Shown here piece by piece: positions 1-64,000 of a stretch of DNA of 64,000 bases; position 1 is the first letter of the stretch; each line of letters opens with the position of its first letter. The notes under the pieces are model-generated. The model did no database searches. It saw only the letters and a program-made list of their open reading frames with translations, and had not been told where the DNA came from. Source of the stretch: an uncultured delta proteobacterium. GTDB taxonomy: Bacteria; Desulfobacterota; Binatia; UBA9968. A program made the translations under genes and the position numbers. Where the stretch lies: positions 768,001 through 832,000 of the forward strand of contig CAVSHR010000005.1 in NCBI GenBank assembly GCA_963727625.1, written 5' to 3'.

Positions 1-495
1 AGCGGACCCGCCACAGGCTATACGAAGCTCAGCTTGGATGGTCACTGCACACCCGAACAATTGCGTACATCGTCAGCGGGCGAAGCCGGTTGCAAAACTG
101 ATCGCGATCTATCCTCTGAAGACGTAATTCGGAACAGTTCCCGAACTATTTCCGCAAAAGGGGACTTTGCAGCACTTCAGACCAATGAATTGAGCGCTTT
201 GGCGGACGTACTCGTCATATTCACCACCGGACGAGGGACATCAATGCTATGGTGGCGGCAACAGAAGTCATCCGCGACTCCAGCTCCCTGCGCTGGAGCG
301 CCGAAAAGCGTCAAGCTTCGCCGGTCAAACGCCGTAATGGGGGATTTTTGGAAATTGATCGCGCCTAGCCCCGTGCTTAGAGCAAACTCGCCAATATATT
401 TGCTGGTGAAATTTCGATCGCCGTTGTTTCAACCTCTACGGGTCAAATTCCCCGAAGCTTGCAACGGGGTAGTTCATCAGCCTCCAAGTTTGTTT

Positions 496-680
496 AGCTG
501 CCACTGGTTCAAGTTATTTCAACCCGGCACGAGATAAGTTCGTGTCGATGAAGAGCAACGCGAACACCGGCGCATTGCGGTGAATTGACCCGTCGAACTG
601 GCGCAAAATAGAACCCATCGTGAGGCGGCGGTTATCGATATCCCCATTGCCGGATGCACGGTCCGCACCACCGTGCGGCG
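496..680 (+). pseudogene. Degraded PilZ-domain protein remnant
   Basis: Frame +1 reads SCHWFKLFQPGTR*VRVDEEQREHRRIAVN*PVELAQNRTHREAAVIDIPIAGCTVRT. It has the PilZ RxxxR motif and a decayed DxSxxG motif (DIPIAG), with in-frame stops TAA 535-537 and TGA 586-588. Confidence 0.45.
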
Positions 681-829
681 TAACCGAGCCAACTGGGAAC
701 CTTCACCAATCCGCCAATTCGAACACAGATTACGAGCTTGACCTTTTGACAACACCGCCAGTCGATTTTCACGGCTAGCTGCCTTTACCGGGGTCGGCCG
801 ACATGCTAGCTAATTGGTTTTCGACAAGA

Positions 830-924
830 GGAGAAGGAAGGTGCCCGGTGGTGCCGCTGGTCTTCAAAACCAGTCTGGGGGTCGTAAGGTCCCCGGAGGG
901 TTCGACTCCCTCCCTTCTCCGCCA
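830..924 (+). tRNA. selC: tRNA-Sec (anticodon UCA)
   Basis: 95 nt. 8-bp acceptor stem GGAGAAGG/CCTTCTCC followed by G-CCA. Anticodon arm CTGGT-CT[TCA]AA-ACCAG (TCA at 864-866). Long variable arm GGGGGTC..GGTCCCC. T-arm GGAGGGTTCGACTCCCTCC region. Confidence 0.96.
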
Positions 925-1029
925 TTCCCCCACCAAGGCAGCACAGATCACCATGGGAAACGCGTGGCTGCGCTGACCGAAGTGCCTATTGTGAAATAAT
1001 CAGGTTGGTTTTCTTGGCCTGGCTAAGAG

Positions 1030-1335
1030 TCATTTGATCACCGCTTCGAGCCAGTCACGGCTCAGCGGATCTGCCATCGTCAGCGTCAGAAGGATCAGCA
1101 GCCAGAAGAAACCCGCGCCAGCGAAGACCCAGGTCAGGCGGCTGCTGTAACGAACATGCATAAAAAATAGAATCACCAACAGCGCCTTGACAATCGCAAT
1201 CGTCAGGGCGGCGATGGTGTTCAGTTCTCCGCCGAGATCGACGAAGGCGACGCCGGCGGTGGCCAGAGTAAGCAGCAGCAATGCACCGAAGATTGTCGCG
1301 TAGAGTTTAATCGAAACGATATGCTGGGAATTCAT
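1030..1335 (-). CDS. ctaF: Cytochrome c oxidase subunit IV (caa3 type)
   Basis: Start moved to [10 protein letters not shown] (ATG 1335, overlapping the upstream stop). Three TM helices and the KALLVILFFMHVRY motif. Confidence 0.9.
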   Translation of the reverse strand: MNSQHIVSIKLYATIFGALLLLTLATAGVAFVDLGGELNTIAALTIAIVKALLVILFFMHVRYSSRLTWVFAGAGFFWLLILLTLTMADPLSRDWLEAVIK

Positions 1336-1982
1336 CCGAAATGCCTTCCGACCAGATACAGCAGAGGAAAAAGGAAAATCCACACGATATCGACGAAATG
1401 CCAGTATAAACCGACCAGCTCGACGGGCGTATAATAACTGGGTGAAAAGCGCCCACGCGCGGTCTTGACGATCAGACTGGCGAGCAGACCGACGCCGATG
1501 ATCATGTGCAGCGCATGCATCCCGGTCATGGCAAAATAAAACGAGAAAAAGATTTCCGCTCCGCCCGCGACCGAGCCCTTGTAGGCAAAAGCGCTGCCCG
1601 GCACCAGATGCTCGACGAATTTGGCGTGATACTCGGTAAACTTTATTCCTAGAAACGCCGTGCCGAGAATGATCGTCAAGAGTAAAAAGATCATCACCGG
1701 CTTGCGCTGGCCGAGCTGCGCGGCACGCACCGCCAGGGCCATGGTGAAGCTGCTGCAAATCAGCACCGCGGTGTTGACGGTTCCCAGCCAGACATCCAGA
1801 TGATTGCTCGCGCCGGCAAAAGCTTGCGGGTAAGAGGTACGATAGATCGTGTATCCCAAAAACATCCCGCCGAAGAACATCACTTCGGTCGCCAAAAAGA
1901 CCCACATGCCGAGCCACGAAGCCTCGTGCTGTTGTCGGATATCGTCGAAATGGTGCGCATGAGACGCGGCGGTATCAGACAT
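1332..1982 (-). CDS. ctaE: Cytochrome c oxidase subunit III
   Basis: Start [12 protein letters not shown]. Motifs [23 protein letters not shown] and [19 protein letters not shown]. Confidence 0.95.
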
Positions 1983-3618
1983 CTGCCGGCCTCCCCGATG
2001 GATAGATGATTTCGGGTTCCACGGTTTCATAGGCATAGGCGTCCTGTACGACCGTGGGCGTGATATCGAAGTTGCCCGTCGGCGGCGGTGAAGGCGTCTG
2101 CCATTCCAAACCGCGCGCTTTCCAAGGGTTCGCTCCGGCGATCGCGCCGTAGCGCAACGACCAGACGAGATAAACCAGGGGCAGCACATAACCCACCGCA
2201 AGGATCGATGCACCGGCAGTCGACATCACGTTGAGCACCTGAAACTCCGGCGGATAGACGTGATAGCGGCGCGGCATGCCGAGATAACCGAGCACGAACT
2301 GCGGAAAAAAAGTCAGGTGGAATCCGAGAAAAATGATCACGGCAGCCAGCCGCGCCAAAGTTTCCGGGTATTTTCTTCCGGTCATTTTCGGCCACCAAAA
2401 ATGGATGCCGCCGAGATACGCCATGACCGCACTGCCGACCATGATGTAATGAAAGTGCGCGATCACAAAGTAGGTGTCGTGAACGTGGACATCAACTCCC
2501 AAGGTCGCCAGAAACAAGCCCGTCAAACCGCCGATCGTAAACAGTCCGATGAAGCCCAGGGCGTAAAGCATCGGCGCGTCAAAGGAGATCGAGCCTTTGT
2601 AGAGCGTCGCCGTCCAGTTGAATACTTTTACGGCCGAAGGGATCGCCACCAGCATGCTCAAAAGAGAGAAAATCATACTGGCATAGACCGACTGCCCGCT
2701 GACGAACATGTGGTGCCCCCAGACGAGAAAGCCGAGCACGGCGATCGCCAGGCTGGAGAAGGCGATGAAGTCGTAGCCGAAAATCCGTTTGCGTGAAAAG
2801 CAGGTGATCAACTCGCTGATCACGCCCATGCCGGGCAGGATCATGATGTACACCGCCGGATGGGAATAAAACCAGAAGAGATGTTGGAACAAGAGCGGAT
2901 CACCGCCAACCTCGGGATTGAATATACCCAGGTGAAACAAACGCTCCAACGCTACAAGCACAAGCGTGATCGCAATCACCGGAGTGCCCAGGATAAATAT
3001 GATGCTGGTGGCGTAGTGCGCCCATACGAATAACGGCATGCGAAACCAGGTCATGCCCGGCGCGCGCATGGTGTGAATCGTCACGATGAAGTTGAGACCT
3101 GTAAGAATCGACGAAAAACCGGTGATGAATATACCGACGACCGTCAAGGCGACATGGGTATTGGAATAGATGCTGCTGTACGGCGTATAAAAAGTCCAGC
3201 CGGTGTCCACGCCGCCGGCTGCTGCCGCGCTGAGGGTAAACAGTCCGCCCAGAATGTAAATATACCAGCTCGCCAAATTGAGACGCGGGAACGCCAAATC
3301 TCGCGCGCCGATCATCATCGGGATCAGAAAGTTGCCCAACACCGCGGGAATCGACGGTATGAGAAAAAAGAAAATCATCGTGACGCCGTGCATGGTGAAT
3401 AACTTGTTATAAGTTTCCGCCTGCACTAGGTCGCCCTGCGGCGTCAATAATTCCAAACGAATCAACGTGGCAAACAGTCCGCCGACGAAGAAGAAAAAAG
3501 TCACGGAAACTAAATACAGCCAGGCGATGCGCTTGTGGTCCGTCGTGAACAGCCACGACTTGAGACCGTAGTTGACATTCAAATAATGCTGCCGGGGTTC
3601 CTCGGTGACTTCACTCAT
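1975..3618 (-). CDS. ctaD: Cytochrome c oxidase subunit I, A2-type heme-copper oxidase
   Basis: Motifs [28 protein letters not shown] (YSHPxVY is the A2 signature), VWGHHMF and AHFHY. Confidence 0.98.
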
Positions 3619-4571
3619 TTCTTTCCCTGCGCCCCTTCTTCCCGTTTGAGCGATTTGAGATAGGCAAGTATTTGCATTAGGCCGTCTTCACTGATCTGGC
3701 CCTTGAAGGTCGGCATGATCGGTTTGTACCCAGCCACCACCTTGGCCTGCGGATTCAGGACGGATTCGCGGACGTAGGTTTCGTCTGCAGCCACCGAACC
3801 GCCGCCCTGCAGTTGCACTTTTTTGCCGATTAAACCGACCAGCGACGGCCCGCGGCCCGTGTCATTTGGCAGGTGGCAGGTCACGCAACCCAGTCTTTGA
3901 AAGAGTTTTTCACCTGCGCTCGCCATCGACACCCCCGCGGTCCCGCCGCTCAGCCAAACCTGAAATTCAGTCGGCTCCATGACGATGATCCGGCCCACCA
4001 TGCCGGAATGCTGCGTGCCGCAATACTGCGCGCAAAATAATTGATACGAACCCGGTTTAGTCGCTTCGAACCAAAGCGTCGTGTAGCGTCCCGGCAGCAC
4101 ATCCTTTTTCACCCGGAAGGCCGGAACAAAAAAATCATGGATGACGTCTTGCGAGGTCATCACCAGCTTGATCGGCCGCCCTGCGGGAATATGCAATTCG
4201 TCGATCTCCGACTGTCCCTCAGGATGCTGCACCTTCCACATCCATTGTTTGGCGACGACGGTAATCTCCAGCGCGTCGCTGGGCGGATAATAAGTCACAA
4301 AATACAGCCTGGCACCCCAGACAAAAATAACCATGGTCAATGCGAGCGGAATCGTCGTCCACAAAATTTCCAGGTACAGATTGCCCGGAATCGCTCGCGG
4401 CCGGTCGTCTTCGTTGCGGCGCCGGTACTTGATCGCGAATACGACGATCAAGACAAAAATCAAGGTTGCAAAGAGCGCGCTGACGGCGACGAGGAAATAG
4501 AATAGATCGTCAACGCGCCCGGCCATAGTCGAGGCCTGCTCTGGGAACAGGGGAAAGCCCAAGGTGGACAT
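3615..4571 (-). CDS. ctaC: Cytochrome c oxidase subunit II with C-terminal cytochrome c (caa3)
   Basis: Start [14 protein letters not shown]. CuA motifs DVIH and [13 protein letters not shown]-terminal CVTCH heme motif. Confidence 0.95.
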
Positions 4572-4576
4572 GACGG

Positions 4577-5419
4577 CTATGTCGCTCCCCCGCCCGTGGA
4601 TGCATGGGACCGCTCGCGCCGCAGCATCACGAAAACGAATCCGCCCAGAAGCAAAACTGTGAAGCCGCCGGCGAGCTTGATCACGTTTGTGATCAAGAGC
4701 CCGTATTTTCCGGTGACCGGATCGTAGTGATAACAAAACAGCAGGAGCTGGTCGATCGGCGAGCCGATTTTATCCGCGGCAGCTTCGATCAGCCCCAAGC
4801 GCAGATCGCGCGGTGAAAATTCGATGCCGTAATAATAGCGCGAGGTTTTTCCCGCAGGCGTGATCAGCACGATTCCCGTGGCGTGGCCGAACTCTCCGGT
4901 TTGAGGATCATAATGGTAACGAAAACCAACCGCGCGTGTGAGTTTTTCGATGGCCGCTTCGTCGCCGGTCAGGAAATGCCATCCAGTCTCCGCCCCGGGC
5001 CTGGCGTAGCGTTGGACAAAATCCCGCTTTTTCGCAGCCGCCAGCGTGGCGTCATCGTGCGGATCGAAACTTACGGTCAATACCGTGAACTGGTTTCCGA
5101 TCTCGAAGGAGAGCGCCCGCAGGGTTCGTACCATCCCGTCCAGAAGCAACGGGCAAAGATCCCGGCACTTGTAATAGACAAAGTTAAGGATGACGGGTTT
5201 TCGCCCGAAGTATCGGCTAAGCACGACGCTTTTTCCGGTTTCATCGCGGAACGTGAGACCGAGCGGGATTTGCTGGTTTAGCTTCTGGTCAAAGGCGACG
5301 TCGCGCAGCGCCGCCGGCCGGCTGTTGTCATGCGCGCCAGCCACACCCACAATCCCCATAACGAAGACCAACGACATCCCGGCAGCTCGCAACCAATTTC
5401 CAAGCTTGATCCGCGTCAA
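4577..5419 (-). CDS. SCO1/SenC family copper chaperone
   Basis: YYKCRDLCP (CxxxCP) motif, GHATG His and a C-terminal TM helix. Probable TTG start at 5419 after GAGG. Sits between the act and cta genes. Confidence 0.88.
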   Translation of the reverse strand: MTRIKLGNWLRAAGMSLVFVMGIVGVAGAHDNSRPAALRDVAFDQKLNQQIPLGLTFRDETGKSVVLSRYFGRKPVILNFVYYKCRDLCPLLLDGMVRTLRALSFEIGNQFTVLTVSFDPHDDATLAAAKKRDFVQRYARPGAETGWHFLTGDEAAIEKLTRAVGFRYHYDPQTGEFGHATGIVLITPAGKTSRYYYGIEFSPRDLRLGLIEAAADKIGSPIDQLLLFCYHYDPVTGKYGLLITNVIKLAGGFTVLLLGGFVFVMLRRERSHASTGGGAT

Positions 5420-5471
5420 ACCCTCGGGCGCCGCCGTGGGTTTAGAGCTCCATGCGCGGACTCGCTCATGC

Positions 5472-5930
5472 TTAATTTGCTTTAACGTTTCTTTGCCCCT
5501 TTCGCCGCGGCGGTCGTTTTTCTGCATCCGGCCCGTTGTTCTTAGCAGTCCTCGCCGGAAGTCCCCTCTGAGCGACAATCGCGATCGCGCGCTCAATCGG
5601 GATTCGAACGATCCCCTTGTCTCGATCGACCCAGTCGTAGTTATTCAGAATCCTGCTTTCCTCCGCTCGCACAGCCTTCAATTCATTGCCTGGCTTGACC
5701 AACAAATGAGGCTCCGGCGTCGGCTCTCGGTTATAGGACAGCGGGCTCGGCAGCGGCCGGGCTCGCGTGACGCCGGTGTATAAAAAATCGAACAAGGCGT
5801 AGCTAGCCAACAGCGTGGCGCCAATGACCACCGCTAAGGTCGCGCCGAACAACGCGATGTTGCGGGGGTTCAAATCGCTCAGCTCGTGGCCGGCACCCGT
5901 GCTATTTGCCGGATTTTTACGCTCAGCCAT
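5472..5930 (-). CDS. actG: Alternative complex III subunit G-like protein
   Basis: One TM helix, then PEPHL and YDWVDRDKGIVRIPIERAI. Position directly after actF. Confidence 0.75.
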   Translation of the reverse strand: MAERKNPANSTGAGHELSDLNPRNIALFGATLAVVIGATLLASYALFDFLYTGVTRARPLPSPLSYNREPTPEPHLLVKPGNELKAVRAEESRILNNYDWVDRDKGIVRIPIERAIAIVAQRGLPARTAKNNGPDAEKRPPRRKGQRNVKAN

Positions 5931-7116
5931 TTTGCGCCAATCCATGCTCCTCGACGATGGCGATAAATCGCGGGTCGCGGTACGGCAGTAAGGGCCGCTT
6001 TTTTAATTCCGACAAGAACGCAAACAGCCAAACGCCGCCGATGCCGATCGGAGCCAGAAACATCGTCCAATGAATCGCAAAACCGTCGGGATGAAACGTC
6101 GGCGCGACGAACCAGAACAGCTCGATCTGATGCATGAGCGCGATGCCAATGGCGACGGCGCATAACATCGCCGCTCTACGCTTCACAGTGCGCGACAGCA
6201 GCAAAATAAACGGCAGGGCAAATTGCAGCGCGATCAGCGCCATGGCGACCACCGCCCAGCCGCCGCTCATCCGATGAAGATACCAAGGAATTTCATGTTG
6301 GAGATTTTCTACCCAAACAAGCAAAAACTGTGAGAAAGACAGGTACGCCCATAACATCACGAAGGCCAAGAGCAGATTGCCCAGATCGTTAAAGACCCAG
6401 GGCGCGATGACACTCGAGAGCGGCTCGCGGCGCGAGAGAAAATAACTGACGCAGATTACGAAGGTCAAAGCCACCAGGCCGTGGCTGACCATGAAGATCA
6501 TGCCGAAAATCGTCGAATACCAGCGCGGCTCGATCGACATCAGCCAATCGATGGCGGAAAACGTCACGGTCAAACCGTAAAGGATCAGCCCGGGCCCGCT
6601 CAGCGTCTGCAGCCGCTGGGTCAGCGCGGGGTCGGCGCTGCGATCCTGTTGTTTCGACCAGCGGGCGAATAGAAACCCCAAAACAATCCATACGGCGAAA
6701 TAAATGACCGAGCGCGCGATAAAGGCTGGAACGTTAAGATAGGCGGCTTTTTGCTGGAGGATCGGATCGTGTGCGACCACTCCCGGCTGCGCCCACAAAA
6801 ACAGCTCCGGCAAACCGAACAGAATCGGCAGGAAGAGCAACGCCATAATCGGAAAGGTCCGGATCGACGACTCGAGAGCGCGTTGGATGACAAATCCCCA
6901 GGTTCCGCCAACCAGGTGATGGATCATCAAGATGCCCAGACAACCGAGCGGGACCCCGAGCCAAAAGATATAGGCGGTGAGATAGGAGCGAAAAAATTGC
7001 TGCCGGTCAAAATACCCGCCGACCAAGCAAAGCAGCAGCGCCACGCCGCCGATGGCAATGGATATTCGCGATGCCGGATCCAGTTCCGTGGTGAGCTGCG
7101 TATCTAAACCGCTCAT
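5923..7116 (-). CDS. actF: Alternative complex III membrane subunit F
   Basis: Start MSGLDTQ (ATGA overlap with the actE stop). About 10 TM helices. Motifs DWLMSIEPRWYSTIFG and DLGNLLLAFVMLWAYLSFSQ. Confidence 0.9.
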   Translation of the reverse strand: MSGLDTQLTTELDPASRISIAIGGVALLLCLVGGYFDRQQFFRSYLTAYIFWLGVPLGCLGILMIHHLVGGTWGFVIQRALESSIRTFPIMALLFLPILFGLPELFLWAQPGVVAHDPILQQKAAYLNVPAFIARSVIYFAVWIVLGFLFARWSKQQDRSADPALTQRLQTLSGPGLILYGLTVTFSAIDWLMSIEPRWYSTIFGMIFMVSHGLVALTFVICVSYFLSRREPLSSVIAPWVFNDLGNLLLAFVMLWAYLSFSQFLLVWVENLQHEIPWYLHRMSGGWAVVAMALIALQFALPFILLLSRTVKRRAAMLCAVAIGIALMHQIELFWFVAPTFHPDGFAIHWTMFLAPIGIGGVWLFAFLSELKKRPLLPYRDPRFIAIVEEHGLAQNG

Positions 7117-7703
7117 GGTTTTTTCTCGAGGAGCGCACGACGTTCCGGCTCCGGCACGTCGCCGATTACTGCGTTTTGGCTCAACTGCAAGGCGCGGATG
7201 TAAGCCGCGATTGCCCACCTGTCGCGCGCTGAAATTTGCGCGGCATAATCCGGCATGGCGCCGAAACCATGTGACATGACGTCAAAGAAATGACCCGGCG
7301 GGGCGGCGCGCAAGCGCTCGATGTGCAACGACGGCGGCGGCCGATAGCCACGCCGCACGATCATCCCCTGCCCGCTGCCAACCCGATCATGACAAGGAGA
7401 ACAGAAAATGTCGAAACGTTCCCGGCCGCGCCGCAGGACTTCCCTATCGATTGGAAAAGGAAAAGTCTTCGCAGGCTCACCGCCGACCTTCCCGCTGTAA
7501 AGTTGCTCGTCGGCGTCGAGATGGCCGCGCGCGACCGTTCCTTCGACGAGCGGGCGCGAAGCGCGCTGATCGTCGAAGAATTGGCTCTTTTGCAGCGGTT
7601 CGTAGCGCGGCTGATCCGCCATTTTTTGCTGGCACCCGGTTAACCAAAAACAAGCCATTAGCAAACACCAACGCCGCAGTCTTCTTGATCGTTTTATTTT
7701 CAT
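7113..7703 (-). CDS. actE: Alternative complex III monoheme cytochrome c lipoprotein
   Basis: Lipobox LTGC, MADQPRYEP, a single CSPCH heme motif and GFGAMPDY. Confidence 0.92.
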   Translation of the reverse strand: MKIKRSRRLRRWCLLMACFWLTGCQQKMADQPRYEPLQKSQFFDDQRASRPLVEGTVARGHLDADEQLYSGKVGGEPAKTFPFPIDREVLRRGRERFDIFCSPCHDRVGSGQGMIVRRGYRPPPSLHIERLRAAPPGHFFDVMSHGFGAMPDYAAQISARDRWAIAAYIRALQLSQNAVIGDVPEPERRALLEKKP

Positions 7704-7708
7704 CGCCG

Positions 7709-8266
7709 TCAGGGATCGACTTCGTAGATGCCTTGCGCGCCCACGGTTTCGAAGAATTCTCGGATACCTTTCAAATCAAATTTGGGATCCTTCGCCTCAA
7801 CGCAGAGAAAAAACCGATTGCGGCTCGCCAGCTCAAAACGCTCGACGTTGAAGACCGGATGATAGGGCATCGGCAAGCCGTTCAGCGCCAGGACGCCGAA
7901 GAACGCCGCTAGCGCCGCCAGAAGAATCGTCACTTCAAAAGTGACCGGAATGAAAGAGGGCCAACTGTTCAACGGTCGTCCTCCCACGTTGATCGGATAA
8001 TTGATGACCGAAGCCCAATATTGCAGGAAGAATCCGCCGAGGCAGCCGAGGACCCCGCCGATCAGGACGATCAGCGGCACGCGCGAGCGATGGAAACCGA
8101 TCGCTTCGGCCAGCCCTTCGACCGGAAATGGGGAATAGGCGTCCATGCGGCGGAACCCCGTCGCGTAAGCGCGCCGCCCCGCTTCGAGCAGCGCTTCCGG
8201 GCTGTCGAACTCGGCCATGAGCCCGTAAATGGAAAACCTGTTGATCGAAGATCCTGGGTCAGCCAT
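7709..8266 (-). CDS. actD: Alternative complex III subunit D (DUF3341)
   Basis: Motifs GLMAEF, DAYSPFPVEGL and GGRPLNSWPSFIPVTFE. Two TM helices. Confidence 0.92.
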   Translation of the reverse strand: MADPGSSINRFSIYGLMAEFDSPEALLEAGRRAYATGFRRMDAYSPFPVEGLAEAIGFHRSRVPLIVLIGGVLGCLGGFFLQYWASVINYPINVGGRPLNSWPSFIPVTFEVTILLAALAAFFGVLALNGLPMPYHPVFNVERFELASRNRFFLCVEAKDPKFDLKGIREFFETVGAQGIYEVDP

Positions 8267-8275
8267 AAGTACGAT

Positions 8276-9658
8276 TTATTCGCTTTTCGCTTCTTCCTCG
8301 TGAACCAGCTCGCGCATCTCAAAAATCGAAATCATCGGCAGCAGGCGAATGAAAATAAACAACAGACAAACGAAAAGGCCAATCGAGCCCGCGAGCACCG
8401 CATAGTCCACGATCGTGCCCGAGTACATGCCCCACGCCGACGGCATAAAATCTCGGTGCAAGCTGGTTACGACGATGACGTAGCGCTCCAGCCACATGCC
8501 GATGTTGACCGAAATCGCGATCACAAAAAGGATAAAAACGTTAGTATGCAAGCGGCGAAACCAGAGCGCCTGCGGAATCAGAATGTTGAAGAGAACCAGC
8601 AGCCAATACATCCACCCGTAGGGACCGAACATACGGTTCATCATCATGTACTTTTCGAAAATATCGCCGCTGTACCAAGCCATGAAGGTTTCCATCAAAT
8701 AGCCGTAGGCAACGATCATCCCCGTGGCGAGCATGACGATGCCCATGTTTTTCAGATGGCGCAGGGTGATGAAGTCTTCGAGCCCGTAAAGCTTGCGCAA
8801 CGGGATGGCAATCGTCAGCACCATGGCGAAGCCGGAATAGATTGCACCGGCGACAAAATAAGGTGGAAAGATCGTCGAGTGCCACCCGGGCACGAGCGCC
8901 ACGGCAAAATCGAAACTGACAACGGTATGAACGGAAACCACCAGCGGCGTGGCCAGACCGGCCAACAGCAAATAGGCCATCTCGTAGCGATGCCAGTGGA
9001 TCGCCGAGCCGCGCCAGCCCATCGCCAACATGCCGTAGATAAAGCGCGGCACCCGGCTGCGTGTCCGATCCCGCAGCGTGGCGAGATCGGGAATGAGTCC
9101 CAAGAACCAAAAGAGCAGCGAAACGGTGAAGTAAGTGGAAACCGCAAAAACATCCCAGACCAACGGACTGCGAAACTGGGGTTGAATCGCCATGGTGCTC
9201 GGGTAAGGAAACAGCCAATAAGCAAACCACGGCCGGCCGAGATGGAGTATGGGGAATAATCCGGCGCAGGCGACGGCGAACAGCGTCATCGCTTCGGCGA
9301 AACGATTGATCGACTGGCGCCACTTCTGCCGCAGCAATAACAGGATCGCCGAGATCAACGTTCCCGCATGGCCGATGCCGATCCACCAGACAAAATTGAC
9401 GATGGCAAATCCCCAAGCCACCGGGATCATGATGCCGAACAGGCCAACGCCGACGGAAATGATCGCCGCGATACAAAAGAAAAGAACCAAAACCAGGACG
9501 AACGACAGCGCAAAACCGACGTACCAGAAGCGCGGTGTTCGGCGAGTCAGAACGATGGAGCTGATCTTGTCGGTAATCGATCCCAGGGTATGGCCGGGCT
9601 CGATGATCGGCAAAGAGCCGGCGGTGTTGGTCCTTTCACCCTGTTGGTCTGTGGCCAT
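8276..9658 (-). CDS. actC: Alternative complex III quinol-oxidising subunit C (NrfD/PsrC family)
   Basis: Motifs NFVWWIGIGHAGTLISAIL, INRFAEAMT, HLGRPW and FRSPLVWDVFAVSTY. Confidence 0.96.
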   Translation of the reverse strand: MATDQQGERTNTAGSLPIIEPGHTLGSITDKISSIVLTRRTPRFWYVGFALSFVLVLVLFFCIAAIISVGVGLFGIMIPVAWGFAIVNFVWWIGIGHAGTLISAILLLLRQKWRQSINRFAEAMTLFAVACAGLFPILHLGRPWFAYWLFPYPSTMAIQPQFRSPLVWDVFAVSTYFTVSLLFWFLGLIPDLATLRDRTRSRVPRFIYGMLAMGWRGSAIHWHRYEMAYLLLAGLATPLVVSVHTVVSFDFAVALVPGWHSTIFPPYFVAGAIYSGFAMVLTIAIPLRKLYGLEDFITLRHLKNMGIVMLATGMIVAYGYLMETFMAWYSGDIFEKYMMMNRMFGPYGWMYWLLVLFNILIPQALWFRRLHTNVFILFVIAISVNIGMWLERYVIVVTSLHRDFMPSAWGMYSGTIVDYAVLAGSIGLFVCLLFIFIRLLPMISIFEMRELVHEEEAKSE

Positions 9659-9662
9659 GGGT

Positions 9663-12600
9663 CTATTCGTTCTCGATTTCCGGATTGGGATTTCTCAGCT
9701 TCGCCCCGTAGGTCGTCCGCGGTTTGGTGTTCAGCTCGGCGAGCAGGCCATAGTTCAGGGGCCGGGATTTCAGTTTAACCACGTGGCTGTCCGGTTCGTT
9801 GATGTCGCCAAAGACAATCGCCTGCGTCGGACATGCCTGCTGGCACGCCGTAACGATTTCGCCGTCGCGCACTCGGCGGTCTTCTTTTTCGGCGCCGATC
9901 TTCGCCTGATTGATGCGCTGCACGCAGTAGGTGCATTTTTCCATGACGCCGCGCGAGCGCACGGTCACATCGGGATTCCGCGAAAGCTTCAAACTCTCGG
10001 TCTTAAAGTCGCTGTAGAGAAAAAAATTGAAGCGGCGAACTTTGTACGGGCAGTTGTTCGAGCAGTAACGAGTGCCGACACAGCGATTGTAGACCATGTC
10101 GTTCAGCCCCTCGTGGCTATGATTGGTGGCACCCACCGGGCAGACCAACTCGCAAGGCGCATTTTCGCATTGCATGCACGGCACGGGCTGATGATAGGTT
10201 TGCGGATTATTCAGATCGCCTTTGTAATAACGATCGATACGGATCCAGTGCATCTCGCGGCCGCGCATCACTTCCTTTTTGCCGACCACCGGTCCGTTGT
10301 TTTCGGCTTCACAGGCGACCACGCAGGCGTTGCAGCCGATGCAAGCGTTGATATCGATGGACATACCCCAGGCATAGCCGTCATATTTGAAGCCCGGATA
10401 AAGACTTTCCGCGTGTTCCACTTCCCCCGCCATTTCGTGGACAAACTTCGGATTCTTGCGATATTCATCCAGCGTGCCGACACGCAGCAGATGACGCCCT
10501 TCCATCAAGTGGTGAAACTGTGTGCAGGCGAGCGGATAGCGCTCGCCGGTTTTGCGAAGGCGCAGCCCCGCCCCCTGTGAAACAGCGGACGAGGTTAACA
10601 GCGCGGTCGCGTTGAAGCCGAGATTCGTTCCAACCTTGCCCGCTCGCGTTCGCCCGTATCCTAAGTGCAGCGTCACGCAATCGTCGGCGTGGCCGGGTAA
10701 AATCCACGCTGGCCCGCTCAGCTTTCGCCCGCCATGCTCCAGCTCGACCACGTCTGCGTGAAGGGTTCCATGTTCCCCGCCGGTCGAACCGATCTGGTAT
10801 GAAATCCCAAACTTCTTCGCCGTCGCCGGGCTGATGAGTACGGCATTGTCCCAAGTGATCTTGGTGAGCGGCTTAGGCAACTCCTGGAGCCAGCCGTTGT
10901 TGGCAAAGCTGCCGTCGAGGATCGTCGGATCGCAGCGCAAGATGAACTCCAGAGACCTCTCCGCATCGGCCGCCGGACTCTTGGCACGGAGCGCGGCGTC
11001 CGAGTCTTGCGCCTCGAAACTCCCGGCAACTTTGATTTGCACCGGCTTCGGCCCGAAGGCGGTGCCGGCCACCACGCCATCGTGCAACGCCAGGCGCCAT
11101 GCCGCATCAAAATTTTTGCCGGACAACTGGCGGCGCCAATAGTCACGCACGATCTCGTAGCTCGATCGTCCCGGGTTACCGACGACGGCGGCGAGAACTT
11201 CATGCGCCGTGCGCCCGCCGTAGATGGGCGCGATCAGCGGCTGCAAGATCGTGGCGGTGCCGTCAAACGCGCGCACATCGCTCCAAGACTCCAGGTAATG
11301 GGCTTCCGGGATATGCCAGTGACACAACGCCGAGGTTTCATCGTCGTAAAGCGATAGATGGACGTTGAAATTCGATTTCACCAGGTGCCCGGCAAAGTCG
11401 AGATCCGCCGGCGCGGTGTACACCGGGTTGCCGCCGATCATGATTAGCACCTGCACCGTATTGGCTTCCATGTCGCGCACCAGATCGCGCAGTGATTCGA
11501 TTTGATTGATCGGATTCGCGACGACGGAATCCGTGTAGATCACGGTGGCGCCAACGTTTCCCAAGGAGTGATTCATCGCGTGCGCGAGAGCGTGAACGAT
11601 GGGCGGCTGTTCGTCCCCCGCCAAGATAATGCTGCGGCCTTGATGGCGCTGCAGATCACGGATCAAAGCGCCCAGCCATTTTGCCTGCGGTTTTGAAATA
11701 TCCGGCTTTTCTCCGGCGGCTTGCAAGCCCAAACCATTGGCGAGCAGGCGGGTAAAAGCCTCGATGGCGCTCGGACCGAGAGCGAGCCGATGATCAGCCA
11801 TCGCACCGGTCACGCTCGGCGCGCTTTCCACGGAATAGAGTCGGTTCATTTGGGCCTTGGGGCCGTCGACCCGGCGCTTGCTTGCAAAGTCGCGCGCGTA
11901 ACGAACGCTGCCGGGACCGTGAAATAAAAAATCCGCGTCGATGGACAGGATCACGTCCGCGGCATCGAACCGATAAAGCGTTTCGACGACGGCGCCGAAA
12001 GCGAGCCGTGAACCTTTTTGAGCAGAATCTCTTGGCAACGCTTCATACTGATGCCACTTGGCTCTCGGATACTTGGTCAATAGCTCTTTGAACTGCTGCG
12101 CCAAAGTCGGCGAGGTCACTGTCTCCGTTAAAATACGCAACCCCGACCCCTGGCTCAGACGCTGCGATTCGAGCTCCGTGTTGAGCGCCGTAAAAAACCC
12201 ATTCCACGTGCTGATGCGACCCGCGTTGTTGATCGCATGGGAGCGATCCGGATCGTAGAGGCCGAGCACCGAAGCCTGCGTAATCGCGTCCGTCGCGCCG
12301 AGACTTGCGGGATGTTCCGGGTTTCCCTCGACTTTGGTCGGTCGGCCCATATGGCTTTCGACCAGCACGCCGCGCCCGAAGCCGCGCAGCGGCATCGCCG
12401 TCGCAAAATAAAGCGGTTTTCCAGGGACGATCTCCTCGGGTTGCTTGACGTAAGGGACGATCTTTTCATCCGGCGGGGCCGGGGCCGAGCTCACGCAGCC
12501 ACCCAGGCCGGCCAGCGCAAGCGATGCGCCCATCAGCTTTAAAAAATCCCGCCGGTCCACGGCGTCGAGCCACGCCGCGGCATGACGCGGAGCTTCGCGA

Positions 12601-12710
12601 CTGACCAGCTCTTTGAACTCCGCGCTGTCGGCGAGTTCTTCGAGACAGCGCCAATACTCTGGACCGCGCGCGCCGGAAAGACGCTGGCGAATGGCCTTTA
12701 GATCGTGCAC
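9663..12710 (-). CDS. actB: Alternative complex III subunit B (molybdopterin-oxidoreductase-like domain plus Fe-S domain)
   Basis: EYWRCLEEL followed by Tat motif DRRDFLK and a lipobox-like GGC. GRPTKVEGNPEHP. C-terminal Fe-S motifs CIGCNAC, CMQCENAPCELVCP, CVGTRYCSNNCPY and EKCTYC. Confidence 0.96.
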   Translation of the reverse strand: MHDLKAIRQRLSGARGPEYWRCLEELADSAEFKELVSREAPRHAAAWLDAVDRRDFLKLMGASLALAGLGGCVSSAPAPPDEKIVPYVKQPEEIVPGKPLYFATAMPLRGFGRGVLVESHMGRPTKVEGNPEHPASLGATDAITQASVLGLYDPDRSHAINNAGRISTWNGFFTALNTELESQRLSQGSGLRILTETVTSPTLAQQFKELLTKYPRAKWHQYEALPRDSAQKGSRLAFGAVVETLYRFDAADVILSIDADFLFHGPGSVRYARDFASKRRVDGPKAQMNRLYSVESAPSVTGAMADHRLALGPSAIEAFTRLLANGLGLQAAGEKPDISKPQAKWLGALIRDLQRHQGRSIILAGDEQPPIVHALAHAMNHSLGNVGATVIYTDSVVANPINQIESLRDLVRDMEANTVQVLIMIGGNPVYTAPADLDFAGHLVKSNFNVHLSLYDDETSALCHWHIPEAHYLESWSDVRAFDGTATILQPLIAPIYGGRTAHEVLAAVVGNPGRSSYEIVRDYWRRQLSGKNFDAAWRLALHDGVVAGTAFGPKPVQIKVAGSFEAQDSDAALRAKSPAADAERSLEFILRCDPTILDGSFANNGWLQELPKPLTKITWDNAVLISPATAKKFGISYQIGSTGGEHGTLHADVVELEHGGRKLSGPAWILPGHADDCVTLHLGYGRTRAGKVGTNLGFNATALLTSSAVSQGAGLRLRKTGERYPLACTQFHHLMEGRHLLRVGTLDEYRKNPKFVHEMAGEVEHAESLYPGFKYDGYAWGMSIDINACIGCNACVVACEAENNGPVVGKKEVMRGREMHWIRIDRYYKGDLNNPQTYHQPVPCMQCENAPCELVCPVGATNHSHEGLNDMVYNRCVGTRYCSNNCPYKVRRFNFFLYSDFKTESLKLSRNPDVTVRSRGVMEKCTYCVQRINQAKIGAEKEDRRVRDGEIVTACQQACPTQAIVFGDINEPDSHVVKLKSRPLNYGLLAELNTKPRTTYGAKLRNPNPEIENE

Positions 12711-12735
12711 CTTGTCGCTCCTCTGCGTTTTCCTC

Positions 12736-13386
12736 TTAGCGATGGCAAGTCGAGCAGCTCGTCAGTTTTTGTATCTTGTATTCTTTGACCAATTTCTCAC
12801 CCAGCGCAATTTGATCGGCCGGCTGCTGATAGTCCATGTCGAATACATACTCGCGCGGCCGCACGTAACGTTCCGGCGCGCGGTGACATTCGAGGCACCA
12901 GTCCATGTACAGGGTGTTTTCACGCCACATAAGCGGCATCTTGTCGACCCGGCCGTGACAAGTCGAACAGCCAACACCTTTGTGAATGTGAATGCTGTGG
13001 TCGAAGTAGACGAAGCCGGGCAGGTTGTGCACGCGCGTCCATTGAATCGCTTTGCCGGTGCGAAAACTGTCCCGCACCGGCTCCAAAACCGGACTATCCG
13101 ACCAGATCTGCGTGTGGCAATTCATACAGGTTTTGGTGGGCGGGATGCCCGCGAAAAAACTTTCTTCGACGGAAGTATGGCAATAACGGCAATCGATACC
13201 GTCGTCACCGACGTGATGCTTGTGACTGAACGGCACAGGCTGGCCCCGCGCCACGCCAACCTCGGTAATGTAAGGGGATTCGTTGATTGCCGCGACCGCG
13301 GCCACTAAGGCGACGACGAGTAACACACCGCCAAAGATGGTGAGTCTGGAGATCGTGTTTGTGCTTGGATGAAATATCTGGGCCAT
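12736..13386 (-). CDS. actA: Alternative complex III pentaheme cytochrome c subunit A
   Basis: MAQIFHP start, one TM helix, QPVPFSHKHH and five CxxCH motifs (CRYCH, CMNCH, CSTCH, CLECH, CSTCH). Confidence 0.95.
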   Translation of the reverse strand: MAQIFHPSTNTISRLTIFGGVLLVVALVAAVAAINESPYITEVGVARGQPVPFSHKHHVGDDGIDCRYCHTSVEESFFAGIPPTKTCMNCHTQIWSDSPVLEPVRDSFRTGKAIQWTRVHNLPGFVYFDHSIHIHKGVGCSTCHGRVDKMPLMWRENTLYMDWCLECHRAPERYVRPREYVFDMDYQQPADQIALGEKLVKEYKIQKLTSCSTCHR

Positions 13387-13643
13387 CGGCTTTTACCAAG
13401 CTGCTGGCCGGGAACGCGTGCTCAAGAGCAAAATCCTCTGCAGTCGTAATTCCCGCGTCCGAACATGAAACTCGCGACGCGCGTTGACCCAATCGTCACG
13501 CGCCAGATTTTCAAGAACTGATGATCTTCGCGACTCCCAAATTCACATATGCGGTTCAGTATTGATCCTACACCCGGAGTTTTTGCCGTCAATAACTCTC
13601 CAGATCAAATTAGCAATAGACCACTGTGAGCTATACTGGTGTC

Positions 13644-13910
13644 AGCAGCTAGCCGACCGAGAGGGTTGTTTAGCGGCACCGGGTGACACTCGCATCTTGG
13701 CGATTCGCCATTGCGCGAGGAGCGTAAGCAACCCTGGGGCATCAACGAAACTAGGAAGAGCACCCGTCGAACGAAAGTTCCCGTCGCAAGCCCATGCGAC
13801 GGGGTGGAAATTTAAAAACTGATGATTACCCGAAGACAGGCCGTCGCAACAGCGGGCCCGTAGAGAAGAATACTTCGAGAGTCGGCGAGTTCAATCGCCG
13901 GATCGGTAAG
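13644..13910 (+). ncRNA. Candidate structured non-coding RNA or leader (family unknown)
   Basis: TATACT -10-like box at 13632-13637. 11-bp helix AGGGTTGTTTA (13662-13672) with TAAGCAACCCT (13725-13735), enclosing nested hairpins. GAAC-GAAA-GTTC tetraloop hairpin. CCCGTCGCA/TGCGACGGG hairpin. Confidence 0.35.
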
Positions 13911-13943
13911 GAAATGTCATGATCGAATCCGCCGGATGGCTAG

Positions 13944-14171
13944 TCAATTCCACGTGACCATGTCCGTGATCACGATTTCTTCTGAAGAAACCAAAGAGCG
14001 GGTGCCGTCATCCCAACAGACATTGACCAACTGGCCGCCCTCGCCTTCGAGCTCATAGACGATCGTTCCTTCGGTCGCGGCGCCGATGGTGCCATCAATA
14101 TCGAGGATTTCGCTAGCCGCGCGACAGCGAAGTCCCTTGAGACTGACATCTATCATTCCTTGCGCCTCCAT
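13944..14171 (-). CDS. Small hypothetical protein (predicted beta-rich, SH3-like pattern)
   Basis: 75-aa ORF with ATG start. The GTIVYEL...LVNVCWDDG pattern is typical of small beta-barrels. Confidence 0.6.
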   Translation of the reverse strand: MEAQGMIDVSLKGLRCRAASEILDIDGTIGAATEGTIVYELEGEGGQLVNVCWDDGTRSLVSSEEIVITDMVTWN

Positions 14172-14502
14172 CGATTCATAAATCTAAAAATGCCCTTTTC
14201 CCCTTTTAAAAATTGGCACTCTAATCATGAATAAATGGTCAATTCAAGCCTGCAGCGATTAAAACCTAAGCCTGTCTTCGCAAGGCGGTGAAGCCGTTAA
14301 AATTTTCCAACTTTTTGAAATTAGGTTTCACTTCATGGTACAGGCTTTGCGGACGCCGCGAGCAGGACATTTGCTCCACCACCACGGCCATCCGCGCCGC
14401 GGTAGGACACAATCCAGACTGAGGCCCGAGCCTATTCAACGGTTCAAGTGAACCTCTGGAAGGATCTAAAGCTTCCGAAGAAATTTATCGAGCAGGGAAA
14501 AC

Positions 14503-14874
14503 TTAGAAAAGGCGGAAACCGCCAAAGCCATATTCTCCGATCGGCTTCCCGGTTTTGGCGTCGAAGATATCGATGAGCATGAATTTGTCCGGATGACCGG
14601 CGAGAAAGTGAGAGAATGTGTCTATAAACTCTTCCTGGTGCGTGGCGTCGGCATGCATAAAACCTTCGCCGACATAAAGCCGGTGCGGCCGTTTGGTGCT
14701 GTCCAATCTAACCCAATAGCGAGAGCCGTTGGCTCCAGCTTTGTCTAACCACTTTCGATATTGGGCAACCCGAGCGTCGATCTCCTTGAAACTGATATTT
14801 TCAGCCGTCGCAAACGTCGGAAACAACAATGCGGATGCTAAGAGGAAAATCTGAATTCTTCCTAGCACCCGCAT
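14503..14874 (-). CDS. Hypothetical exported protein
   Basis: GGGAGAG RBS before MRVLGRIQIFLLASALLFPTFATA (signal peptide). Directly downstream of the OmpA gene. Confidence 0.75.
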   Translation of the reverse strand: MRVLGRIQIFLLASALLFPTFATAENISFKEIDARVAQYRKWLDKAGANGSRYWVRLDSTKRPHRLYVGEGFMHADATHQEEFIDTFSHFLAGHPDKFMLIDIFDAKTGKPIGEYGFGGFRLF

Positions 14875-14902
14875 TGAGAACTCTCCCAACTATCCTTCTT
14901 TT

Positions 14903-15622
14903 CTAGTTAACTTTAACTTCAACTCGGCGGTTCTTCGCCCGACCTTCTCGAGTCTTATTGTCCGCAATCGGCTTGCTTTCGCCGAACCCTTGTCCGGATA
15001 CGCGATTCCCGGCAACGCCCTTCTTCACGATATAGTCTCTGACCGAATTGACGCGCCGTTCCGACAGAGCCTGGTTGTAAGCTTCCGTGCCAATGCTGTC
15101 GGTGTGACCGGACAGGGACACTTTCTTATCTTTGTTCTCGTTCATGAAGGTGACCAAGCGATCCAAGATCGCCGCGGCTTCCGGTTTGATGTTGCTCTTG
15201 TCGAAGTCGAAAAGAACATCATCGAGGATGATCGTCCGCTCAACCCTTGGTGCCGGCTTTGGCTTTGGTGCCGGCGGCGGCGGAGGCGGCGGCGGAGCCG
15301 GTCTCGGCTTTGGTTTGGGACGCGGCTTTGGTGCCGGCGGCGGCGGTGGTGGTGGAGCCGGTTTAGGTTTTGGCTCCTCCGCCAGTAAATAAGCTAATCC
15401 ACCGCAAATGAGAGCCCCCGTCACTGCGCCGATCGCTGCGCCTGCCCCTTCGTTGCGACGGTCGCCAACGTTATGCCCTACGGCACTTCCCCCGGCACCG
15501 CCTACAGCACCGCATACGGCGGCGCCTGTAAGAGCCGCCTTCTGCTTATAGGTCATCCCCGCGCAACCAGACGATAGGAAAAACCCGGCCGCAATCAGCG
15601 CTAGATGCTTATTCTTGCCCAT
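14903..15622 (-). CDS. OmpA-family peptidoglycan-binding lipoprotein with glycine zipper and Pro-rich linker
   Basis: Lipobox SSGC, Gly-zipper helices and a duplicated PAPPPPPPPAPKP linker. OmpA_C motifs LFDFDKS, GHTDSIG, NQALSERR and NRRVEV. Confidence 0.95.
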   Translation of the reverse strand: MGKNKHLALIAAGFFLSSGCAGMTYKQKAALTGAAVCGAVGGAGGSAVGHNVGDRRNEGAGAAIGAVTGALICGGLAYLLAEEPKPKPAPPPPPPPAPKPRPKPKPRPAPPPPPPPPAPKPKPAPRVERTIILDDVLFDFDKSNIKPEAAAILDRLVTFMNENKDKKVSLSGHTDSIGTEAYNQALSERRVNSVRDYIVKKGVAGNRVSGQGFGESKPIADNKTREGRAKNRRVEVKVN

Positions 15623-15661
15623 CTATGCCTCCCAGCAAAATTAGTGTAAAAAGTTTCATCC

Positions 15662-15690
15662 AAACTAAAATAGGATCAGTTCAATGTCAA
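15662..15690 (-). promoter_or_regulatory. Sigma70-type promoter for the OmpA gene
   Basis: Minus strand TTGACA (15690-15685), 17-nt spacer, TAGTTT (15667-15662), 40 nt upstream of the ATG. A second TTGACA lies at 15780-15775. Confidence 0.55.
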
Positions 15691-16262
15691 GCAGTTTCTT
15701 ATATATCTTTCAAATACCGCAATGCCCATTTCAGAGGTCTTTTGCCCCGCTAGTTAATGATCTTATAGCTCTTTTGTCAAGAATTTTTGGCCCCAAACCG
15801 GTATGAAAGCCAGAATTTCAAAATCAAGACGCCCACTAGCAAAACGCTAAGACCTTTGGTCGAGGTCGGCGCGGCGGATTTTATTGACCCTCGCGGGTCG
15901 GACAGAACGGACCCGGGAAAAAAATCGAGGGTGAACCCGCGATCGCGACGCGTTCAAAACACGCTGCTTGCCGCCGCTGGGGCAACCCTTTGGCGCGGGC
16001 CGCGACTCTGGCATCTATCCCAAGCACGCCTAAGCACGGCAATTTTTTGACTCCATTATCAGAAGGCACTGGCAGGCGTAAGCAAGTCAAAGAACTTTTT
16101 TGCGGCCCAAACTTGAAGATCGTCATTTTTGCTTGCCAAGCCATACAGCAATCCGCCCTTCGCAATTCATCGTCGTCTCGGAATCACTATGGCACCGTCG
16201 CATTCCGAGAAAGCATCATCCCGATCGCGCCAGACAACAAAGCGAGATCCATATCATCCAAC

Positions 16263-16694
16263 TCAATTTAGATTCGACGTGCAGTGCGCACATTTTGTCG
16301 CGTTGACAGGAATCGCGGACAGACAATGCGGGCAATCTTTGGTGCTCGGCGCCGCTGCCGGCGCCGGTCGCTGCATCCGATTGATCTGTTTGATGAGCAG
16401 GAATATCGCAAACGCAATGATTAAAAAATTAAGAATGTTATTAAAAAAGATGCCGTAATTGAGCGTCGCCGCCCCCGCCGCCTTGGCCGCCGCCACGCTT
16501 GGATATTCCTTGCCGGATAAATTGATGAATAGATTTGAAAAATCCACGTTGCCCAAAGCTAAACCGATGGGCGGCATAAGCACGTCCTCGACGAGCGACG
16601 CCACGATCTTACCAAACGCCCCACCGATCACGACGCCGACGGCCAAATCCACGACGTTCCCCCTCATGACAAAAGCTTTAAACTCACTATACAT
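16263..16694 (-). CDS. mscL: Large-conductance mechanosensitive channel with C-terminal zinc ribbon
   Basis: [28 protein letters not shown] and [17 protein letters not shown]-terminal CPHC...CAHC. Confidence 0.97.
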
Positions 16695-16905
16695 TTTCCT
16701 CTCCTTTCCAATAATCCGATTGATCCCTCGCGCTCAGTTAAAAGGGGCAATCCGTGGGAAGCTTATATGTCATGGAAAAATGTGATGTCAATCCAATGGG
16801 CAGACAACTTGGATAGATTTGGACAGTCTAAGAGATGTGCCAATGAACTTAATCGATTGGCGCAAAATCCAAGCTTAAACTTCGGTTGCTGAGCCATTTT
16901 TCAAC

Positions 16906-19827
16906 ATGTATCGTTTTTCCATGACCCCCACGGCGCGCACCGGGCTAAGGTTCATTAGCATATTCTTCGCTTTACTTGCGTTCATTTACGTCTCGCTCTT
17001 TTTCGTTGTTCAGTCGGCCAAGGTTCGAACCTGGATACAGGCAGAGCTGTCGGGACGAAGCGGCACTGAAATACGCGTTGCGTCGCTTCACCTGCTTCCG
17101 CCGATGATTATCCGTGCCGACGGTGTGGAGATTTCCAAGCCTGGGGAATTTCTGCTGAAGAGTCGCCGGCTAACCGCGACGATCACGCCGCTGGATCTTT
17201 TTTCAAAAACCATTCATCGCTTAAAATTCGAAGAGCCGGTGCTTGAGCTCGACGTCCTCGAAATGAGCCAATCGCCGGACAAAACAACCGGCCAAATCGC
17301 GCTCCGCAATTTAAATGTTCAAGGTGGCACAATCATCTTAAAAAAAGGCGAGAGTGTTATTTTTGAGCTACCGAAGATCAACTTGGACGCGCAGAATTTT
17401 AACCTTGGCGAGCAAGCCGGGATGAAGCTTCAAGCCGATATTCCCCAGCTCGACGGCGCAGCGGAGCTTCGGCTCGCCGGTCGACTTTCCGGCCTACAAG
17501 CGGAGATCGTCATCCGTCCGAAGAAGACGCCGCGCCCGTTTGGCACGCAAAAAACCGACGGCGCAGCGCCCGAGTTATTGCATCTCAAGGCCAGCATGCA
17601 TCTGCCGGACCAAGGGGCCGCCGAAGCCGAGATCGAGACTAAATTTCAAGGTTTAGGAATTGGTGACACCAAGTTTAGCGGCTCACTCGACGCGCGCGTC
17701 GGGCTCAACCGTGAATTCACCGCCGCCGAATTCACCGGCCAATTAACTTTAGAAAGCTTGCCCCAAGCGCTCGTGTCGGCGGCGTTCAAGATTCCCAATG
17801 GCTCCAGTGCCGCGAATTTTTTCGGCAGACTTGCGATTCCTGAAAAACGACTGACATTTAAATTACTGCGGCTCGTCTCACCTATGGGCAGCGGCACCGG
17901 CGAGGGTGAAATGGTTTTTGTTGCGCAACCGCATATTTCAAAAGCGAATCTGCGCTGGCGCGACGCGCCGCTAGAAATTTTGCAACCGCTCCTTCCCGCG
18001 CCTTTGACTCGCTGGAATTACAACGGGCGCGGGCAAATCAACGCCGAGTTAACGGGAGCGTGGAATGCGCCCCAGGTCAAAGGTATCGCGCGCGGGGACA
18101 GCATCCAGGTTCGCAGCGATAACGTCAAGGTCGCGAGTGTCAAATTCGTAGCACCCTTCGAGTGGAATTCTCCGACCTTGCACATAAAAGAAGCGACGCT
18201 CGACGCGGCGAATTTCATTTACGTTCGCGAGAATCGCTGGCAGTTGGCGGCCGCGCGCATCCAAGCGAGCGCGTCGTCCACATTCACGGCCAACGAGCCG
18301 TGGAAAATCAGTGGCCGCTTCGAAACCACTGGCGGCAAGTTCAATTCGCCCGACAGCGCCAAGGTCGGCGAGAATTTGGCGCTCAGCGGATCTTTCGAAG
18401 CCGCGCCTCGTTCCGGCGCCGACTCCCTCAGTCTGGCCGGCAAAGTCAAAGTTAGCACCGGAGAATTGCTTTGGGGCAAATTTTTCGGTGATCTGAAAAC
18501 CCAAAAGCCGGAACTCGATTTCGACGCGGATTATTTTAAAAGCGCGGATCGACTCGACTGCCGACGCTGCAGTTTAAGTCTCGCCGATGTCGGCACAGTC
18601 GACGGGAGCGGCTCCATCAACCGCATCAGCACCGCTCCCGAGCTCCGCCTGCGGGCGCGCAGCGGGAATTTTTCGCCCGGCGCATTCTTCAATTTTTTTC
18701 TGCGCGAAACCTACAATCGTCGATTTCCCCTGCTCGACCAGCTCGCTTTGAGCGGGCAGCTCGCTTTTCAAACTGAAATACGCGGCGGCCTGAGCGATCT
18801 TTCGGTCGAAGGCGAGCTCGCGTTCAAGGCCGGCGAGATTCGAGTGAAATCCTGGAACTGGCAAATCGGGCCGCTGGCATTGAACCTTCCTTTCCAAGCC
18901 CGCTGGCCCGATGCCAAGAAGACTTCGCCCGGCGAGCAACGAATCGGCTCGCTGACCATCGACAGGGCACGATTCGGCGACCAATCGTTGGGGCCGATCA
19001 AGACCACCCTCTCCCTGGCCAACAACGCATTGCGCTTTCACCAACCGATTCGCTTGGCGCTGTTCGGCGGCGAGGTTTTGCTTGGAAATCTTTCCTGGCC
19101 GAATGTGCTGAAAGACCCAAAACAACTATCGTTCTCGCTTGAAAGCAAGCAACTGGAGCTTCAAGGACTTACCCGAGCTTTTAATTGGCCGCCTTTCAGC
19201 GGCACCTTGACCGGCTCGATTCCTGAAGTGCAATCGGTGGGCAATACGCTCAGGACCAACGGCGAGATTCAAGCGAAACTTTTCGGCGGCCGCCTAAGCA
19301 TGAGCAAGCTCGAGTTGGAAAATCCATTTTCATCCCTCGCCGCGTTCAAACTCGATGCCAAATTGGCGGATATTCAGCTCGAACAATTATCGAAGACCTT
19401 TGCCTTTGGACGAATCTCGGGCATTTTGGAAGGGACCGTCGATGATCTCATCGTTTCCGACGGCCAACCCGCCGAATTCAGCGCCGACCTGCATTCGGTG
19501 GATCGCGGCGCCGAGCAAAGGATCAGCGTGGAAGCGCTCAACAAGATCACCGTTTTGAGCTCGGGACAAAATGCCGGCGCTTTGTACGGCGGTCTCGCCG
19601 GTTTTTTCGACAGCTTTCGCTATAGCAAGTTGGGCTTCAAAGCGGTCTTGCGCAACGATCGGCTGACGTTACGCGGAGTCGAAACCCGCGGCGCAGAGGA
19701 ATATCTTGTCGTCGGCAGTTTTCTTCCGCCGACGGTAAACATCGTCAGCCACACTCAGAACATCGCCTTTTCCGAGCTCATGCGACGCTTGAAAAGAATT
19801 AAATCGAACAAACCCGAAGTCAAATAA
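16906..19827 (+). CDS. ydbH: YdbH/AsmA-like intermembrane bridge protein
   Basis: N-terminal TM anchor, a long beta-rich body and a YdbH-type C-terminus (GRISGILEG, FRYSKLGF). Followed by a YdbL-family gene. Confidence 0.7.
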   Translation: MYRFSMTPTARTGLRFISIFFALLAFIYVSLFFVVQSAKVRTWIQAELSGRSGTEIRVASLHLLPPMIIRADGVEISKPGEFLLKSRRLTATITPLDLFSKTIHRLKFEEPVLELDVLEMSQSPDKTTGQIALRNLNVQGGTIILKKGESVIFELPKINLDAQNFNLGEQAGMKLQADIPQLDGAAELRLAGRLSGLQAEIVIRPKKTPRPFGTQKTDGAAPELLHLKASMHLPDQGAAEAEIETKFQGLGIGDTKFSGSLDARVGLNREFTAAEFTGQLTLESLPQALVSAAFKIPNGSSAANFFGRLAIPEKRLTFKLLRLVSPMGSGTGEGEMVFVAQPHISKANLRWRDAPLEILQPLLPAPLTRWNYNGRGQINAELTGAWNAPQVKGIARGDSIQVRSDNVKVASVKFVAPFEWNSPTLHIKEATLDAANFIYVRENRWQLAAARIQASASSTFTANEPWKISGRFETTGGKFNSPDSAKVGENLALSGSFEAAPRSGADSLSLAGKVKVSTGELLWGKFFGDLKTQKPELDFDADYFKSADRLDCRRCSLSLADVGTVDGSGSINRISTAPELRLRARSGNFSPGAFFNFFLRETYNRRFPLLDQLALSGQLAFQTEIRGGLSDLSVEGELAFKAGEIRVKSWNWQIGPLALNLPFQARWPDAKKTSPGEQRIGSLTIDRARFGDQSLGPIKTTLSLANNALRFHQPIRLALFGGEVLLGNLSWPNVLKDPKQLSFSLESKQLELQGLTRAFNWPPFSGTLTGSIPEVQSVGNTLRTNGEIQAKLFGGRLSMSKLELENPFSSLAAFKLDAKLADIQLEQLSKTFAFGRISGILEGTVDDLIVSDGQPAEFSADLHSVDRGAEQRISVEALNKITVLSSGQNAGALYGGLAGFFDSFRYSKLGFKAVLRNDRLTLRGVETRGAEEYLVVGSFLPPTVNIVSHTQNIAFSELMRRLKRIKSNKPEVK

Positions 19828-19838
19828 CTGGAGGAATT

Positions 19839-20414
19839 ATGCTTAAACGAACGATCTTTCTTGCGGTATTTTTCGCCAGCTCCTGCGTGACCGTGAATAT
19901 TTATTTTCCCGCCGCCGCGGTGGAACGGGCCGCCGATCAAATCGTCAAAGAAACCTGGGGCGAGGCGGGAAAAACCCCGGCCAAACCCCAGAGCCGCGCA
20001 TGGGAAATTCCGTTCCGCCTTGCAGCGTTGGGGTATGTCGGCCAAGCCGAGGCCCAGGAAGCGGACATCAACATATCGAACCCGGCGATTCGCGCACTCA
20101 AAAAATCGATCAAAGCGCGCGCCGATGCGATCAAACCCTTCATGGACCGCGGCAACATCGGTATAGCGCAAGACGGACTGTTGATGATACGCACGGCCGA
20201 CGGTCTCAATCTCAAGGAACGCGCCGAGACCAAGCAATTGGTCGATGCCGAGAATCGCGATCGCGAAGCTCTCTACGCCGAGATCGCAAAGGCGAATAAT
20301 ATTTCCAAGGACAGTATCCCGAAAATCAAAGCGATCTTCGCTAAAAGTTGGATCGAGCAGGCGCGACCCGGATGGTGGATCCAGGACAGCCAGGGCAATT
20401 GGAAAAGAAAATAG
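19839..20414 (+). CDS. ydbL: YnbE-like lipoprotein fused to a YdbL (DUF1318) domain
   Basis: Lipobox ASSC followed by VTVNIYFPAAAVERAAD. DUF1318 motifs LVDAENRDREALYAEIAKAN and PGWWIQDSQGNWKRK. Confidence 0.8.
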   Translation: MLKRTIFLAVFFASSCVTVNIYFPAAAVERAADQIVKETWGEAGKTPAKPQSRAWEIPFRLAALGYVGQAEAQEADINISNPAIRALKKSIKARADAIKPFMDRGNIGIAQDGLLMIRTADGLNLKERAETKQLVDAENRDREALYAEIAKANNISKDSIPKIKAIFAKSWIEQARPGWWIQDSQGNWKRK

Positions 20415-20478
20415 GATCCAATTTTCTCTTGCGCGACAAAGACAAGATTAAATGACTTGGGAAAGTCACGGCGGGTTG

Positions 20479-23400
20479 TCAGTAGCGCTTGTGCCAGATG
20501 AGGTCGATGCCGTTGGAACCGGTGCTTGTGGTGGAAGTGCCGAACTTCCAGTCCGGCGCGAGCCGGTATTCGACCGAAACTTCGCGGCCGCGCTCGCCGG
20601 AGAGCTCCTGGGAAGCTGAAACATAGGTGTCGCGCCCGACGTACCGGCCGAAGCCGACCCGGCCGCCGGTAAAGTCCACCTCGCGGATATCCACTCCCAA
20701 GCTATCGAGCCCGAGCGCCTCGGAAACCGAATTGGCGATTCTCCCGGCGACGTAACCGCCGGTGATGTTGAGCGCACTTTGTTGCAACGAACCCTGCTCC
20801 TTTTGATTTAACGCCGCAGTGGGTTTGCCGAAGATCAACAGCGCGAGAATATCGGCTTGTTCCAGGCGCGGCTGGCTGGTCAGGGTTAACGACGGTTTCT
20901 CGGCGGTTCCGCCGATGATCGCGTCCACCTGATACTGCGGCAATCGATATTGGGCCAAAATGTCGAGGGCGGGATTGATTTTGTCGCCGCCGCTAAATTC
21001 GATACTGCCACGCGTCAGCTCGAACCGCCGCCCCTGGAATGCGAACCAACCCCGGGCCATCTCGATGCGACCGGTCAAATCCAGATCTTGGTTCGGCGCC
21101 TTGCGCGCCTGGATTTCACCTGAGAGCTCCGAGACCAGCTCGGGATGCCGGATCCAAAGATTACCTGGGGCTCGCAACTTGAGATCCAGGCTGAGTTTCT
21201 TGAAATATTCGCTATCGGTTAGATTGGCGCGCTGCGGTTTTTGCGGCAGCGGCTGCCGCCCTGCGCCGTTGTTTTTCACGATAACGATCGTCTGGTCGCG
21301 CTTCAGCGACACCTTGCTGACCTCCAAAAAAGCTAGATCCGGACGCAGCGAACCTTCGATCACCTCGACTTGCCCGGTTATTTTGGGCGCGACCAAGGTT
21401 CCTTGCACCTCGACGTTACCGGCGATCTTGACTTGATGGCGCAGCGTTTCTATCGCCGGCCAGCGCCGTGCATTGAGCGCGAGCTTGAACGCGCCGACGT
21501 CTAGATTTTTGAGCGCAAGCGAGCCGTTGCCGCGGATCTCGCCGTCTTTGGCTTTGGCCGTAAGCTCCCTGAAGGTCAACACCTGTGACGCCAAATTGCC
21601 CGCGACGGCGATCTCGTTAATGTCGATGCCAATGGGAACGATCTTCGCCTTGCCATCGCGCAAGCGAAACTGGCCGCGCAGATCCGGCTGCTTGAGCGAG
21701 CCGCGCGCCGTCATGTCGAGAGAGACTTCACCGCCGATGTCTTCGACCGTCTTGCCGCTAAAAGCATTTAGGAAGCCGAGACTGATTCCCGCACTTTGAA
21801 CGCGAAAATCGACACCCTCGGCAAGTTCGGCGCGCATGCCGTTATGCCAACTTAGATCGACCGGCAATGTCCCGCCACCGTTGAGGACATGGGTAGGATC
21901 CTGACGCACCGCCACGCGCAGCGTAACCCGCTTGTCTTTATAGCTCGCGTCGGCGCTCGCGCCCGCATAGGCTTGACCGGCAAGGGTCGCATCGCTCAAG
22001 CGCACCGACGCCGCGATCTCCGGCGCCGATGCCGTGCCGGCGATCTGCGCCTTGAGCGCAACGAGTCCGGTCATGCTGGGCTGCTTCGGCAAGTACTCCG
22101 AAAGCGTTTTGAGCGGCAGGCCGTCCGCATCGAGCATCAAATTTTGCGGTCCTGAAAAACCGAAGGTACCCCGCAACGATGCTTTTTGTGTGCCGTTCCG
22201 CAGGGTCAGCGAGTCGATGACAAACATCGCTTCGCGTTGATTCAGCGTCGCCGGTTGCACCAGTTTCCACGAACCGTCGGGTAAAGCCAGCGAAGCTTGG
22301 TCGAGATGCACCGTCAAGCCGCCGGATGGAAATTGCACCGATCCGGCGAGCGTGTGCTTGCGGTTGCGCTCATCCTGCGCGGAGATGTCGAGTTGAATCA
22401 CTTTAGCAGGCTGCCGAACCAGCTTCGCGTTGGCATCGACCCGGCGCAAAGATAATCCCGCGTCAAGCGCGGTTAGACGCAGGGTGACGGTTCCCTGCGG
22501 AAACATTTCTTCCTTTGATCCCTGCAGAGCGAATGTGATGCTACCTTCGCGGAGCGAGGTCCCGTCCATCCGCACACCCGCCAGGCGCGCGCTCCCTTCG
22601 GTTCTGAGGTCTGCGAGATTTCCGCGCACTACACCGGTGAGATCGATCGCTCCGGAACCTTTGCGTTGGATCAGCGCCAGCCACGGGGAAACATCAGCGA
22701 CGCGCAGCCGGTAGTCGAGCTTGCCGCCCACTTTAGCGTCGAGCCCGAGCTCGCCGGTGGCGCTGAGTGTCGACTCCGCCGTGCCGAGCACAGCGCGCGC
22801 GATGCGGAATTTCTTATCGCTGAGGAGCGCGCTCACCTCGCCCTGTTTAATTTTCACCGGGCCCAAGGTCGATGGCAGGATGCGCAACTCGGCACGTGTG
22901 TGCATAGCGGCGAGACTGAATCCCTCACCCTTCACGGTACCGCGAAAGTTGAGCTTCCCCTTCAGCGTTTCGTCGCTTCGCATGGTTTTTTCCACGTCGA
23001 GATCTTGCACCGACAGCGCCAATTCGTAGGTTGGCCGTCGTTCGCCAAACGCTATCTTACCGCTCCAGTTGGCGCCACCCAACTTACTCTTGAGATTGCC
23101 GTCGAACGCAGCCACGCTGTCCTGCAGGCGGCCGTCCAGCGCCACCAGGCCGAGAGCCCACCCTTGTGCTTCGGCGGAGTGAATTTCCAAATTTGCTTTG
23201 GCTCTGGTATCCGCCAACGCAAAGCCGTCGCCGCCCGCTTCTACCGTTCCGCTGACGACTCCGGCCAATTCCTGGTTATCGAGCCAGCGGCGCAGATCCA
23301 AACCGCTGAGTGTCATTGTCGCCGTGTAACGCGGCCTGTCATGCGCGACATCGGCGCGGAACCTGCCGACGATCGTCGCCCCCGCGGCACCGAGCGCCAG

Positions 23401-24279
23401 GTCGCCATGTAGAGCGTCGAGAGTGCCGTCGATGGACAGACGGCCCACGATATCGTGCTTCAATCGCAAGTCCGGCGCGAAGAAAGCGATGTCCGCCGGC
23501 GCCAGCTTCTCCAGCGCCGCCCGCGCGGTAATTTTCAGCGCCTTACCTTCGGCGATTTGACCGTTCAGCTTTACGCGTGAATTACGGCTGACAGCCCAGA
23601 GATCTTTTATGTTCAAAACACCGGGCGAAGCGGCGCTCTGGCGGTAGTCGAGCCCGCCCTTGAGACGCAGCTCCGGCTGCCCTGCGGCGGTCAGCAGGGT
23701 TGCGAATTCCGGCAGATTTACGGCGATGCCTGCGGGTCGCACCGCAAGATCGCCGCTCAGGTTAAAATCTTTCAGTTGATAGTTCTTGGCGCCGGCGAAG
23801 TGGAGCTCAATGGCGGCATGGCTTAAACGGATCGACCGCACCGTGACCGTTAAACCACCGGGCGATTCAGGCTCCGGCCGTCGCGCTGATAGCGCTTCGA
23901 TCACGTTCCATTTTCCACCTTGGTCCTGTTGCAACTTAGCCTCAGCTTGCGCGGCCTCGATTTGCCCAACCTGCAATCGACCAAAAATTAGCGGCAGCAA
24001 GGAAAAGCCGACCTGCAAGCGGGGAAGTTTAACGATTTCGGCCCGGTCGTCGCGCAGCGTGACATTATAGAGCGTCAGGTTACCCCAGACCGAGCCCTCC
24101 AAGCGTTCGACCGCCACAGAACCGCAAATCGCGTCGTTGATCGCCGTGATCATCTGCTCGCGTGCCCAACGGTTAAAATTCTCCGTTCGGCTGTAAAGCG
24201 CCGCCGCCACAATGACAAGGGTTAACAGCAAGCCAAGTCCGAGCGCCGACCATTTTATGAAGGGCCAAAATCTCCGCAA
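20479..24279 (-). CDS. tamB: Translocation and assembly module TamB
   Basis: 1266 aa with an N-terminal TM helix. DUF490-type C-terminus (GTAEKPSLTLTSQPRLEQADILALLIFG...GIDLIWHKRY). Directly downstream of an Omp85 gene. Confidence 0.9.
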   Translation of the reverse strand: MRRFWPFIKWSALGLGLLLTLVIVAAALYSRTENFNRWAREQMITAINDAICGSVAVERLEGSVWGNLTLYNVTLRDDRAEIVKLPRLQVGFSLLPLIFGRLQVGQIEAAQAEAKLQQDQGGKWNVIEALSARRPEPESPGGLTVTVRSIRLSHAAIELHFAGAKNYQLKDFNLSGDLAVRPAGIAVNLPEFATLLTAAGQPELRLKGGLDYRQSAASPGVLNIKDLWAVSRNSRVKLNGQIAEGKALKITARAALEKLAPADIAFFAPDLRLKHDIVGRLSIDGTLDALHGDLALGAAGATIVGRFRADVAHDRPRYTATMTLSGLDLRRWLDNQELAGVVSGTVEAGGDGFALADTRAKANLEIHSAEAQGWALGLVALDGRLQDSVAAFDGNLKSKLGGANWSGKIAFGERRPTYELALSVQDLDVEKTMRSDETLKGKLNFRGTVKGEGFSLAAMHTRAELRILPSTLGPVKIKQGEVSALLSDKKFRIARAVLGTAESTLSATGELGLDAKVGGKLDYRLRVADVSPWLALIQRKGSGAIDLTGVVRGNLADLRTEGSARLAGVRMDGTSLREGSITFALQGSKEEMFPQGTVTLRLTALDAGLSLRRVDANAKLVRQPAKVIQLDISAQDERNRKHTLAGSVQFPSGGLTVHLDQASLALPDGSWKLVQPATLNQREAMFVIDSLTLRNGTQKASLRGTFGFSGPQNLMLDADGLPLKTLSEYLPKQPSMTGLVALKAQIAGTASAPEIAASVRLSDATLAGQAYAGASADASYKDKRVTLRVAVRQDPTHVLNGGGTLPVDLSWHNGMRAELAEGVDFRVQSAGISLGFLNAFSGKTVEDIGGEVSLDMTARGSLKQPDLRGQFRLRDGKAKIVPIGIDINEIAVAGNLASQVLTFRELTAKAKDGEIRGNGSLALKNLDVGAFKLALNARRWPAIETLRHQVKIAGNVEVQGTLVAPKITGQVEVIEGSLRPDLAFLEVSKVSLKRDQTIVIVKNNGAGRQPLPQKPQRANLTDSEYFKKLSLDLKLRAPGNLWIRHPELVSELSGEIQARKAPNQDLDLTGRIEMARGWFAFQGRRFELTRGSIEFSGGDKINPALDILAQYRLPQYQVDAIIGGTAEKPSLTLTSQPRLEQADILALLIFGKPTAALNQKEQGSLQQSALNITGGYVAGRIANSVSEALGLDSLGVDIREVDFTGGRVGFGRYVGRDTYVSASQELSGERGREVSVEYRLAPDWKFGTSTTSTGSNGIDLIWHKRY

Positions 24280-26115
24280 TTAAAAATAGGCTCCAATGCT
24301 AAAATGAATTTGCCAGGGCTTGTCTCCGGGCGGCGCTTTAAATGGAAATCCCACGTCCAGTCGCAGCGGTCCCACCGGGGTGGCGTAGCTCAGGCCGAAA
24401 CCGCCGGAGAACTGTAAATTCCCCAACGGCGGATCGAAGGCGCGCTTCGATACCTGGCCGAAATCGATGAACACCGCACCACTTAATTCTTTCCAGATCG
24501 GCCGGCGCAGTTCAACCGAGCCTTCGATAAGACTGAGACCGCCGAGAGGATCGTCGCTGGCGGTCAGGGGACCGAGCCGGCGCCGACCGTAACCGCGCAC
24601 ACTCTTCTCACCGCCGGAATAGAAACGTTCGAATAGGGGATAGTTCTTGTCCGAGCCGATGGCGTCCGCGAGACCGAGTTTCAGACGGCTGGCGAAAACC
24701 GTCTGCCAACCGATATCGACGTACTTCTTCGCTTCCGCGGTTATTTTATAAAAGCTGAAATCACCGCCCCAAATCGCTCCGGCCTGACCGAACACCAGCG
24801 AAATGACTTCGCCCTTCTTCGGGTTGAACGGATCATCCGCCGTGTTCCAGACCATTCCCGCCGTCGGTCCCGACACGAAGCCTTCGCGCCGTAATTCTCC
24901 CAACGCCTGTGCCGTCGCCGCGGCGATGTCGTTGAGCTTGTTGTATTCGAATCGATAACCGATAAAGCCGGTGAGCGAGGAGGAAAAGCGATGATCCAGG
25001 CGCGGCGCCAAGCGAGAAACGTTGCGCAAATAAGTCTGCTCGATTTCTTGATCATAACGGAAATCGACGATTCCTCGCGTGCGCGGCGTAAGAAAATGGG
25101 GCTGAATAAAGTTCACCGCCCCGGCAATATTGATCGAGGAGTATTTCCCCAGCACCGATAGACGCCGTCCGCCGCCCAGCCAATTCAAGTGGCGCCATTC
25201 CAGTTGGATACGGAATTGATCCTCGGTGCCGTAGCCCAGCGCGAGCTTTATATCCCGATAGGATCTTTCGCTAACTTCCACTTCCATCGGCACCACCGGC
25301 GAACCGTTCGCCGTCGGCGCCGGACCGACCCGGACAGCGCTAAAAAGTTCCAGCGCCAATAGTTTTGCCCGGGTTTCGACGACTTTCGACTGCGCATAGG
25401 TCTCACCGGCGTGATAGGCGAGCTCTCGGTAAATCAGCTCCGGATCAACCGACTCGGTCCCCTTCACTTCCGTTTGGCCGAAAACCGCAAGCGGACCAGG
25501 GTTGACCGAATAACGAATGCGGGCACGCTGTTCATCCAAGTCGACCTCGGCCTTGCGCTCGGTTTGCGCGTGCGCGTATCCCTCTTCCAGGAAGGAATTG
25601 CGCAGGTTCTGTTCCGCCTGCTGGTACTCAGCTTCGGAGAAGACATCGCCTCTCTTTACCGGCAAACTTTCCGGCAGCGACGGCGGCTTTTGACTGGGAT
25701 CGGTAGCCCTAACCGCAACATCCACTTGAGAAATTAGAACCGGCCGGCCTTCGTGCAGCGCGATCCGCGCGCTGACGAGCCCGCCCTCGTCGTCGACCGA
25801 CAGATCGTACGTCACAGCCGCGTCGTAGTATCCTCTTGCCTCGTAAAAACGCCGCAGTCGCTCCAGGTCGGTATCAAAAGTGATCGGATCGAACACCGGC
25901 CGCTCCTCCCAGAAGCGATACCAGGGACGCGTCGTCGTGACGATCGCGGCGCCCAATTCGTCCGCCGAAAACTTTTTATTTCCGGAGAATTCAATTTGCT
26001 CAACGCGCCATTGCCGCGCCGGATCGAGCGCGTCGATTAAAATCGCCGAAGCGCATTGCGGAAGGAGGAAAAATCCTGACAGAATACAGATGAGAATTTT
26101 ACTGCGCCGTTTCAC
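24280..26115 (-). CDS. tamA: Omp85-family protein (TamA-like, 3 POTRA domains plus barrel)
   Basis: POTRA motifs (FYEARGYY), FYSGGEKSVRGY, YATPVGPLRLD and C-terminal HFSIGAYF. Confidence 0.88.
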   Translation of the reverse strand: MKRRSKILICILSGFFLLPQCASAILIDALDPARQWRVEQIEFSGNKKFSADELGAAIVTTTRPWYRFWEERPVFDPITFDTDLERLRRFYEARGYYDAAVTYDLSVDDEGGLVSARIALHEGRPVLISQVDVAVRATDPSQKPPSLPESLPVKRGDVFSEAEYQQAEQNLRNSFLEEGYAHAQTERKAEVDLDEQRARIRYSVNPGPLAVFGQTEVKGTESVDPELIYRELAYHAGETYAQSKVVETRAKLLALELFSAVRVGPAPTANGSPVVPMEVEVSERSYRDIKLALGYGTEDQFRIQLEWRHLNWLGGGRRLSVLGKYSSINIAGAVNFIQPHFLTPRTRGIVDFRYDQEIEQTYLRNVSRLAPRLDHRFSSSLTGFIGYRFEYNKLNDIAAATAQALGELRREGFVSGPTAGMVWNTADDPFNPKKGEVISLVFGQAGAIWGGDFSFYKITAEAKKYVDIGWQTVFASRLKLGLADAIGSDKNYPLFERFYSGGEKSVRGYGRRRLGPLTASDDPLGGLSLIEGSVELRRPIWKELSGAVFIDFGQVSKRAFDPPLGNLQFSGGFGLSYATPVGPLRLDVGFPFKAPPGDKPWQIHFSIGAYF

Positions 26116-26378
26116 CCATTATTATTATCATCTCGATGGAGCCTAAGGAATAAGGCTTGGCGGCACGCGCTAAAATAAATTCCTTGGACCGCATTCGTGA
26201 TCGGGATGATCCCGGCAGAGAAGAAAATGAACCGTCGCCATTGAGCAGTGGTTGCAGCGCAACTTCGGGGTGAAGCCATGTTGAACCGAGCCGCAGGATT
26301 TTCATAGACGGATCACACGGCGAATGGAAACCCGCTCAGATCAAACTCAAAACGCGAGAGCCGAGACGCAAAAAAGAC

Positions 26379-27194
26379 TTAACCTCCCTTGCCTAACTCC
26401 CGGGACCGTTTCGTCGCGCTCACCACTGCGTCCATCACCGTGCCGCGAAAACCCTTTTGTTCCATGGCGTAAATGCCGGCGATGGTGGTACCACCGGGAG
26501 AGGTTACTTCATCCTTCAACTCGCCGAGATGCTTGGTGCTCTCGAGCGCCATGCGCGCGGCGCCGTAAACCGTCTGCATCGCCAGCTTGAGCGCGACCTC
26601 GCGGGTGAGCCCTACCTGAACGCCTCCGTCGGCGAGCGCTTCCATGAACAGAAAAACATAAGCCGGCCCGCTGCCACTCAGCCCGGTGACCGCGTCCAAA
26701 TATTTTTCTTCCACTGCCATTCCAACGCCAAAACTATTAAGAATCGCGCCGACTTTTTCCAAGTCCGATGCCGTGGCATGAGCCCCGCCGGCGTAGCCGG
26801 CGGCGCCGGCGCCGACGACACAGGGGATATTGGGCATAACGCGCACCACTCGCGCGCCCGGCTCCAGTTGTGCTTCGATGCGCGCCAGCGGCACTCCGGC
26901 GGCGACCGAGACCAACAGCTTGCTCTTGCCGAGTTTCTTGGCGATCTGCTGGGCCACAGGATCGACGATCTGCGGTTTAACCGCCAAGATAACGATATCG
27001 GCGAAGTTACAGAGTTCCAGGTTGTCCGCCGTGGCGCGGATGCCGAGCTCCTCAGTAGCGGACTGCCGAAACGCTTCGCTCACGTCGCTGGTTATGACCT
27101 GTCCTTTGGCCACAAGCCCGGCATGAATGACCCCACGAGCGATTGCGGAACCAATTTTTCCCGCGCCGATAACGCCGATTTTTTCGGTCAACAC
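26379..27194 (-). CDS. proC: Pyrroline-5-carboxylate reductase
   Basis: Motifs IGAGKIG, LAVKPQ, RVMPN, TGLSGSGPAY and VTSPGGTT. GGAGG RBS before the GTG/TTG start. Confidence 0.97.
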   Translation of the reverse strand: MLTEKIGVIGAGKIGSAIARGVIHAGLVAKGQVITSDVSEAFRQSATEELGIRATADNLELCNFADIVILAVKPQIVDPVAQQIAKKLGKSKLLVSVAAGVPLARIEAQLEPGARVVRVMPNIPCVVGAGAAGYAGGAHATASDLEKVGAILNSFGVGMAVEEKYLDAVTGLSGSGPAYVFLFMEALADGGVQVGLTREVALKLAMQTVYGAARMALESTKHLGELKDEVTSPGGTTIAGIYAMEQKGFRGTVMDAVVSATKRSRELGKGG

Positions 27195-27278
27195 TGGAAC
27201 CTCCTGCGCAATCATCGATTGTCCGCCAGCATAAATCGTCAGGCCGGGAACTTCAAAGTCTCAGGCCGCCGGGCAAAT

Positions 27279-27310
27279 AAAAAAGCCCCCGCGGGCTTGC
27301 CAGGGGCTTT
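27279..27310 (-). terminator. Rho-independent terminator
   Basis: AAAGCCCC/GGGGCTTT stem followed by a U-tract on the minus strand, just after the 27338 stop. Confidence 0.65.
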
Positions 27311-27337
27311 AGCTGTAAGTCTGGGAACAACTCCCCG

Positions 27338-30300
27338 CTAGTAGCGCTTGCCAAGGTCCTGGAGCGCCTTAAAGGCTTCGGCGTCGTCGGGCGCGAGCGC
27401 GAGAATTTCCCGGTATTTTTGCTCCGCCTCTTTGAACTTGCCTAATTGGGCATAGGCTTGGCCGAGCGAAAAGCGTAAGTCGTTGCGCCGCCGGCGCATC
27501 CGCAGCGCGTCGCGATATTCTTGCACCGCCTTTTCCCACATGGCAAGCTTGTAATAGACGATGCCGAGCTCCGTGTGGACGGTCGCCGAGTCCTCGCCCT
27601 TGGTTTTGGCTTTTTCCAGCAACGCCCTCGCCTCCTGCAATTCTTCTTTTGCTTTCGCCTCGTCGGTCTGAAGCTGCGCCTTCGCCGCCACCAAACGCCC
27701 CCACGCGAGTAGAACTGCGGGATGCTCCGGCTGGAGGTCGCGCGCCCGCACAAACCATTTCTCAGCCTCCGGCAAATTGCCGCCGTGAAGCGCGATATTA
27801 CCCAAGCCGAGATAAGGCAACACCTCTTTGTTACCCATATCGATCACCTTTCGGTAAACCGCCTGGGCCTCGGGCAGGTAGAATTCATCGCTCATCGCCA
27901 ATACTTCGGGAATATATTCCTTACCGTTCTGTAGCGCGGCAAACGCCTCCCTGGCTGCCTCGACGCTCTTGTCTTCGTCGAGAAAGATTCGCATTTTCAA
28001 AAGATGAAACGCGGGGTTTTTCGGTTCGAGGCGAAGCGCTTCGTCGATCTCTTTGAGCGCCCGGCCGCGCAATTGGCTCACCAGATGGGCTTGCGCCATG
28101 TAGTAATGATGCATCGCCTCGGGCACCGCCAGCGGCTTGTTTTTCAACCAGGGCGGTGCATCGACTAGATAGGGTGTCATGAGTTTACGATTAAGATCGG
28201 TGGTCGCGCGGCGAAGATTTTTCGGCGCGGAGAACTCCAGCTGCGCGCCGTCGTCGGTGTTGATGGCGGCTCCCTTGGAGAACGCCAGAAAGCCGTCCCG
28301 GTCCATCCGGTAAAACCCCTGCACCGCATAAACGTCGGAAAGACCCAAGTAGTCGAAATCGGACTGCATCGTTTTGTTGCTGTCGTAAATCTTTTTCACC
28401 GCCGCGTAATCGAAAACCTGCTGCTTCTTACTGCCGACCAGGAGAAAATCGCTTTCCTTCATACCCCATAGCGAGACGTAGGGGAATGCTTCGGCGAAGG
28501 TGCGAAACACCATCCGGAAATCGTCCGGCGACATGGAGTAGTTATGAAACCACTGGGCGAAAATCCCGTCGTCCTTAATCTTGGACCTAATGACTTGATA
28601 AAATTCTCGGGTATAGAGATTGGCGATGCCGGCGATCCAGGGATTGGACGGCTCGGCGCTAATCACGTCGTAGAGCTCGGGGGTTGCTAAAATGTAATTT
28701 CTGCCGTCGGTCGGGATCACACGCACCCGTGGATCTTCGAGCACGCTCGAATGGCGCGATTGGCGGGCGTTGCGCGACAATCGGTCGATGGCGCCGCGGT
28801 AGTCGACATCGTCCGAGCGCTTCAACAATTCGGCGCGCGCGTCGCGCTCCATCACTCCCTTATAGTACAGCCGCTTTTCCTTGGCGTCGTACCACACCCG
28901 GCCCTTCGAGCCGTCGGCGGGAAAGGTCACACCCGGCGGTAGTTTCTCGAGCTCCACCCAGGCACGGTTGAAATACTTGCTCGCTTCGATCATCGCAGGC
29001 TCGATCTCGATGACTTCGATCGATTTGATCGACTTGAAAGCCGCCACCGCCTTGGCCGACATGCCGGTGCCCAAGCCAATGATGACCGCATTTTTCGCGG
29101 TCGGATGCAGCAACATGGCGATGTATCCGGTCATCAGCTGGCTCAACGCATCGCCATAAGAACCATCGATCTTGCCGTTTGATCTGAAATAAAGGTAGTC
29201 GCTGCCGGGAATGCTGTGGACGCTCACGGTCGTGGTCAAGCCTTCGCGATAATAGAGCACATCGTCCCGCTTCATCTCTTCGACGCGCAGCGAGTCGGTC
29301 GGCAGGGACTCGTAGCGATCGGCGTAGATCGTTACCCCGCTCGTAAGGATACTTGGATCCCAGCGGCGGATTTTAAACGGCACGATCACCGCCAGCGCGA
29401 GCACGGCCACACCGAGAGCGTAGCGCGGCACCGAGGAAAGTTTCGCGTCGCTGATGACTAGCCATGCTCCGATCAAAAGATTCATCACGACGGCGAAGAT
29501 GATCGTATTTTGCACGCCAAGATTCGGAATCAATAGAAAACCGCCGGCAAAGGCGCCGAGCACCGCGCCCACCGTGTTGGCGGCGTAGGAATTGCCAACG
29601 CCGCTGCCCACCCGATACAGGCTTTGGGTGAACAAGCGCGCGACCAATGGAAAGGTCATGCCCAACAGTACCGTTGGAATAAACATGACCAGCGCCGACA
29701 AGAAGACCTGCAAATTGATAAACACGGTGAATGTATCGCCGAAACCTTGAAGCAGCCGAACGAAAATTAACGGTAATTTCTCGAACAGCGGAATGGTCGC
29801 CAGTGCAGACAACCCGACCCACAGCTCGATCAAACCGAAAGTGCTCAAGCGCGGTTCGCGCCCGCTGAGAAACCGCGCGTAAATAAAGCCGCCGAGGGAT
29901 AAACCGACGAGAAAAGTCACCAGCATCGTCGAGAAGGAATAGATGGAGCTGCCAATGACCATCGTGAGCGATCGCGTCCACGCGTTTTCGTAAACCAGAG
30001 AGGCGAAACCGGACAAAGCGAACGAAGTCAGCAGCACCCAGCGCAATTTCGACGAGCTCGATATCTCCGTCGTCTCCCTCGCCTCCGCGGGCGCCACGAC
30101 CGCTTCCGGAGCGGTGATCATCGGGGATTTATCGCGAAAGACATCGGCGATTAAAATGACCGCCGCGATAATCAAGTTGGACCCGGCGGCGACGAAAACG
30201 GTCATGCGCATGCCCAAGGCCGGGATGAGAAAGAATCCCGCGGCGGCGCAGCCGATCACCGCACCGAGGGTATTCGTGGCGTAAAGATCGCCGACGCGCT

Positions 30301-30778
30301 GGCCGAACTGCGCGAAGCTGCGCACGAAGAATTTACTGAGCACCGGCAAAGTCGCGCCCATCAACAGCGTGGGGAAGACCAGCAAGACAAAGGACAGGAA
30401 GAAAAGCACCAGGTTGAAGAGAAATGGATAGGATTCGTTCAGTCCGAAAATCGGCCCGTAGATTTTCTCCGTCATGCTGAAAATCCACGGCACCAAGAAA
30501 CCGTACACGCCGACGCCGGCTTCGAGGACGCCGTATAATAGGAAATCGTTTTTGCCGCGGTCGGCGATCTGTCCGAAGAGATAGCTACCTATGGCCAGCC
30601 CCGCCATAAATGCCGACAAGACGGTCGCGATGGCGTAGGTCGTGTTGCCGAAAATTTGCGTTAGCATGCGGGTCCACACGACTTGATAGATCAAACCCGC
30701 CGCGCCGGAGAAGAAGAAACAAAAGAGACCGACAAGCAACAGCCAATCTTGTTTCGAACCCTGGGCACGATCCGTCAT
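27338..30778 (-). CDS. Fused membrane (MFS-like) / spermidine-synthase-like protein with C-terminal TPR repeats
   Basis: About 13 TM helices with repeated LxY[QE]xxWTR and YA[TA]NTxGA motifs. SAM-binding motifs IGLGTG, EIEP, DGRNY and DVISAEPSNPW. TPR helices at the C-terminus. Confidence 0.9.
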   Translation of the reverse strand: MTDRAQGSKQDWLLLVGLFCFFFSGAAGLIYQVVWTRMLTQIFGNTTYAIATVLSAFMAGLAIGSYLFGQIADRGKNDFLLYGVLEAGVGVYGFLVPWIFSMTEKIYGPIFGLNESYPFLFNLVLFFLSFVLLVFPTLLMGATLPVLSKFFVRSFAQFGQRVGDLYATNTLGAVIGCAAAGFFLIPALGMRMTVFVAAGSNLIIAAVILIADVFRDKSPMITAPEAVVAPAEARETTEISSSSKLRWVLLTSFALSGFASLVYENAWTRSLTMVIGSSIYSFSTMLVTFLVGLSLGGFIYARFLSGREPRLSTFGLIELWVGLSALATIPLFEKLPLIFVRLLQGFGDTFTVFINLQVFLSALVMFIPTVLLGMTFPLVARLFTQSLYRVGSGVGNSYAANTVGAVLGAFAGGFLLIPNLGVQNTIIFAVVMNLLIGAWLVISDAKLSSVPRYALGVAVLALAVIVPFKIRRWDPSILTSGVTIYADRYESLPTDSLRVEEMKRDDVLYYREGLTTTVSVHSIPGSDYLYFRSNGKIDGSYGDALSQLMTGYIAMLLHPTAKNAVIIGLGTGMSAKAVAAFKSIKSIEVIEIEPAMIEASKYFNRAWVELEKLPPGVTFPADGSKGRVWYDAKEKRLYYKGVMERDARAELLKRSDDVDYRGAIDRLSRNARQSRHSSVLEDPRVRVIPTDGRNYILATPELYDVISAEPSNPWIAGIANLYTREFYQVIRSKIKDDGIFAQWFHNYSMSPDDFRMVFRTFAEAFPYVSLWGMKESDFLLVGSKKQQVFDYAAVKKIYDSNKTMQSDFDYLGLSDVYAVQGFYRMDRDGFLAFSKGAAINTDDGAQLEFSAPKNLRRATTDLNRKLMTPYLVDAPPWLKNKPLAVPEAMHHYYMAQAHLVSQLRGRALKEIDEALRLEPKNPAFHLLKMRIFLDEDKSVEAAREAFAALQNGKEYIPEVLAMSDEFYLPEAQAVYRKVIDMGNKEVLPYLGLGNIALHGGNLPEAEKWFVRARDLQPEHPAVLLAWGRLVAAKAQLQTDEAKAKEELQEARALLEKAKTKGEDSATVHTELGIVYYKLAMWEKAVQEYRDALRMRRRRNDLRFSLGQAYAQLGKFKEAEQKYREILALAPDDAEAFKALQDLGKRY

Positions 30779-31117
30779 ACGCACTCCTTAACGCCCCCGG
30801 TAAAATAATCCAGGCAGTGATAGCAGGCCGTTGGCGAACTGTAAAGGGTCGCCGCTTACACGGTCATCCCGCCGCATGAAATCGCGCGACAACCGCGCCG
30901 GGAGCTACAGGCTCAGTCACTCCGTTCGTTGACTTCAGCGAAAATGTCGTATAAGCATGAATACCGTCTAGGCGTCCTGAATCTGAGAACTCACTCCTAA
31001 TTTATTATCTGACTGGCCCTGGGAAGTTCGTCTTCTTTCAGGACAAAACGTTATTTATACACAACAATCCAACGACTCCGGCTAAGTAAAAGATCGAAAC
31101 ATTTTTGGAGGAAAGCA

Positions 31118-32689
31118 ATGGCACACGCAAAGCGAGACGGCGCATCACCGGAAGAAGTCAGAGACCTGCGGCACGCGATTGAATGGATGAAGAAAGAAGG
31201 GGATATCCTGATCACGGATAAAGAAGTGGATCCCGACCTCGAGATCACCGGCATCCAAAAACAACTCGACGGCGGCTGCCCGATTCTGTTCAACAACGTT
31301 AAAGGCAAACCCCATCACCGTTGCATCACCAATCTTTTTGGCGACATGAACGTCATCAACAAGATGTTCGGCTGGAAAGACCACGCCGATCGCACACGCA
31401 AGCTCGCCTACGCCGTCACCCATCCCATCGCGCCGATCGTCGTCGATCAAAAAGACGCGCCGGTCCAAGAAGAAGTCTTCGAAAAGCCGGCCGAAGCCAA
31501 TGAATACGTCGTGCCGATCCGCCATACCAACATCGAGCCCGAGCTGACCGTCGGTTCGGGCAATCGTTTGATTTCCGGCGAGCACTTCAACGGCGGAACC
31601 GATCTCGGCTACAACCGCATGAATTTCCGTTGGGGTAACGTCGGTACCTTTCAAATTTCCCCCGGCTCGCATATGTGGCAGGTGGTAAGCAAATATTACA
31701 AAGACAATCAAATGGTACCGATCACGATGAACTTCGGTTTGCCGCCGGCTGGTTCTCTACTCGCCGGCGCGGGCTTTGATTACGTGATCCTACCGCAGGG
31801 TTGCGATGAAGTCGGTATCGCCGGCGCCGTGCAGGGCGCGCCCATGCGCATAGTGAAAGCTCGCACCGTTGACGCCTATGCACTCGCCGATGCCGAAGTC
31901 ATATTGGAAGGCTACGTCAATCCGCGCGACCGCCGCTTCGAGACCGCGGAGTCGGAAAAAGCCGGCGTTCAAGGCCGTTTTCATTTTCATCCGGAGTGGG
32001 CCGGTTACATGGGCAAAGCGTACAAGGCGCCGACTTTCCACGTCACCGCGGTCACGACTCGCAAACGCGAAGGCAAACCGATCATCTTTCCGCTTGGCGT
32101 GCACACTCTCGACGACCACAATATTGACACCACGGTGCGCGAAGCGGCGATGTTCGAGCTCTGCGAACGCATGCAGCCCGGCATCATCATGGATGTCAAT
32201 ATTCCGTATTGCATGACCGACTGGGGCGGCGCGATCATTCAAGTGAAGAAGCGCAATCGCATCGAAGAGGGCTGGCAGCGCAATTTCATGGCCGCCATTC
32301 TAGCCACCTCACAGGGTTCACGCTTGGTCATCGCGGTCAGCGAAGATACCGATCCCTACGACATGGACGACATCATGTGGAACCTAACGACCCGGGTAAA
32401 TCCGAAAACCGACATCATTAACCCGCTGCCGGGCGGCCGCGGCCAAACTTTCATGCCGGCCGAACGAATGACCGCCGGCGAACGCGAGTGGACTGCTTCG
32501 AACACCAACTTCGAAGGCGGCATGGGTATCGACGCCACTGTGCCGTTTGGCTACGAGAGCGATTTCATGCGGCCGGTTTATCCGGTTGACAGGATCGATT
32601 TGAAAAAGTGGTTCACCGACAAAGACGTTCAAAACGCCAAGTCCCGCATGCATGGTTGGGTGCTTTCCTTGGCGCGCACGGGAAGATAA
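31118..32689 (+). CDS. UbiD-family (prFMN) decarboxylase, phthaloyl-CoA decarboxylase-like clade
   Basis: UbiD fold motifs EVDPDLE, AEVILEG and GIDATVP. Clade-like GYNRMNFRWGNVGTFQISPGSHMWQ and FHFHPEWAGY in place of EGPFGE. Subclade assignment is from recall. Confidence 0.85.
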   Translation: MAHAKRDGASPEEVRDLRHAIEWMKKEGDILITDKEVDPDLEITGIQKQLDGGCPILFNNVKGKPHHRCITNLFGDMNVINKMFGWKDHADRTRKLAYAVTHPIAPIVVDQKDAPVQEEVFEKPAEANEYVVPIRHTNIEPELTVGSGNRLISGEHFNGGTDLGYNRMNFRWGNVGTFQISPGSHMWQVVSKYYKDNQMVPITMNFGLPPAGSLLAGAGFDYVILPQGCDEVGIAGAVQGAPMRIVKARTVDAYALADAEVILEGYVNPRDRRFETAESEKAGVQGRFHFHPEWAGYMGKAYKAPTFHVTAVTTRKREGKPIIFPLGVHTLDDHNIDTTVREAAMFELCERMQPGIIMDVNIPYCMTDWGGAIIQVKKRNRIEEGWQRNFMAAILATSQGSRLVIAVSEDTDPYDMDDIMWNLTTRVNPKTDIINPLPGGRGQTFMPAERMTAGEREWTASNTNFEGGMGIDATVPFGYESDFMRPVYPVDRIDLKKWFTDKDVQNAKSRMHGWVLSLARTGR

Positions 32690-32992
32690 AAACGTTTCTA
32701 CGTTTTCGTTGGCAGAGAGGGGATCGTCATGATGATTCCCTCTCCGGCTCTTTGGCCAATGAAATTCAAAGGATCGACAAACAGAATTCGATCGTATAAA
32801 AGTTAGCCGCAAGTTTGTTCGCCGCTGCGCGCGTCATCCGCGCCGCGAAAATGACTCTTGAGCTCGTTCCGCCCGGTAATTTTTTCTTCCTCCTTGCATT
32901 GACTTGAGCCGATCGGTCTGGTAGCTACTTACAAGTTTTTCGAACTCGCGCGTTCCCGCTGCTTTCGAAAATTATTCACTCCCGGTGAAAGT

Positions 32993-33688
32993 ATGGAGAA
33001 ACGTATTAAAAAAACGCTGGCTCGTACTTTAAACTGTGGCGCTGCCTGTACCAAGCTCGTCCTAGTTATCGTACTGTTTCTGCCGGTTTTTCTGGTCTTC
33101 GACTTGCCCATCGAGCCGGACGAGAAACCGGCCGACTCGCCCAAGTCAAAAGCTCACCGCGTGCTTGAAAAAGTTCACCCCAAGCAACTCGTCAAAGTTT
33201 ACTCCATCGTCAAATCGCGCCGCCCGGAACTTACCGAGGCGGAAGCCTGGAGGATTTCGCAGGCGGTCTTGGATGAAAGCGTCAAGCGCAATTTCGATCC
33301 GTTGTTGGTGCTGGCGGTCATTCAGATCGAAAGCGAGTTCCGACGCGCCGCGGTTTCTCCCGTGGGCGCGCGAGGCATGATGCAAATCATGCCCGATACC
33401 GGCAAGTATCTGGCGGAAGCGTTACGCCGGGAACGCGGGTTGCGACCGGCGTTCTTTAAGCCTGAATTACTCGATGATCCGCTGCTCAATATTCGCTTGG
33501 GAACCTACTATCTCCACGACCTGCTCAAAAAATTTCAGAACATCGGTCTCGCGCTGATCGCCTATAACCTCGGTCCGGCAGAAGTGCAAAATCGCATTGA
33601 AAACAAAATTGAGTTCTCCGATGAATTTGCCGCCGCCGTGATGGGTGCTTACCACAGGTTCAAAAAAACCCCGGCGCCAAGATTCTAA
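32993..33688 (+). CDS. Lytic transglycosylase (SLT domain)
   Basis: N-terminal TM helix. Motifs AVIQIESEF, AVSPVGARGMMQIMP and ALIAYNLG. Confidence 0.92.
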   Translation: MEKRIKKTLARTLNCGAACTKLVLVIVLFLPVFLVFDLPIEPDEKPADSPKSKAHRVLEKVHPKQLVKVYSIVKSRRPELTEAEAWRISQAVLDESVKRNFDPLLVLAVIQIESEFRRAAVSPVGARGMMQIMPDTGKYLAEALRRERGLRPAFFKPELLDDPLLNIRLGTYYLHDLLKKFQNIGLALIAYNLGPAEVQNRIENKIEFSDEFAAAVMGAYHRFKKTPAPRF

Positions 33689-33900
33689 TCCCGTCGCGCT
33701 GCGTTCTGCCGCTGATCCTTTGCTTTTTGTTTTCATTCGTCGCCGCAAAAATTTGCAATGACGAACCTCACGGAGCAGCGGAGCGTGCACCTTTTTCGTC
33801 TGTTTGAACGGAATGCCATCGGAGCCGCGCTTGTGCGGGTTGCATAGCAATCCGCCGGAGATCTGTGATAAATTAGTTAGGTAGCCGGCAGCCGCGCATC

Positions 33901-34377
33901 ATGGATCAACCGAGAACTGTTAGACTCACCGAGGACGCGTGGAACGAGATTTCGCGCCACGCGCAGGAAGCCTTTCCTCAAGAATGTTGCGGCATAGTAC
34001 TCACGGATGGGGCCGTCGACCGCGTCCAACCGCTCAACAATATTCAGAACAAACTGCACGCCCTCGATCCCCAGACCTATCCGCGCACCGCCGTGATCGC
34101 CTACGCTATGGATCCGCTCGAGCTTGAGACAGTTTTGCAACAATCCGAAGTCAAGAACCAGAAGCTCAAAGCGTTTTATCACTCGCACCCGGACCACGAC
34201 GCTTACTTTTCCGAGGAAGACAAAGCCTTTGCCAGCCCGTTCGGCGAGCCCACTTATCCCGACGCCGCCCAGATCGTCGTGTCTATTTATAACCGCGCGG
34301 TAAAAGTCATTCGCGCCTTTGCCTGGACACCGGCAAAAAAAGATTTCACCGAAGTTCCGATCGCGAGGAGCGAGTGA
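33901..34377 (+). CDS. JAMM/MPN+ (M67) metalloprotease
   Basis: PQECCG (catalytic Glu) and YHSHPDHDAYFSEED (HxH-x7-S-x2-D). Confidence 0.92.
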   Translation: MDQPRTVRLTEDAWNEISRHAQEAFPQECCGIVLTDGAVDRVQPLNNIQNKLHALDPQTYPRTAVIAYAMDPLELETVLQQSEVKNQKLKAFYHSHPDHDAYFSEEDKAFASPFGEPTYPDAAQIVVSIYNRAVKVIRAFAWTPAKKDFTEVPIARSE

Positions 34378-35258
34378 TCGCCGGCATGTCGGAGCCCCGG
34401 GAACACTTCATCAAATCACAAGGCTTGCCGATCCATTTTCTCGAATGGGGCGAACCTAAAGGTGAGCCTCTCGTGCTCGTGCATGGCTATCTCGATATGG
34501 CCTATAGTTGGAACGCATTCGTGGTGGCGCTGCAGCAGCGGCAAGAACACGCGTCGTGGATCATCGCCCCGGATTGTCGCGGTCACGGCGACAGCGGTTG
34601 GGTCGGCGCCGGCGGCTATTATCATTTTCCCGATTACATTCTCGATCTCGACGGAGTCATTCAAACGCTCGGCACCGAGCGCGTAAAGCTCATCGGCCAT
34701 TCCATGGGCGGGACGATTTCATTTCTTTATGCAGGCGCGTTTCCAACCCGGGTCGACAAGCTCGTGTTAATCGAAGGCGTCGGACCGGTCGGCGTGGAGT
34801 TCGCCGAAGCGCCGCTGAGGATGGCCAGGTGGGTCGGCGAAATGCATGAGCGCGGGCGCAACCACTTCCGCGCCTACACGAGTGTCGAGGCCGGCGCGCG
34901 GCAATTGCAAATGACCAATCCACGCCTAAAAACACCGTTCGCACTCGAGTTGGCCCGCGCCGGCATGAAACCAATCGACGGCGGCAAATGGGTGTGGAAA
35001 TTCGATCCCCTCCATCGCACCGTGGCACCGCAACCCTTCTACACCGCCCAGGCCTTGGAGTTTTTTCGCCGGATCCAATGTCCCGTGCTGATCGTGGACG
35101 GCCAAGAAAGCCGGCAAACCAAGCGCACCGACAAGCAGCAGCGCTACGATGCCATCGCCCGGCACCATTTCGTGACGATCGCCGGAGCCGGCCACATGGT
35201 GCACCAGGACAACCCTGAGCAGTTGGCCAAAAGCGTCGCAAATTTTTTGGCAGCCTAG
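34374..35258 (+). CDS. Alpha/beta hydrolase
   Basis: Motifs LVHG, DCRGHGDS, GHSMGG (nucleophile) and AGHMVHQD. Confidence 0.92.
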   Translation: MIAGMSEPREHFIKSQGLPIHFLEWGEPKGEPLVLVHGYLDMAYSWNAFVVALQQRQEHASWIIAPDCRGHGDSGWVGAGGYYHFPDYILDLDGVIQTLGTERVKLIGHSMGGTISFLYAGAFPTRVDKLVLIEGVGPVGVEFAEAPLRMARWVGEMHERGRNHFRAYTSVEAGARQLQMTNPRLKTPFALELARAGMKPIDGGKWVWKFDPLHRTVAPQPFYTAQALEFFRRIQCPVLIVDGQESRQTKRTDKQQRYDAIARHHFVTIAGAGHMVHQDNPEQLAKSVANFLAA

Positions 35259-35457
35259 CCCCCCACCCGGCAACCGTGCTCGGCGTGAATTTATCCGCTA
35301 GCGTTCCCCGCGTTGATGTCATGCGCGGTTAAATGTCGCGGGGCAGCTCTAAGAGCTTGACTAATGAAGCCAAATTTTGTGATTATGTCGTCACAATCAT
35401 AAAGATCATGGAAGGAATGAGAGAATGCCAAAAGGATTGTCAAATTAGGAACGGGTT

Positions 35458-35898
35458 GTGGGCAAAAGCAATTCCTCACGCAAGAGAAACCAGCCGGGCA
35501 ACGAGGGGCTCGAACGCGAAGTGTTGGCAGTACCGAAACGCAAACGCGCCGCGTTAACGGAGCCATCGGGTCCGGACGTCCCGCTGACGCTCAAGCATTT
35601 TAATCGTCGCATCGAAAGATCCCTCAACCGGAGTGAGGGTAAGCGGCTCTATCTACGGGTCGGCGACGAGGTCAATCACCTGCGCTACGAAGAGTGGGGC
35701 ATCGGCGTTGTTATGGAAGTGATGACGTCGTCGATTCCAGGTGGCACTTGCCTCGCCCGAGTGCGCTTTCAAGACGGACAACTCCGCTGTTTCAACAATG
35801 ACCTGGACAACGAAACCTGCTGTTATTATTTCGGCGTTAGGCGCTACTGGAATCCGAGCCAAGGCGTCGAGGCGATTCGATCCAAACTATTTTTTTGA
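35458..35898 (+). CDS. Hypothetical protein with DUF3553/Tudor-like domain
   Basis: GDEVNHLRYEEWGIGVV...RVRFQDG resembles DUF3553 / UvrD C-terminal Tudor domains. Ends in a CCYYFG motif. Confidence 0.7.
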   Translation: MGKSNSSRKRNQPGNEGLEREVLAVPKRKRAALTEPSGPDVPLTLKHFNRRIERSLNRSEGKRLYLRVGDEVNHLRYEEWGIGVVMEVMTSSIPGGTCLARVRFQDGQLRCFNNDLDNETCCYYFGVRRYWNPSQGVEAIRSKLFF

Positions 35899-35908
35899 GG
35901 GTGCTGCC

Positions 35909-36235
35909 ATGAGTAATAAGCTTCAATATTTCGTCGCCGCGCTGGCGCTGGCGTTGATGAGCTTATCCCCCCTGACGGTCCGGGCTGAAGAGGTTATCGA
36001 GAAAGCCGGTGTCGCTGTCGGCGTCAGCGCTGGAAATATGTGGTTCTTGCCGATCAAAGCGATTTCGATGTCAATTGGCGCATTGAGCGGCGCTCTCTCT
36101 TTCGTCGTCACGGGCGGCAATCTCGAATTGACACAACAAATTTGGCAAGACACCTCCCAAGGGCCCTACGTCATTACTCCCGATCTCGCCCGCACCTCGA
36201 TAGGCCGGCGCCCGGAACTCGCCGAGAAAAAATAA
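35909..36235 (+). CDS. Small exported or membrane hypothetical protein
   Basis: GAGG RBS, signal peptide MSNKLQYFVAALALALMSLSPLTVRA and a Gly/Ala-rich hydrophobic hairpin. Confidence 0.75.
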   Translation: MSNKLQYFVAALALALMSLSPLTVRAEEVIEKAGVAVGVSAGNMWFLPIKAISMSIGALSGALSFVVTGGNLELTQQIWQDTSQGPYVITPDLARTSIGRRPELAEKK

Positions 36236-36301
36236 CCGCGGCGCGCAACCCGGCTGCGAAGCCGCGCTGCACGCCGCATTCAATCCCTCGTGATCGTCTG
36301 A

Positions 36302-37036
36302 TTACGCTAAATTCGCCTTAAAAAAGCTGGCCGTTCTCGCCCACGCGTCTTTTGCCGCTTCGGGGTTGTAGCGGTCAGCGTTGGTATTGTTATTGAACGC
36401 GTGCTTCGCGCCGGGGAAAACTTTGCAATCGAAACTTTTTCCGGCTTTGGCTAATGCCGCCTTCAAAGGCTCAACCCCAGGCATGATGTTAGGGTCGTCT
36501 GCCCCGTAGTTGCCCATCACCGGACAGGGGATATTGGCGACCGAATCGAGCGGATCGGGGTTACGGCCGTAGTAGACGACCGCGGCATTGAGATCCTTAC
36601 ACTTCGTCGCGAAGTTCAGCGATTGACCACCGCCCCAGCAGTAGCCGACCACGCCGATTTTGCCGTTGACATAATTCTGCTTTTTCATGAAAGCCACGGC
36701 TGCGGTCAAATCCTCGGCCACCATGGTGCCGTTTACTTTCTGAATTTCCTTGGTGGCCTCATCACTACCATTCCATTTGTCGCTGCCACCAATGCGGCTC
36801 ATACAATCCACCGCGATTGCGGCAAACCCTTCTTTGGCGAAATGCCGAGCCACGTCCTTGATATGCCCCACTAACCCTCGGTTTTCATGAATGACCACAA
36901 CGGTCCCGAGATTTTTCCCGTCCTTGGGGCGGGAAACGTAAGCGTTCACGTTTCCGGCGGGGCCGGCAAACTGAACCATCTCCGAGCTTAGGGCGGCATC
37001 CTTCGGATCGACGATATTGTCTATAGTTTGCGCCAT
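36302..37036 (-). CDS. Dienelactone hydrolase family protein
   Basis: Motifs VIHENRG, GYCWGG (Cys nucleophile) and GAKHAFNN. Confidence 0.92.
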   Translation of the reverse strand: MAQTIDNIVDPKDAALSSEMVQFAGPAGNVNAYVSRPKDGKNLGTVVVIHENRGLVGHIKDVARHFAKEGFAAIAVDCMSRIGGSDKWNGSDEATKEIQKVNGTMVAEDLTAAVAFMKKQNYVNGKIGVVGYCWGGGQSLNFATKCKDLNAAVVYYGRNPDPLDSVANIPCPVMGNYGADDPNIMPGVEPLKAALAKAGKSFDCKVFPGAKHAFNNNTNADRYNPEAAKDAWARTASFFKANLA

Positions 37037-37144
37037 TGATTAAAACCTCCTGCGATTATTTTTTATTGTTCGTTTCCAGGTATAGCGAAAAACAATTTTC
37101 AATTCCAGTCCTTCGCTCGATCATTTGGCAGCCGCCGTCGGGCG

Positions 37145-37173
37145 AAAAAAAAAGCGGCGCCGCGGGCGCCGCT
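37145..37173 (-). terminator. Rho-independent terminator
   Basis: AGCGGCGCC-loop-GGCGCCGCT stem followed by a run of T on the minus strand, after the FmdB-family gene. Confidence 0.8.
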
Positions 37174-37221
37174 CATTTTAATCATACGATAAAGGCACTT
37201 GAATAATATTGCCGGCGAGCG

Positions 37222-37533
37222 CTATGCCGACGCGGTGCTGCTTGTCGTCGAGGATGTCTCGCCGCTGGAAGTTGAAGCTTCGCTTTTTTTCGTTTCGCCT
37301 TTCGTTTCACCGGAGGGCTTGGAGGAAGCGCTGCCTTTTGCGTCGCCGTTTTGCCCTTTGCGCGCATAATCGGTAACGTACCAACCCGTGCCTTTCAGCT
37401 GGAACGACGTGTTGGAGATCAGCTTTTTGACTTTTCCTTTACAGCTCGGGCATTTGCCCAAGGGTTTATCTGTGATTTTCTGGGTGAATTCGAAGGTACC
37501 GCACCTCTGGCATTGGTATTCGTAAATAGGCAT
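37222..37533 (-). CDS. FmdB-family zinc-ribbon protein
   Basis: [12 protein letters not shown]...CPSC...[13 protein letters not shown], with a Ser/Thr-rich tail. Confidence 0.93.
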
Positions 37534-37616
37534 GGGAATTCCTCTGATATAAAGTTATCTTAAAAAGTAACCACTACCCTGCGTGATGTCAATTAATCCA
37601 CAAAACCGCATGACCG

Positions 37617-37973
37617 TTACGCCCTAGCGTTGCGGTCGCTGCCATCCGCCTTGATATGGGGTCCGCCGAAAGCCTCGGAACGGTTGCCGAATAGTACCAG
37701 CGGCTCAGCGCCGGTGTTGGTTATCTGGTAGTAATCTTTGGCGTTTAAAAACACCACCTCGTTTTTTTTGATCGGCCGTTCTTCGCCTTTCAGACCCTTG
37801 ACCACGCCGCTGCCGGCGAGGATGAGAAAAGTTTCAGGGCTGGCATGGAAGTGCATATCCGTGCCGTCGCCGGGAACAAAATAGAGCATCCATGACCGAA
37901 AGTTATCCGTACCGAACAAATCGATTTTGCGCTTCGCGGTTTTCATCATTTCTTCGAGATTGGCAACGTCCAT
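37617..37973 (-). CDS. Cupin-domain protein
   Basis: MHFHASPETFLILAG (cupin motif 1) and YQITNTG. GGGAGG RBS. Divergent from the HDO gene. Confidence 0.85.
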   Translation of the reverse strand: MDVANLEEMMKTAKRKIDLFGTDNFRSWMLYFVPGDGTDMHFHASPETFLILAGSGVVKGLKGEERPIKKNEVVFLNAKDYYQITNTGAEPLVLFGNRSEAFGGPHIKADGSDRNARA

Positions 37974-38126
37974 GTCAAATCCTCCCTTGAAGTGGTTTGT
38001 ATACTAGCCCAGGACTATCGCGTTCGGCAAGTGCGGGCAAATGCGCCTTGACAGCCAATCGGGGCTGCAATATGTGGTGAGAGGTATCGGCTCGGGGATT
38101 TTAGAAAATTCGCAGGGAGGCAGTGG

Positions 38127-38870
38127 ATGCTCAAGTGCAACGAAAGCCAAGCCGTGGAAATGGTCGCCGAGTTGGCAGACAAGTGCGACAGGCGCTGGAA
38201 GGAGACCGTCGATAAGACTCGGTTCATGAATGAGCTGCGTGAAGGAAAGCTCAAGAGGAAAACCATCCAGCTCTTTTACAAAAACTGGGGCTCCTTCGTG
38301 CCGGTGATCAACTCGGTCTATACTTCGGCCTTTTACAAACATCTGTGGTTTTTCGTCAAGAACGTTGACCTGATGGAAGTCTACACTCAAAAAGTCCTCG
38401 ACGAATTCGGCCATCCCTCGCCGCCGGGCCATATTCAGATTCTGATGAGCACGGGAAAAGCGTTGGGTCTGAACAAAGAAGAGGTCTTGCTCTCGCCGAT
38501 GTTGCCGGAGTGCCGCGCCCTGCCGGATTTTCATCGCACCCTGATCAATGACGGCCAAATTCAGGAGTACTGGTTTTCGGTTCTATGGGAGCATCCCTTC
38601 GGTAATTCTTGTCTCGATTTTTTCAAGGCGCTCACCATGCACTACGGCCTCACCACCGCTGACGCCAGTTATTTTTCCAAGCATCATGAAGCCGACACCA
38701 TGGATCATTTGGATCGAAAGGCTCATGGCGCGGTGACCCAAGCCGTCCTGGTGCGCCTGCTGCAAGAGGGAATCAACGAGCGCCCCGGTTACTCGGCGGA
38801 ATACTGTGCGGTCACGCCGGCGGATTTGAACAAGATGTTCATGGACGGCTGCTATGCGACCACACACTAG
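38127..38870 (+). CDS. Heme-oxygenase-like dimetal (TenA/PqqC/CADD fold) protein, 'HPxPPGH' subfamily, copy 1
   Basis: Helical, 247 aa. Putative metal ligands in DEFGHPSPPGH, WE and HHEADTMDH. GGGAGG RBS. Confidence 0.8.
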   Translation: MLKCNESQAVEMVAELADKCDRRWKETVDKTRFMNELREGKLKRKTIQLFYKNWGSFVPVINSVYTSAFYKHLWFFVKNVDLMEVYTQKVLDEFGHPSPPGHIQILMSTGKALGLNKEEVLLSPMLPECRALPDFHRTLINDGQIQEYWFSVLWEHPFGNSCLDFFKALTMHYGLTTADASYFSKHHEADTMDHLDRKAHGAVTQAVLVRLLQEGINERPGYSAEYCAVTPADLNKMFMDGCYATTH

Positions 38871-38882
38871 CCGCCCATGAAA

Positions 38883-38945
38883 GATTGCAAATTCCAGATT
38901 CCAAACTTCCGGAATTTTGCAATCTGGAACTTGGACTTTGCAATT
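38883..38945. repeat. Imperfect intergenic palindrome built from 7-nt units
   Basis: ATTCCAGATTCCAAACTTCC versus GGAATTTTGCAATCTGGAAC, centred on TTCCGGAA. Confidence 0.7.
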
Positions 38946-38964
38946 CCGAGCGAAGCGAGGACTT

Positions 38965-39993
38965 ATGTCGCTGGAAGAACTGAACCAGAAACTCAAGAAA
39001 GAAAACCTCATCGGTTACTGGACGATACCGAACACCAGCACCAGCTTTCGCGAACCGGAAGCGAATTATCGCCCTTTTCTCTGGAAGTGGCATGAAATTC
39101 GCGCCGCGCTCGATGAAGCCGCTCAGTTTATCCGTCCCGAAGACGCGTTTCGCAGATTTATCGGCTACCAGCATCCGGAGTTGAAACTCGGCACGGCGCA
39201 TACGCTGCTCATGGGTGCGCAAATGGTCCGGCCAGGTGAGTTCGCTCCGGCGCACCGGCATACGATGGGCGCGATCCGCTTCGTGGTCGAGGGCCACGGC
39301 GCTGCCACCGTCGTCGAGGGCGAGCCGTTGCCGATGGAGCCCGGGGACTTGATCACCACGCCGAGCTGGAGTTGGCACGATCATGTCAACCCGGGCGACG
39401 CGCCGATCATCTGGTTGGACGGCGCCGACGGGCCGATGCTGCATTATTATCAAGCGGGTTTCGCCAATCCGTTTCATGAACGACAACAAGCAGTAACCAA
39501 ACCGGCAGGCTGGTCACAAAAGACTTACAATGTCCTACGCCCGCAGTCGGCACCGACGCCGACCTGGAATAATTATCGCCCGCCCTACCGCTACGCATGG
39601 AAGGACACCGCGAAGGCCTTTGAATCGATAACCGAAGCGCCCGGCGACCCCTACGATGCAGTCTTGCTGCGCTACTCGGATCCGATCGGCGGCGGCTCGA
39701 CGTTGCCGACGTTGAATTGCGAAGTGCAGATGTTTCGCCCCGGAGAGATTGGCGGCTCGCACCGCCACACGTACACGGTCGTTTATCACGCCTTTCGCGG
39801 CTCCGGCACAACCTGGGTCGGCGACCAGAGATTCGACTGGGAACAGGGCGACTCCTTCGTTGTACCGCTATGGAACTGGCATGCGCATGAAAACAATTCG
39901 CACCAAGCGGCAATACTTTTTTCAATCAATGATCGCCCGGCCATAGAGGCCTTGGGCTTCTTTCGGGAAGAAACGCGGGAAAGGGATGTCTAG
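38965..39993 (+). CDS. Gentisate 1,2-dioxygenase-like bicupin ring-cleavage dioxygenase
   Basis: Start MSLEELNQ. Motifs APAHRH, GDLITTPSWSWHDH, WLDGAD, SHRHT and VPLWNWHAHEN. Confidence 0.88.
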   Translation: MSLEELNQKLKKENLIGYWTIPNTSTSFREPEANYRPFLWKWHEIRAALDEAAQFIRPEDAFRRFIGYQHPELKLGTAHTLLMGAQMVRPGEFAPAHRHTMGAIRFVVEGHGAATVVEGEPLPMEPGDLITTPSWSWHDHVNPGDAPIIWLDGADGPMLHYYQAGFANPFHERQQAVTKPAGWSQKTYNVLRPQSAPTPTWNNYRPPYRYAWKDTAKAFESITEAPGDPYDAVLLRYSDPIGGGSTLPTLNCEVQMFRPGEIGGSHRHTYTVVYHAFRGSGTTWVGDQRFDWEQGDSFVVPLWNWHAHENNSHQAAILFSINDRPAIEALGFFREETRERDV

Positions 39994-40053
39994 GGTCTTG
40001 AGCCCCCCTCCCCCCAACCCTAAACTCTTGACCAAAACCGATCTGGCACACTT

Positions 40054-41475
40054 GTGGCATTCGCTGACTTAAGAAATTTTATCGACGGCGCCGCGCGCAT
40101 CGGTGAGCTGAAGACCGTCGATGGCGCGCACTGGGATCTTGAAATCGGTTGCTTGACCGAACTCATGGCCGAGCAGGACGGCCCGCTGCTGCTCTTCGAC
40201 AACATCGTCGGTTATCCCAAGGGCTTCCGCATCGCCACTAATGTGCTCGCCACGCCGCGCCGTTTCGCTCTCGCCCTCGGCTTGCCGACGGACGCGCTCA
40301 AGCTGGAAATTCTCAAAACCTGGCGCAACAAGATTCGCGATCTGAAACCGTACGCACCGGTAGAGATCTCGTCAGGGCCGATCATGGAGAACATTCTCGA
40401 AGGCAGGGGCATCGACCTGGGCATATTTCCAACACCCAAATGGCACGAACACGACGGCGGGCGCTACATCGGCACCGGCGACATGGTGGTCACCAAAGAT
40501 CCCGACAGCGGCTGGGTCAACGTCGGCACCTACCGTTCCTGCATCGTCGACAAGGATCGAGTCACGCTCTGGATCATCGAGCACAAGCACGGCAAACAAA
40601 TCGCGCAAAAATATTGGCAAGCGGGACGCCCCTGCCCCGTCGCCATCGTGCTCGGCTGCGAGCCGGCAACGTGGATGGCTGCACCCTCCGCCGCCAAGGC
40701 CGGCGTGAGCGAATACGAATACGCCGGCGCCTTGCGCGGCGCGCCGCTGGAGGTGATCCGCGCGCCGTTTACCGGCTTGCCCATTCCGGCGACTGCCGAG
40801 ATCGTCATCGAAGGAGAGATGCCCGCGCCCGAAGTTGAATCGCATGCCGAAGGGCCATTCGGCGAATGGCCGGGATATTACACCCACAGCGGCAAAGAAT
40901 GCGTGGTGCGCATCAAGCGGATTCTCCATCGCAATGATCCGATTCTGCTCGGCAATCCGCCGCTTTTGCCGATCACCGAGCGTTACGGCATTCCGCTCTT
41001 TGCGGCGCGCATCTGGGACCACCTGGAGCAATCCGGCGTCTCCGGCATCCAAGGAGTGTGGTGTCACTGCCACACCTTGATGGTCGTCGTTTCACTAAGT
41101 CAAAGGCACGCCGGCCAGGCGATGCAAGCGCTGACGGCCGTCGCCGGCATGCAGACAGGCGCAAGCATGTACCGCTACTACATCGCCGTCGACGACGACA
41201 TTGACCCGGTGGATTTGAAGCAAGTCATCTGGGCCATGTGCACGCGCGTCGATCCGGCGGAATCGGTACAGATTCTAAAGTCATGGACCACCGATCTCGA
41301 CCCGCGTTTGCCGCCCGAGAAACGCGATAAAGGCGACTTCACGATGAGCCGCATGCTGATCGACGCTTGCAAGCCCTACCACTGGCGCGACCAGTTCGCA
41401 TTAGCCAACAAATTCAGCGCCGAAAAACGTGAAGAGATTTGGGAAAAGTGGGCCCCTACACTCGGTCTGAAATGA
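40054..41475 (+). CDS. UbiD-family decarboxylase
   Basis: Motifs DGGRYIGT, NVGTYR, AEIVIEG, EGPFGEWPGYY, VDDDID and IDACKP. Confidence 0.95.
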   Translation: MAFADLRNFIDGAARIGELKTVDGAHWDLEIGCLTELMAEQDGPLLLFDNIVGYPKGFRIATNVLATPRRFALALGLPTDALKLEILKTWRNKIRDLKPYAPVEISSGPIMENILEGRGIDLGIFPTPKWHEHDGGRYIGTGDMVVTKDPDSGWVNVGTYRSCIVDKDRVTLWIIEHKHGKQIAQKYWQAGRPCPVAIVLGCEPATWMAAPSAAKAGVSEYEYAGALRGAPLEVIRAPFTGLPIPATAEIVIEGEMPAPEVESHAEGPFGEWPGYYTHSGKECVVRIKRILHRNDPILLGNPPLLPITERYGIPLFAARIWDHLEQSGVSGIQGVWCHCHTLMVVVSLSQRHAGQAMQALTAVAGMQTGASMYRYYIAVDDDIDPVDLKQVIWAMCTRVDPAESVQILKSWTTDLDPRLPPEKRDKGDFTMSRMLIDACKPYHWRDQFALANKFSAEKREEIWEKWAPTLGLK

Positions 41476-41755
41476 CCTCCGGTAAGCTTGGTGGCAAACC
41501 ATTGGCGCCGCCACTAAGCCCCGGTGTGTCGGTCGTACCGTTGCGCCGCGTATAGTGACGGTCAATGATCGTCATCAAGCGCGAGCAAACCAAGGCGACA
41601 CTGGATTATCAATCTGCTTATTTCGGATCTGCAAATCATGACACCGGCTAAAGAGGCCGAAGCTGACATCCCGCGTTGGCGACGCTTTGTATCACCGAGG
41701 ATGCTTGACTGAAGTTCTATTGCACCATATTAGGGTCAAAAAGGAGGAGACCTTG

Positions 41756-42664
41756 ATGGACAAAGTCAATTTCCCCTATCGCTCCGACAGCCATCTGCCG
41801 TTTTTGCACGTCGTGCACGATTCCGGCTCATGGTCGAAGCACGGCCTGGACGTGAACTACGACTACGAAATCACTTCGGAAGACTCGCATAAAAACGTCG
41901 CCAACGGCACCGTCGAGTTCGTCGGCGGCAACCACCTCTCGCCTTACATTCGCCGTCCCGCAGGAGACAAATGGGTTTACCTTGGGCAAACCGTCAGCCT
42001 GTTGAATCATCGCTTGGTCGTGCGCGCCGACTCGGGTATCAACAAAGTCTCGGATCTCAAAGACAAGAAAGTTGCGACCAAAGGCAAGCACCCCGGTTTG
42101 AATACCTGGCTCTTTATTAAGCAGGCGGGGCTGCTGAACGATTGTCAGGTGGAAAAGGCCAAGGGAAAGTTCCATTGGGAAGCGGTGCGCGACGGCGAAG
42201 CCGACGCCGCCTTCGTCACGCCGCCGGCGGATATTCTCTCCAAACGCGCCGGCCTCAAAGTCATCGAAGTGCCGTTTTTGCCGATGGTCTGGTTCACCAC
42301 GGTTTCCAGCGGCTTGCCGTTCGTCGAGAAACATCCCGACATCGTCGACAAAATGCTCCGCGGCATGTGCGAAGGCATCGCCTACTTCAAAACCCATCGG
42401 GCCGAATCGATCAAGATTATCAAAGAGAAATACAAAGCCGAAGGCGACCTCGACGACGAGGCGGCGACCCATCTTTATGACGATCTTAAAATGATCCTGC
42501 AGGCGAAGCCTTACGCGACCATTCCGGCGATCAGCAACGTCTACGAGATTTCCATCGAGCAGGACAAAGCCGCCGAGAAAACTGATCCGATGGCGCTGTG
42601 GGATTTTCACTATCTCAGGCGCATCGACGACAGCGGTTTCATCGACAACCTGTACAAACTTTAG
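41756..42664 (+). CDS. SsuA/THI5-like (PBP type II) protein lacking a signal peptide
   Basis: AGGAGG RBS, then MDKVNFPYRS with no hydrophobic leader. Motifs WSKHGLDV, INKVSDLKDKKV and IDDSGFIDNLY. Confidence 0.8.
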   Translation: MDKVNFPYRSDSHLPFLHVVHDSGSWSKHGLDVNYDYEITSEDSHKNVANGTVEFVGGNHLSPYIRRPAGDKWVYLGQTVSLLNHRLVVRADSGINKVSDLKDKKVATKGKHPGLNTWLFIKQAGLLNDCQVEKAKGKFHWEAVRDGEADAAFVTPPADILSKRAGLKVIEVPFLPMVWFTTVSSGLPFVEKHPDIVDKMLRGMCEGIAYFKTHRAESIKIIKEKYKAEGDLDDEAATHLYDDLKMILQAKPYATIPAISNVYEISIEQDKAAEKTDPMALWDFHYLRRIDDSGFIDNLYKL

Positions 42665-42720
42665 ATTTCGGCGTGTCCTGATTCACTTTAATTGGATAAA
42701 CCGAAAAGGAGGTAATAATC

Positions 42721-43791
42721 ATGAAGCTTCGTCTGCCATATTTTTTTCCGGCGCTACTGATAGCCACGAGCATGGGGCTGGTCCTCGATGGGAGGCCAGC
42801 ACAATCGGCTTCGGCGAAAGCCCACTATGAAGGCAAGACTATTACCGTGCTGGTTTCTTCCAATCCGGGCGGCGGCACGGATACGGCGGCGCGTCTCGTC
42901 GCCCGTTTCTTGCCGAAGTTTCTTCCAGGTCAGCCCCAGACCATCGTTCAGAACATGCCGGGAGGCGGCGGGACCATCGCCAACAACTATTTTGCCGCCA
43001 AGGCGAAACCGGACGGGTTGATGTTATTTCAGGACTCATCCTCCGGTCTGGGAAATTTCACCCGCGGCGGCTCGCGGATAAAATACGACCCGAGGAAAAA
43101 CCAGGCGATCGGTTCGATCACCCGGGGCGGCTCGCTGATGATGATCAGCAAAGAAGCCCGTCCTCGGCTCACGGATCCAAAGGCGAAAAAAGTCGTGGTC
43201 GGCGACAGCGACGGGATTCGAACCTGGGTCGCGACCATGGTTTGGGCCGCGGAGTATTTGGGTTGGAACCTCCGCTTTGTCTATGGTTATCCGGGAAGCC
43301 AAGAGTTGCAGCTCGCCCTCAGACAAGGCGAAATCGATGTCTGGGGAACCTCGAACGCCAAGCTCATCAATGATTTTGTCAAAGGAGGCAAGCACGAAGT
43401 CTTGTTTCAGCAGGAGGACCAACGGCGGCCTGGATTTCCCAACGTGCCGACTTTTGAAGAGGTCCTGGGCGACAAGAAACCTAAAGGTCCGGCGTGGGAA
43501 GGCTACCTGGCCTGGTCGGGTCCAAACGAAATAGACAAGTTTTTAGTCGCGCCGCAGGGCACGCCGCAAGACGTCGTCGCCGCGCTGCGCGCGGCCTTCG
43601 TCAAGATGGGACAAGACGAGGAGTTCAAAAAACAGGCGACCAATTTTTTTGGCGACGCCTGGCGGACCCGAACCGGAGAAAAAACGCAATCGATGATTCG
43701 CGATGTCACGACAATCTCGAAAGATGCCCAAGCGGTCCTAACCAAACTCCGCAAGAAGTACGGCTTGCCCACCGGCAAGCAAAGAAAATAG
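42721..43791 (+). CDS. tctC: Tripartite tricarboxylate transporter substrate-binding protein (Bug/TctC)
   Basis: Signal peptide. Motifs PGGGTDTAARL, VQNMPGGGG and GYPGS..LALRQGEID. Confidence 0.88.
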   Translation: MKLRLPYFFPALLIATSMGLVLDGRPAQSASAKAHYEGKTITVLVSSNPGGGTDTAARLVARFLPKFLPGQPQTIVQNMPGGGGTIANNYFAAKAKPDGLMLFQDSSSGLGNFTRGGSRIKYDPRKNQAIGSITRGGSLMMISKEARPRLTDPKAKKVVVGDSDGIRTWVATMVWAAEYLGWNLRFVYGYPGSQELQLALRQGEIDVWGTSNAKLINDFVKGGKHEVLFQQEDQRRPGFPNVPTFEEVLGDKKPKGPAWEGYLAWSGPNEIDKFLVAPQGTPQDVVAALRAAFVKMGQDEEFKKQATNFFGDAWRTRTGEKTQSMIRDVTTISKDAQAVLTKLRKKYGLPTGKQRK

Positions 43792-43798
43792 GCAAACT

Positions 43799-45289
43799 AT
43801 GCTTGAGGCTGCGATCGAGGGGCTGCAAGGTATTTTAACCTTTCAGTCCCTCTCGATGATGCTTCTAGGGGTCCTCATCGGCAGCTTGGTGGGCTTTCTC
43901 CCCGGCATCGGCGGGCCTACGACCCTCGCCATCATGCTTCCTTTCGTCATGGTAATGAAGGATCCCGTGCCGGTCATCGCGCTGCTGGTGGGTATCGATG
44001 CAGTGGGCAACACCGCCAGCTCGTTTACATCGATTCTCATATCCGTACCGGGGAGTTCGGGGTCGCAAGCGACCATTCTCGACGGTTATCCGATGGCCAA
44101 ACGGGGCGAAGCTTTGCGGGCCTTGAGCGCTTCTTTCATGGCCTCCCTCGTCGGCGGCTTGATCGGCCCGCTCATCCTGCTCGCCTCTCTACCCTTTCTG
44201 CGCCCCTTAGTGCTCGCCTTTGGTTCGCCGGAGTTCTTCGTGCTGACGCTCTGGGGACTTGCCATGGTCGGAGTCTTGAGCGGCAACGCTCCCGTCAAAG
44301 GGCTGATGGCGGGAATCATCGGCGTCTTTATCGCCACTGTGGGTCTGGACATAAAATCCGGTATCGAGCGTTTTTCCTTCGGGGAGCCCTATCTTTGGGA
44401 CGGTGTCAGCTTGATTATCGTCGCCCTCGGCATATTCGGCGTTCCGGAATGTATCGACCTGGCGACCCGAAAATCGAGCATCTCAGAAAGACACGAACTA
44501 GGGTCTGGATTCAAACAGGGAATCCTGGATGTCTTTCAGAACATGTGGCTTACGGTAAGGTCGTCGGCCATCGGTATCTGGGTCGGATTTTTGCCCGGGC
44601 TGGGAAGTTCGGTAGCGGATTGGTTCGCCTACGCTCATGCGGTTCAGACGGAGAAAAACCACGAAAATTTTGGCAGGGGTGATGTTCGCGGCGTCATCGC
44701 GCCAGAAGCATCCAACAACGCCAAGGAAGCCGGCAGTTATATCCCAACGCTGGCCTTCGGCATTCCCGGCGGCACATCCACGGCGCTTATTTTGGTTGCG
44801 TTTACCGCGGTCGGCATCAACCCCGGCCCCGAAATGCTGACGACGCAATTGCCGTTCACCTTCGCAATCATCTGGACGTTGACGATTTCCAATATCATCG
44901 CCGTGGCGATCTGCATGGCCTTTGCCAAACCCATCGCCAAGTGTTGCTTTTTCCCCTTCTACACCATTGTGCCGCTGATTCTGGTTTTTGTTTTTATCGG
45001 CGCGTTTGCCGCCCATTTTAATGACTATGATCTTGGGTTGCTCCTGGTCTTTTCCGCCTTAGGTTTCATGATGCGCCGGCATGGATGGCCCCGCGCGCCG
45101 TTGTTGCTCGGCGTGGTGCTTGGAACGAAGATGGAACTTTATCTCTGGCTTTCATACACCCGCTTTGGCACCGAATGGCTGCTGCGGCCCGGCGTGATTG
45201 TTTTGTTCGTTATCGTGCTCGCCTCGGTTTTTTATCCCGTTTGGCAAAACCAACGGGGTGGCGGTTCCGATCCTTCGGAAGCGGCGTAG
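43799..45289 (+). CDS. tctA: Tripartite tricarboxylate transporter large permease
   Basis: Motifs GFLPGIGG, ATILDGYPMA, GVIAPEASNNA and IPTLAFGIPG. Confidence 0.95.
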   Translation: MLEAAIEGLQGILTFQSLSMMLLGVLIGSLVGFLPGIGGPTTLAIMLPFVMVMKDPVPVIALLVGIDAVGNTASSFTSILISVPGSSGSQATILDGYPMAKRGEALRALSASFMASLVGGLIGPLILLASLPFLRPLVLAFGSPEFFVLTLWGLAMVGVLSGNAPVKGLMAGIIGVFIATVGLDIKSGIERFSFGEPYLWDGVSLIIVALGIFGVPECIDLATRKSSISERHELGSGFKQGILDVFQNMWLTVRSSAIGIWVGFLPGLGSSVADWFAYAHAVQTEKNHENFGRGDVRGVIAPEASNNAKEAGSYIPTLAFGIPGGTSTALILVAFTAVGINPGPEMLTTQLPFTFAIIWTLTISNIIAVAICMAFAKPIAKCCFFPFYTIVPLILVFVFIGAFAAHFNDYDLGLLLVFSALGFMMRRHGWPRAPLLLGVVLGTKMELYLWLSYTRFGTEWLLRPGVIVLFVIVLASVFYPVWQNQRGGGSDPSEAA

Positions 45290-45292
45290 CAC

Positions 45293-45766
45293 ATGAGTTG
45301 GATCAAAATTGAAAAGCTGCTATTTACCCTGTTCATAGCCGCGTTGCTAGCCGGCGCCCTTCAAATCGCCCGAGATTGGTCCATCCGCGCATCGATTATC
45401 ATTTTGGTTTTGGGTGGAATCGGCTTAGCGCTGGCCGTCGCCCAATTAGTTTCGGACTTTAAAAACCTCCGCTCGCGAAAATCCGCCGCGGCCTTGACTA
45501 TGGAGGCACCAGCCTTGGAGGTGAGCAGCCGCTGGGGCAATTTTGAAATCTGGGCTTGGATTTTAGGATTTTACGGCTTCATTCACATTGTTGGCTTTCC
45601 GCTCGCCGTGCCGCTGTTTGTTTTTTCTTATACCAAGGTATACGGGGGGGGTTGGATTCTCTCGGCGGCGCTGGCGGTGATGTCTTGGGGCTTTGTATTC
45701 TTATTATTCGACACGCTCCTACATGTCCCCTGGCCTGAATCGCTTTTCGGCGCGATGATTTCTTGA
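45293..45766 (+). CDS. tctB: Tripartite tricarboxylate transporter small permease
   Basis: Small multi-TM protein with C-terminal LFDTLLHVPWP. Follows tctA. Confidence 0.85.
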   Translation: MSWIKIEKLLFTLFIAALLAGALQIARDWSIRASIIILVLGGIGLALAVAQLVSDFKNLRSRKSAAALTMEAPALEVSSRWGNFEIWAWILGFYGFIHIVGFPLAVPLFVFSYTKVYGGGWILSAALAVMSWGFVFLLFDTLLHVPWPESLFGAMIS

Positions 45767-45817
45767 GGAGCTAAGGATTTTGCCATGCGTCAGACCGCGC
45801 CCAAATTAGGAGTTCCC

Positions 45818-46558
45818 ATGAATTCCGCGGACTCCAAGGCTTACATCAGTGAAGTGAACAAGAAAGTCGTCCAACGCTGGCAGGAACGCGTCACCGACGG
45901 CCCGTTCATGAGCCCATTTCTCGAAGGCAAACTGTCCCTGTCGGCTATTAAGTTGTTTTTCAAAAATTGGGGCAACTTCACGGTTGAGATCAACACCCTG
46001 GTGTCGGTCTCCTATCACAAGCACATAGGCTTTTTTAAGCGCCATCCCGACTTAATGGGCCCGCTCGGGGTTAAAATCGCCGATGAATTCATTCATCCCA
46101 AACCACCCGGCCATGTGCTGGTCATGCTGCAAACCGCCGCAGCGCTGGGTCTGACGCAGGATGAAATCCTGCGTCTGCCGATGCTTCCCGAATGCCGGGC
46201 GATTCTCGACTTCAAACGCCAACTCATGTGGGAAGGCACCGTTGCCGAGTGGTGGTTCTCGATGCTCACCGAAGAGCCCATCGGCCACTGGTCGGCCATG
46301 TGGTTCAGAACCTTGACGCAGAAGTACGGCTTCACCGAAGAGCAGGCGGTTTATTTCTCGACCCATGAAGAAGCCGATTTGAAAGAGCACGAAGACGGCG
46401 TCATGGGGCACGGCAGTTTTAACAAGCTGGTCATGCAGAGGATATTGGAAGACGGCTACGCCGACACGCGCGAAGGTTACAATTTGGAATACTGCGCCCT
46501 CGCCGCCGTCGATCTCTACGGCGTCATGCACCGCGCCGCGGTAGAGTTAGCGGAATAA
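45818..46558 (+). CDS. Heme-oxygenase-like dimetal protein, 'HPxPPGH' subfamily, copy 2
   Basis: AGGAG RBS before MNSADSK. Motifs KNWGNF, DEFIHPKPPGH, LTEEP and THEEADLKEH. Clear paralog of 38127. Confidence 0.82.
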   Translation: MNSADSKAYISEVNKKVVQRWQERVTDGPFMSPFLEGKLSLSAIKLFFKNWGNFTVEINTLVSVSYHKHIGFFKRHPDLMGPLGVKIADEFIHPKPPGHVLVMLQTAAALGLTQDEILRLPMLPECRAILDFKRQLMWEGTVAEWWFSMLTEEPIGHWSAMWFRTLTQKYGFTEEQAVYFSTHEEADLKEHEDGVMGHGSFNKLVMQRILEDGYADTREGYNLEYCALAAVDLYGVMHRAAVELAE

Positions 46559-46647
46559 ACCATGCCTAGAGCCTCGCGTCTCGTGTTTTGAGTTGAGGCC
46601 GAGCGCAACTCTATACTCTAGACCCAAGACAATTACCCAAGGAGCTT

Positions 46648-48093
46648 TTGATGACCCCCTCAAACCACGACCTGCGCGCCTTTCTAAACGAAGTCGATAA
46701 AATCGGCGAACTGCGCCGCATCGAAAACATCCCCTGGGACAAGGACATCGGCGGCTTGGTCGAGATGATACTGGAACGCAGCGACCATCCACCGGCGATG
46801 CTGTTCGAGAAAGTCCCCGGCGCGCGCCGGGACATGGAGATTCTGTGCAGCCAGATCGACACACTGCCTAGACTGGCAATCGCCATGGGCACCGATCCGA
46901 AACTCGGGCTGACCGATTTCATTCAGGCGTGGCGCCGTAAGATTCGCAACTTCGAGCCGGTTCCAGCACAGTTCGCCAATGACGCGCCGATCTTTGAAAA
47001 CCGCGTCGACAAACAGATCGACCTCGAAGCCTTCCCGATTCCGCGATGGCATGAAGAAGACGGCGGGCGGTATATCGGCACCGACGATCTGGTCATCACC
47101 GAAGATCCCGAAGAGCATTGGATCAACGCCGGAACTTACCGCGTCATGCTGCAAGGCAAAGACGCCGTGGCGCTCTATATCTCGCCGGGCAAACATGGCC
47201 GCGTGCAGCGGCAAAAATATTTCGACGCCGGCAAGCCCTGTCCGGTGGTCATGTCCTTCGGCCATCACCCGATCCTGTTTCTCGCCGCCTGCACCGACGT
47301 GCCGGTGAAGATGAGCGAGTTCGATTATGCCGGCGGCGTCATCGGCGAACCGATTCAACTGGTGCGCGGGCCGCTGACCGGCCTGCCGATTCCGGCTTAC
47401 TCGGAGATCGCCATCGAGGGTGAAATGGTTCCCGGCGACGACCTGCCCGAAGGACCGTTCGGCGAATGGCCAGGCTACTACGCCAGCGCCACGCGTCCGG
47501 AGCCGGTGGTGCGCATCAAGGCGCTCTATTACAGAAATAATCCGATTCTCTGCGGCGAACCGCCACTGCGTCCATCGGCGGGTCAGGGATTTCACCGCTC
47601 GATCCAACGCTCGGCGTTGATCTGGAACGCCCTTGAAGACGCCGGCGTCCCCGACGTTCAAGGCGTCTGGCTTCATCCCGCCGCTTATCGATTTTTTTCA
47701 ATTCTAAAAATCAAACAGCGCTACCCCGGCCACGCCAAACAGGCGGCCTTGATCGCCAGCCAATGCCGCCCCGGGGCGTATCTCGGCCGCTACGTTGTGG
47801 TCGTCGATGATGACATCGATATCTACAATCCTAACGACGTCATCTGGGCCATCGGCACGCGCTCGGAGCCCGAGAACATCGATATCCTGCGCCGCTGCTG
47901 GAGCGGTCCCCTCGACCCGGCGATCCCGCGCGAACGCAAAGGGTTCAACTCGCGCGCGATCATCGACGCGACGCGGCCGTATGAATGGCGCGACAGGTTC
48001 CCTGCCGTCAACGCCGTGAGCGACGACTTCAAGGCCGAGCTAGACAAGAGATACGCCGCGCTACTCAAAGAAGTGGTGGGGCGAACACCCTAA
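46648..48093 (+). CDS. UbiD-family decarboxylase
   Basis: Motifs DGGRYIGT, NAGTYR, SEIAIEG, EGPFGEWPGYY, VDDDID and IIDATRP. Confidence 0.95.
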   Translation: MMTPSNHDLRAFLNEVDKIGELRRIENIPWDKDIGGLVEMILERSDHPPAMLFEKVPGARRDMEILCSQIDTLPRLAIAMGTDPKLGLTDFIQAWRRKIRNFEPVPAQFANDAPIFENRVDKQIDLEAFPIPRWHEEDGGRYIGTDDLVITEDPEEHWINAGTYRVMLQGKDAVALYISPGKHGRVQRQKYFDAGKPCPVVMSFGHHPILFLAACTDVPVKMSEFDYAGGVIGEPIQLVRGPLTGLPIPAYSEIAIEGEMVPGDDLPEGPFGEWPGYYASATRPEPVVRIKALYYRNNPILCGEPPLRPSAGQGFHRSIQRSALIWNALEDAGVPDVQGVWLHPAAYRFFSILKIKQRYPGHAKQAALIASQCRPGAYLGRYVVVVDDDIDIYNPNDVIWAIGTRSEPENIDILRRCWSGPLDPAIPRERKGFNSRAIIDATRPYEWRDRFPAVNAVSDDFKAELDKRYAALLKEVVGRTP

Positions 48094-48147
48094 CCGTACC
48101 AACCTCGGCGCCGCTGTTTTGAAACGCGAAAAAATTGCAGGGAGCAA

Positions 48148-48344
48148 AAACCGAGAACAGCGTTCATTCTTATTGCAGCGTTTACCTTGCTCGTCGTTGG
48201 TAAAAATGCCCTCGATTCCCGAGGCCACCCGAACGCGCGCGACGTCAAACCGGCCAGCGTGATTGACACGACAATGGTCAAGTAAATAAGACGTCCGACT
48301 TTTTCGATAAGCTCTATGGGCGCCCGCCAAAGAATGAAAAATAG
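48148..48344 (+). pseudogene. Internally deleted SsuA/THI5-type binding-protein remnant
   Basis: Reads KPRTAFILIAAFTLLVV (signal-like), GKNALDSRGHPNARDVKPASVIDTTMVK*, then a frameshift to SDFFDKLYGR. The tail matches C-termini of intact paralogs here (e.g. DTTIVDRLDREGFFAKLY). Confidence 0.6.
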
Positions 48345-48354
48345 CAAATCGCCT

Positions 48355-49368
48355 TTAGCGCTTGAGACCCGCAACCGTCGCGCGCCATCGCGCTTCATTC
48401 TCGCCGGGGACCACTGGTAAATAGAAGCTCACCCGGTCGAGCAGATCAGCGTATTTTTGCAAGACTTTTTTAGGCAACTCGGCCCAGCTGGCACGCAGGG
48501 CAAAGGCGTCGAGCATGTCATCGGTAATCAACGAAGGCATTTCCTTCCATCGCCCGCGCGCGGCCATCGCCTTGAGCTTATCGGCCACGCCGCCCCAACC
48601 TTCGAGTTCGAATACCGGCCGATACGTCGGCGTGCTGGCGTAAAAAGAAATCTGCTCGCGAATCTCGGACTCATACTTCGCCGCGTTCAGGTCGTCCGTA
48701 GGAACGACGAAGATACTGCTCGACACTTCGATGACGTGGCGCTGCCGGCCGCTTTTTGCCAGGCCGACCTCGATGTTGGGCAACACTTTTTCTTTTAAGT
48801 AGCGCGCGCTGTGCAGCGGGTGCGCGTGGAAGCCTTCGCATAATTCTCCGGCGAGCTGGCACATGCGCGGGTTCACGCCGGCGACAAAGATCGGAATGCG
48901 GTGGTACTCGTGCGGTGCCGGACTGAAAAACGGCGTCATCAGCGTGAGCTTGAAAAATTCGCCCTGGTAATTCAGCCTTGTTTGATTCTGCCAGCAGTCC
49001 CATAGCGCGCGCAAAGCGAGAATGTAATCGCGCATCTTGTCCACCGGCTTTTCCCACTTGACGCCGAAACGGCGCTCGTTATGACCCTTGACCTGAGTTC
49101 CGAGCCCAAGAATGAATCGCCCATTCGAATAACGCGCGAGATCCCAGGCGATCTGCGCCGTGATTGTCGGACTGCGTGGGAACACGACTGCGATGCTCGT
49201 GCCGATGTTTAAATGTTGGCTATGTTCGGCAGCTAAAACCAATGGCAAAAACGGCTCATGTGCGGCTTCAAAAGTCCAAAGGCCATCGAAACGGGCGTCC
49301 TCGCAGAACCGCGCGAGCGCCGGCATCTGTATGAGATCATGAACCAGTAGGCTGGCATCGAATTTCAT
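48355..49368 (-). CDS. LLM-class (luciferase-like) oxidoreductase, probable F420-dependent (TIGR03617-like)
   Basis: Start MKFDASL. Motifs EAAHEPFL, FPRSP, GRFILGLGTQVKGHNERRFG and QISFYASTPTY. Confidence 0.85.
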   Translation of the reverse strand: MKFDASLLVHDLIQMPALARFCEDARFDGLWTFEAAHEPFLPLVLAAEHSQHLNIGTSIAVVFPRSPTITAQIAWDLARYSNGRFILGLGTQVKGHNERRFGVKWEKPVDKMRDYILALRALWDCWQNQTRLNYQGEFFKLTLMTPFFSPAPHEYHRIPIFVAGVNPRMCQLAGELCEGFHAHPLHSARYLKEKVLPNIEVGLAKSGRQRHVIEVSSSIFVVPTDDLNAAKYESEIREQISFYASTPTYRPVFELEGWGGVADKLKAMAARGRWKEMPSLITDDMLDAFALRASWAELPKKVLQKYADLLDRVSFYLPVVPGENEARWRATVAGLKR

Positions 49369-49521
49369 CCGCACCTCATGGATCGCCATCGATAAGCTAT
49401 TTTTCGCTTTGGCAACCGCTTGCAAGAATGACGATTTGCCATTCCAACCCAATTTAACTTATATTCAAGTCATTCAAACGGCTAAGCAAAACGACTCATC
49501 GCAAGAAGGAGACTCTGCTCC

Positions 49522-50490
49522 ATGTTAGGTAAAATAACAGCGCGCCTTTGGATCTTGCTGCCCATCGCTACACTTGCGTTGACAACCGCGGTACAAGCGC
49601 AAGAAAAAATTCGTATCGCCTACGCCTCGAATTCACTGGCATTCTTGGTTCCCTTTGTCGCCCAAGACCGCGGCTTGTACATGAAGCATGGTCTCGATGT
49701 CGAAATGATTCAAGTGCGTCCAGGCGTCGCCATGGCCGCGCTGCTGAGCGGCGATATTGGCTATGTCGAACTGATCGGATCGACCATCCGCTCAGCGGCC
49801 AAAGGCGCACCCGTCCGCGCCATCTCCACAAGTATTCGCGCGCCGTTTTTCAGTCTGATTGCGAAAACTAAATACAAGTCGGTCGCAGAACTAAAGAGCC
49901 GCACGATCGGCGTGACATCGTTAGGCGGAACCAACTACATTGCGACACGCATGGTGCTCGAACACTTCGGCCTGGACTCGGAAAAGGACGTCAAGATCAT
50001 TGCCATCGGCGACGAAAGACTGATGCACGAGGCGTTTAAGATCGGCCGCGTCGACGCCGTCATGGTCGCACCACCTTTTTCGGTCATCCTCAAGCGCGAA
50101 GGCTTTTCCGATCTGGCCAACAGCGCGAAACTGCTGACAATCCCGTTCTCTGGCATCGGCACGACTCTGCAAAACATCAAGAGCAACCGCAACCAGATAA
50201 AAAAGGTTTTAAAAGCGGAAATCGAAGCGATGCGCTACTTGCACGACAACCCGGAGGGAACGACCCAGGTCATATTAAAGCGATTTAGCATGGACCCCAA
50301 GCTCGCGCGCGAGTCCTATGATGTCGTGATCGATGCTTTCAGCCGCGACGGCCGGGTGCCCCTCGATGGCGTCGAGACTTTGCTGAAAATTGAAAAAGCC
50401 AGAAACCTAGTGCCGCAAAGCGTTAAAGCCGAAAATGTCGTCGACTCCACCCTCGTCAATGAAGCGCTGAAGGAGTTGGGCAGTCGATAA
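49522..50490 (+). CDS. SsuA/THI5-like ABC substrate-binding protein
   Basis: Signal peptide ending VQA, then QEKIRIAY. Motifs GLYMKHGLDVE and ALLSGDI. Confidence 0.9.
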   Translation: MLGKITARLWILLPIATLALTTAVQAQEKIRIAYASNSLAFLVPFVAQDRGLYMKHGLDVEMIQVRPGVAMAALLSGDIGYVELIGSTIRSAAKGAPVRAISTSIRAPFFSLIAKTKYKSVAELKSRTIGVTSLGGTNYIATRMVLEHFGLDSEKDVKIIAIGDERLMHEAFKIGRVDAVMVAPPFSVILKREGFSDLANSAKLLTIPFSGIGTTLQNIKSNRNQIKKVLKAEIEAMRYLHDNPEGTTQVILKRFSMDPKLARESYDVVIDAFSRDGRVPLDGVETLLKIEKARNLVPQSVKAENVVDSTLVNEALKELGSR

Positions 50491-50628
50491 GTTGGATTGC
50501 CGCGGAACGTTTTATTTAAAGTTCTAGGTGCAGATTATTGACGAGCTGGATAAGTCCAAGCTCGTCCATCACACGGCGGCCTCACTTATCGAGCTAGAAA
50601 ATTAAACAGGGCATGGTTTCCGCCCGGC

Positions 50629-52227
50629 TCACCCCAGTTTATTGACCCGCACCCGCTGCTTGGACCGCTTCTCTCCGGTTTCATAATGATCGCCCTTCAC
50701 CGCGGCTTGCGCATCGGCTTCGTCCTCATCCGACCATAAACCGAGATCATAGCCGTGCCACGGATCTTGCGGCTTGAGCTTGGGTAATTCCAAACGCTCC
50801 CATAGCTGCTTGGCGCGCTCCATGTATTCCTTTTTCGGCAACGACACCGGCGGATAAGCCCACTTGCGTGTCGCGTCCATCAGCATCGCCGAGGAGCCGG
50901 CTATTTCGTCAACGGACAATCCCTGCTCATGGCCCGGAGGAAATACCGACGGGTCCATCTGCGGCGTGCGGTTGCGAATGATCAGCACGTCGCGGTGCGG
51001 TTGCATGCGAAAAGCCATCGCCCAGAAGAGCGAATCGAGATTGCGCGGATTGATATCTTCATCGACCGCGATGACCATTTTTCCGGTGGCGGGATTGTAA
51101 CCGACCATGCTGTGCAGCGCCTGCCAAACATGAGCCTGGTTGATCTTTTTCATCTTGATCACACAGATCTGGCGCACGGCGATGCTGTGAAAGGCGACTT
51201 CGATGATGCCGGGAATATTGCACTGATCGCGCAGGAAGCGCAGATAGTTTCCTTCGGCCGCCACCTGGCGCATGACGCTCGACTCGCTCGGCGGCATCTG
51301 GCTGATGATCGTCGCCAAGATCGGATTCTTACGGTGCGTCACGCATTTCACTTCAAAGTAGGGATTCAAAAGTTTTTCCGCGATATAGCCGGTGGATTCG
51401 CCGAAGGGTGCTTCGGGTTCGAGAAACTCTGTGGAAATCTCGCCTTCGATGACGATCTCCGCGTTGGCCGGCACGAGAACCTCATTGGTCTTGCACTTGA
51501 CCACTTCGATAGGCTCCCCGGCCAGCCCGCCGGCGACGTCGAGCTCGCTCACGCTGAAAGGAATCCGCGCCGGCGCGGTGTAGGAAACGCAGGGCGGCGC
51601 GCCGATAACTAGCGCAGCTTGCAGCGGAATGCCACGCTCCTGACACTTGCGCCAGTGATAACCGCCGTGATTGCTCGAGCTCAAAAACACGCCGGTGCGC
51701 GTGGGGCTCTTGATATGGCCGCGGTAGTTGCCGATGTTTATATTGCCGGTCTCCGGATCGCGCGTAAACCAGTGCGACGCCGTAGTGAACGGCGCGCAGT
51801 CATAACCCGGCGTGGAGATCGGCACCGGGAATTCTCCGAGCCCGCCCTTTTCCAAAAGCGCTGCGCCCAAGTGGACCTCTTCGTGCACCGGCGCGTTCTG
51901 AACAATTCTTGGCGGAATTGGATTGCTCTGTGCTTTATTCCAGCGCTCGACGATTTCCTCCGGCTGGCATTGCAAGCCGAAGCCGTAAATCTGCCGCGAC
52001 GCGGCGAGGGTGCCGACGACGACCGGAATGTCGTACTTGCGCCCCTTGGCATCGATGACGTTGGTAAACATGAACGCACGCCGCTCTTCTTCCGAAAGCC
52101 CGCGAAACTGCCAGCGCACCAGCGGCATCAACTCCGTGTCTTTGTTGATCTGCTCGTCGATTTTGACCAGCAAACCCGCCTTATCCAGCGCGGCGATATG
52201 CTCTCTCAAATCTTTGAAATAGCCCAT
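50629..52227 (-). CDS. UbiD-family decarboxylase
   Basis: Motifs DLREHI, NIGNYR, AEIVIEG, EAPFGESTGY, VDEDIN and MDATRK. Confidence 0.95.
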   Translation of the reverse strand: MGYFKDLREHIAALDKAGLLVKIDEQINKDTELMPLVRWQFRGLSEEERRAFMFTNVIDAKGRKYDIPVVVGTLAASRQIYGFGLQCQPEEIVERWNKAQSNPIPPRIVQNAPVHEEVHLGAALLEKGGLGEFPVPISTPGYDCAPFTTASHWFTRDPETGNINIGNYRGHIKSPTRTGVFLSSSNHGGYHWRKCQERGIPLQAALVIGAPPCVSYTAPARIPFSVSELDVAGGLAGEPIEVVKCKTNEVLVPANAEIVIEGEISTEFLEPEAPFGESTGYIAEKLLNPYFEVKCVTHRKNPILATIISQMPPSESSVMRQVAAEGNYLRFLRDQCNIPGIIEVAFHSIAVRQICVIKMKKINQAHVWQALHSMVGYNPATGKMVIAVDEDINPRNLDSLFWAMAFRMQPHRDVLIIRNRTPQMDPSVFPPGHEQGLSVDEIAGSSAMLMDATRKWAYPPVSLPKKEYMERAKQLWERLELPKLKPQDPWHGYDLGLWSDEDEADAQAAVKGDHYETGEKRSKQRVRVNKLG

Positions 52228-52308
52228 GCACGAATCTCCTTATGTCATTGCCTTGCTCTGTGGTATTTGATTTCAAAGATGATTGCTAGACTATGGTGTG
52301 AGCGCTCC

Positions 52309-52367
52309 CGTTCCAGACGTTCCAATCGTTCAAGCCATTCAAGCCCCCTCCCCCGCGTCGCGGGGGA
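52309..52367. repeat. 9-nt tandem repeats plus a GC-rich REP-like hairpin
   Basis: CGTTCCAGA CGTTCCAAT CGTTCAAGC CATTCAAGC, then TCCCCCGC-GTC-GCGGGGGA. Confidence 0.7.
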
Positions 52368-52492
52368 AGATTAGCGTTGAGGCCGCATCCATAATCTGAA
52401 AGCCCGACTGGCTTGATTACAGATCGAGTTGCGCCAACCTCGAGTTTAACGGATTCAATGTCTGACGGCTTGACCTGCTTGAACGGAAGATT

Positions 52493-54067
52493 TCAGTATC
52501 CCAGCGCGCAGCCGCCTTTGCGCGGGTCGGAGCCGCCGACGAAGGCGCCGGAGTCGGGGTGGATGAGAATCATATGCGCGCCACCGAAACTCTCTGGTTT
52601 GCCACCGACAACTTGATGTCCGCGGCGCGCCAACTCATCTTTGACCGATTGCGCAACCCCTGGTTCCAAGCCAACTTTCGTCCCGTCGATGTGATTGAAT
52701 CGTGCCGCTGAAATCGCCTGTTGCGGTGTCATGCCGTGATCGATCAAGTTCGAAATGATCTGCACCTGCACCTGCGGCTGCACATGGCCACCCTTCAAGC
52801 CCAGCGCAGCGCAGGGTTTGCCGTTTCGCATAATCATCCCAGGCGCCAGCGTGTGCACGCAGCGCTTGTGCGGGCCGATGCAGTTGGGGTGCTTTTCGTC
52901 GAGAGAAAAAAGATGCCCGCGGTTTTGTAGAATGATTGCTGTCTCAGGCTCGACGACACCGGAGCCGAAGCCCATAAAGTTGCTTTGAATGAATGAGACT
53001 AGGTTGCCTTCGGCGTCCGCGGCGGTGACATACTCGGTGTCAGTGCCGCCAGGAACGTTCGGATACTCGCCGGCGGCTTGATTCATACGAATTAGTCCGC
53101 GCAACCGCTCCGCCCGCTTGGCAGCGAACAAATCGCGCGCAGCGACTTTCATAAATTCCCGATCGGCAAGATACCGATCGCGGTCGGCAAAGGCGAGCTT
53201 CTTCGACTCGATCATCGCGTGTAGTGCGTCGGCGGAATTCGCTCCCATCGCTTTGAGCTCGAAGCCTTCGAGAATCTTGAGCATCTCCAGAGCGACAAAT
53301 CCCTGCGTAGCCGGCGGCATCTCGTAGACGTCGTAACCCTTATAACTCGCGGTGATGGGCTCGACCCAATCGGAGCGATGATCGGCGAAATCTTTGAGCG
53401 TGAATAATCCGCCAAGTTTCTCCGAACAGCGCACGAGCTTTTTGGCGATCTCGCCGTGATAGAAATAATCCGCTCCGTCCACGGCGATCCGCTCCAGCGT
53501 GCGTGCCATGCGCGGGTTGCGGAAAATCTCGCCTGCGTTCGGCGCGCGTCCGCCGATCAGATAATTCATCACCCCGCCTTCATCGGCTTTCAATCTCGCT
53601 TCCGACTCCTTCCACTGCTCAGCAGTCAGCTCAGCAACCGGAAATCCTTCGTCGGCGTGCTTGATCGCGGATTGCAAAACCACGCGCAATGACTTAGAGC
53701 CGTAGGCTTCGAGCAATTTCGCCCAGCCATGCACCGCGCCAGGAATGGTGACGGAATGAATCCCGCGCTGCGGTATTTCTTTAAATCCATTCTTGCGGGA
53801 GAAATCCAAACTCGCCGCATAGGGCGACCGCCCGCTGGCATCCAACGCTTTGATCGCTTCATCCTTAGCCGAATAGAAAAGGCAAAAGGCATCGCTGCCG
53901 ATGCCGATGGAAGACGGCTCGACGACGCCGAGCACAGCAGCAGTCGCAATCGCCGCGTCGATGGCGTTGCCGCCGTTCATGAGCGTCTGCACACCGGCGA
54001 GAGTCGCCAGCGGCTGGCTCGAAGCGACCATACCGTTTTTGGCTATGACGGAGAATGTTTCAGGCAT
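52493..54067 (-). CDS. ggt: Gamma-glutamyltransferase family Ntn-hydrolase (cytoplasmic)
   Basis: GGNAIDAAIA, the autocleavage/nucleophile Thr in DTEYVTAAD and LQNRG. No signal peptide. Confidence 0.9.
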   Translation of the reverse strand: MPETFSVIAKNGMVASSQPLATLAGVQTLMNGGNAIDAAIATAAVLGVVEPSSIGIGSDAFCLFYSAKDEAIKALDASGRSPYAASLDFSRKNGFKEIPQRGIHSVTIPGAVHGWAKLLEAYGSKSLRVVLQSAIKHADEGFPVAELTAEQWKESEARLKADEGGVMNYLIGGRAPNAGEIFRNPRMARTLERIAVDGADYFYHGEIAKKLVRCSEKLGGLFTLKDFADHRSDWVEPITASYKGYDVYEMPPATQGFVALEMLKILEGFELKAMGANSADALHAMIESKKLAFADRDRYLADREFMKVAARDLFAAKRAERLRGLIRMNQAAGEYPNVPGGTDTEYVTAADAEGNLVSFIQSNFMGFGSGVVEPETAIILQNRGHLFSLDEKHPNCIGPHKRCVHTLAPGMIMRNGKPCAALGLKGGHVQPQVQVQIISNLIDHGMTPQQAISAARFNHIDGTKVGLEPGVAQSVKDELARRGHQVVGGKPESFGGAHMILIHPDSGAFVGGSDPRKGGCALGY

Positions 54068-54181
54068 AAAGAAAGAAGGGCGCAATCCATTGCGCCCCTA
54101 ACAACTAAGTCGAATAATCCAAACTCTTTGCGTGGCTGGTGCTTCGTTGAACCTGGAACCTTGAACCCCGCGCTAAGCGCG

Positions 54182-54880
54182 CTACGCCGCCGCCGATTCT
54201 TCAATCCGCGCCATCCCGGTCGCCAGCGCGCTGCGATAGGCGCGATCGATCGCCAGGCTGTCCGATGCCGCGCGAATGACCGCCTGCGCGACGCGCTCCT
54301 CGGTGACGTAGCGGTCGTAAACCGGCTCGAACATATCCGAGTGATCCTCGTCGGCGACCATGTGCACTTTGGTGTTGATATCGAGGCCCTCGATCGTGCC
54401 TCCCTGGTCGGCCACACGCTTGTGCGCAAAACGCGCCGTGAAGCCGCCGCCCTTGACGATCGCCGGGTTGTTTTTCCTTTCGGTGATGTGGTTCACCGTC
54501 AGGGCTTCGATCCAAGGCCGTGTCGTCGACAAATACATCCACGCCATGATCGCGGCACGCACGCCGGGAAGCAAGCTCGCTTCCGCCGCCGCCTCGGCCA
54601 TCTGCTGATCGGTCAAATGCGCCGAGCCCATGCGTTTGTCGAAGATCAACTCGTCTTTCTCATGTTCCCAAATCGCCCGCTTGACGTCGAGAGGAGATTT
54701 GACCGCCGCCGCGCCCCAGCAGTCACGCCGGCTCTTGATATAGTGGGGATAGTGCTGGTCCCAAATCTTCTGCCGCGCCGGCGTCAGCTTTACGGCGAAA
54801 AACTGCTTGTATTCCGGCGTTTCAAAGTGCCGGTTAACCATTTCATTCAGGACTTCCCTAGTTTTCGGCCATAGACTCAT
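54182..54880 (-). CDS. Heme-oxygenase-like dimetal protein, divergent 'RRDCW' subfamily member
   Basis: Motifs SRRDCW, EHEKDE-x10-H, ITE and HMVADEDH. Confidence 0.8.
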   Translation of the reverse strand: MSLWPKTREVLNEMVNRHFETPEYKQFFAVKLTPARQKIWDQHYPHYIKSRRDCWGAAAVKSPLDVKRAIWEHEKDELIFDKRMGSAHLTDQQMAEAAAEASLLPGVRAAIMAWMYLSTTRPWIEALTVNHITERKNNPAIVKGGGFTARFAHKRVADQGGTIEGLDINTKVHMVADEDHSDMFEPVYDRYVTEERVAQAVIRAASDSLAIDRAYRSALATGMARIEESAAA

Positions 54881-54968
54881 AAAAAACCCTCCTAAAATAA
54901 TCCCTCTCGGTTGCCTAACCTAAATCCAAATAATTTCCCATCACTGCGTTACTCCAACGCTCCAATCG

Positions 54969-55679
54969 TTATGCCGGCAGCTTCTCTTGCGCCTCTGCGA
55001 TGCCCTTTCGGAACAATGCGTTCAAGTCGAGCGACTCTCTAGCGGCTTGCACGGCGGCCGCCTCTTTCTCGCCCTTCGCATGCTCCTCCAAAAAGGGTAA
55101 AAACATATCACTGTGTTTTTCGTCGGCTTGGCTGTGGGCCTGCAAATTGGGAATCTGTTTCCAGGTAAAGCCCATCTCATCCATCCACTTTTTGGCCATG
55201 CGGGTCGACTGACCGCCGCCCAGGTCGCCGAGCAGGCGATCATCGTTGCACCATTCGGTAATCGTCATGGCGGCCAGAGATTCCGTCCAACTCTTTGCGT
55301 GCGTGATCCAGCCCCATGCATACAGCACCGCCATCGTCGTCGGCAGCGGCGCGGAATTTAAGATCTCTTCGGCGCTGAGGCCCACCGATTGGCCTTGTCG
55401 GATGATCAGGTGGAGGTGTCCATAGGCCGAAAAATCGTCCTTGATAATTTCCTCGTACTCGTGTTCGAGGATTCTTTGCTTCACCGCCATCACCGGGCAG
55501 TTCGCCGACACGTTCGACCAGCAATCACGACGATGGCGAACGTAATGGCTCTGCTGGGCCACCATAATCGCCGCCCTGGGCTTGCTCATCTTGATGGAAA
55601 AATAGTGATCCAACTCCGGCGACCGAATGTAGTCCCGAACCATTTCGCCCAGACAGGCTCGCCACTGCTTCTCGGTCAT
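54969..55679 (-). CDS. Heme-oxygenase-like dimetal protein, 'RRDCW' subfamily
   Basis: Motifs RHRRDCWSNVSANCP, EHEYEE-x10-H, TEW and HSQADEKH. Confidence 0.85.
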   Translation of the reverse strand: MTEKQWRACLGEMVRDYIRSPELDHYFSIKMSKPRAAIMVAQQSHYVRHRRDCWSNVSANCPVMAVKQRILEHEYEEIIKDDFSAYGHLHLIIRQGQSVGLSAEEILNSAPLPTTMAVLYAWGWITHAKSWTESLAAMTITEWCNDDRLLGDLGGGQSTRMAKKWMDEMGFTWKQIPNLQAHSQADEKHSDMFLPFLEEHAKGEKEAAAVQAARESLDLNALFRKGIAEAQEKLPA

Positions 55680-56647
55680 GGCTTTGTCCCTTTGTACAAG
55701 CGCTCGACGAAACCTTCCCGAACGAGCCGATCAACGATGCTATTGTCGAAAATCTTTGCCTTCGACGCCCCCTCCTGGCCGACCATTTCCAACACGGTAT
55801 CGACCGCGGCCGGATCGACGCGCGGAATCGAATCGAGATACTTCGTCACGAATTTATAATGGGTTTCCGCGCTGCCGCCGCGTTGTCCCATGTACTTGGC
55901 GAGGATCTTGAGCGCCTGCGGTTTTCGAGTCTTCAGCGCCGCGATGCCTTCGATGTAGGCCTTGAGAATTCCCTCCACCGATTTCGGCGATCGACGGTAG
56001 TAACCGGTGCTGACGGCCAGCAAGTTCATTGAAAAAGGAATGCCGAGCTCCGCCGCGTCGACCAACATTTTGGCCTTTGGCCCCGGCGACTGGGAGGAAA
56101 CCCGACCCTCCGCCTGTCCGGCGCGGAAGCCGACGTCGGCTTCCACCACCCCGCCGAATTGGCGCAGCTCGGTCTTGCCTTCAAGGTTAAGCTTGCGCAA
56201 AATCAGCTTGGTAACGAATTCGCTGGTCGATCCGAACCGGGTAATGGCCAGCGTTTTTCCTTGGAGCTGTTCGGGCCGTTGAATCTGCGGTTGAACCCAC
56301 AACTGCATTCCCGGCCGGCTGGTATTGCTGCCAACGGCGATAATCGGCGCGCCCTTCACTGCCGCCGCAACGACGGCGTTGCTTGCGCCCAAGGCCACCT
56401 GGACGCTGCCGCCCACAAGCGCCTGGATCGCCACCGATCCTGAGTTAATGTAAACGAGATCGACATTGAGGCCCTGGCGATCAAATGCGCCCATCTCCTT
56501 GGCCATCCAGACTCCGGCCATCGACGGGCTGACCGCGGCATAGGCGAAAGAAATTTTTTCTTTGCCGCTCTCGCCGGCGAAAAGGAGCCGGGGGCTCAGA
56601 CAGAGGAGCAGAAGCACAAACCCAACAAGCCAATGTACTTTTCTCAT
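55676..56647 (-). CDS. SsuA/THI5-like ABC substrate-binding protein
   Basis: Start MRKVHWLVG with a signal peptide. Motifs WMAKEMGAFDRQGL, ITRFGS and EGFVERLY. Its stop overlaps the next ATG. Confidence 0.9.
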   Translation of the reverse strand: MRKVHWLVGFVLLLLCLSPRLLFAGESGKEKISFAYAAVSPSMAGVWMAKEMGAFDRQGLNVDLVYINSGSVAIQALVGGSVQVALGASNAVVAAAVKGAPIIAVGSNTSRPGMQLWVQPQIQRPEQLQGKTLAITRFGSTSEFVTKLILRKLNLEGKTELRQFGGVVEADVGFRAGQAEGRVSSQSPGPKAKMLVDAAELGIPFSMNLLAVSTGYYRRSPKSVEGILKAYIEGIAALKTRKPQALKILAKYMGQRGGSAETHYKFVTKYLDSIPRVDPAAVDTVLEMVGQEGASKAKIFDNSIVDRLVREGFVERLYKGTKP

Positions 56648-56739
56648 TCTTTTTTCACCATGAATCATCCAGTGATTCGTTAAATCCAATTGGATCGATA
56701 CTCGACACGAGCGCAATCGCACCATCGAATCCGACGATT

Positions 56740-57447
56740 TCAAGGCAACGCCTCCATGACCTCGGCGAGTCCCTGGTGATAGATACGGTAAAGCTCTTCC
56801 GATTCCCTGGCGGCTTGCAGAATCAACGACTCGTTCTCCCCGACGCCATACTCCTCCCAAATCGGCAGGAACATGTCCACGTGGCCTTTGTCGGCCTCGC
56901 GATGCGCCCGCCAATTCGGCAGATCGTCCCACGTCAACCCCAACGCCTCGACCCAACGCTGGCCCATTCGATAGGAATGCCCGCCGCCCAGATCCGCCAG
57001 CAGGCGGTCATCCTGATTCCACTCCGTCGCGCTCATCGCGGCCAATCCTTCGAACCAGCTTTTTTTCTTGGTCATCCATCCCCAGGCGTACAGGGCCGCG
57101 GTGGTCGTGATGATCGGCTTGGTCTCTAAAATATCCCGCGCGCTCAGCCCGATCGGCTTTCCCTGTCGGATGATCAGATCAAGATGGCCGTGCTCCGAGT
57201 GGGCATCGCGGATCATCTCCTCGTACTCGTGCTCGAGGATCCGCTGTTTGACCGCGAGCACCGGACAGTTTCCCGAAACGTAAGCCCAGCAATCCCTGCG
57301 ATGACGGACGTAAAGCGAAAGCTGCTGTAGAATGAGTTTTGCTTTGGCCTTCGTGATCGGCACGGAGAAATACTGCTCAAGCTCGGGCGACGCCATCGTC
57401 TGCCGGGCCAGGTTGCCAAAGGCCTTCCTCCAACCCTTCTGATCCAC
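56740..57447 (-). CDS. Heme-oxygenase-like dimetal protein, 'RRDCW' subfamily
   Basis: GGAGG RBS and GTG start. Motifs RHRRDCWAYVSGNCP, EHEYEE-x10-H, TEW and HREADKGH. Confidence 0.85.
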   Translation of the reverse strand: MDQKGWRKAFGNLARQTMASPELEQYFSVPITKAKAKLILQQLSLYVRHRRDCWAYVSGNCPVLAVKQRILEHEYEEMIRDAHSEHGHLDLIIRQGKPIGLSARDILETKPIITTTAALYAWGWMTKKKSWFEGLAAMSATEWNQDDRLLADLGGGHSYRMGQRWVEALGLTWDDLPNWRAHREADKGHVDMFLPIWEEYGVGENESLILQAARESEELYRIYHQGLAEVMEALP

Positions 57448-57594
57448 GATCGAACCTCCGACGACTAATTCAAAATTCAAGTTCGGGGGTTAGGTTTAAC
57501 CCAGCGAGCAGGCCGTAAACCATGGACTCCGCGTGACGGGTCATCCGACGCTTGGGCTTGAAATCTACTCGACTCCCGGAACTCGCAACTGATT

Positions 57595-57933
57595 TTATAT
57601 CGGCCAGCCGTGCTCGGAGACATCGACCCGGTTACCTTCGATGTCTTTGATCCAGCTTTCGGCGATCGCCCCATAGGTGTTGTCCTCGGCTTTGGTGTCG
57701 GCCACTGTCTCGATCTCTTTGACGCTACCGACCTTGAAACCGAAGTGATGAATGCCCCAGGGATATTTCTCGCTATGAATCAGCGCAAGATCCATATGGC
57801 CGTCGGACAAATAAATCGTCCCACCCGGCCGCCGATGCTTCTCTTCCATGCCGAATACTTTTTTGTAGTACTCCGCGGTTTTGTCGAGATCCTCGACGTT
57901 GATCGCGATATGCCTAATTCTCGGTTTTTCCAT
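57595..57933 (-). CDS. VOC (glyoxalase/bleomycin resistance) family protein
   Basis: Start MEKPRIRHIAI. Motifs YYKKVFGM, GIHHFGFKV and DIEGNRVDVS. Confidence 0.9.
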   Translation of the reverse strand: MEKPRIRHIAINVEDLDKTAEYYKKVFGMEEKHRRPGGTIYLSDGHMDLALIHSEKYPWGIHHFGFKVGSVKEIETVADTKAEDNTYGAIAESWIKDIEGNRVDVSEHGWPI

Positions 57934-58057
57934 AACGTCCTCCTCGTTCCGATAGTGAACACCTGATAATGTTTTTCTAAAGGCAATCAACAAGACACAA
58001 TTCGCGCCTCAGTGCCCACGATTCTTAAATTTTCAATCCTCCGTTTTCCATTCTCAA

Positions 58058-58771
58058 TTAATTCAGCGGTATCTGCTCCATCGCTTTGGCCACCCCGTGT
58101 CGGTAGAGCGCGAACAAATTCAGCGACTCCTGCACGGCGTCGAGCACGCGTTGCTGTTTCTCGCCGACGGTATGCTCCGACAAGAACGGCAAAAACATAT
58201 CGCTATGCTCCTCGTCGGCCTGCCGGTGAACGTCGAAGTTCGGCATGTCCCGCCACTTGAGTCCCAAGTCTTCCGTCCAGCGCCGGCCCAAGCGAGTCGA
58301 ATGGCCGCCGCCGAGATCCGTCAACAGACGATCGTCGTTGGTCCATTCCGTGACCGTCAGGGAGCCGAGCCCCTCGAGCCAACTCTTTTCGCGCGTCGCC
58401 CAATCCCAGGCATAGAGCGTGGCTCGGGTCGTCGGCAGCGGATCGACGCTCAAGACCTCTTCGGCCGTCATGCCCACTTTCTCCGCTTGACGCACGATCA
58501 ACTGCAGATGGCCGTATTGAGAATATTGATCTTTGATGACCTCGCCGTACTCGTGTTCGAGAATTTTCTGCTTGATGGCCATCATCGGGCAGTTGCCGGA
58601 CACATGCGCCCAGCAGTCGCGCCGGTGGCGGATGAAGAGCCCCAACTGTGAAATCATAATCTGCGCCCGGCGCCGGTTCATTCTGACGGAAAAATAGTGC
58701 TCCAGCTGAGGCGAGCGCATATGGTCGCGCACCATTTCCCCAATCACTTTCTTCCATTCTGCAACTTTCAT
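58058..58771 (-). CDS. Heme-oxygenase-like dimetal protein, 'RRDCW' subfamily
   Basis: Motifs RHRRDCWAHVSGNCP, EHEYGE-x10-H, TEW and HRQADEEH. Confidence 0.85.
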   Translation of the reverse strand: MKVAEWKKVIGEMVRDHMRSPQLEHYFSVRMNRRRAQIMISQLGLFIRHRRDCWAHVSGNCPMMAIKQKILEHEYGEVIKDQYSQYGHLQLIVRQAEKVGMTAEEVLSVDPLPTTRATLYAWDWATREKSWLEGLGSLTVTEWTNDDRLLTDLGGGHSTRLGRRWTEDLGLKWRDMPNFDVHRQADEEHSDMFLPFLSEHTVGEKQQRVLDAVQESLNLFALYRHGVAKAMEQIPLN

Positions 58772-59018
58772 GGAATTCTCCCGCTTCCGAGACAGCTGAT
58801 TTGCAGTTTACGTCCCAATACGCCCGAAACGTTATCGGATGTCAAATCCGCGCAAACCCATTGCCTATGGCAAATTGACAACCCGGCACAATACTTCTAG
58901 TTCGTCTTTCCGTAAAGAGTGATCCCCGGCAAAACCATAGGCGATGATAAATTTAGTTGTCAGCAGGGGCTCGGCCAACGAGCAAAATTTCCGTTCGAAG
59001 CTAAAACATGATCATCGT

Positions 59019-59753
59019 TCATAGGACCGGTCCGATCAGCTCTCGCCCCAGAAACTCGGTCACCAGCGGCCAGACGAGATCGGCAAGATAGGGCTGATAG
59101 CCGTCCGACTCGGTGGATGCGAAGCCGTGATAGCCGAAGTGAAAGTAGTGCCATTCGAGCGGCTGACCGTTGGCGTGAAAACTTTCCATCACCCGCTGCT
59201 GCACCGGAAAAGTGCTGTGTTGATCGTGACCGCCGTAAAGAATCATCGACGGGCATTGGATTTCGCGTGCGGCGTCGCAGGGATGGCGCGGGCGAATCTT
59301 GTTCGGCTGCTCGTCGCGCACGGAAGGATAATAGGCGACGAAGGCGCGCGCGGCCGGCGTCGCCGCAACGAAGTGAATGCCCAACCGACCGCCCATGCAG
59401 TACCCCACCACGCCGACGCGTGCGCCGTCGACGCCACCGCGCGAAAGGCAATAGCGCCAGCCCTGGTCGATCACGCGCACGAAGTCCGGGTCGGGGGTCT
59501 TGTTCTGGATCTCCGTGCCCTTGTCGATGTGGGTTTCCGCCGGATAACCCAGCATGTGGTACAGATTCGGGATCACGGTCGTGTAGCCGAGCTGGGCGAA
59601 TTTGTAAGCGGCGGTTTTCAAATATCCGGTCAGACCGGAATGCTGATGAATCAGCAAGAGACCGGGCCCTTTCTCTTCACGCTCCGGGTAGGCGATGTAG
59701 CCCTGGATGCCGTCCTCGGTTTCCTTTAAACCGCGTGTCACGACCCTGGCCAT
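59019..59753 (-). CDS. Dienelactone hydrolase family protein
   Basis: GYCMGG nucleophile, LYGGHD and GYHGF. GAGGAGG RBS. Confidence 0.9.
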   Translation of the reverse strand: MARVVTRGLKETEDGIQGYIAYPEREEKGPGLLLIHQHSGLTGYLKTAAYKFAQLGYTTVIPNLYHMLGYPAETHIDKGTEIQNKTPDPDFVRVIDQGWRYCLSRGGVDGARVGVVGYCMGGRLGIHFVAATPAARAFVAYYPSVRDEQPNKIRPRHPCDAAREIQCPSMILYGGHDQHSTFPVQQRVMESFHANGQPLEWHYFHFGYHGFASTESDGYQPYLADLVWPLVTEFLGRELIGPVL

Positions 59754-59800
59754 GAATTCTTTCCTCCTCGTTTCAACATATGAAACCGCCGCAACCGCGA

Positions 59801-60775
59801 TTACGGTTTTTTGTAAAGTTTGGCGAAAAAACCCTCGCGGTCGAGCCTGTCTACGATCGTTGTGTCCATGAAAGTACTGAGCGGCGTGTCTTTCTTCCCC
59901 CTGAATTCGAGAATCGTTTGCACGGCTTCCGGGTCGGCCTTGGGAACACGCTCCAAATAAGTCACCGAGTCATTGTAGAAATTGTCGATCATCTTGGCAT
60001 CGGAAAGACGGGAGTACTTGGCGATGATTTTGAGCGACTGTTCTTTGTGCGTGTTCAAAAAAGCAATGCCCTCGGCATAGGCTTTAATCATCCGCTCGAC
60101 CGCATCCGGATTGCGCTGCAAATAGTCGCGGGTCACCGCGATCATGTTCATCGAATAAGGAATGCCAAGATCGACGAGCCGTGTAAGAACCTTCGCCATG
60201 GATCGCGGCGTCACCCGCAATTCGGAGGTGACTGCGCCGGCGATCAAGTGATTCTGAAAGGCAGCGCCGACTTCGATAGTTCCACCCATCTGTCGCACAT
60301 TCACTGCGCCTTCGAGTCCCGCCTTGCGCAATAGAATCCTTGTCAAATTATCCGTGATCGAGCCGAAGCGCGTGACGCCGAGAGTCTTGCCCCTGAGATC
60401 CTCGAGTTTGTTGATGTCCTGCTGAACAAACAGCCGGTGGTAAGGCCGGTTGGCGGTGGCCGCCACGCCGACAATGGACGCGCCGTTCAAAATCGCGTTG
60501 ATCACCGCGTTGCTTGCCGCACTAGCGACCTGAAGATCCCCGCCGATCAGCGCCTGAACTGACACGGGTCCCGAGGCTATATAGATACTATCTGCATCGA
60601 TCCCGTTCTTATCGAACGCGCCGATGTCTTTCGCCATCCAGATACCTGTCCCCATCGGTCCGATCGACGAGTACGCGACCGTCATTTTGGTCTGCGCCTG
60701 CGCCGAAATTTGGCTCTGAATCAGCAACGCAAATAAAATAATTGTCCATCTCGATATTTTCAATGCCAAACCCAT
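59801..60775 (-). CDS. SsuA/THI5-like ABC substrate-binding protein
   Basis: Signal peptide. Motifs WMAKDIGAFDKNG, GVTRFGS and EGFFAKLY. Paralog of 55676. Confidence 0.9.
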   Translation of the reverse strand: MGLALKISRWTIILFALLIQSQISAQAQTKMTVAYSSIGPMGTGIWMAKDIGAFDKNGIDADSIYIASGPVSVQALIGGDLQVASAASNAVINAILNGASIVGVAATANRPYHRLFVQQDINKLEDLRGKTLGVTRFGSITDNLTRILLRKAGLEGAVNVRQMGGTIEVGAAFQNHLIAGAVTSELRVTPRSMAKVLTRLVDLGIPYSMNMIAVTRDYLQRNPDAVERMIKAYAEGIAFLNTHKEQSLKIIAKYSRLSDAKMIDNFYNDSVTYLERVPKADPEAVQTILEFRGKKDTPLSTFMDTTIVDRLDREGFFAKLYKKP

Positions 60776-60790
60776 GAAAAACTCCTTTCG

Positions 60791-63025
60791 TTAAGCCAAA
60801 CGGTTAGTTTCTTGTATAGCCCGCCAAATTTTTTCCGGCGTCAGCGGCAGCGATTTGATGCGCGCGCCGGTGCTCCAAAAGACCGCATTCGCAATGGCGG
60901 GCGCGACCGGAATGATGCCGCCCTCGCCCAAACCCTTGGCGCCGTAGGGTCCCGGCCCGTTGCCGTCTTCAATGAGAATCGATTCGAACTCCTCCGGTAC
61001 ATCGTCAAAGGTCGGCACCTTGTAATCGACAAGAGAGGAATTGATGATCTGCCCGCCGTCCCACTGGTATGCTTCATAAAAAGTATGACCGATTCCCATC
61101 ATCGCCGAACCTTCGTCCTGTCCCTCGCACTGCAGCGGATGGATCGCCTTGCCGGCGTCGGCGGCGGTGACGTATTTTTCGACGTGAACTTTACCCGTCT
61201 CGCGGTCCACAGACACTTCCACTGCGCCGATGCCGATTTCCCAGAACAGCGGATTGGCCGGTGTCGGCGCCATGCCGCTGTGCGCGTACCCGGTGCCGAC
61301 GAGTTCACCGCCCTGATCGGCGAAGTGTTTGTTGATCAATGCGCCGTAGCTAATTTTCTTGCCGCCTGCGATCGCTTCGCCGTCTCGCAGCGTAATCGCC
61401 TCTTCCGGACATTCGAAATGCTCAACGGCAAGTTCGACGATCTGCCGGCGCGCATCGCTGCCGGCCAGCTCAACCGCTTTGCCCATGACCGTAGTCGAAC
61501 GGCTCGACCCGGTCGACCGGTCGAACGGCGTGAACGCGGTATCGATCGGGCGAATCGTCACGCGCTCCAGCGGCACGCGCAACTCTTCGGCGATGATTTG
61601 GCTCATGACGGTCTTCGCGCCCTGGCCGAGCTCGGCGGTTCCGCACATAAAAACCACGCTGCCGTCGGCGAGCACATGCACCGTCGACGTGGACGCCAGG
61701 GGTGCGCCGGGATCGGTGGTGCCAAAGCCCACTCCCCGGCCATGCCCTTCTTTCGAAAGCGGACCGTCCCAACCCAACTTATCGGTGACGAGCCTCAAAC
61801 CCTTGGCCAGATCGGTGTCCAGCGGCCGATATTTCGGCCGCAACTCTTCGCCTTTTCTGACGAGATTTTTTAACCGCAGCTCCACCGGATCGATGCCAAG
61901 CTTCTGCGCAATGATATCCATCTGCGATTCCGTCGCCCAGGCGGTCTGCGGCCCGCCAATGGAGCGAAACGAAGCGGCCGAAACCGTGTTGGTATAAACG
62001 CAGTAAGAGTTAATTTTTAAATTTGGATAACGATAGGGACCGAGGATGCGTGTCAAGGTGCGTCCGGCAACCGTCGGACCGGTTTCCGCGTAGGCGCCGG
62101 TGTTGAGAAAAATCTCGGCTTGTTTCGCCACCAAGGTGCCGTCTTTCTTAACACCAGTTTTGACTTTGCACGTGATCGCGTGGCGGCGGCAAGTCACCAT
62201 CGCCTCGGCGACCGACGTGACCACCCGAACGGGCCGCTGTGCTTTATGCGCCAGCGCCGCCACCAAGGGCTCAATTTTAGCCCCGGACTTACTGCCATAG
62301 GCGCCCCCGACGAAATTTACGTGAACGCGGACTTTGGATAACGGCGCGTGAAACACTTGCGCGACATCCTGGCGCACGCCGAACGGCTGGCTGGTCGACG
62401 TCCAGATCGTGATGCCATCGCCATCGACCTGGGCGATCGCCGTGTGCGGCTCCATCGAATAGTGATAAATCATTGGGAAGTCGAACTCGTCTTCGACAAT
62501 CACGTCCGACTCGGCGAAACCTGTTTCAACATCGCCCTTGACCAGCTCGTGATGCGCGCAGACATTACGCGCCGCAAAATCATGCAAGCGTGGCGCGCCG
62601 TCGGCCATCGCCTCTTCGACACTGATCACCGCCGGCAATTCTTCGTACTCGACGGCAATTTTCTCCAGGGCCGCTTCCGCCGTCGCCCGATCGATCGCCG
62701 CCACCGCGGCCACCGGCTGGCCGGCATAGATCGCTCGCGCCACTGCGATGATCGGCTGGTCCTTATTTTTGCCGCGTCCGGCAAAGGGGCTGATGTCGGT
62801 AAAGTCTTTGCTCGTCAACACCGCGACGACGCCGGGCATCGCCTCGGCTTGTTTTATATCAATGGACAAAATGCGCGCGTGGGCGTAGGGGCTGCGCAAA
62901 AACTTACCCTCGAGCATTCCGGGAACGATCAGATCGCCTGTGTACTTCGCTTTGCCCGTGACCTTGTCGACTCCATCGACTCGCGGCACCGATTGTCCGA
63001 CAATGGAGAAATTACGCGAATTCAT
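60791..63025 (-). CDS. Xanthine dehydrogenase family molybdopterin-binding (large) subunit
   Basis: Motifs KVTGKAKY, LRSPYAHA, VGGAYGSK, ASFRSIG, ELGQG and GAKGLGE. Confidence 0.93.
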   Translation of the reverse strand: MNSRNFSIVGQSVPRVDGVDKVTGKAKYTGDLIVPGMLEGKFLRSPYAHARILSIDIKQAEAMPGVVAVLTSKDFTDISPFAGRGKNKDQPIIAVARAIYAGQPVAAVAAIDRATAEAALEKIAVEYEELPAVISVEEAMADGAPRLHDFAARNVCAHHELVKGDVETGFAESDVIVEDEFDFPMIYHYSMEPHTAIAQVDGDGITIWTSTSQPFGVRQDVAQVFHAPLSKVRVHVNFVGGAYGSKSGAKIEPLVAALAHKAQRPVRVVTSVAEAMVTCRRHAITCKVKTGVKKDGTLVAKQAEIFLNTGAYAETGPTVAGRTLTRILGPYRYPNLKINSYCVYTNTVSAASFRSIGGPQTAWATESQMDIIAQKLGIDPVELRLKNLVRKGEELRPKYRPLDTDLAKGLRLVTDKLGWDGPLSKEGHGRGVGFGTTDPGAPLASTSTVHVLADGSVVFMCGTAELGQGAKTVMSQIIAEELRVPLERVTIRPIDTAFTPFDRSTGSSRSTTVMGKAVELAGSDARRQIVELAVEHFECPEEAITLRDGEAIAGGKKISYGALINKHFADQGGELVGTGYAHSGMAPTPANPLFWEIGIGAVEVSVDRETGKVHVEKYVTAADAGKAIHPLQCEGQDEGSAMMGIGHTFYEAYQWDGGQIINSSLVDYKVPTFDDVPEEFESILIEDGNGPGPYGAKGLGEGGIIPVAPAIANAVFWSTGARIKSLPLTPEKIWRAIQETNRLA

Positions 63026-63107
63026 GCTCAGTGTGCTCCGGACTCCGGTCGAATTAACTCAGTCCAATCCCAGTCGCTCTTTATCGCTGAGGCGCCGACA
63101 GCGGCCA

Positions 63108-64000
63108 CTAATTTGTGTCGGGGTTCTTCGCCGCGACGATTCGCGAAAGATCTTTTACTCGCCGCGCCAAATTGGGCAGATTGACGATTTGCGCATAGGT
63201 TTTTTTAAATTCCGACATCGGCCGCGCCGGGGTGCCCCAGATCCGGCTGCCGCGCCGGATGATTTTACCGCTTGGAATACCGGCTTGGGCGCCAATCACA
63301 ACCTGATCTTCGATCTTCACTTTATCGCCGATTCCCACTTGCCCGCCGATGACAACGTAATTGCCGATCTCGACGCTCCCCGAGATCCCGGTTTGCGCCG
63401 CAACCACACAGTGCTTGCCGATGCGCACGTTATGCGCGATCTGCACGAGATTGTCGATTTTCGTCCCCCGGCCGATCAAGGTCGTGCCAAGCGAGCCGCG
63501 ATCGATCGTACTGTTGCTGCCGATCTCGACGTCGTCTTCGATAACCACATTGCCCAACTGGGGAAATTTTTGGTGCCGGCCTTCGGCGAATACATAGCCG
63601 AACCCATCGGAACCGATGACGACACCCGAATGCAAGATAACCCGATTGCCGATTCGAACATCGGAATAAATATGAACGCCGGAGTGAAGCACGCATTCCT
63701 CGCCGATCTCCACCCCCCGCCCAATAACCGCTCCCGCGTTGATACACGAGCGCGCGCCGATCTTGGCATCCGCGTCGATCATGACGCCGGGACCGACGCT
63801 GACGCCCTCCGCCAGTTGCGCCCTGGGGTCGATCGTCGCTCTGGGATGCACCGCTTTGTGGACTGGAGGCGGCGGCAGGATCGCAGCAGCGGCGCGTACG
63901 AGGGCGAGTTTGGGATCGGCAACTGCAATTGTCGTGCACTCTTGCAACGAAAATCCTGCGGGTATCAAGATACAGCCCGCCGTCGAATTTGCAGCGCGCT
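63108..64000 (-). CDS. lpxD: UDP-3-O-acyl-glucosamine N-acyltransferase (5' end beyond the window)
   Basis: Hexapeptide repeats, [15 protein letters not shown] and [12 protein letters not shown]. Confidence 0.95.

Follow-up and report, generated by a model that had tools for sequence, protein, structure and literature searches.

We estimate at roughly one half the probability that the two heme-oxygenase-like putative dimetal oxidases/oxygenases (HDOs) encoded next to UbiD-family decarboxylases in the analysed DNA are substrate-oxidising, probably hydroxylating, oxygenases of (hetero)aromatic carboxylate catabolism, and not maturases of UbiD. Each HDO would bind two metal ions (Fe and/or Mn), activate O2 and oxidise the (hetero)aromatic carboxylic acid on which its own module acts. 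The likeliest reaction would be ring hydroxylation, in which, as in substrate-triggered HDOs, the substrate's carboxylate would complete the metal site; the product would be the ortho-hydroxy-carboxylate required by the gentisate-type dioxygenase, UbiD would strip the carboxyl group non-oxidatively, and HDO and UbiD would be joined via a shared pathway, not via a protein partnership. The initial annotation had offered the role of missing hydroxylase or oxidase as one of two proposals, and it is consistent with all of our findings, namely candidate metal ligands invariant in 101/101 copies, catabolic neighbours and fusions to O-methyltransferases, although these do not amount to proof.

The duplicated module

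A Pfam scan of the window (the whole 64,000-nucleotide stretch of DNA that was analysed) upheld the gene order proposed initially, all on the + strand: HDO, bicupin gentisate-type dioxygenase, UbiD, NMT1/THI5-like PBP-fold protein, TctC, TctA, TctB, HDO and UbiD. An HDO gene precedes a UbiD gene twice, as had been noted, and two paralogous HDO-UbiD pairs are present. The module is duplicated. Besides HDO it has a PhdA-like UbiD decarboxylase, a probably cytoplasmic NMT1/THI5-like protein and, optionally, a ring-cleaving dioxygenase of the gentisate type, and TctCAB carboxylate importer genes are inserted between the two copies in this genome. The locus has the appearance of an aromatic-acid breakdown cluster, and the host is an uncultured soil bacterium.

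The A-type HDO_A (P0001, 247 aa; 38127..38870, + strand) scored 27.1 bits with PF14518, narrowly short of the 28.9 bits of the gathering score, and the B-type HDO_B (P0002, 257 aa; 45785..46558, + strand) scored above it with 35.0 bits. Since they are identical at 99/232 positions (43%; E 8e-71), their similarity is far beyond chance. The second HDO ORF had been placed at 45818; the ORF exists, but 45818 is an internal ATG. RBS-like words lie upstream of both this ATG and the one at 45785, and the longer N-terminus of the ORF at 45785-46558 is conserved among homologs. All six motifs listed in the initial annotation (KNWGxF, DEFxHPxPPGH, PMLPECRA, WFSxLxE, HxEADxxxH..HG and GYxxEYCA) are legible in both translations, and most of them are invariant in an alignment of 21 sequences. 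The window has two other HDO-like genes (54969-55679 and 58058-58771, both on the - strand), which are 57% identical to each other and match P0001/P0002 over 56-122 residues only, with 26-34% identity and an hhalign probability of 62%, which bears out the view that HDO_A and HDO_B form a second subfamily. The two proteins are uncharacterised members of a known superfamily.

The decarboxylases P0004 (40054..41475, + strand) and P0009 (46651..48093, + strand; the ORF opens at TTG 46648, and ATG 46651 is the likely start) each have three UbiD Pfam domains and exceed the TIGR00148 cut-off of 244.85 bits, with 279.4 and 261.2 bits, respectively. The catalytic Arg and the EGPFGE glutamates of the family were found in both; R161 is invariant and E266/E271 of EGPFGE are nearly invariant, and we take these three residues to correspond to R173, E277 and E282 of Fdc1. 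The paralogs are 41% identical. P0004 aligns end-to-end with PhdA of M. fortuitum (PDB 7PDA; E 1e-178, 598 bits) and, judged by this alignment, is a close homolog of this phenazine-1-carboxylate decarboxylase; P0009 matches 7PDA with 342 bits. The close kinship of the first UbiD with PhdA is the only ground for proposing, as a reasonable starting point, that the substrate may be a phenazine-carboxylate-like acid or some other polycyclic or N-heteroaromatic acid. The UbiD tree groups P0004 and P0009 in a single 100/100 clade that excludes the two other UbiDs of the window, and the same clade takes in UbiDs located 5-10 kb from more distant HDO copies (loci L060 and L072) and a UbiD adjoining such a copy on the other strand (L039). 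This shared clade argues for a link between HDO and UbiD at the level of the pathway.

The gentisate-type bicupin ring-cleaving dioxygenase (38965..39993, + strand; the ORF opens at TTG 38917, and ATG 38965 is the likely start) has two Cupin_2 stretches and matches PDB 2d40 and 3bu7 with E about 1e-68 (6.9e-69 for 2d40), which places it in the broader bicupin gentisate dioxygenase (GDO) family. It lies below the equivalog cut-offs of gentisate 1,2-dioxygenase (269.6 against 442.1 bits) and of its best NCBIfam match, 5-aminosalicylate 1,2-dioxygenase MabB (296.8 against 650 bits). The PBP-fold protein (PF09084; 41756..42664, + strand) belongs to an ORF opening at 41687, and its most likely start is ATG 41756 (MDKVNFPY...), which follows the word AAGGAGGA at a distance of seven bases. 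Judged by inspection only, no hydrophobic leader follows this ATG, in keeping with the initial description of the protein as lacking a signal; its orthologs have 302-303 aa and are up to 97% identical, and its model (pLDDT 92.6) matches the folds of 3qsl, ThiY, Thi5, SsuA and PqqT. The consecutive + strand genes of the TctC-family periplasmic solute receptor (PF03401, with a hydrophobic N-terminus; 42721..43791), the large membrane subunit TctA (PF01970, 412 bits; 43799..45289) and the small membrane subunit TctB (PF07331; 45293..45766) encode a tripartite tricarboxylate transporter (TTT), and among the related loci this block occurs at this place in four only (L004, L012, L023 and L028).

Upstream of HDO_A, Pfam and NCBIfam assign a divergent - strand unit (36302..37973) composed of a dienelactone hydrolase (36302-37036), an FmdB zinc-ribbon protein (37222-37533) and a monocupin (37617-37973), and this unit is found at the same place and in the same orientation in 16/19 A-type loci. 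The initial premise that the module has no flavin or Rieske hydroxylase was borne out within the window's module, where FAH is likewise absent; however, an F420-type luciferase-like oxidoreductase (48355-49452, - strand) lies just downstream of the second UbiD, so that other redox enzymes are not absent from the neighbourhood.

Predicted fold and candidate metal site

The AlphaFold2 model of HDO_B (pLDDT 93.8) is all-helical, with the predicted seven-helix heme-oxygenase-like fold of the HDO superfamily. Its best Foldseek matches were CADD (8vag/1rcw), followed by FlcD, PqqC, UndA and BesC (E 8e-8 to 3.5e-4), and the HMMER profile match to CADD had an E value of 1e-6. Residues E101, H110, E163, H194, D198 and H202 of HDO_B were invariant in 101/101 copies, and E93, H102, E155, H186, D190 and H194 of HDO_A were invariant in alignment A2; as read from the alignments, they make up a set of 3-His/3-carboxylate candidate metal ligands. 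The six-ligand signature of HDOs comprises Glu and His on core helix 1, Glu on core helix 2 and HxxxDxxH on core helix 3 (excerpts of PMC13133933). In HDO_A and HDO_B the third-core-helix motif is HxxxDxxxH, one residue longer than that of characterised HDOs, and E101 and H110 of HDO_B are parted by a Pro-rich turn. Two further carboxylates of HDO_B, D100 and E196, are also invariant. Between positions 41 and 99, no invariant acidic residue was found in the 21-sequence alignment, which fits the 3H/3C HDOs, whose substrate serves as a ligand of Fe1 (excerpts of PMC13108848 and PMC13133933).

Neighbours in related genomes and alternative readings

We compared 102 HDO copies from 77 loci in 58 Binatia-like MAGs; it is in MAGs of this kind that the HDO clade mostly occurs. 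NMT1-like proteins were the commonest immediate neighbours (37/102). A GDO-type bicupin was an immediate same-strand neighbour of 18 copies, which belong either to the A-type group or to one of two branches of the most distant clade, and Mo-hydroxylase subunits, dienelactone hydrolases and FAH were immediate neighbours in 9, 9 and 8 cases, respectively. In the more distant clades the genes beside HDO encode dioxygenases of the gentisate type, FAH and dienelactone hydrolases, Mo-hydroxylases and TPP enzymes. A search for HDO fusions among longer proteins gave two matches out of 7998 scored candidates, and in both of them HDO is N-terminal to an O-methyltransferase (PF08100+PF00891); no other fused forms were found by this search. 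Enzymes of the PF00891 family transfer methyl groups to the hydroxyls of small aromatic compounds.

Several observations speak against hydroxylation. According to excerpts of a 2026 mini-review (PMC13108848), the characterised HDOs all serve either biosynthesis or the breakdown of heme, and the word "aromatic" had zero occurrences when that text was searched by term; as far as this source goes, therefore, arene hydroxylation is without precedent in the superfamily. The motif HxxxDxxxH is longer than in characterised HDOs, and a GDO-type bicupin is present in only 8/19 A-type loci. The order GDO-HDO-FAH recurs in the 55-63% clade and was counted in at least 8 loci; in such clusters HDO sits at the place that a maleylpyruvate isomerase takes in classical gentisate operons. 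At locus L076 a flavin aromatic-ring hydroxylase (PF01494) adjoins GDO-HDO, and hence the hydroxylase need not be missing everywhere.

A pathway enzyme of different chemistry is an alternative that we regard as possible but rather unlikely. Such an enzyme might decarboxylate its substrate oxidatively or cleave a C-C bond in the manner of UndA/BesC, N-oxygenate an amino-aromatic acid, or act once the ring is open, for instance by isomerising a maleylpyruvate-like product. C-C cleavage, decarboxylation and N-oxygenation are all reactions of known 3H/3C HDOs (excerpts of PMC13108848 and PMC13133933), what the window's dioxygenase matches best in NCBIfam is an enzyme acting on 5-aminosalicylate, HDO takes the isomerase's usual place in the GDO-HDO-FAH loci, and in other clades decarboxylases of different families (TPP enzymes, Amidohydro_2 and Amdase) are among the HDO neighbours. 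However, the O-methyltransferase fusions fit a newly made hydroxyl group better, and the full conservation of a candidate dimetal site of redox type would speak against a plain isomerase.

The other proposal of the initial annotation, that HDO is a new UbiD-activating partner, was not supported. A dedicated accessory of the adjoining UbiD, acting as an O2-dependent prFMN maturase or as a chaperone in place of PhdC or LpdD, could be suspected from the two paralogous pairs in one window, from the position of UbiD as the first or second downstream gene in 16/19 A-type copies, and from the finding of no match to PF02441 (UbiX) or PF01613 (PhdC-like) among the 52 window ORFs scanned; dedicated UbiD maturases do exist (excerpts of PMC13040415). 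In addition, there is a frameshifted read-through protein, P0211, in which an A-type HDO (59% identical to P0001) runs on into the N-terminus of a UbiD; this UbiD belongs to a different subfamily and shares 54% identity with the one at 50629. The co-occurrence with ubiD on which the initial annotation wished the matter to be judged turned out to be low, and the outcome that it had named as refuting, homologs mostly without ubiD, is largely what we observed: a same-strand UbiD is the immediate neighbour of 25/102 copies, every one of them from the two clades that share synteny with the window, and the remaining 77 have none, including every one of the 50 copies in the more distant clades (55-73%). 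In the clade of HDO_B orthologs, 11/29 rows have no downstream UbiD (10 loci without any remnant, and L004 with a remnant of 47 residues), yet these 11 HDOs are intact and keep every candidate ligand. Across relatives, the HDO-UbiD pairing is local gene order, not a fixed partnership. Furthermore, PhdA belongs to the three-gene operon phdABC, whose other two products, PhdB and PhdC, activate it, and the HDO helical bundle is unrelated to the HpaC-like flavin-reductase fold of the maturase PhdC (excerpts of PMC13040415); the HDOs studied so far require no protein effector, according to excerpts of PMC13108848; and the fusion search, which is weak evidence, gave O-methyltransferases and no UbiD. 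An accessory role therefore appears very improbable to us. Equally improbable is a more specific form of it, in which HDO would be a new kind of O2-dependent accessory oxidase for PhdA-like UbiDs, maturing or repairing prFMN in organisms whose UbiD genes have no PhdC or LpdD next to them; the four-ring cofactor would then occupy the heme-oxygenase-like pocket, where PqqC and heme oxygenase bind planar polycyclic ligands.

We likewise give very little credence to a CADD-like self-sacrificing synthase, or a PqqC-/TenA-like metal-free cofactor enzyme paired with a THI5/ThiY/PqqT-like PBP-fold protein and adjacent to UbiD by chance. In favour of such readings, no solved structure is closer than CADD in sequence or in fold, NMT1/THI5-like genes are the commonest neighbours, and the model of the PBP-fold protein resembles ThiY, Thi5 and PqqT, which share their ligands with TenA and PqqC. 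Against them, P0002 scored 19.5 bits with TIGR04305 (cut-off 200) and P0001 had no match, Met42 and Trp173 of P0002 face Tyr27 and Lys152 in the HMMER alignment, which are the sacrificial residues of CADD (excerpts of PMC13108848), the PF03070 scores (18.0 and 15.0 bits) are under the gathering score of 22, the invariant candidate ligands oppose a metal-free enzyme, and the surrounding genes are catabolic. The name "PQQ biosynthesis protein C", which members of the family bear in the sources and which might suggest such a role, is an automatic label.

Comparison with known systems

The self-sacrificing p-aminobenzoate synthases of the HDO family (CtCADD/NePabS) resemble HDO_B in the seven-helix fold (TM 0.69-0.73 on the query) and in their 3-His/3-carboxylate ligands, which align with the candidate ligands at E163, H194 and D198. 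They differ from it in sequence (16-17% identity), in the position of the last His, shifted by one residue in HDO_B, in the sacrificial Tyr and Lys, for which HDO_B has Met and Trp, and in context, which is catabolic for HDO_B. The substrate-triggered 3H/3C HDOs (UndA, BesC, AetD and HrmI) share with HDO_B the fold, the set of six (in HDO_B, candidate) ligands and the lack of an invariant extra Glu on the auxiliary helix, and by analogy a substrate carboxylate may plausibly complete the metal site of HDO_B too. Their substrates are fatty or amino acids in biosynthesis (excerpts of PMC13108848 and PMC13133933), whereas HDO_A and HDO_B are neighbours of aromatic-acid catabolism and a TTT importer.

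The phdABC operon of Mycolicibacterium fortuitum encodes the decarboxylase PhdA, aligning with P0004 and P0009 (598 and 342 bits), the prenyltransferase PhdB and the maturase PhdC. Unlike in that operon, P0004 and P0009 are flanked by HDO, a GDO-type dioxygenase and the PBP-fold protein, and no phdB or phdC homolog lies beside them. Classical gentisate clusters combine a hydroxylase, gentisate 1,2-dioxygenase, an isomerase and an FAH hydrolase. The window's module differs from them in having neither a flavin or Rieske hydroxylase nor FAH and in a bicupin that falls under the equivalog cut-offs, and it resembles them in that this bicupin is of the GDO family and that related loci have the order GDO-HDO-FAH.

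The HDO–UbiD module and its surroundings

The initial annotation had pointed out that a gene of the heme-oxygenase-like putative dimetal oxidases/oxygenases (HDOs) stands twice at the head of a UbiD gene group, and this observation has been confirmed. On the forward strand, HDO_A (P0001, 247 aa; 38127–38870) is followed by a gentisate-type bicupin ring-cleaving dioxygenase (ORF 38917–39993, likely ATG at 38965), a first UbiD (40054–41475), an NMT1/THI5-like gene of the PBP fold that by inspection carries no hydrophobic leader (likely 41756–42664), tctC, tctA and tctB (42721–45766), HDO_B (P0002, 257 aa; 45785–46558) and a second UbiD (likely 46651–48093). The start previously set for HDO_B at 45818 is, however, an internal ATG, and the longer N-terminus is conserved in homologs. 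All six sequence motifs quoted in that annotation were found in both HDO-like proteins, which share 43% identity (E 8e-71); the first and second UbiDs share 41% (E 6e-118).

The window contains further members of these families: UbiD genes at 31118–32689 (+) and 50629–52227 (−), three more NMT1-like genes, and two HDO-like genes of another, remotely related subfamily at 54969–55679 and 58058–58771, both on the reverse strand. The latter two are 57% identical to each other and each adjoins an NMT1-like gene; a glyoxalase-fold gene, a dienelactone hydrolase and a Mo-hydroxylase are found nearby. An F420-dependent luciferase-like oxidoreductase (48355–49452, −; TIGR03617, 423.8 bits) adjoins the module, and F420H2-dependent quinone reductase genes adjoin HDO copies in the related loci L033, L035–L037 and L041. 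An ORF of 1148 aa (27338–30784, −) joins MFS transporter, spermidine-synthase-like and TPR domains in one protein. Genes for alternative complex III (ActD, NrfD-like and Fe-S subunits) and cytochrome c oxidase (COX1, COX2, SCO1) at 1030–12710 (−) point to an aerobic respiratory chain, compatible with O2-dependent catabolism.

The promoter and terminator scan of 37000–49600 gave no clear boundary between modules, with 7 promoter-like sites (6.1 expected) and 31 terminator-like sites (17.0 expected), and the Rfam scan of 36000–50000 gave no family at gathering score. Because a promoter-like site (TTGAGT-18-TATACT, 46588–46617) lies in the 92-base gap between HDO_B and its UbiD (46559–46650), the second UbiD may have its own promoter. 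Between HDO_A and the dioxygenase (38871–38964), a TTGCAA(A/T)T-like word occurs three times and may be an operator.

Occurrence of HDO and UbiD genes among relatives

The word-based search with P0002 gave 841 proteins at E ≤1e-3 among 1148 candidates, and that with P0001 gave 105. Among the matches listed for P0002 (120 of the 841), identities are 77–88%, and the few with a source name belong to MAGs of Binatia, 'Deltaproteobacteria' or Udaeobacter. Clustering at 50% leaves a small family of 342 representatives at E ≤1e-3 and 61 at E ≤1e-30, out of a total of 1.84 billion, and many of these representatives are fragments; an Atlas look-up returned the same Binatota clusters, and tblastn of P0002 against 72,556 plasmids gave no match. 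A search for longer proteins, with 7998 scored candidates, found two matches, P0377 and P0378, in which an HDO domain (43% identity to P0002, motifs intact) is N-terminal to an O-methyltransferase (PF08100+PF00891); the same search found no HDO–UbiD fusion, which is weak evidence. Separately, the representative search yielded proteins of about 480–520 aa with tandem HDO–HDO domains of this subfamily (P0237, P0240, P0242, P0257 and P0320), and the loss of several candidate metal ligands in the second domain of P0237 suggests a catalytic/non-catalytic pseudo-dimer.

For the neighbourhood analysis, the best 80 of 323 relatives were traced to 77 loci in 58 MAGs, whose genes are our own ORF calls labelled by BLASTP against the window proteins; the 152 unlabelled neighbouring ORFs formed 85 clusters, of which 77 representatives were examined with Pfam and 8 short singletons stay unlabelled. 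Because the kept set was ranked by likeness to P0002, A-type copies (those nearest P0001) were sampled only within flanks, and the counts cover A-type relatives outside the 57–64% identity range. The initial annotation had also offered the HDO as a new UbiD-activating partner, and co-occurrence speaks against this proposal: a same-strand UbiD is the immediate neighbour of only 25 of the 102 HDO copies, and the HDO is found intact without UbiD. By group, such adjacency was seen in 9/19 A-type copies (7 more have UbiD second, behind the dioxygenase), in 16 of the 33 B-type copies (nearest P0002) with at least 75% identity, and in none of the B-type copies at 70–73% (0/14) or 55–63% (0/36). If the count is restricted to copies followed by 1.5 kb of sequence or more, UbiD is the next downstream gene in 13/26 B-type copies at ≥79%, 2/17 at 70–78% and 0/30 at 55–63%.

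A tree of 101 HDO copies and two outgroups, made by a quick method and unrooted in practice with the outgroup on a very long branch, limits UbiD adjacency to two clades, the A-type one (17 of 20 rows) and that of the B-orthologs, with none in the other 52 rows, and requires eight changes of state. The 29 rows of the B-ortholog clade comprise 17 with an adjacent UbiD, 11 without it and one at a contig end. In those 11 loci tblastn detected a UbiD remnant once, in L004 (10765–12500), where 47 N-terminal residues persist downstream of an intact HDO_B ortholog and the sister locus L012 has a full UbiD; the other 10 gave none. The HDO genes of all 11 keep every candidate ligand, and thus the HDO has been retained without a neighbouring UbiD.

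Within 10 kb, as raw counts that carry no genome-wide background of UbiD density, a UbiD is present for 19/19 A-type copies and for B-type copies in 27/29 (≥79%), 5/18 (70–78%) and 8/36 (55–63%). The two module UbiDs form one clade (100/100), separate from the other two of the window; this clade includes UbiDs 5–10 kb away from clusters of gentisate-type dioxygenase, HDO and FAH hydrolase (L060, L072), and the UbiD of L039, which adjoins a 71% HDO on the opposite strand. P0211 is a frameshifted read-through of an A-type HDO (59% to P0001) into a UbiD N-terminus (54% to the UbiD at 50629), of another subfamily than the module UbiDs. The 10-kb counts, the shared UbiD clade and P0211 together fit an association at the level of the pathway and an HDO–UbiD pair that was duplicated long ago; they do not fit an obligate partnership. 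We found no paper joining heme-oxygenase-like proteins with UbiD, or Binatia with UbiD, and the paper listed for PqqC with UbiD has no bearing on the question. For UbiD research the result is mainly a warning, because a striking local HDO–UbiD pairing fails across the family.

The commonest immediate neighbour of the HDO is an NMT1-like gene (37/102), and outside the syntenic block gentisate-type bicupins come next (18/102; the A-type group and two branches of the most distant clade). The 70–73% clade has the order HDO, dienelactone hydrolase, Amdase/maleate-isomerase-like gene and NMT1-like gene; in the 55–63% clade, one branch combines a gentisate-type dioxygenase, HDO and FAH hydrolase, and another a split TPP enzyme, HDO and Mo-hydroxylase subunits. 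Other loci bring a 389-aa cupin protein, Amidohydro_2, glyoxalase-type dioxygenases or a family III CoA-transferase. Across clades these neighbours belong to the catabolism of aromatic or heteroaromatic acids. The syntenic block has two optional inserts, the dioxygenase (8/19 A-type loci) and tctCAB (the window and 4 other loci), and its most conserved gene is the leaderless NMT1-like one, with up to 97% identity. Its fold search returned generic PBP matches only (3qsl, ThiY, Thi5, SsuA, PqqT). For the thiamin pyrimidine and for PQQ there are known pairs in which a PBP-fold and a heme-oxygenase-fold protein bind the same ligand.

Proposed function of the HDO in the pathway

PDB 7PDA matches the UbiD at 40054 over its full length (E 1e-178, 598 bits); PMC10850782 identifies this entry as PhdA of Mycobacterium fortuitum, a phenazine-1-carboxylate decarboxylase. 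The second UbiD gave 342 bits with it, and both UbiDs conserve the catalytic Arg and the glutamates of EGPFGE. The evidence best supports reading these HDOs as enzymes of the pathway, putative O2-activating dimetal oxygenases acting on the module's aromatic carboxylate. The carboxylate would be imported by TctCAB, decarboxylated by the PhdA-like UbiD and, where the gentisate-type dioxygenase is present, cleaved in the ring by it, with the HDO acting on the same carboxylate. For the HDO step the simplest guess is ring hydroxylation, because it would supply what the gentisate-type dioxygenase needs and fits the O-methyltransferase fusion; we infer it, and it would correspond to the missing hydroxylase or oxidase that the initial annotation had named as its first alternative. 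The characterised HDOs described in PMC13108848 and PMC13133933 offer no precedent for arene hydroxylation, and an enzyme of other chemistry, namely oxidative decarboxylation, N-oxygenation or a step after ring cleavage, is conceivable.

Three observations make a role as UbiD maturase less likely, namely the co-occurrence data, the HDO genes that stay intact where UbiD is missing, and the existence of a PhdC-type solution: as described in PMC13040415, PhdA is encoded in a three-gene phdABC operon with the prenyltransferase PhdB and with PhdC, an HpaC-like flavin-reductase-fold protein of prFMN maturation, and LpdD is a prFMNH2-binding chaperone. No UbiX or flavin-reductase Pfam family was matched among the 52 window ORFs scanned.

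If the clade hydroxylates aromatic acids, it would be the HDO superfamily's first arene oxygenase with a catabolic role, and it would open a path to substrates of gentisate-type ring cleavage that needs neither a flavin nor a Rieske enzyme. The cluster points to a way in which (hetero)aromatic carboxylates, perhaps including phenazine-type antibiotics, may be broken down by Binatia, an abundant uncultured soil lineage, and it provides biocatalysis with new PhdA-like UbiD enzymes.

Comparison with characterised HDOs

P0002 exceeds the gathering score of PF14518 (35.0 against 28.9 bits) and P0001 is slightly below it (27.1). The all-helical model of P0002, made from a 21-sequence alignment (pLDDT 93.8, pTM 0.90), has CADD (8vag, 1rcw) as top PDB fold match, with E about 1e-7 and TM 0.69–0.73 on the query, followed by FlcD, a TenA homolog, PqqC, UndA and BesC; CADD is also the nearest solved protein by sequence profile (E 1e-6). 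CADD-like, PqqC-like and TenA-like readings were rejected, as all three models are below cut-off and the sacrificial residues of CADD are replaced: Tyr27 and Lys152 (PMC13108848) align with Met and Trp in HDO_B.

The candidate 3-His/3-carboxylate dimetal ligands predicted from sequence (E101, H110, E163, H194, D198 and H202 of P0002) are invariant in the 21-sequence alignment and in 101/101 collected copies of at least 200 aa. On the preceding helices of that alignment no acidic residue is invariant, a pattern common to the 3H/3C HDOs and this clade; in the 3H/3C HDOs, according to PMC13108848, Fe1 is ligated by the substrate itself. The characterised HDOs covered there serve natural-product or cofactor biosynthesis or heme breakdown. 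Unlike the characterised HDOs of the RohS paper (PMC13133933), whose third-helix motif is HxxxDxxH, the present proteins have HxxxDxxxH, and a Pro-rich DEFxHPxPPGH turn lies between E101 and H110.
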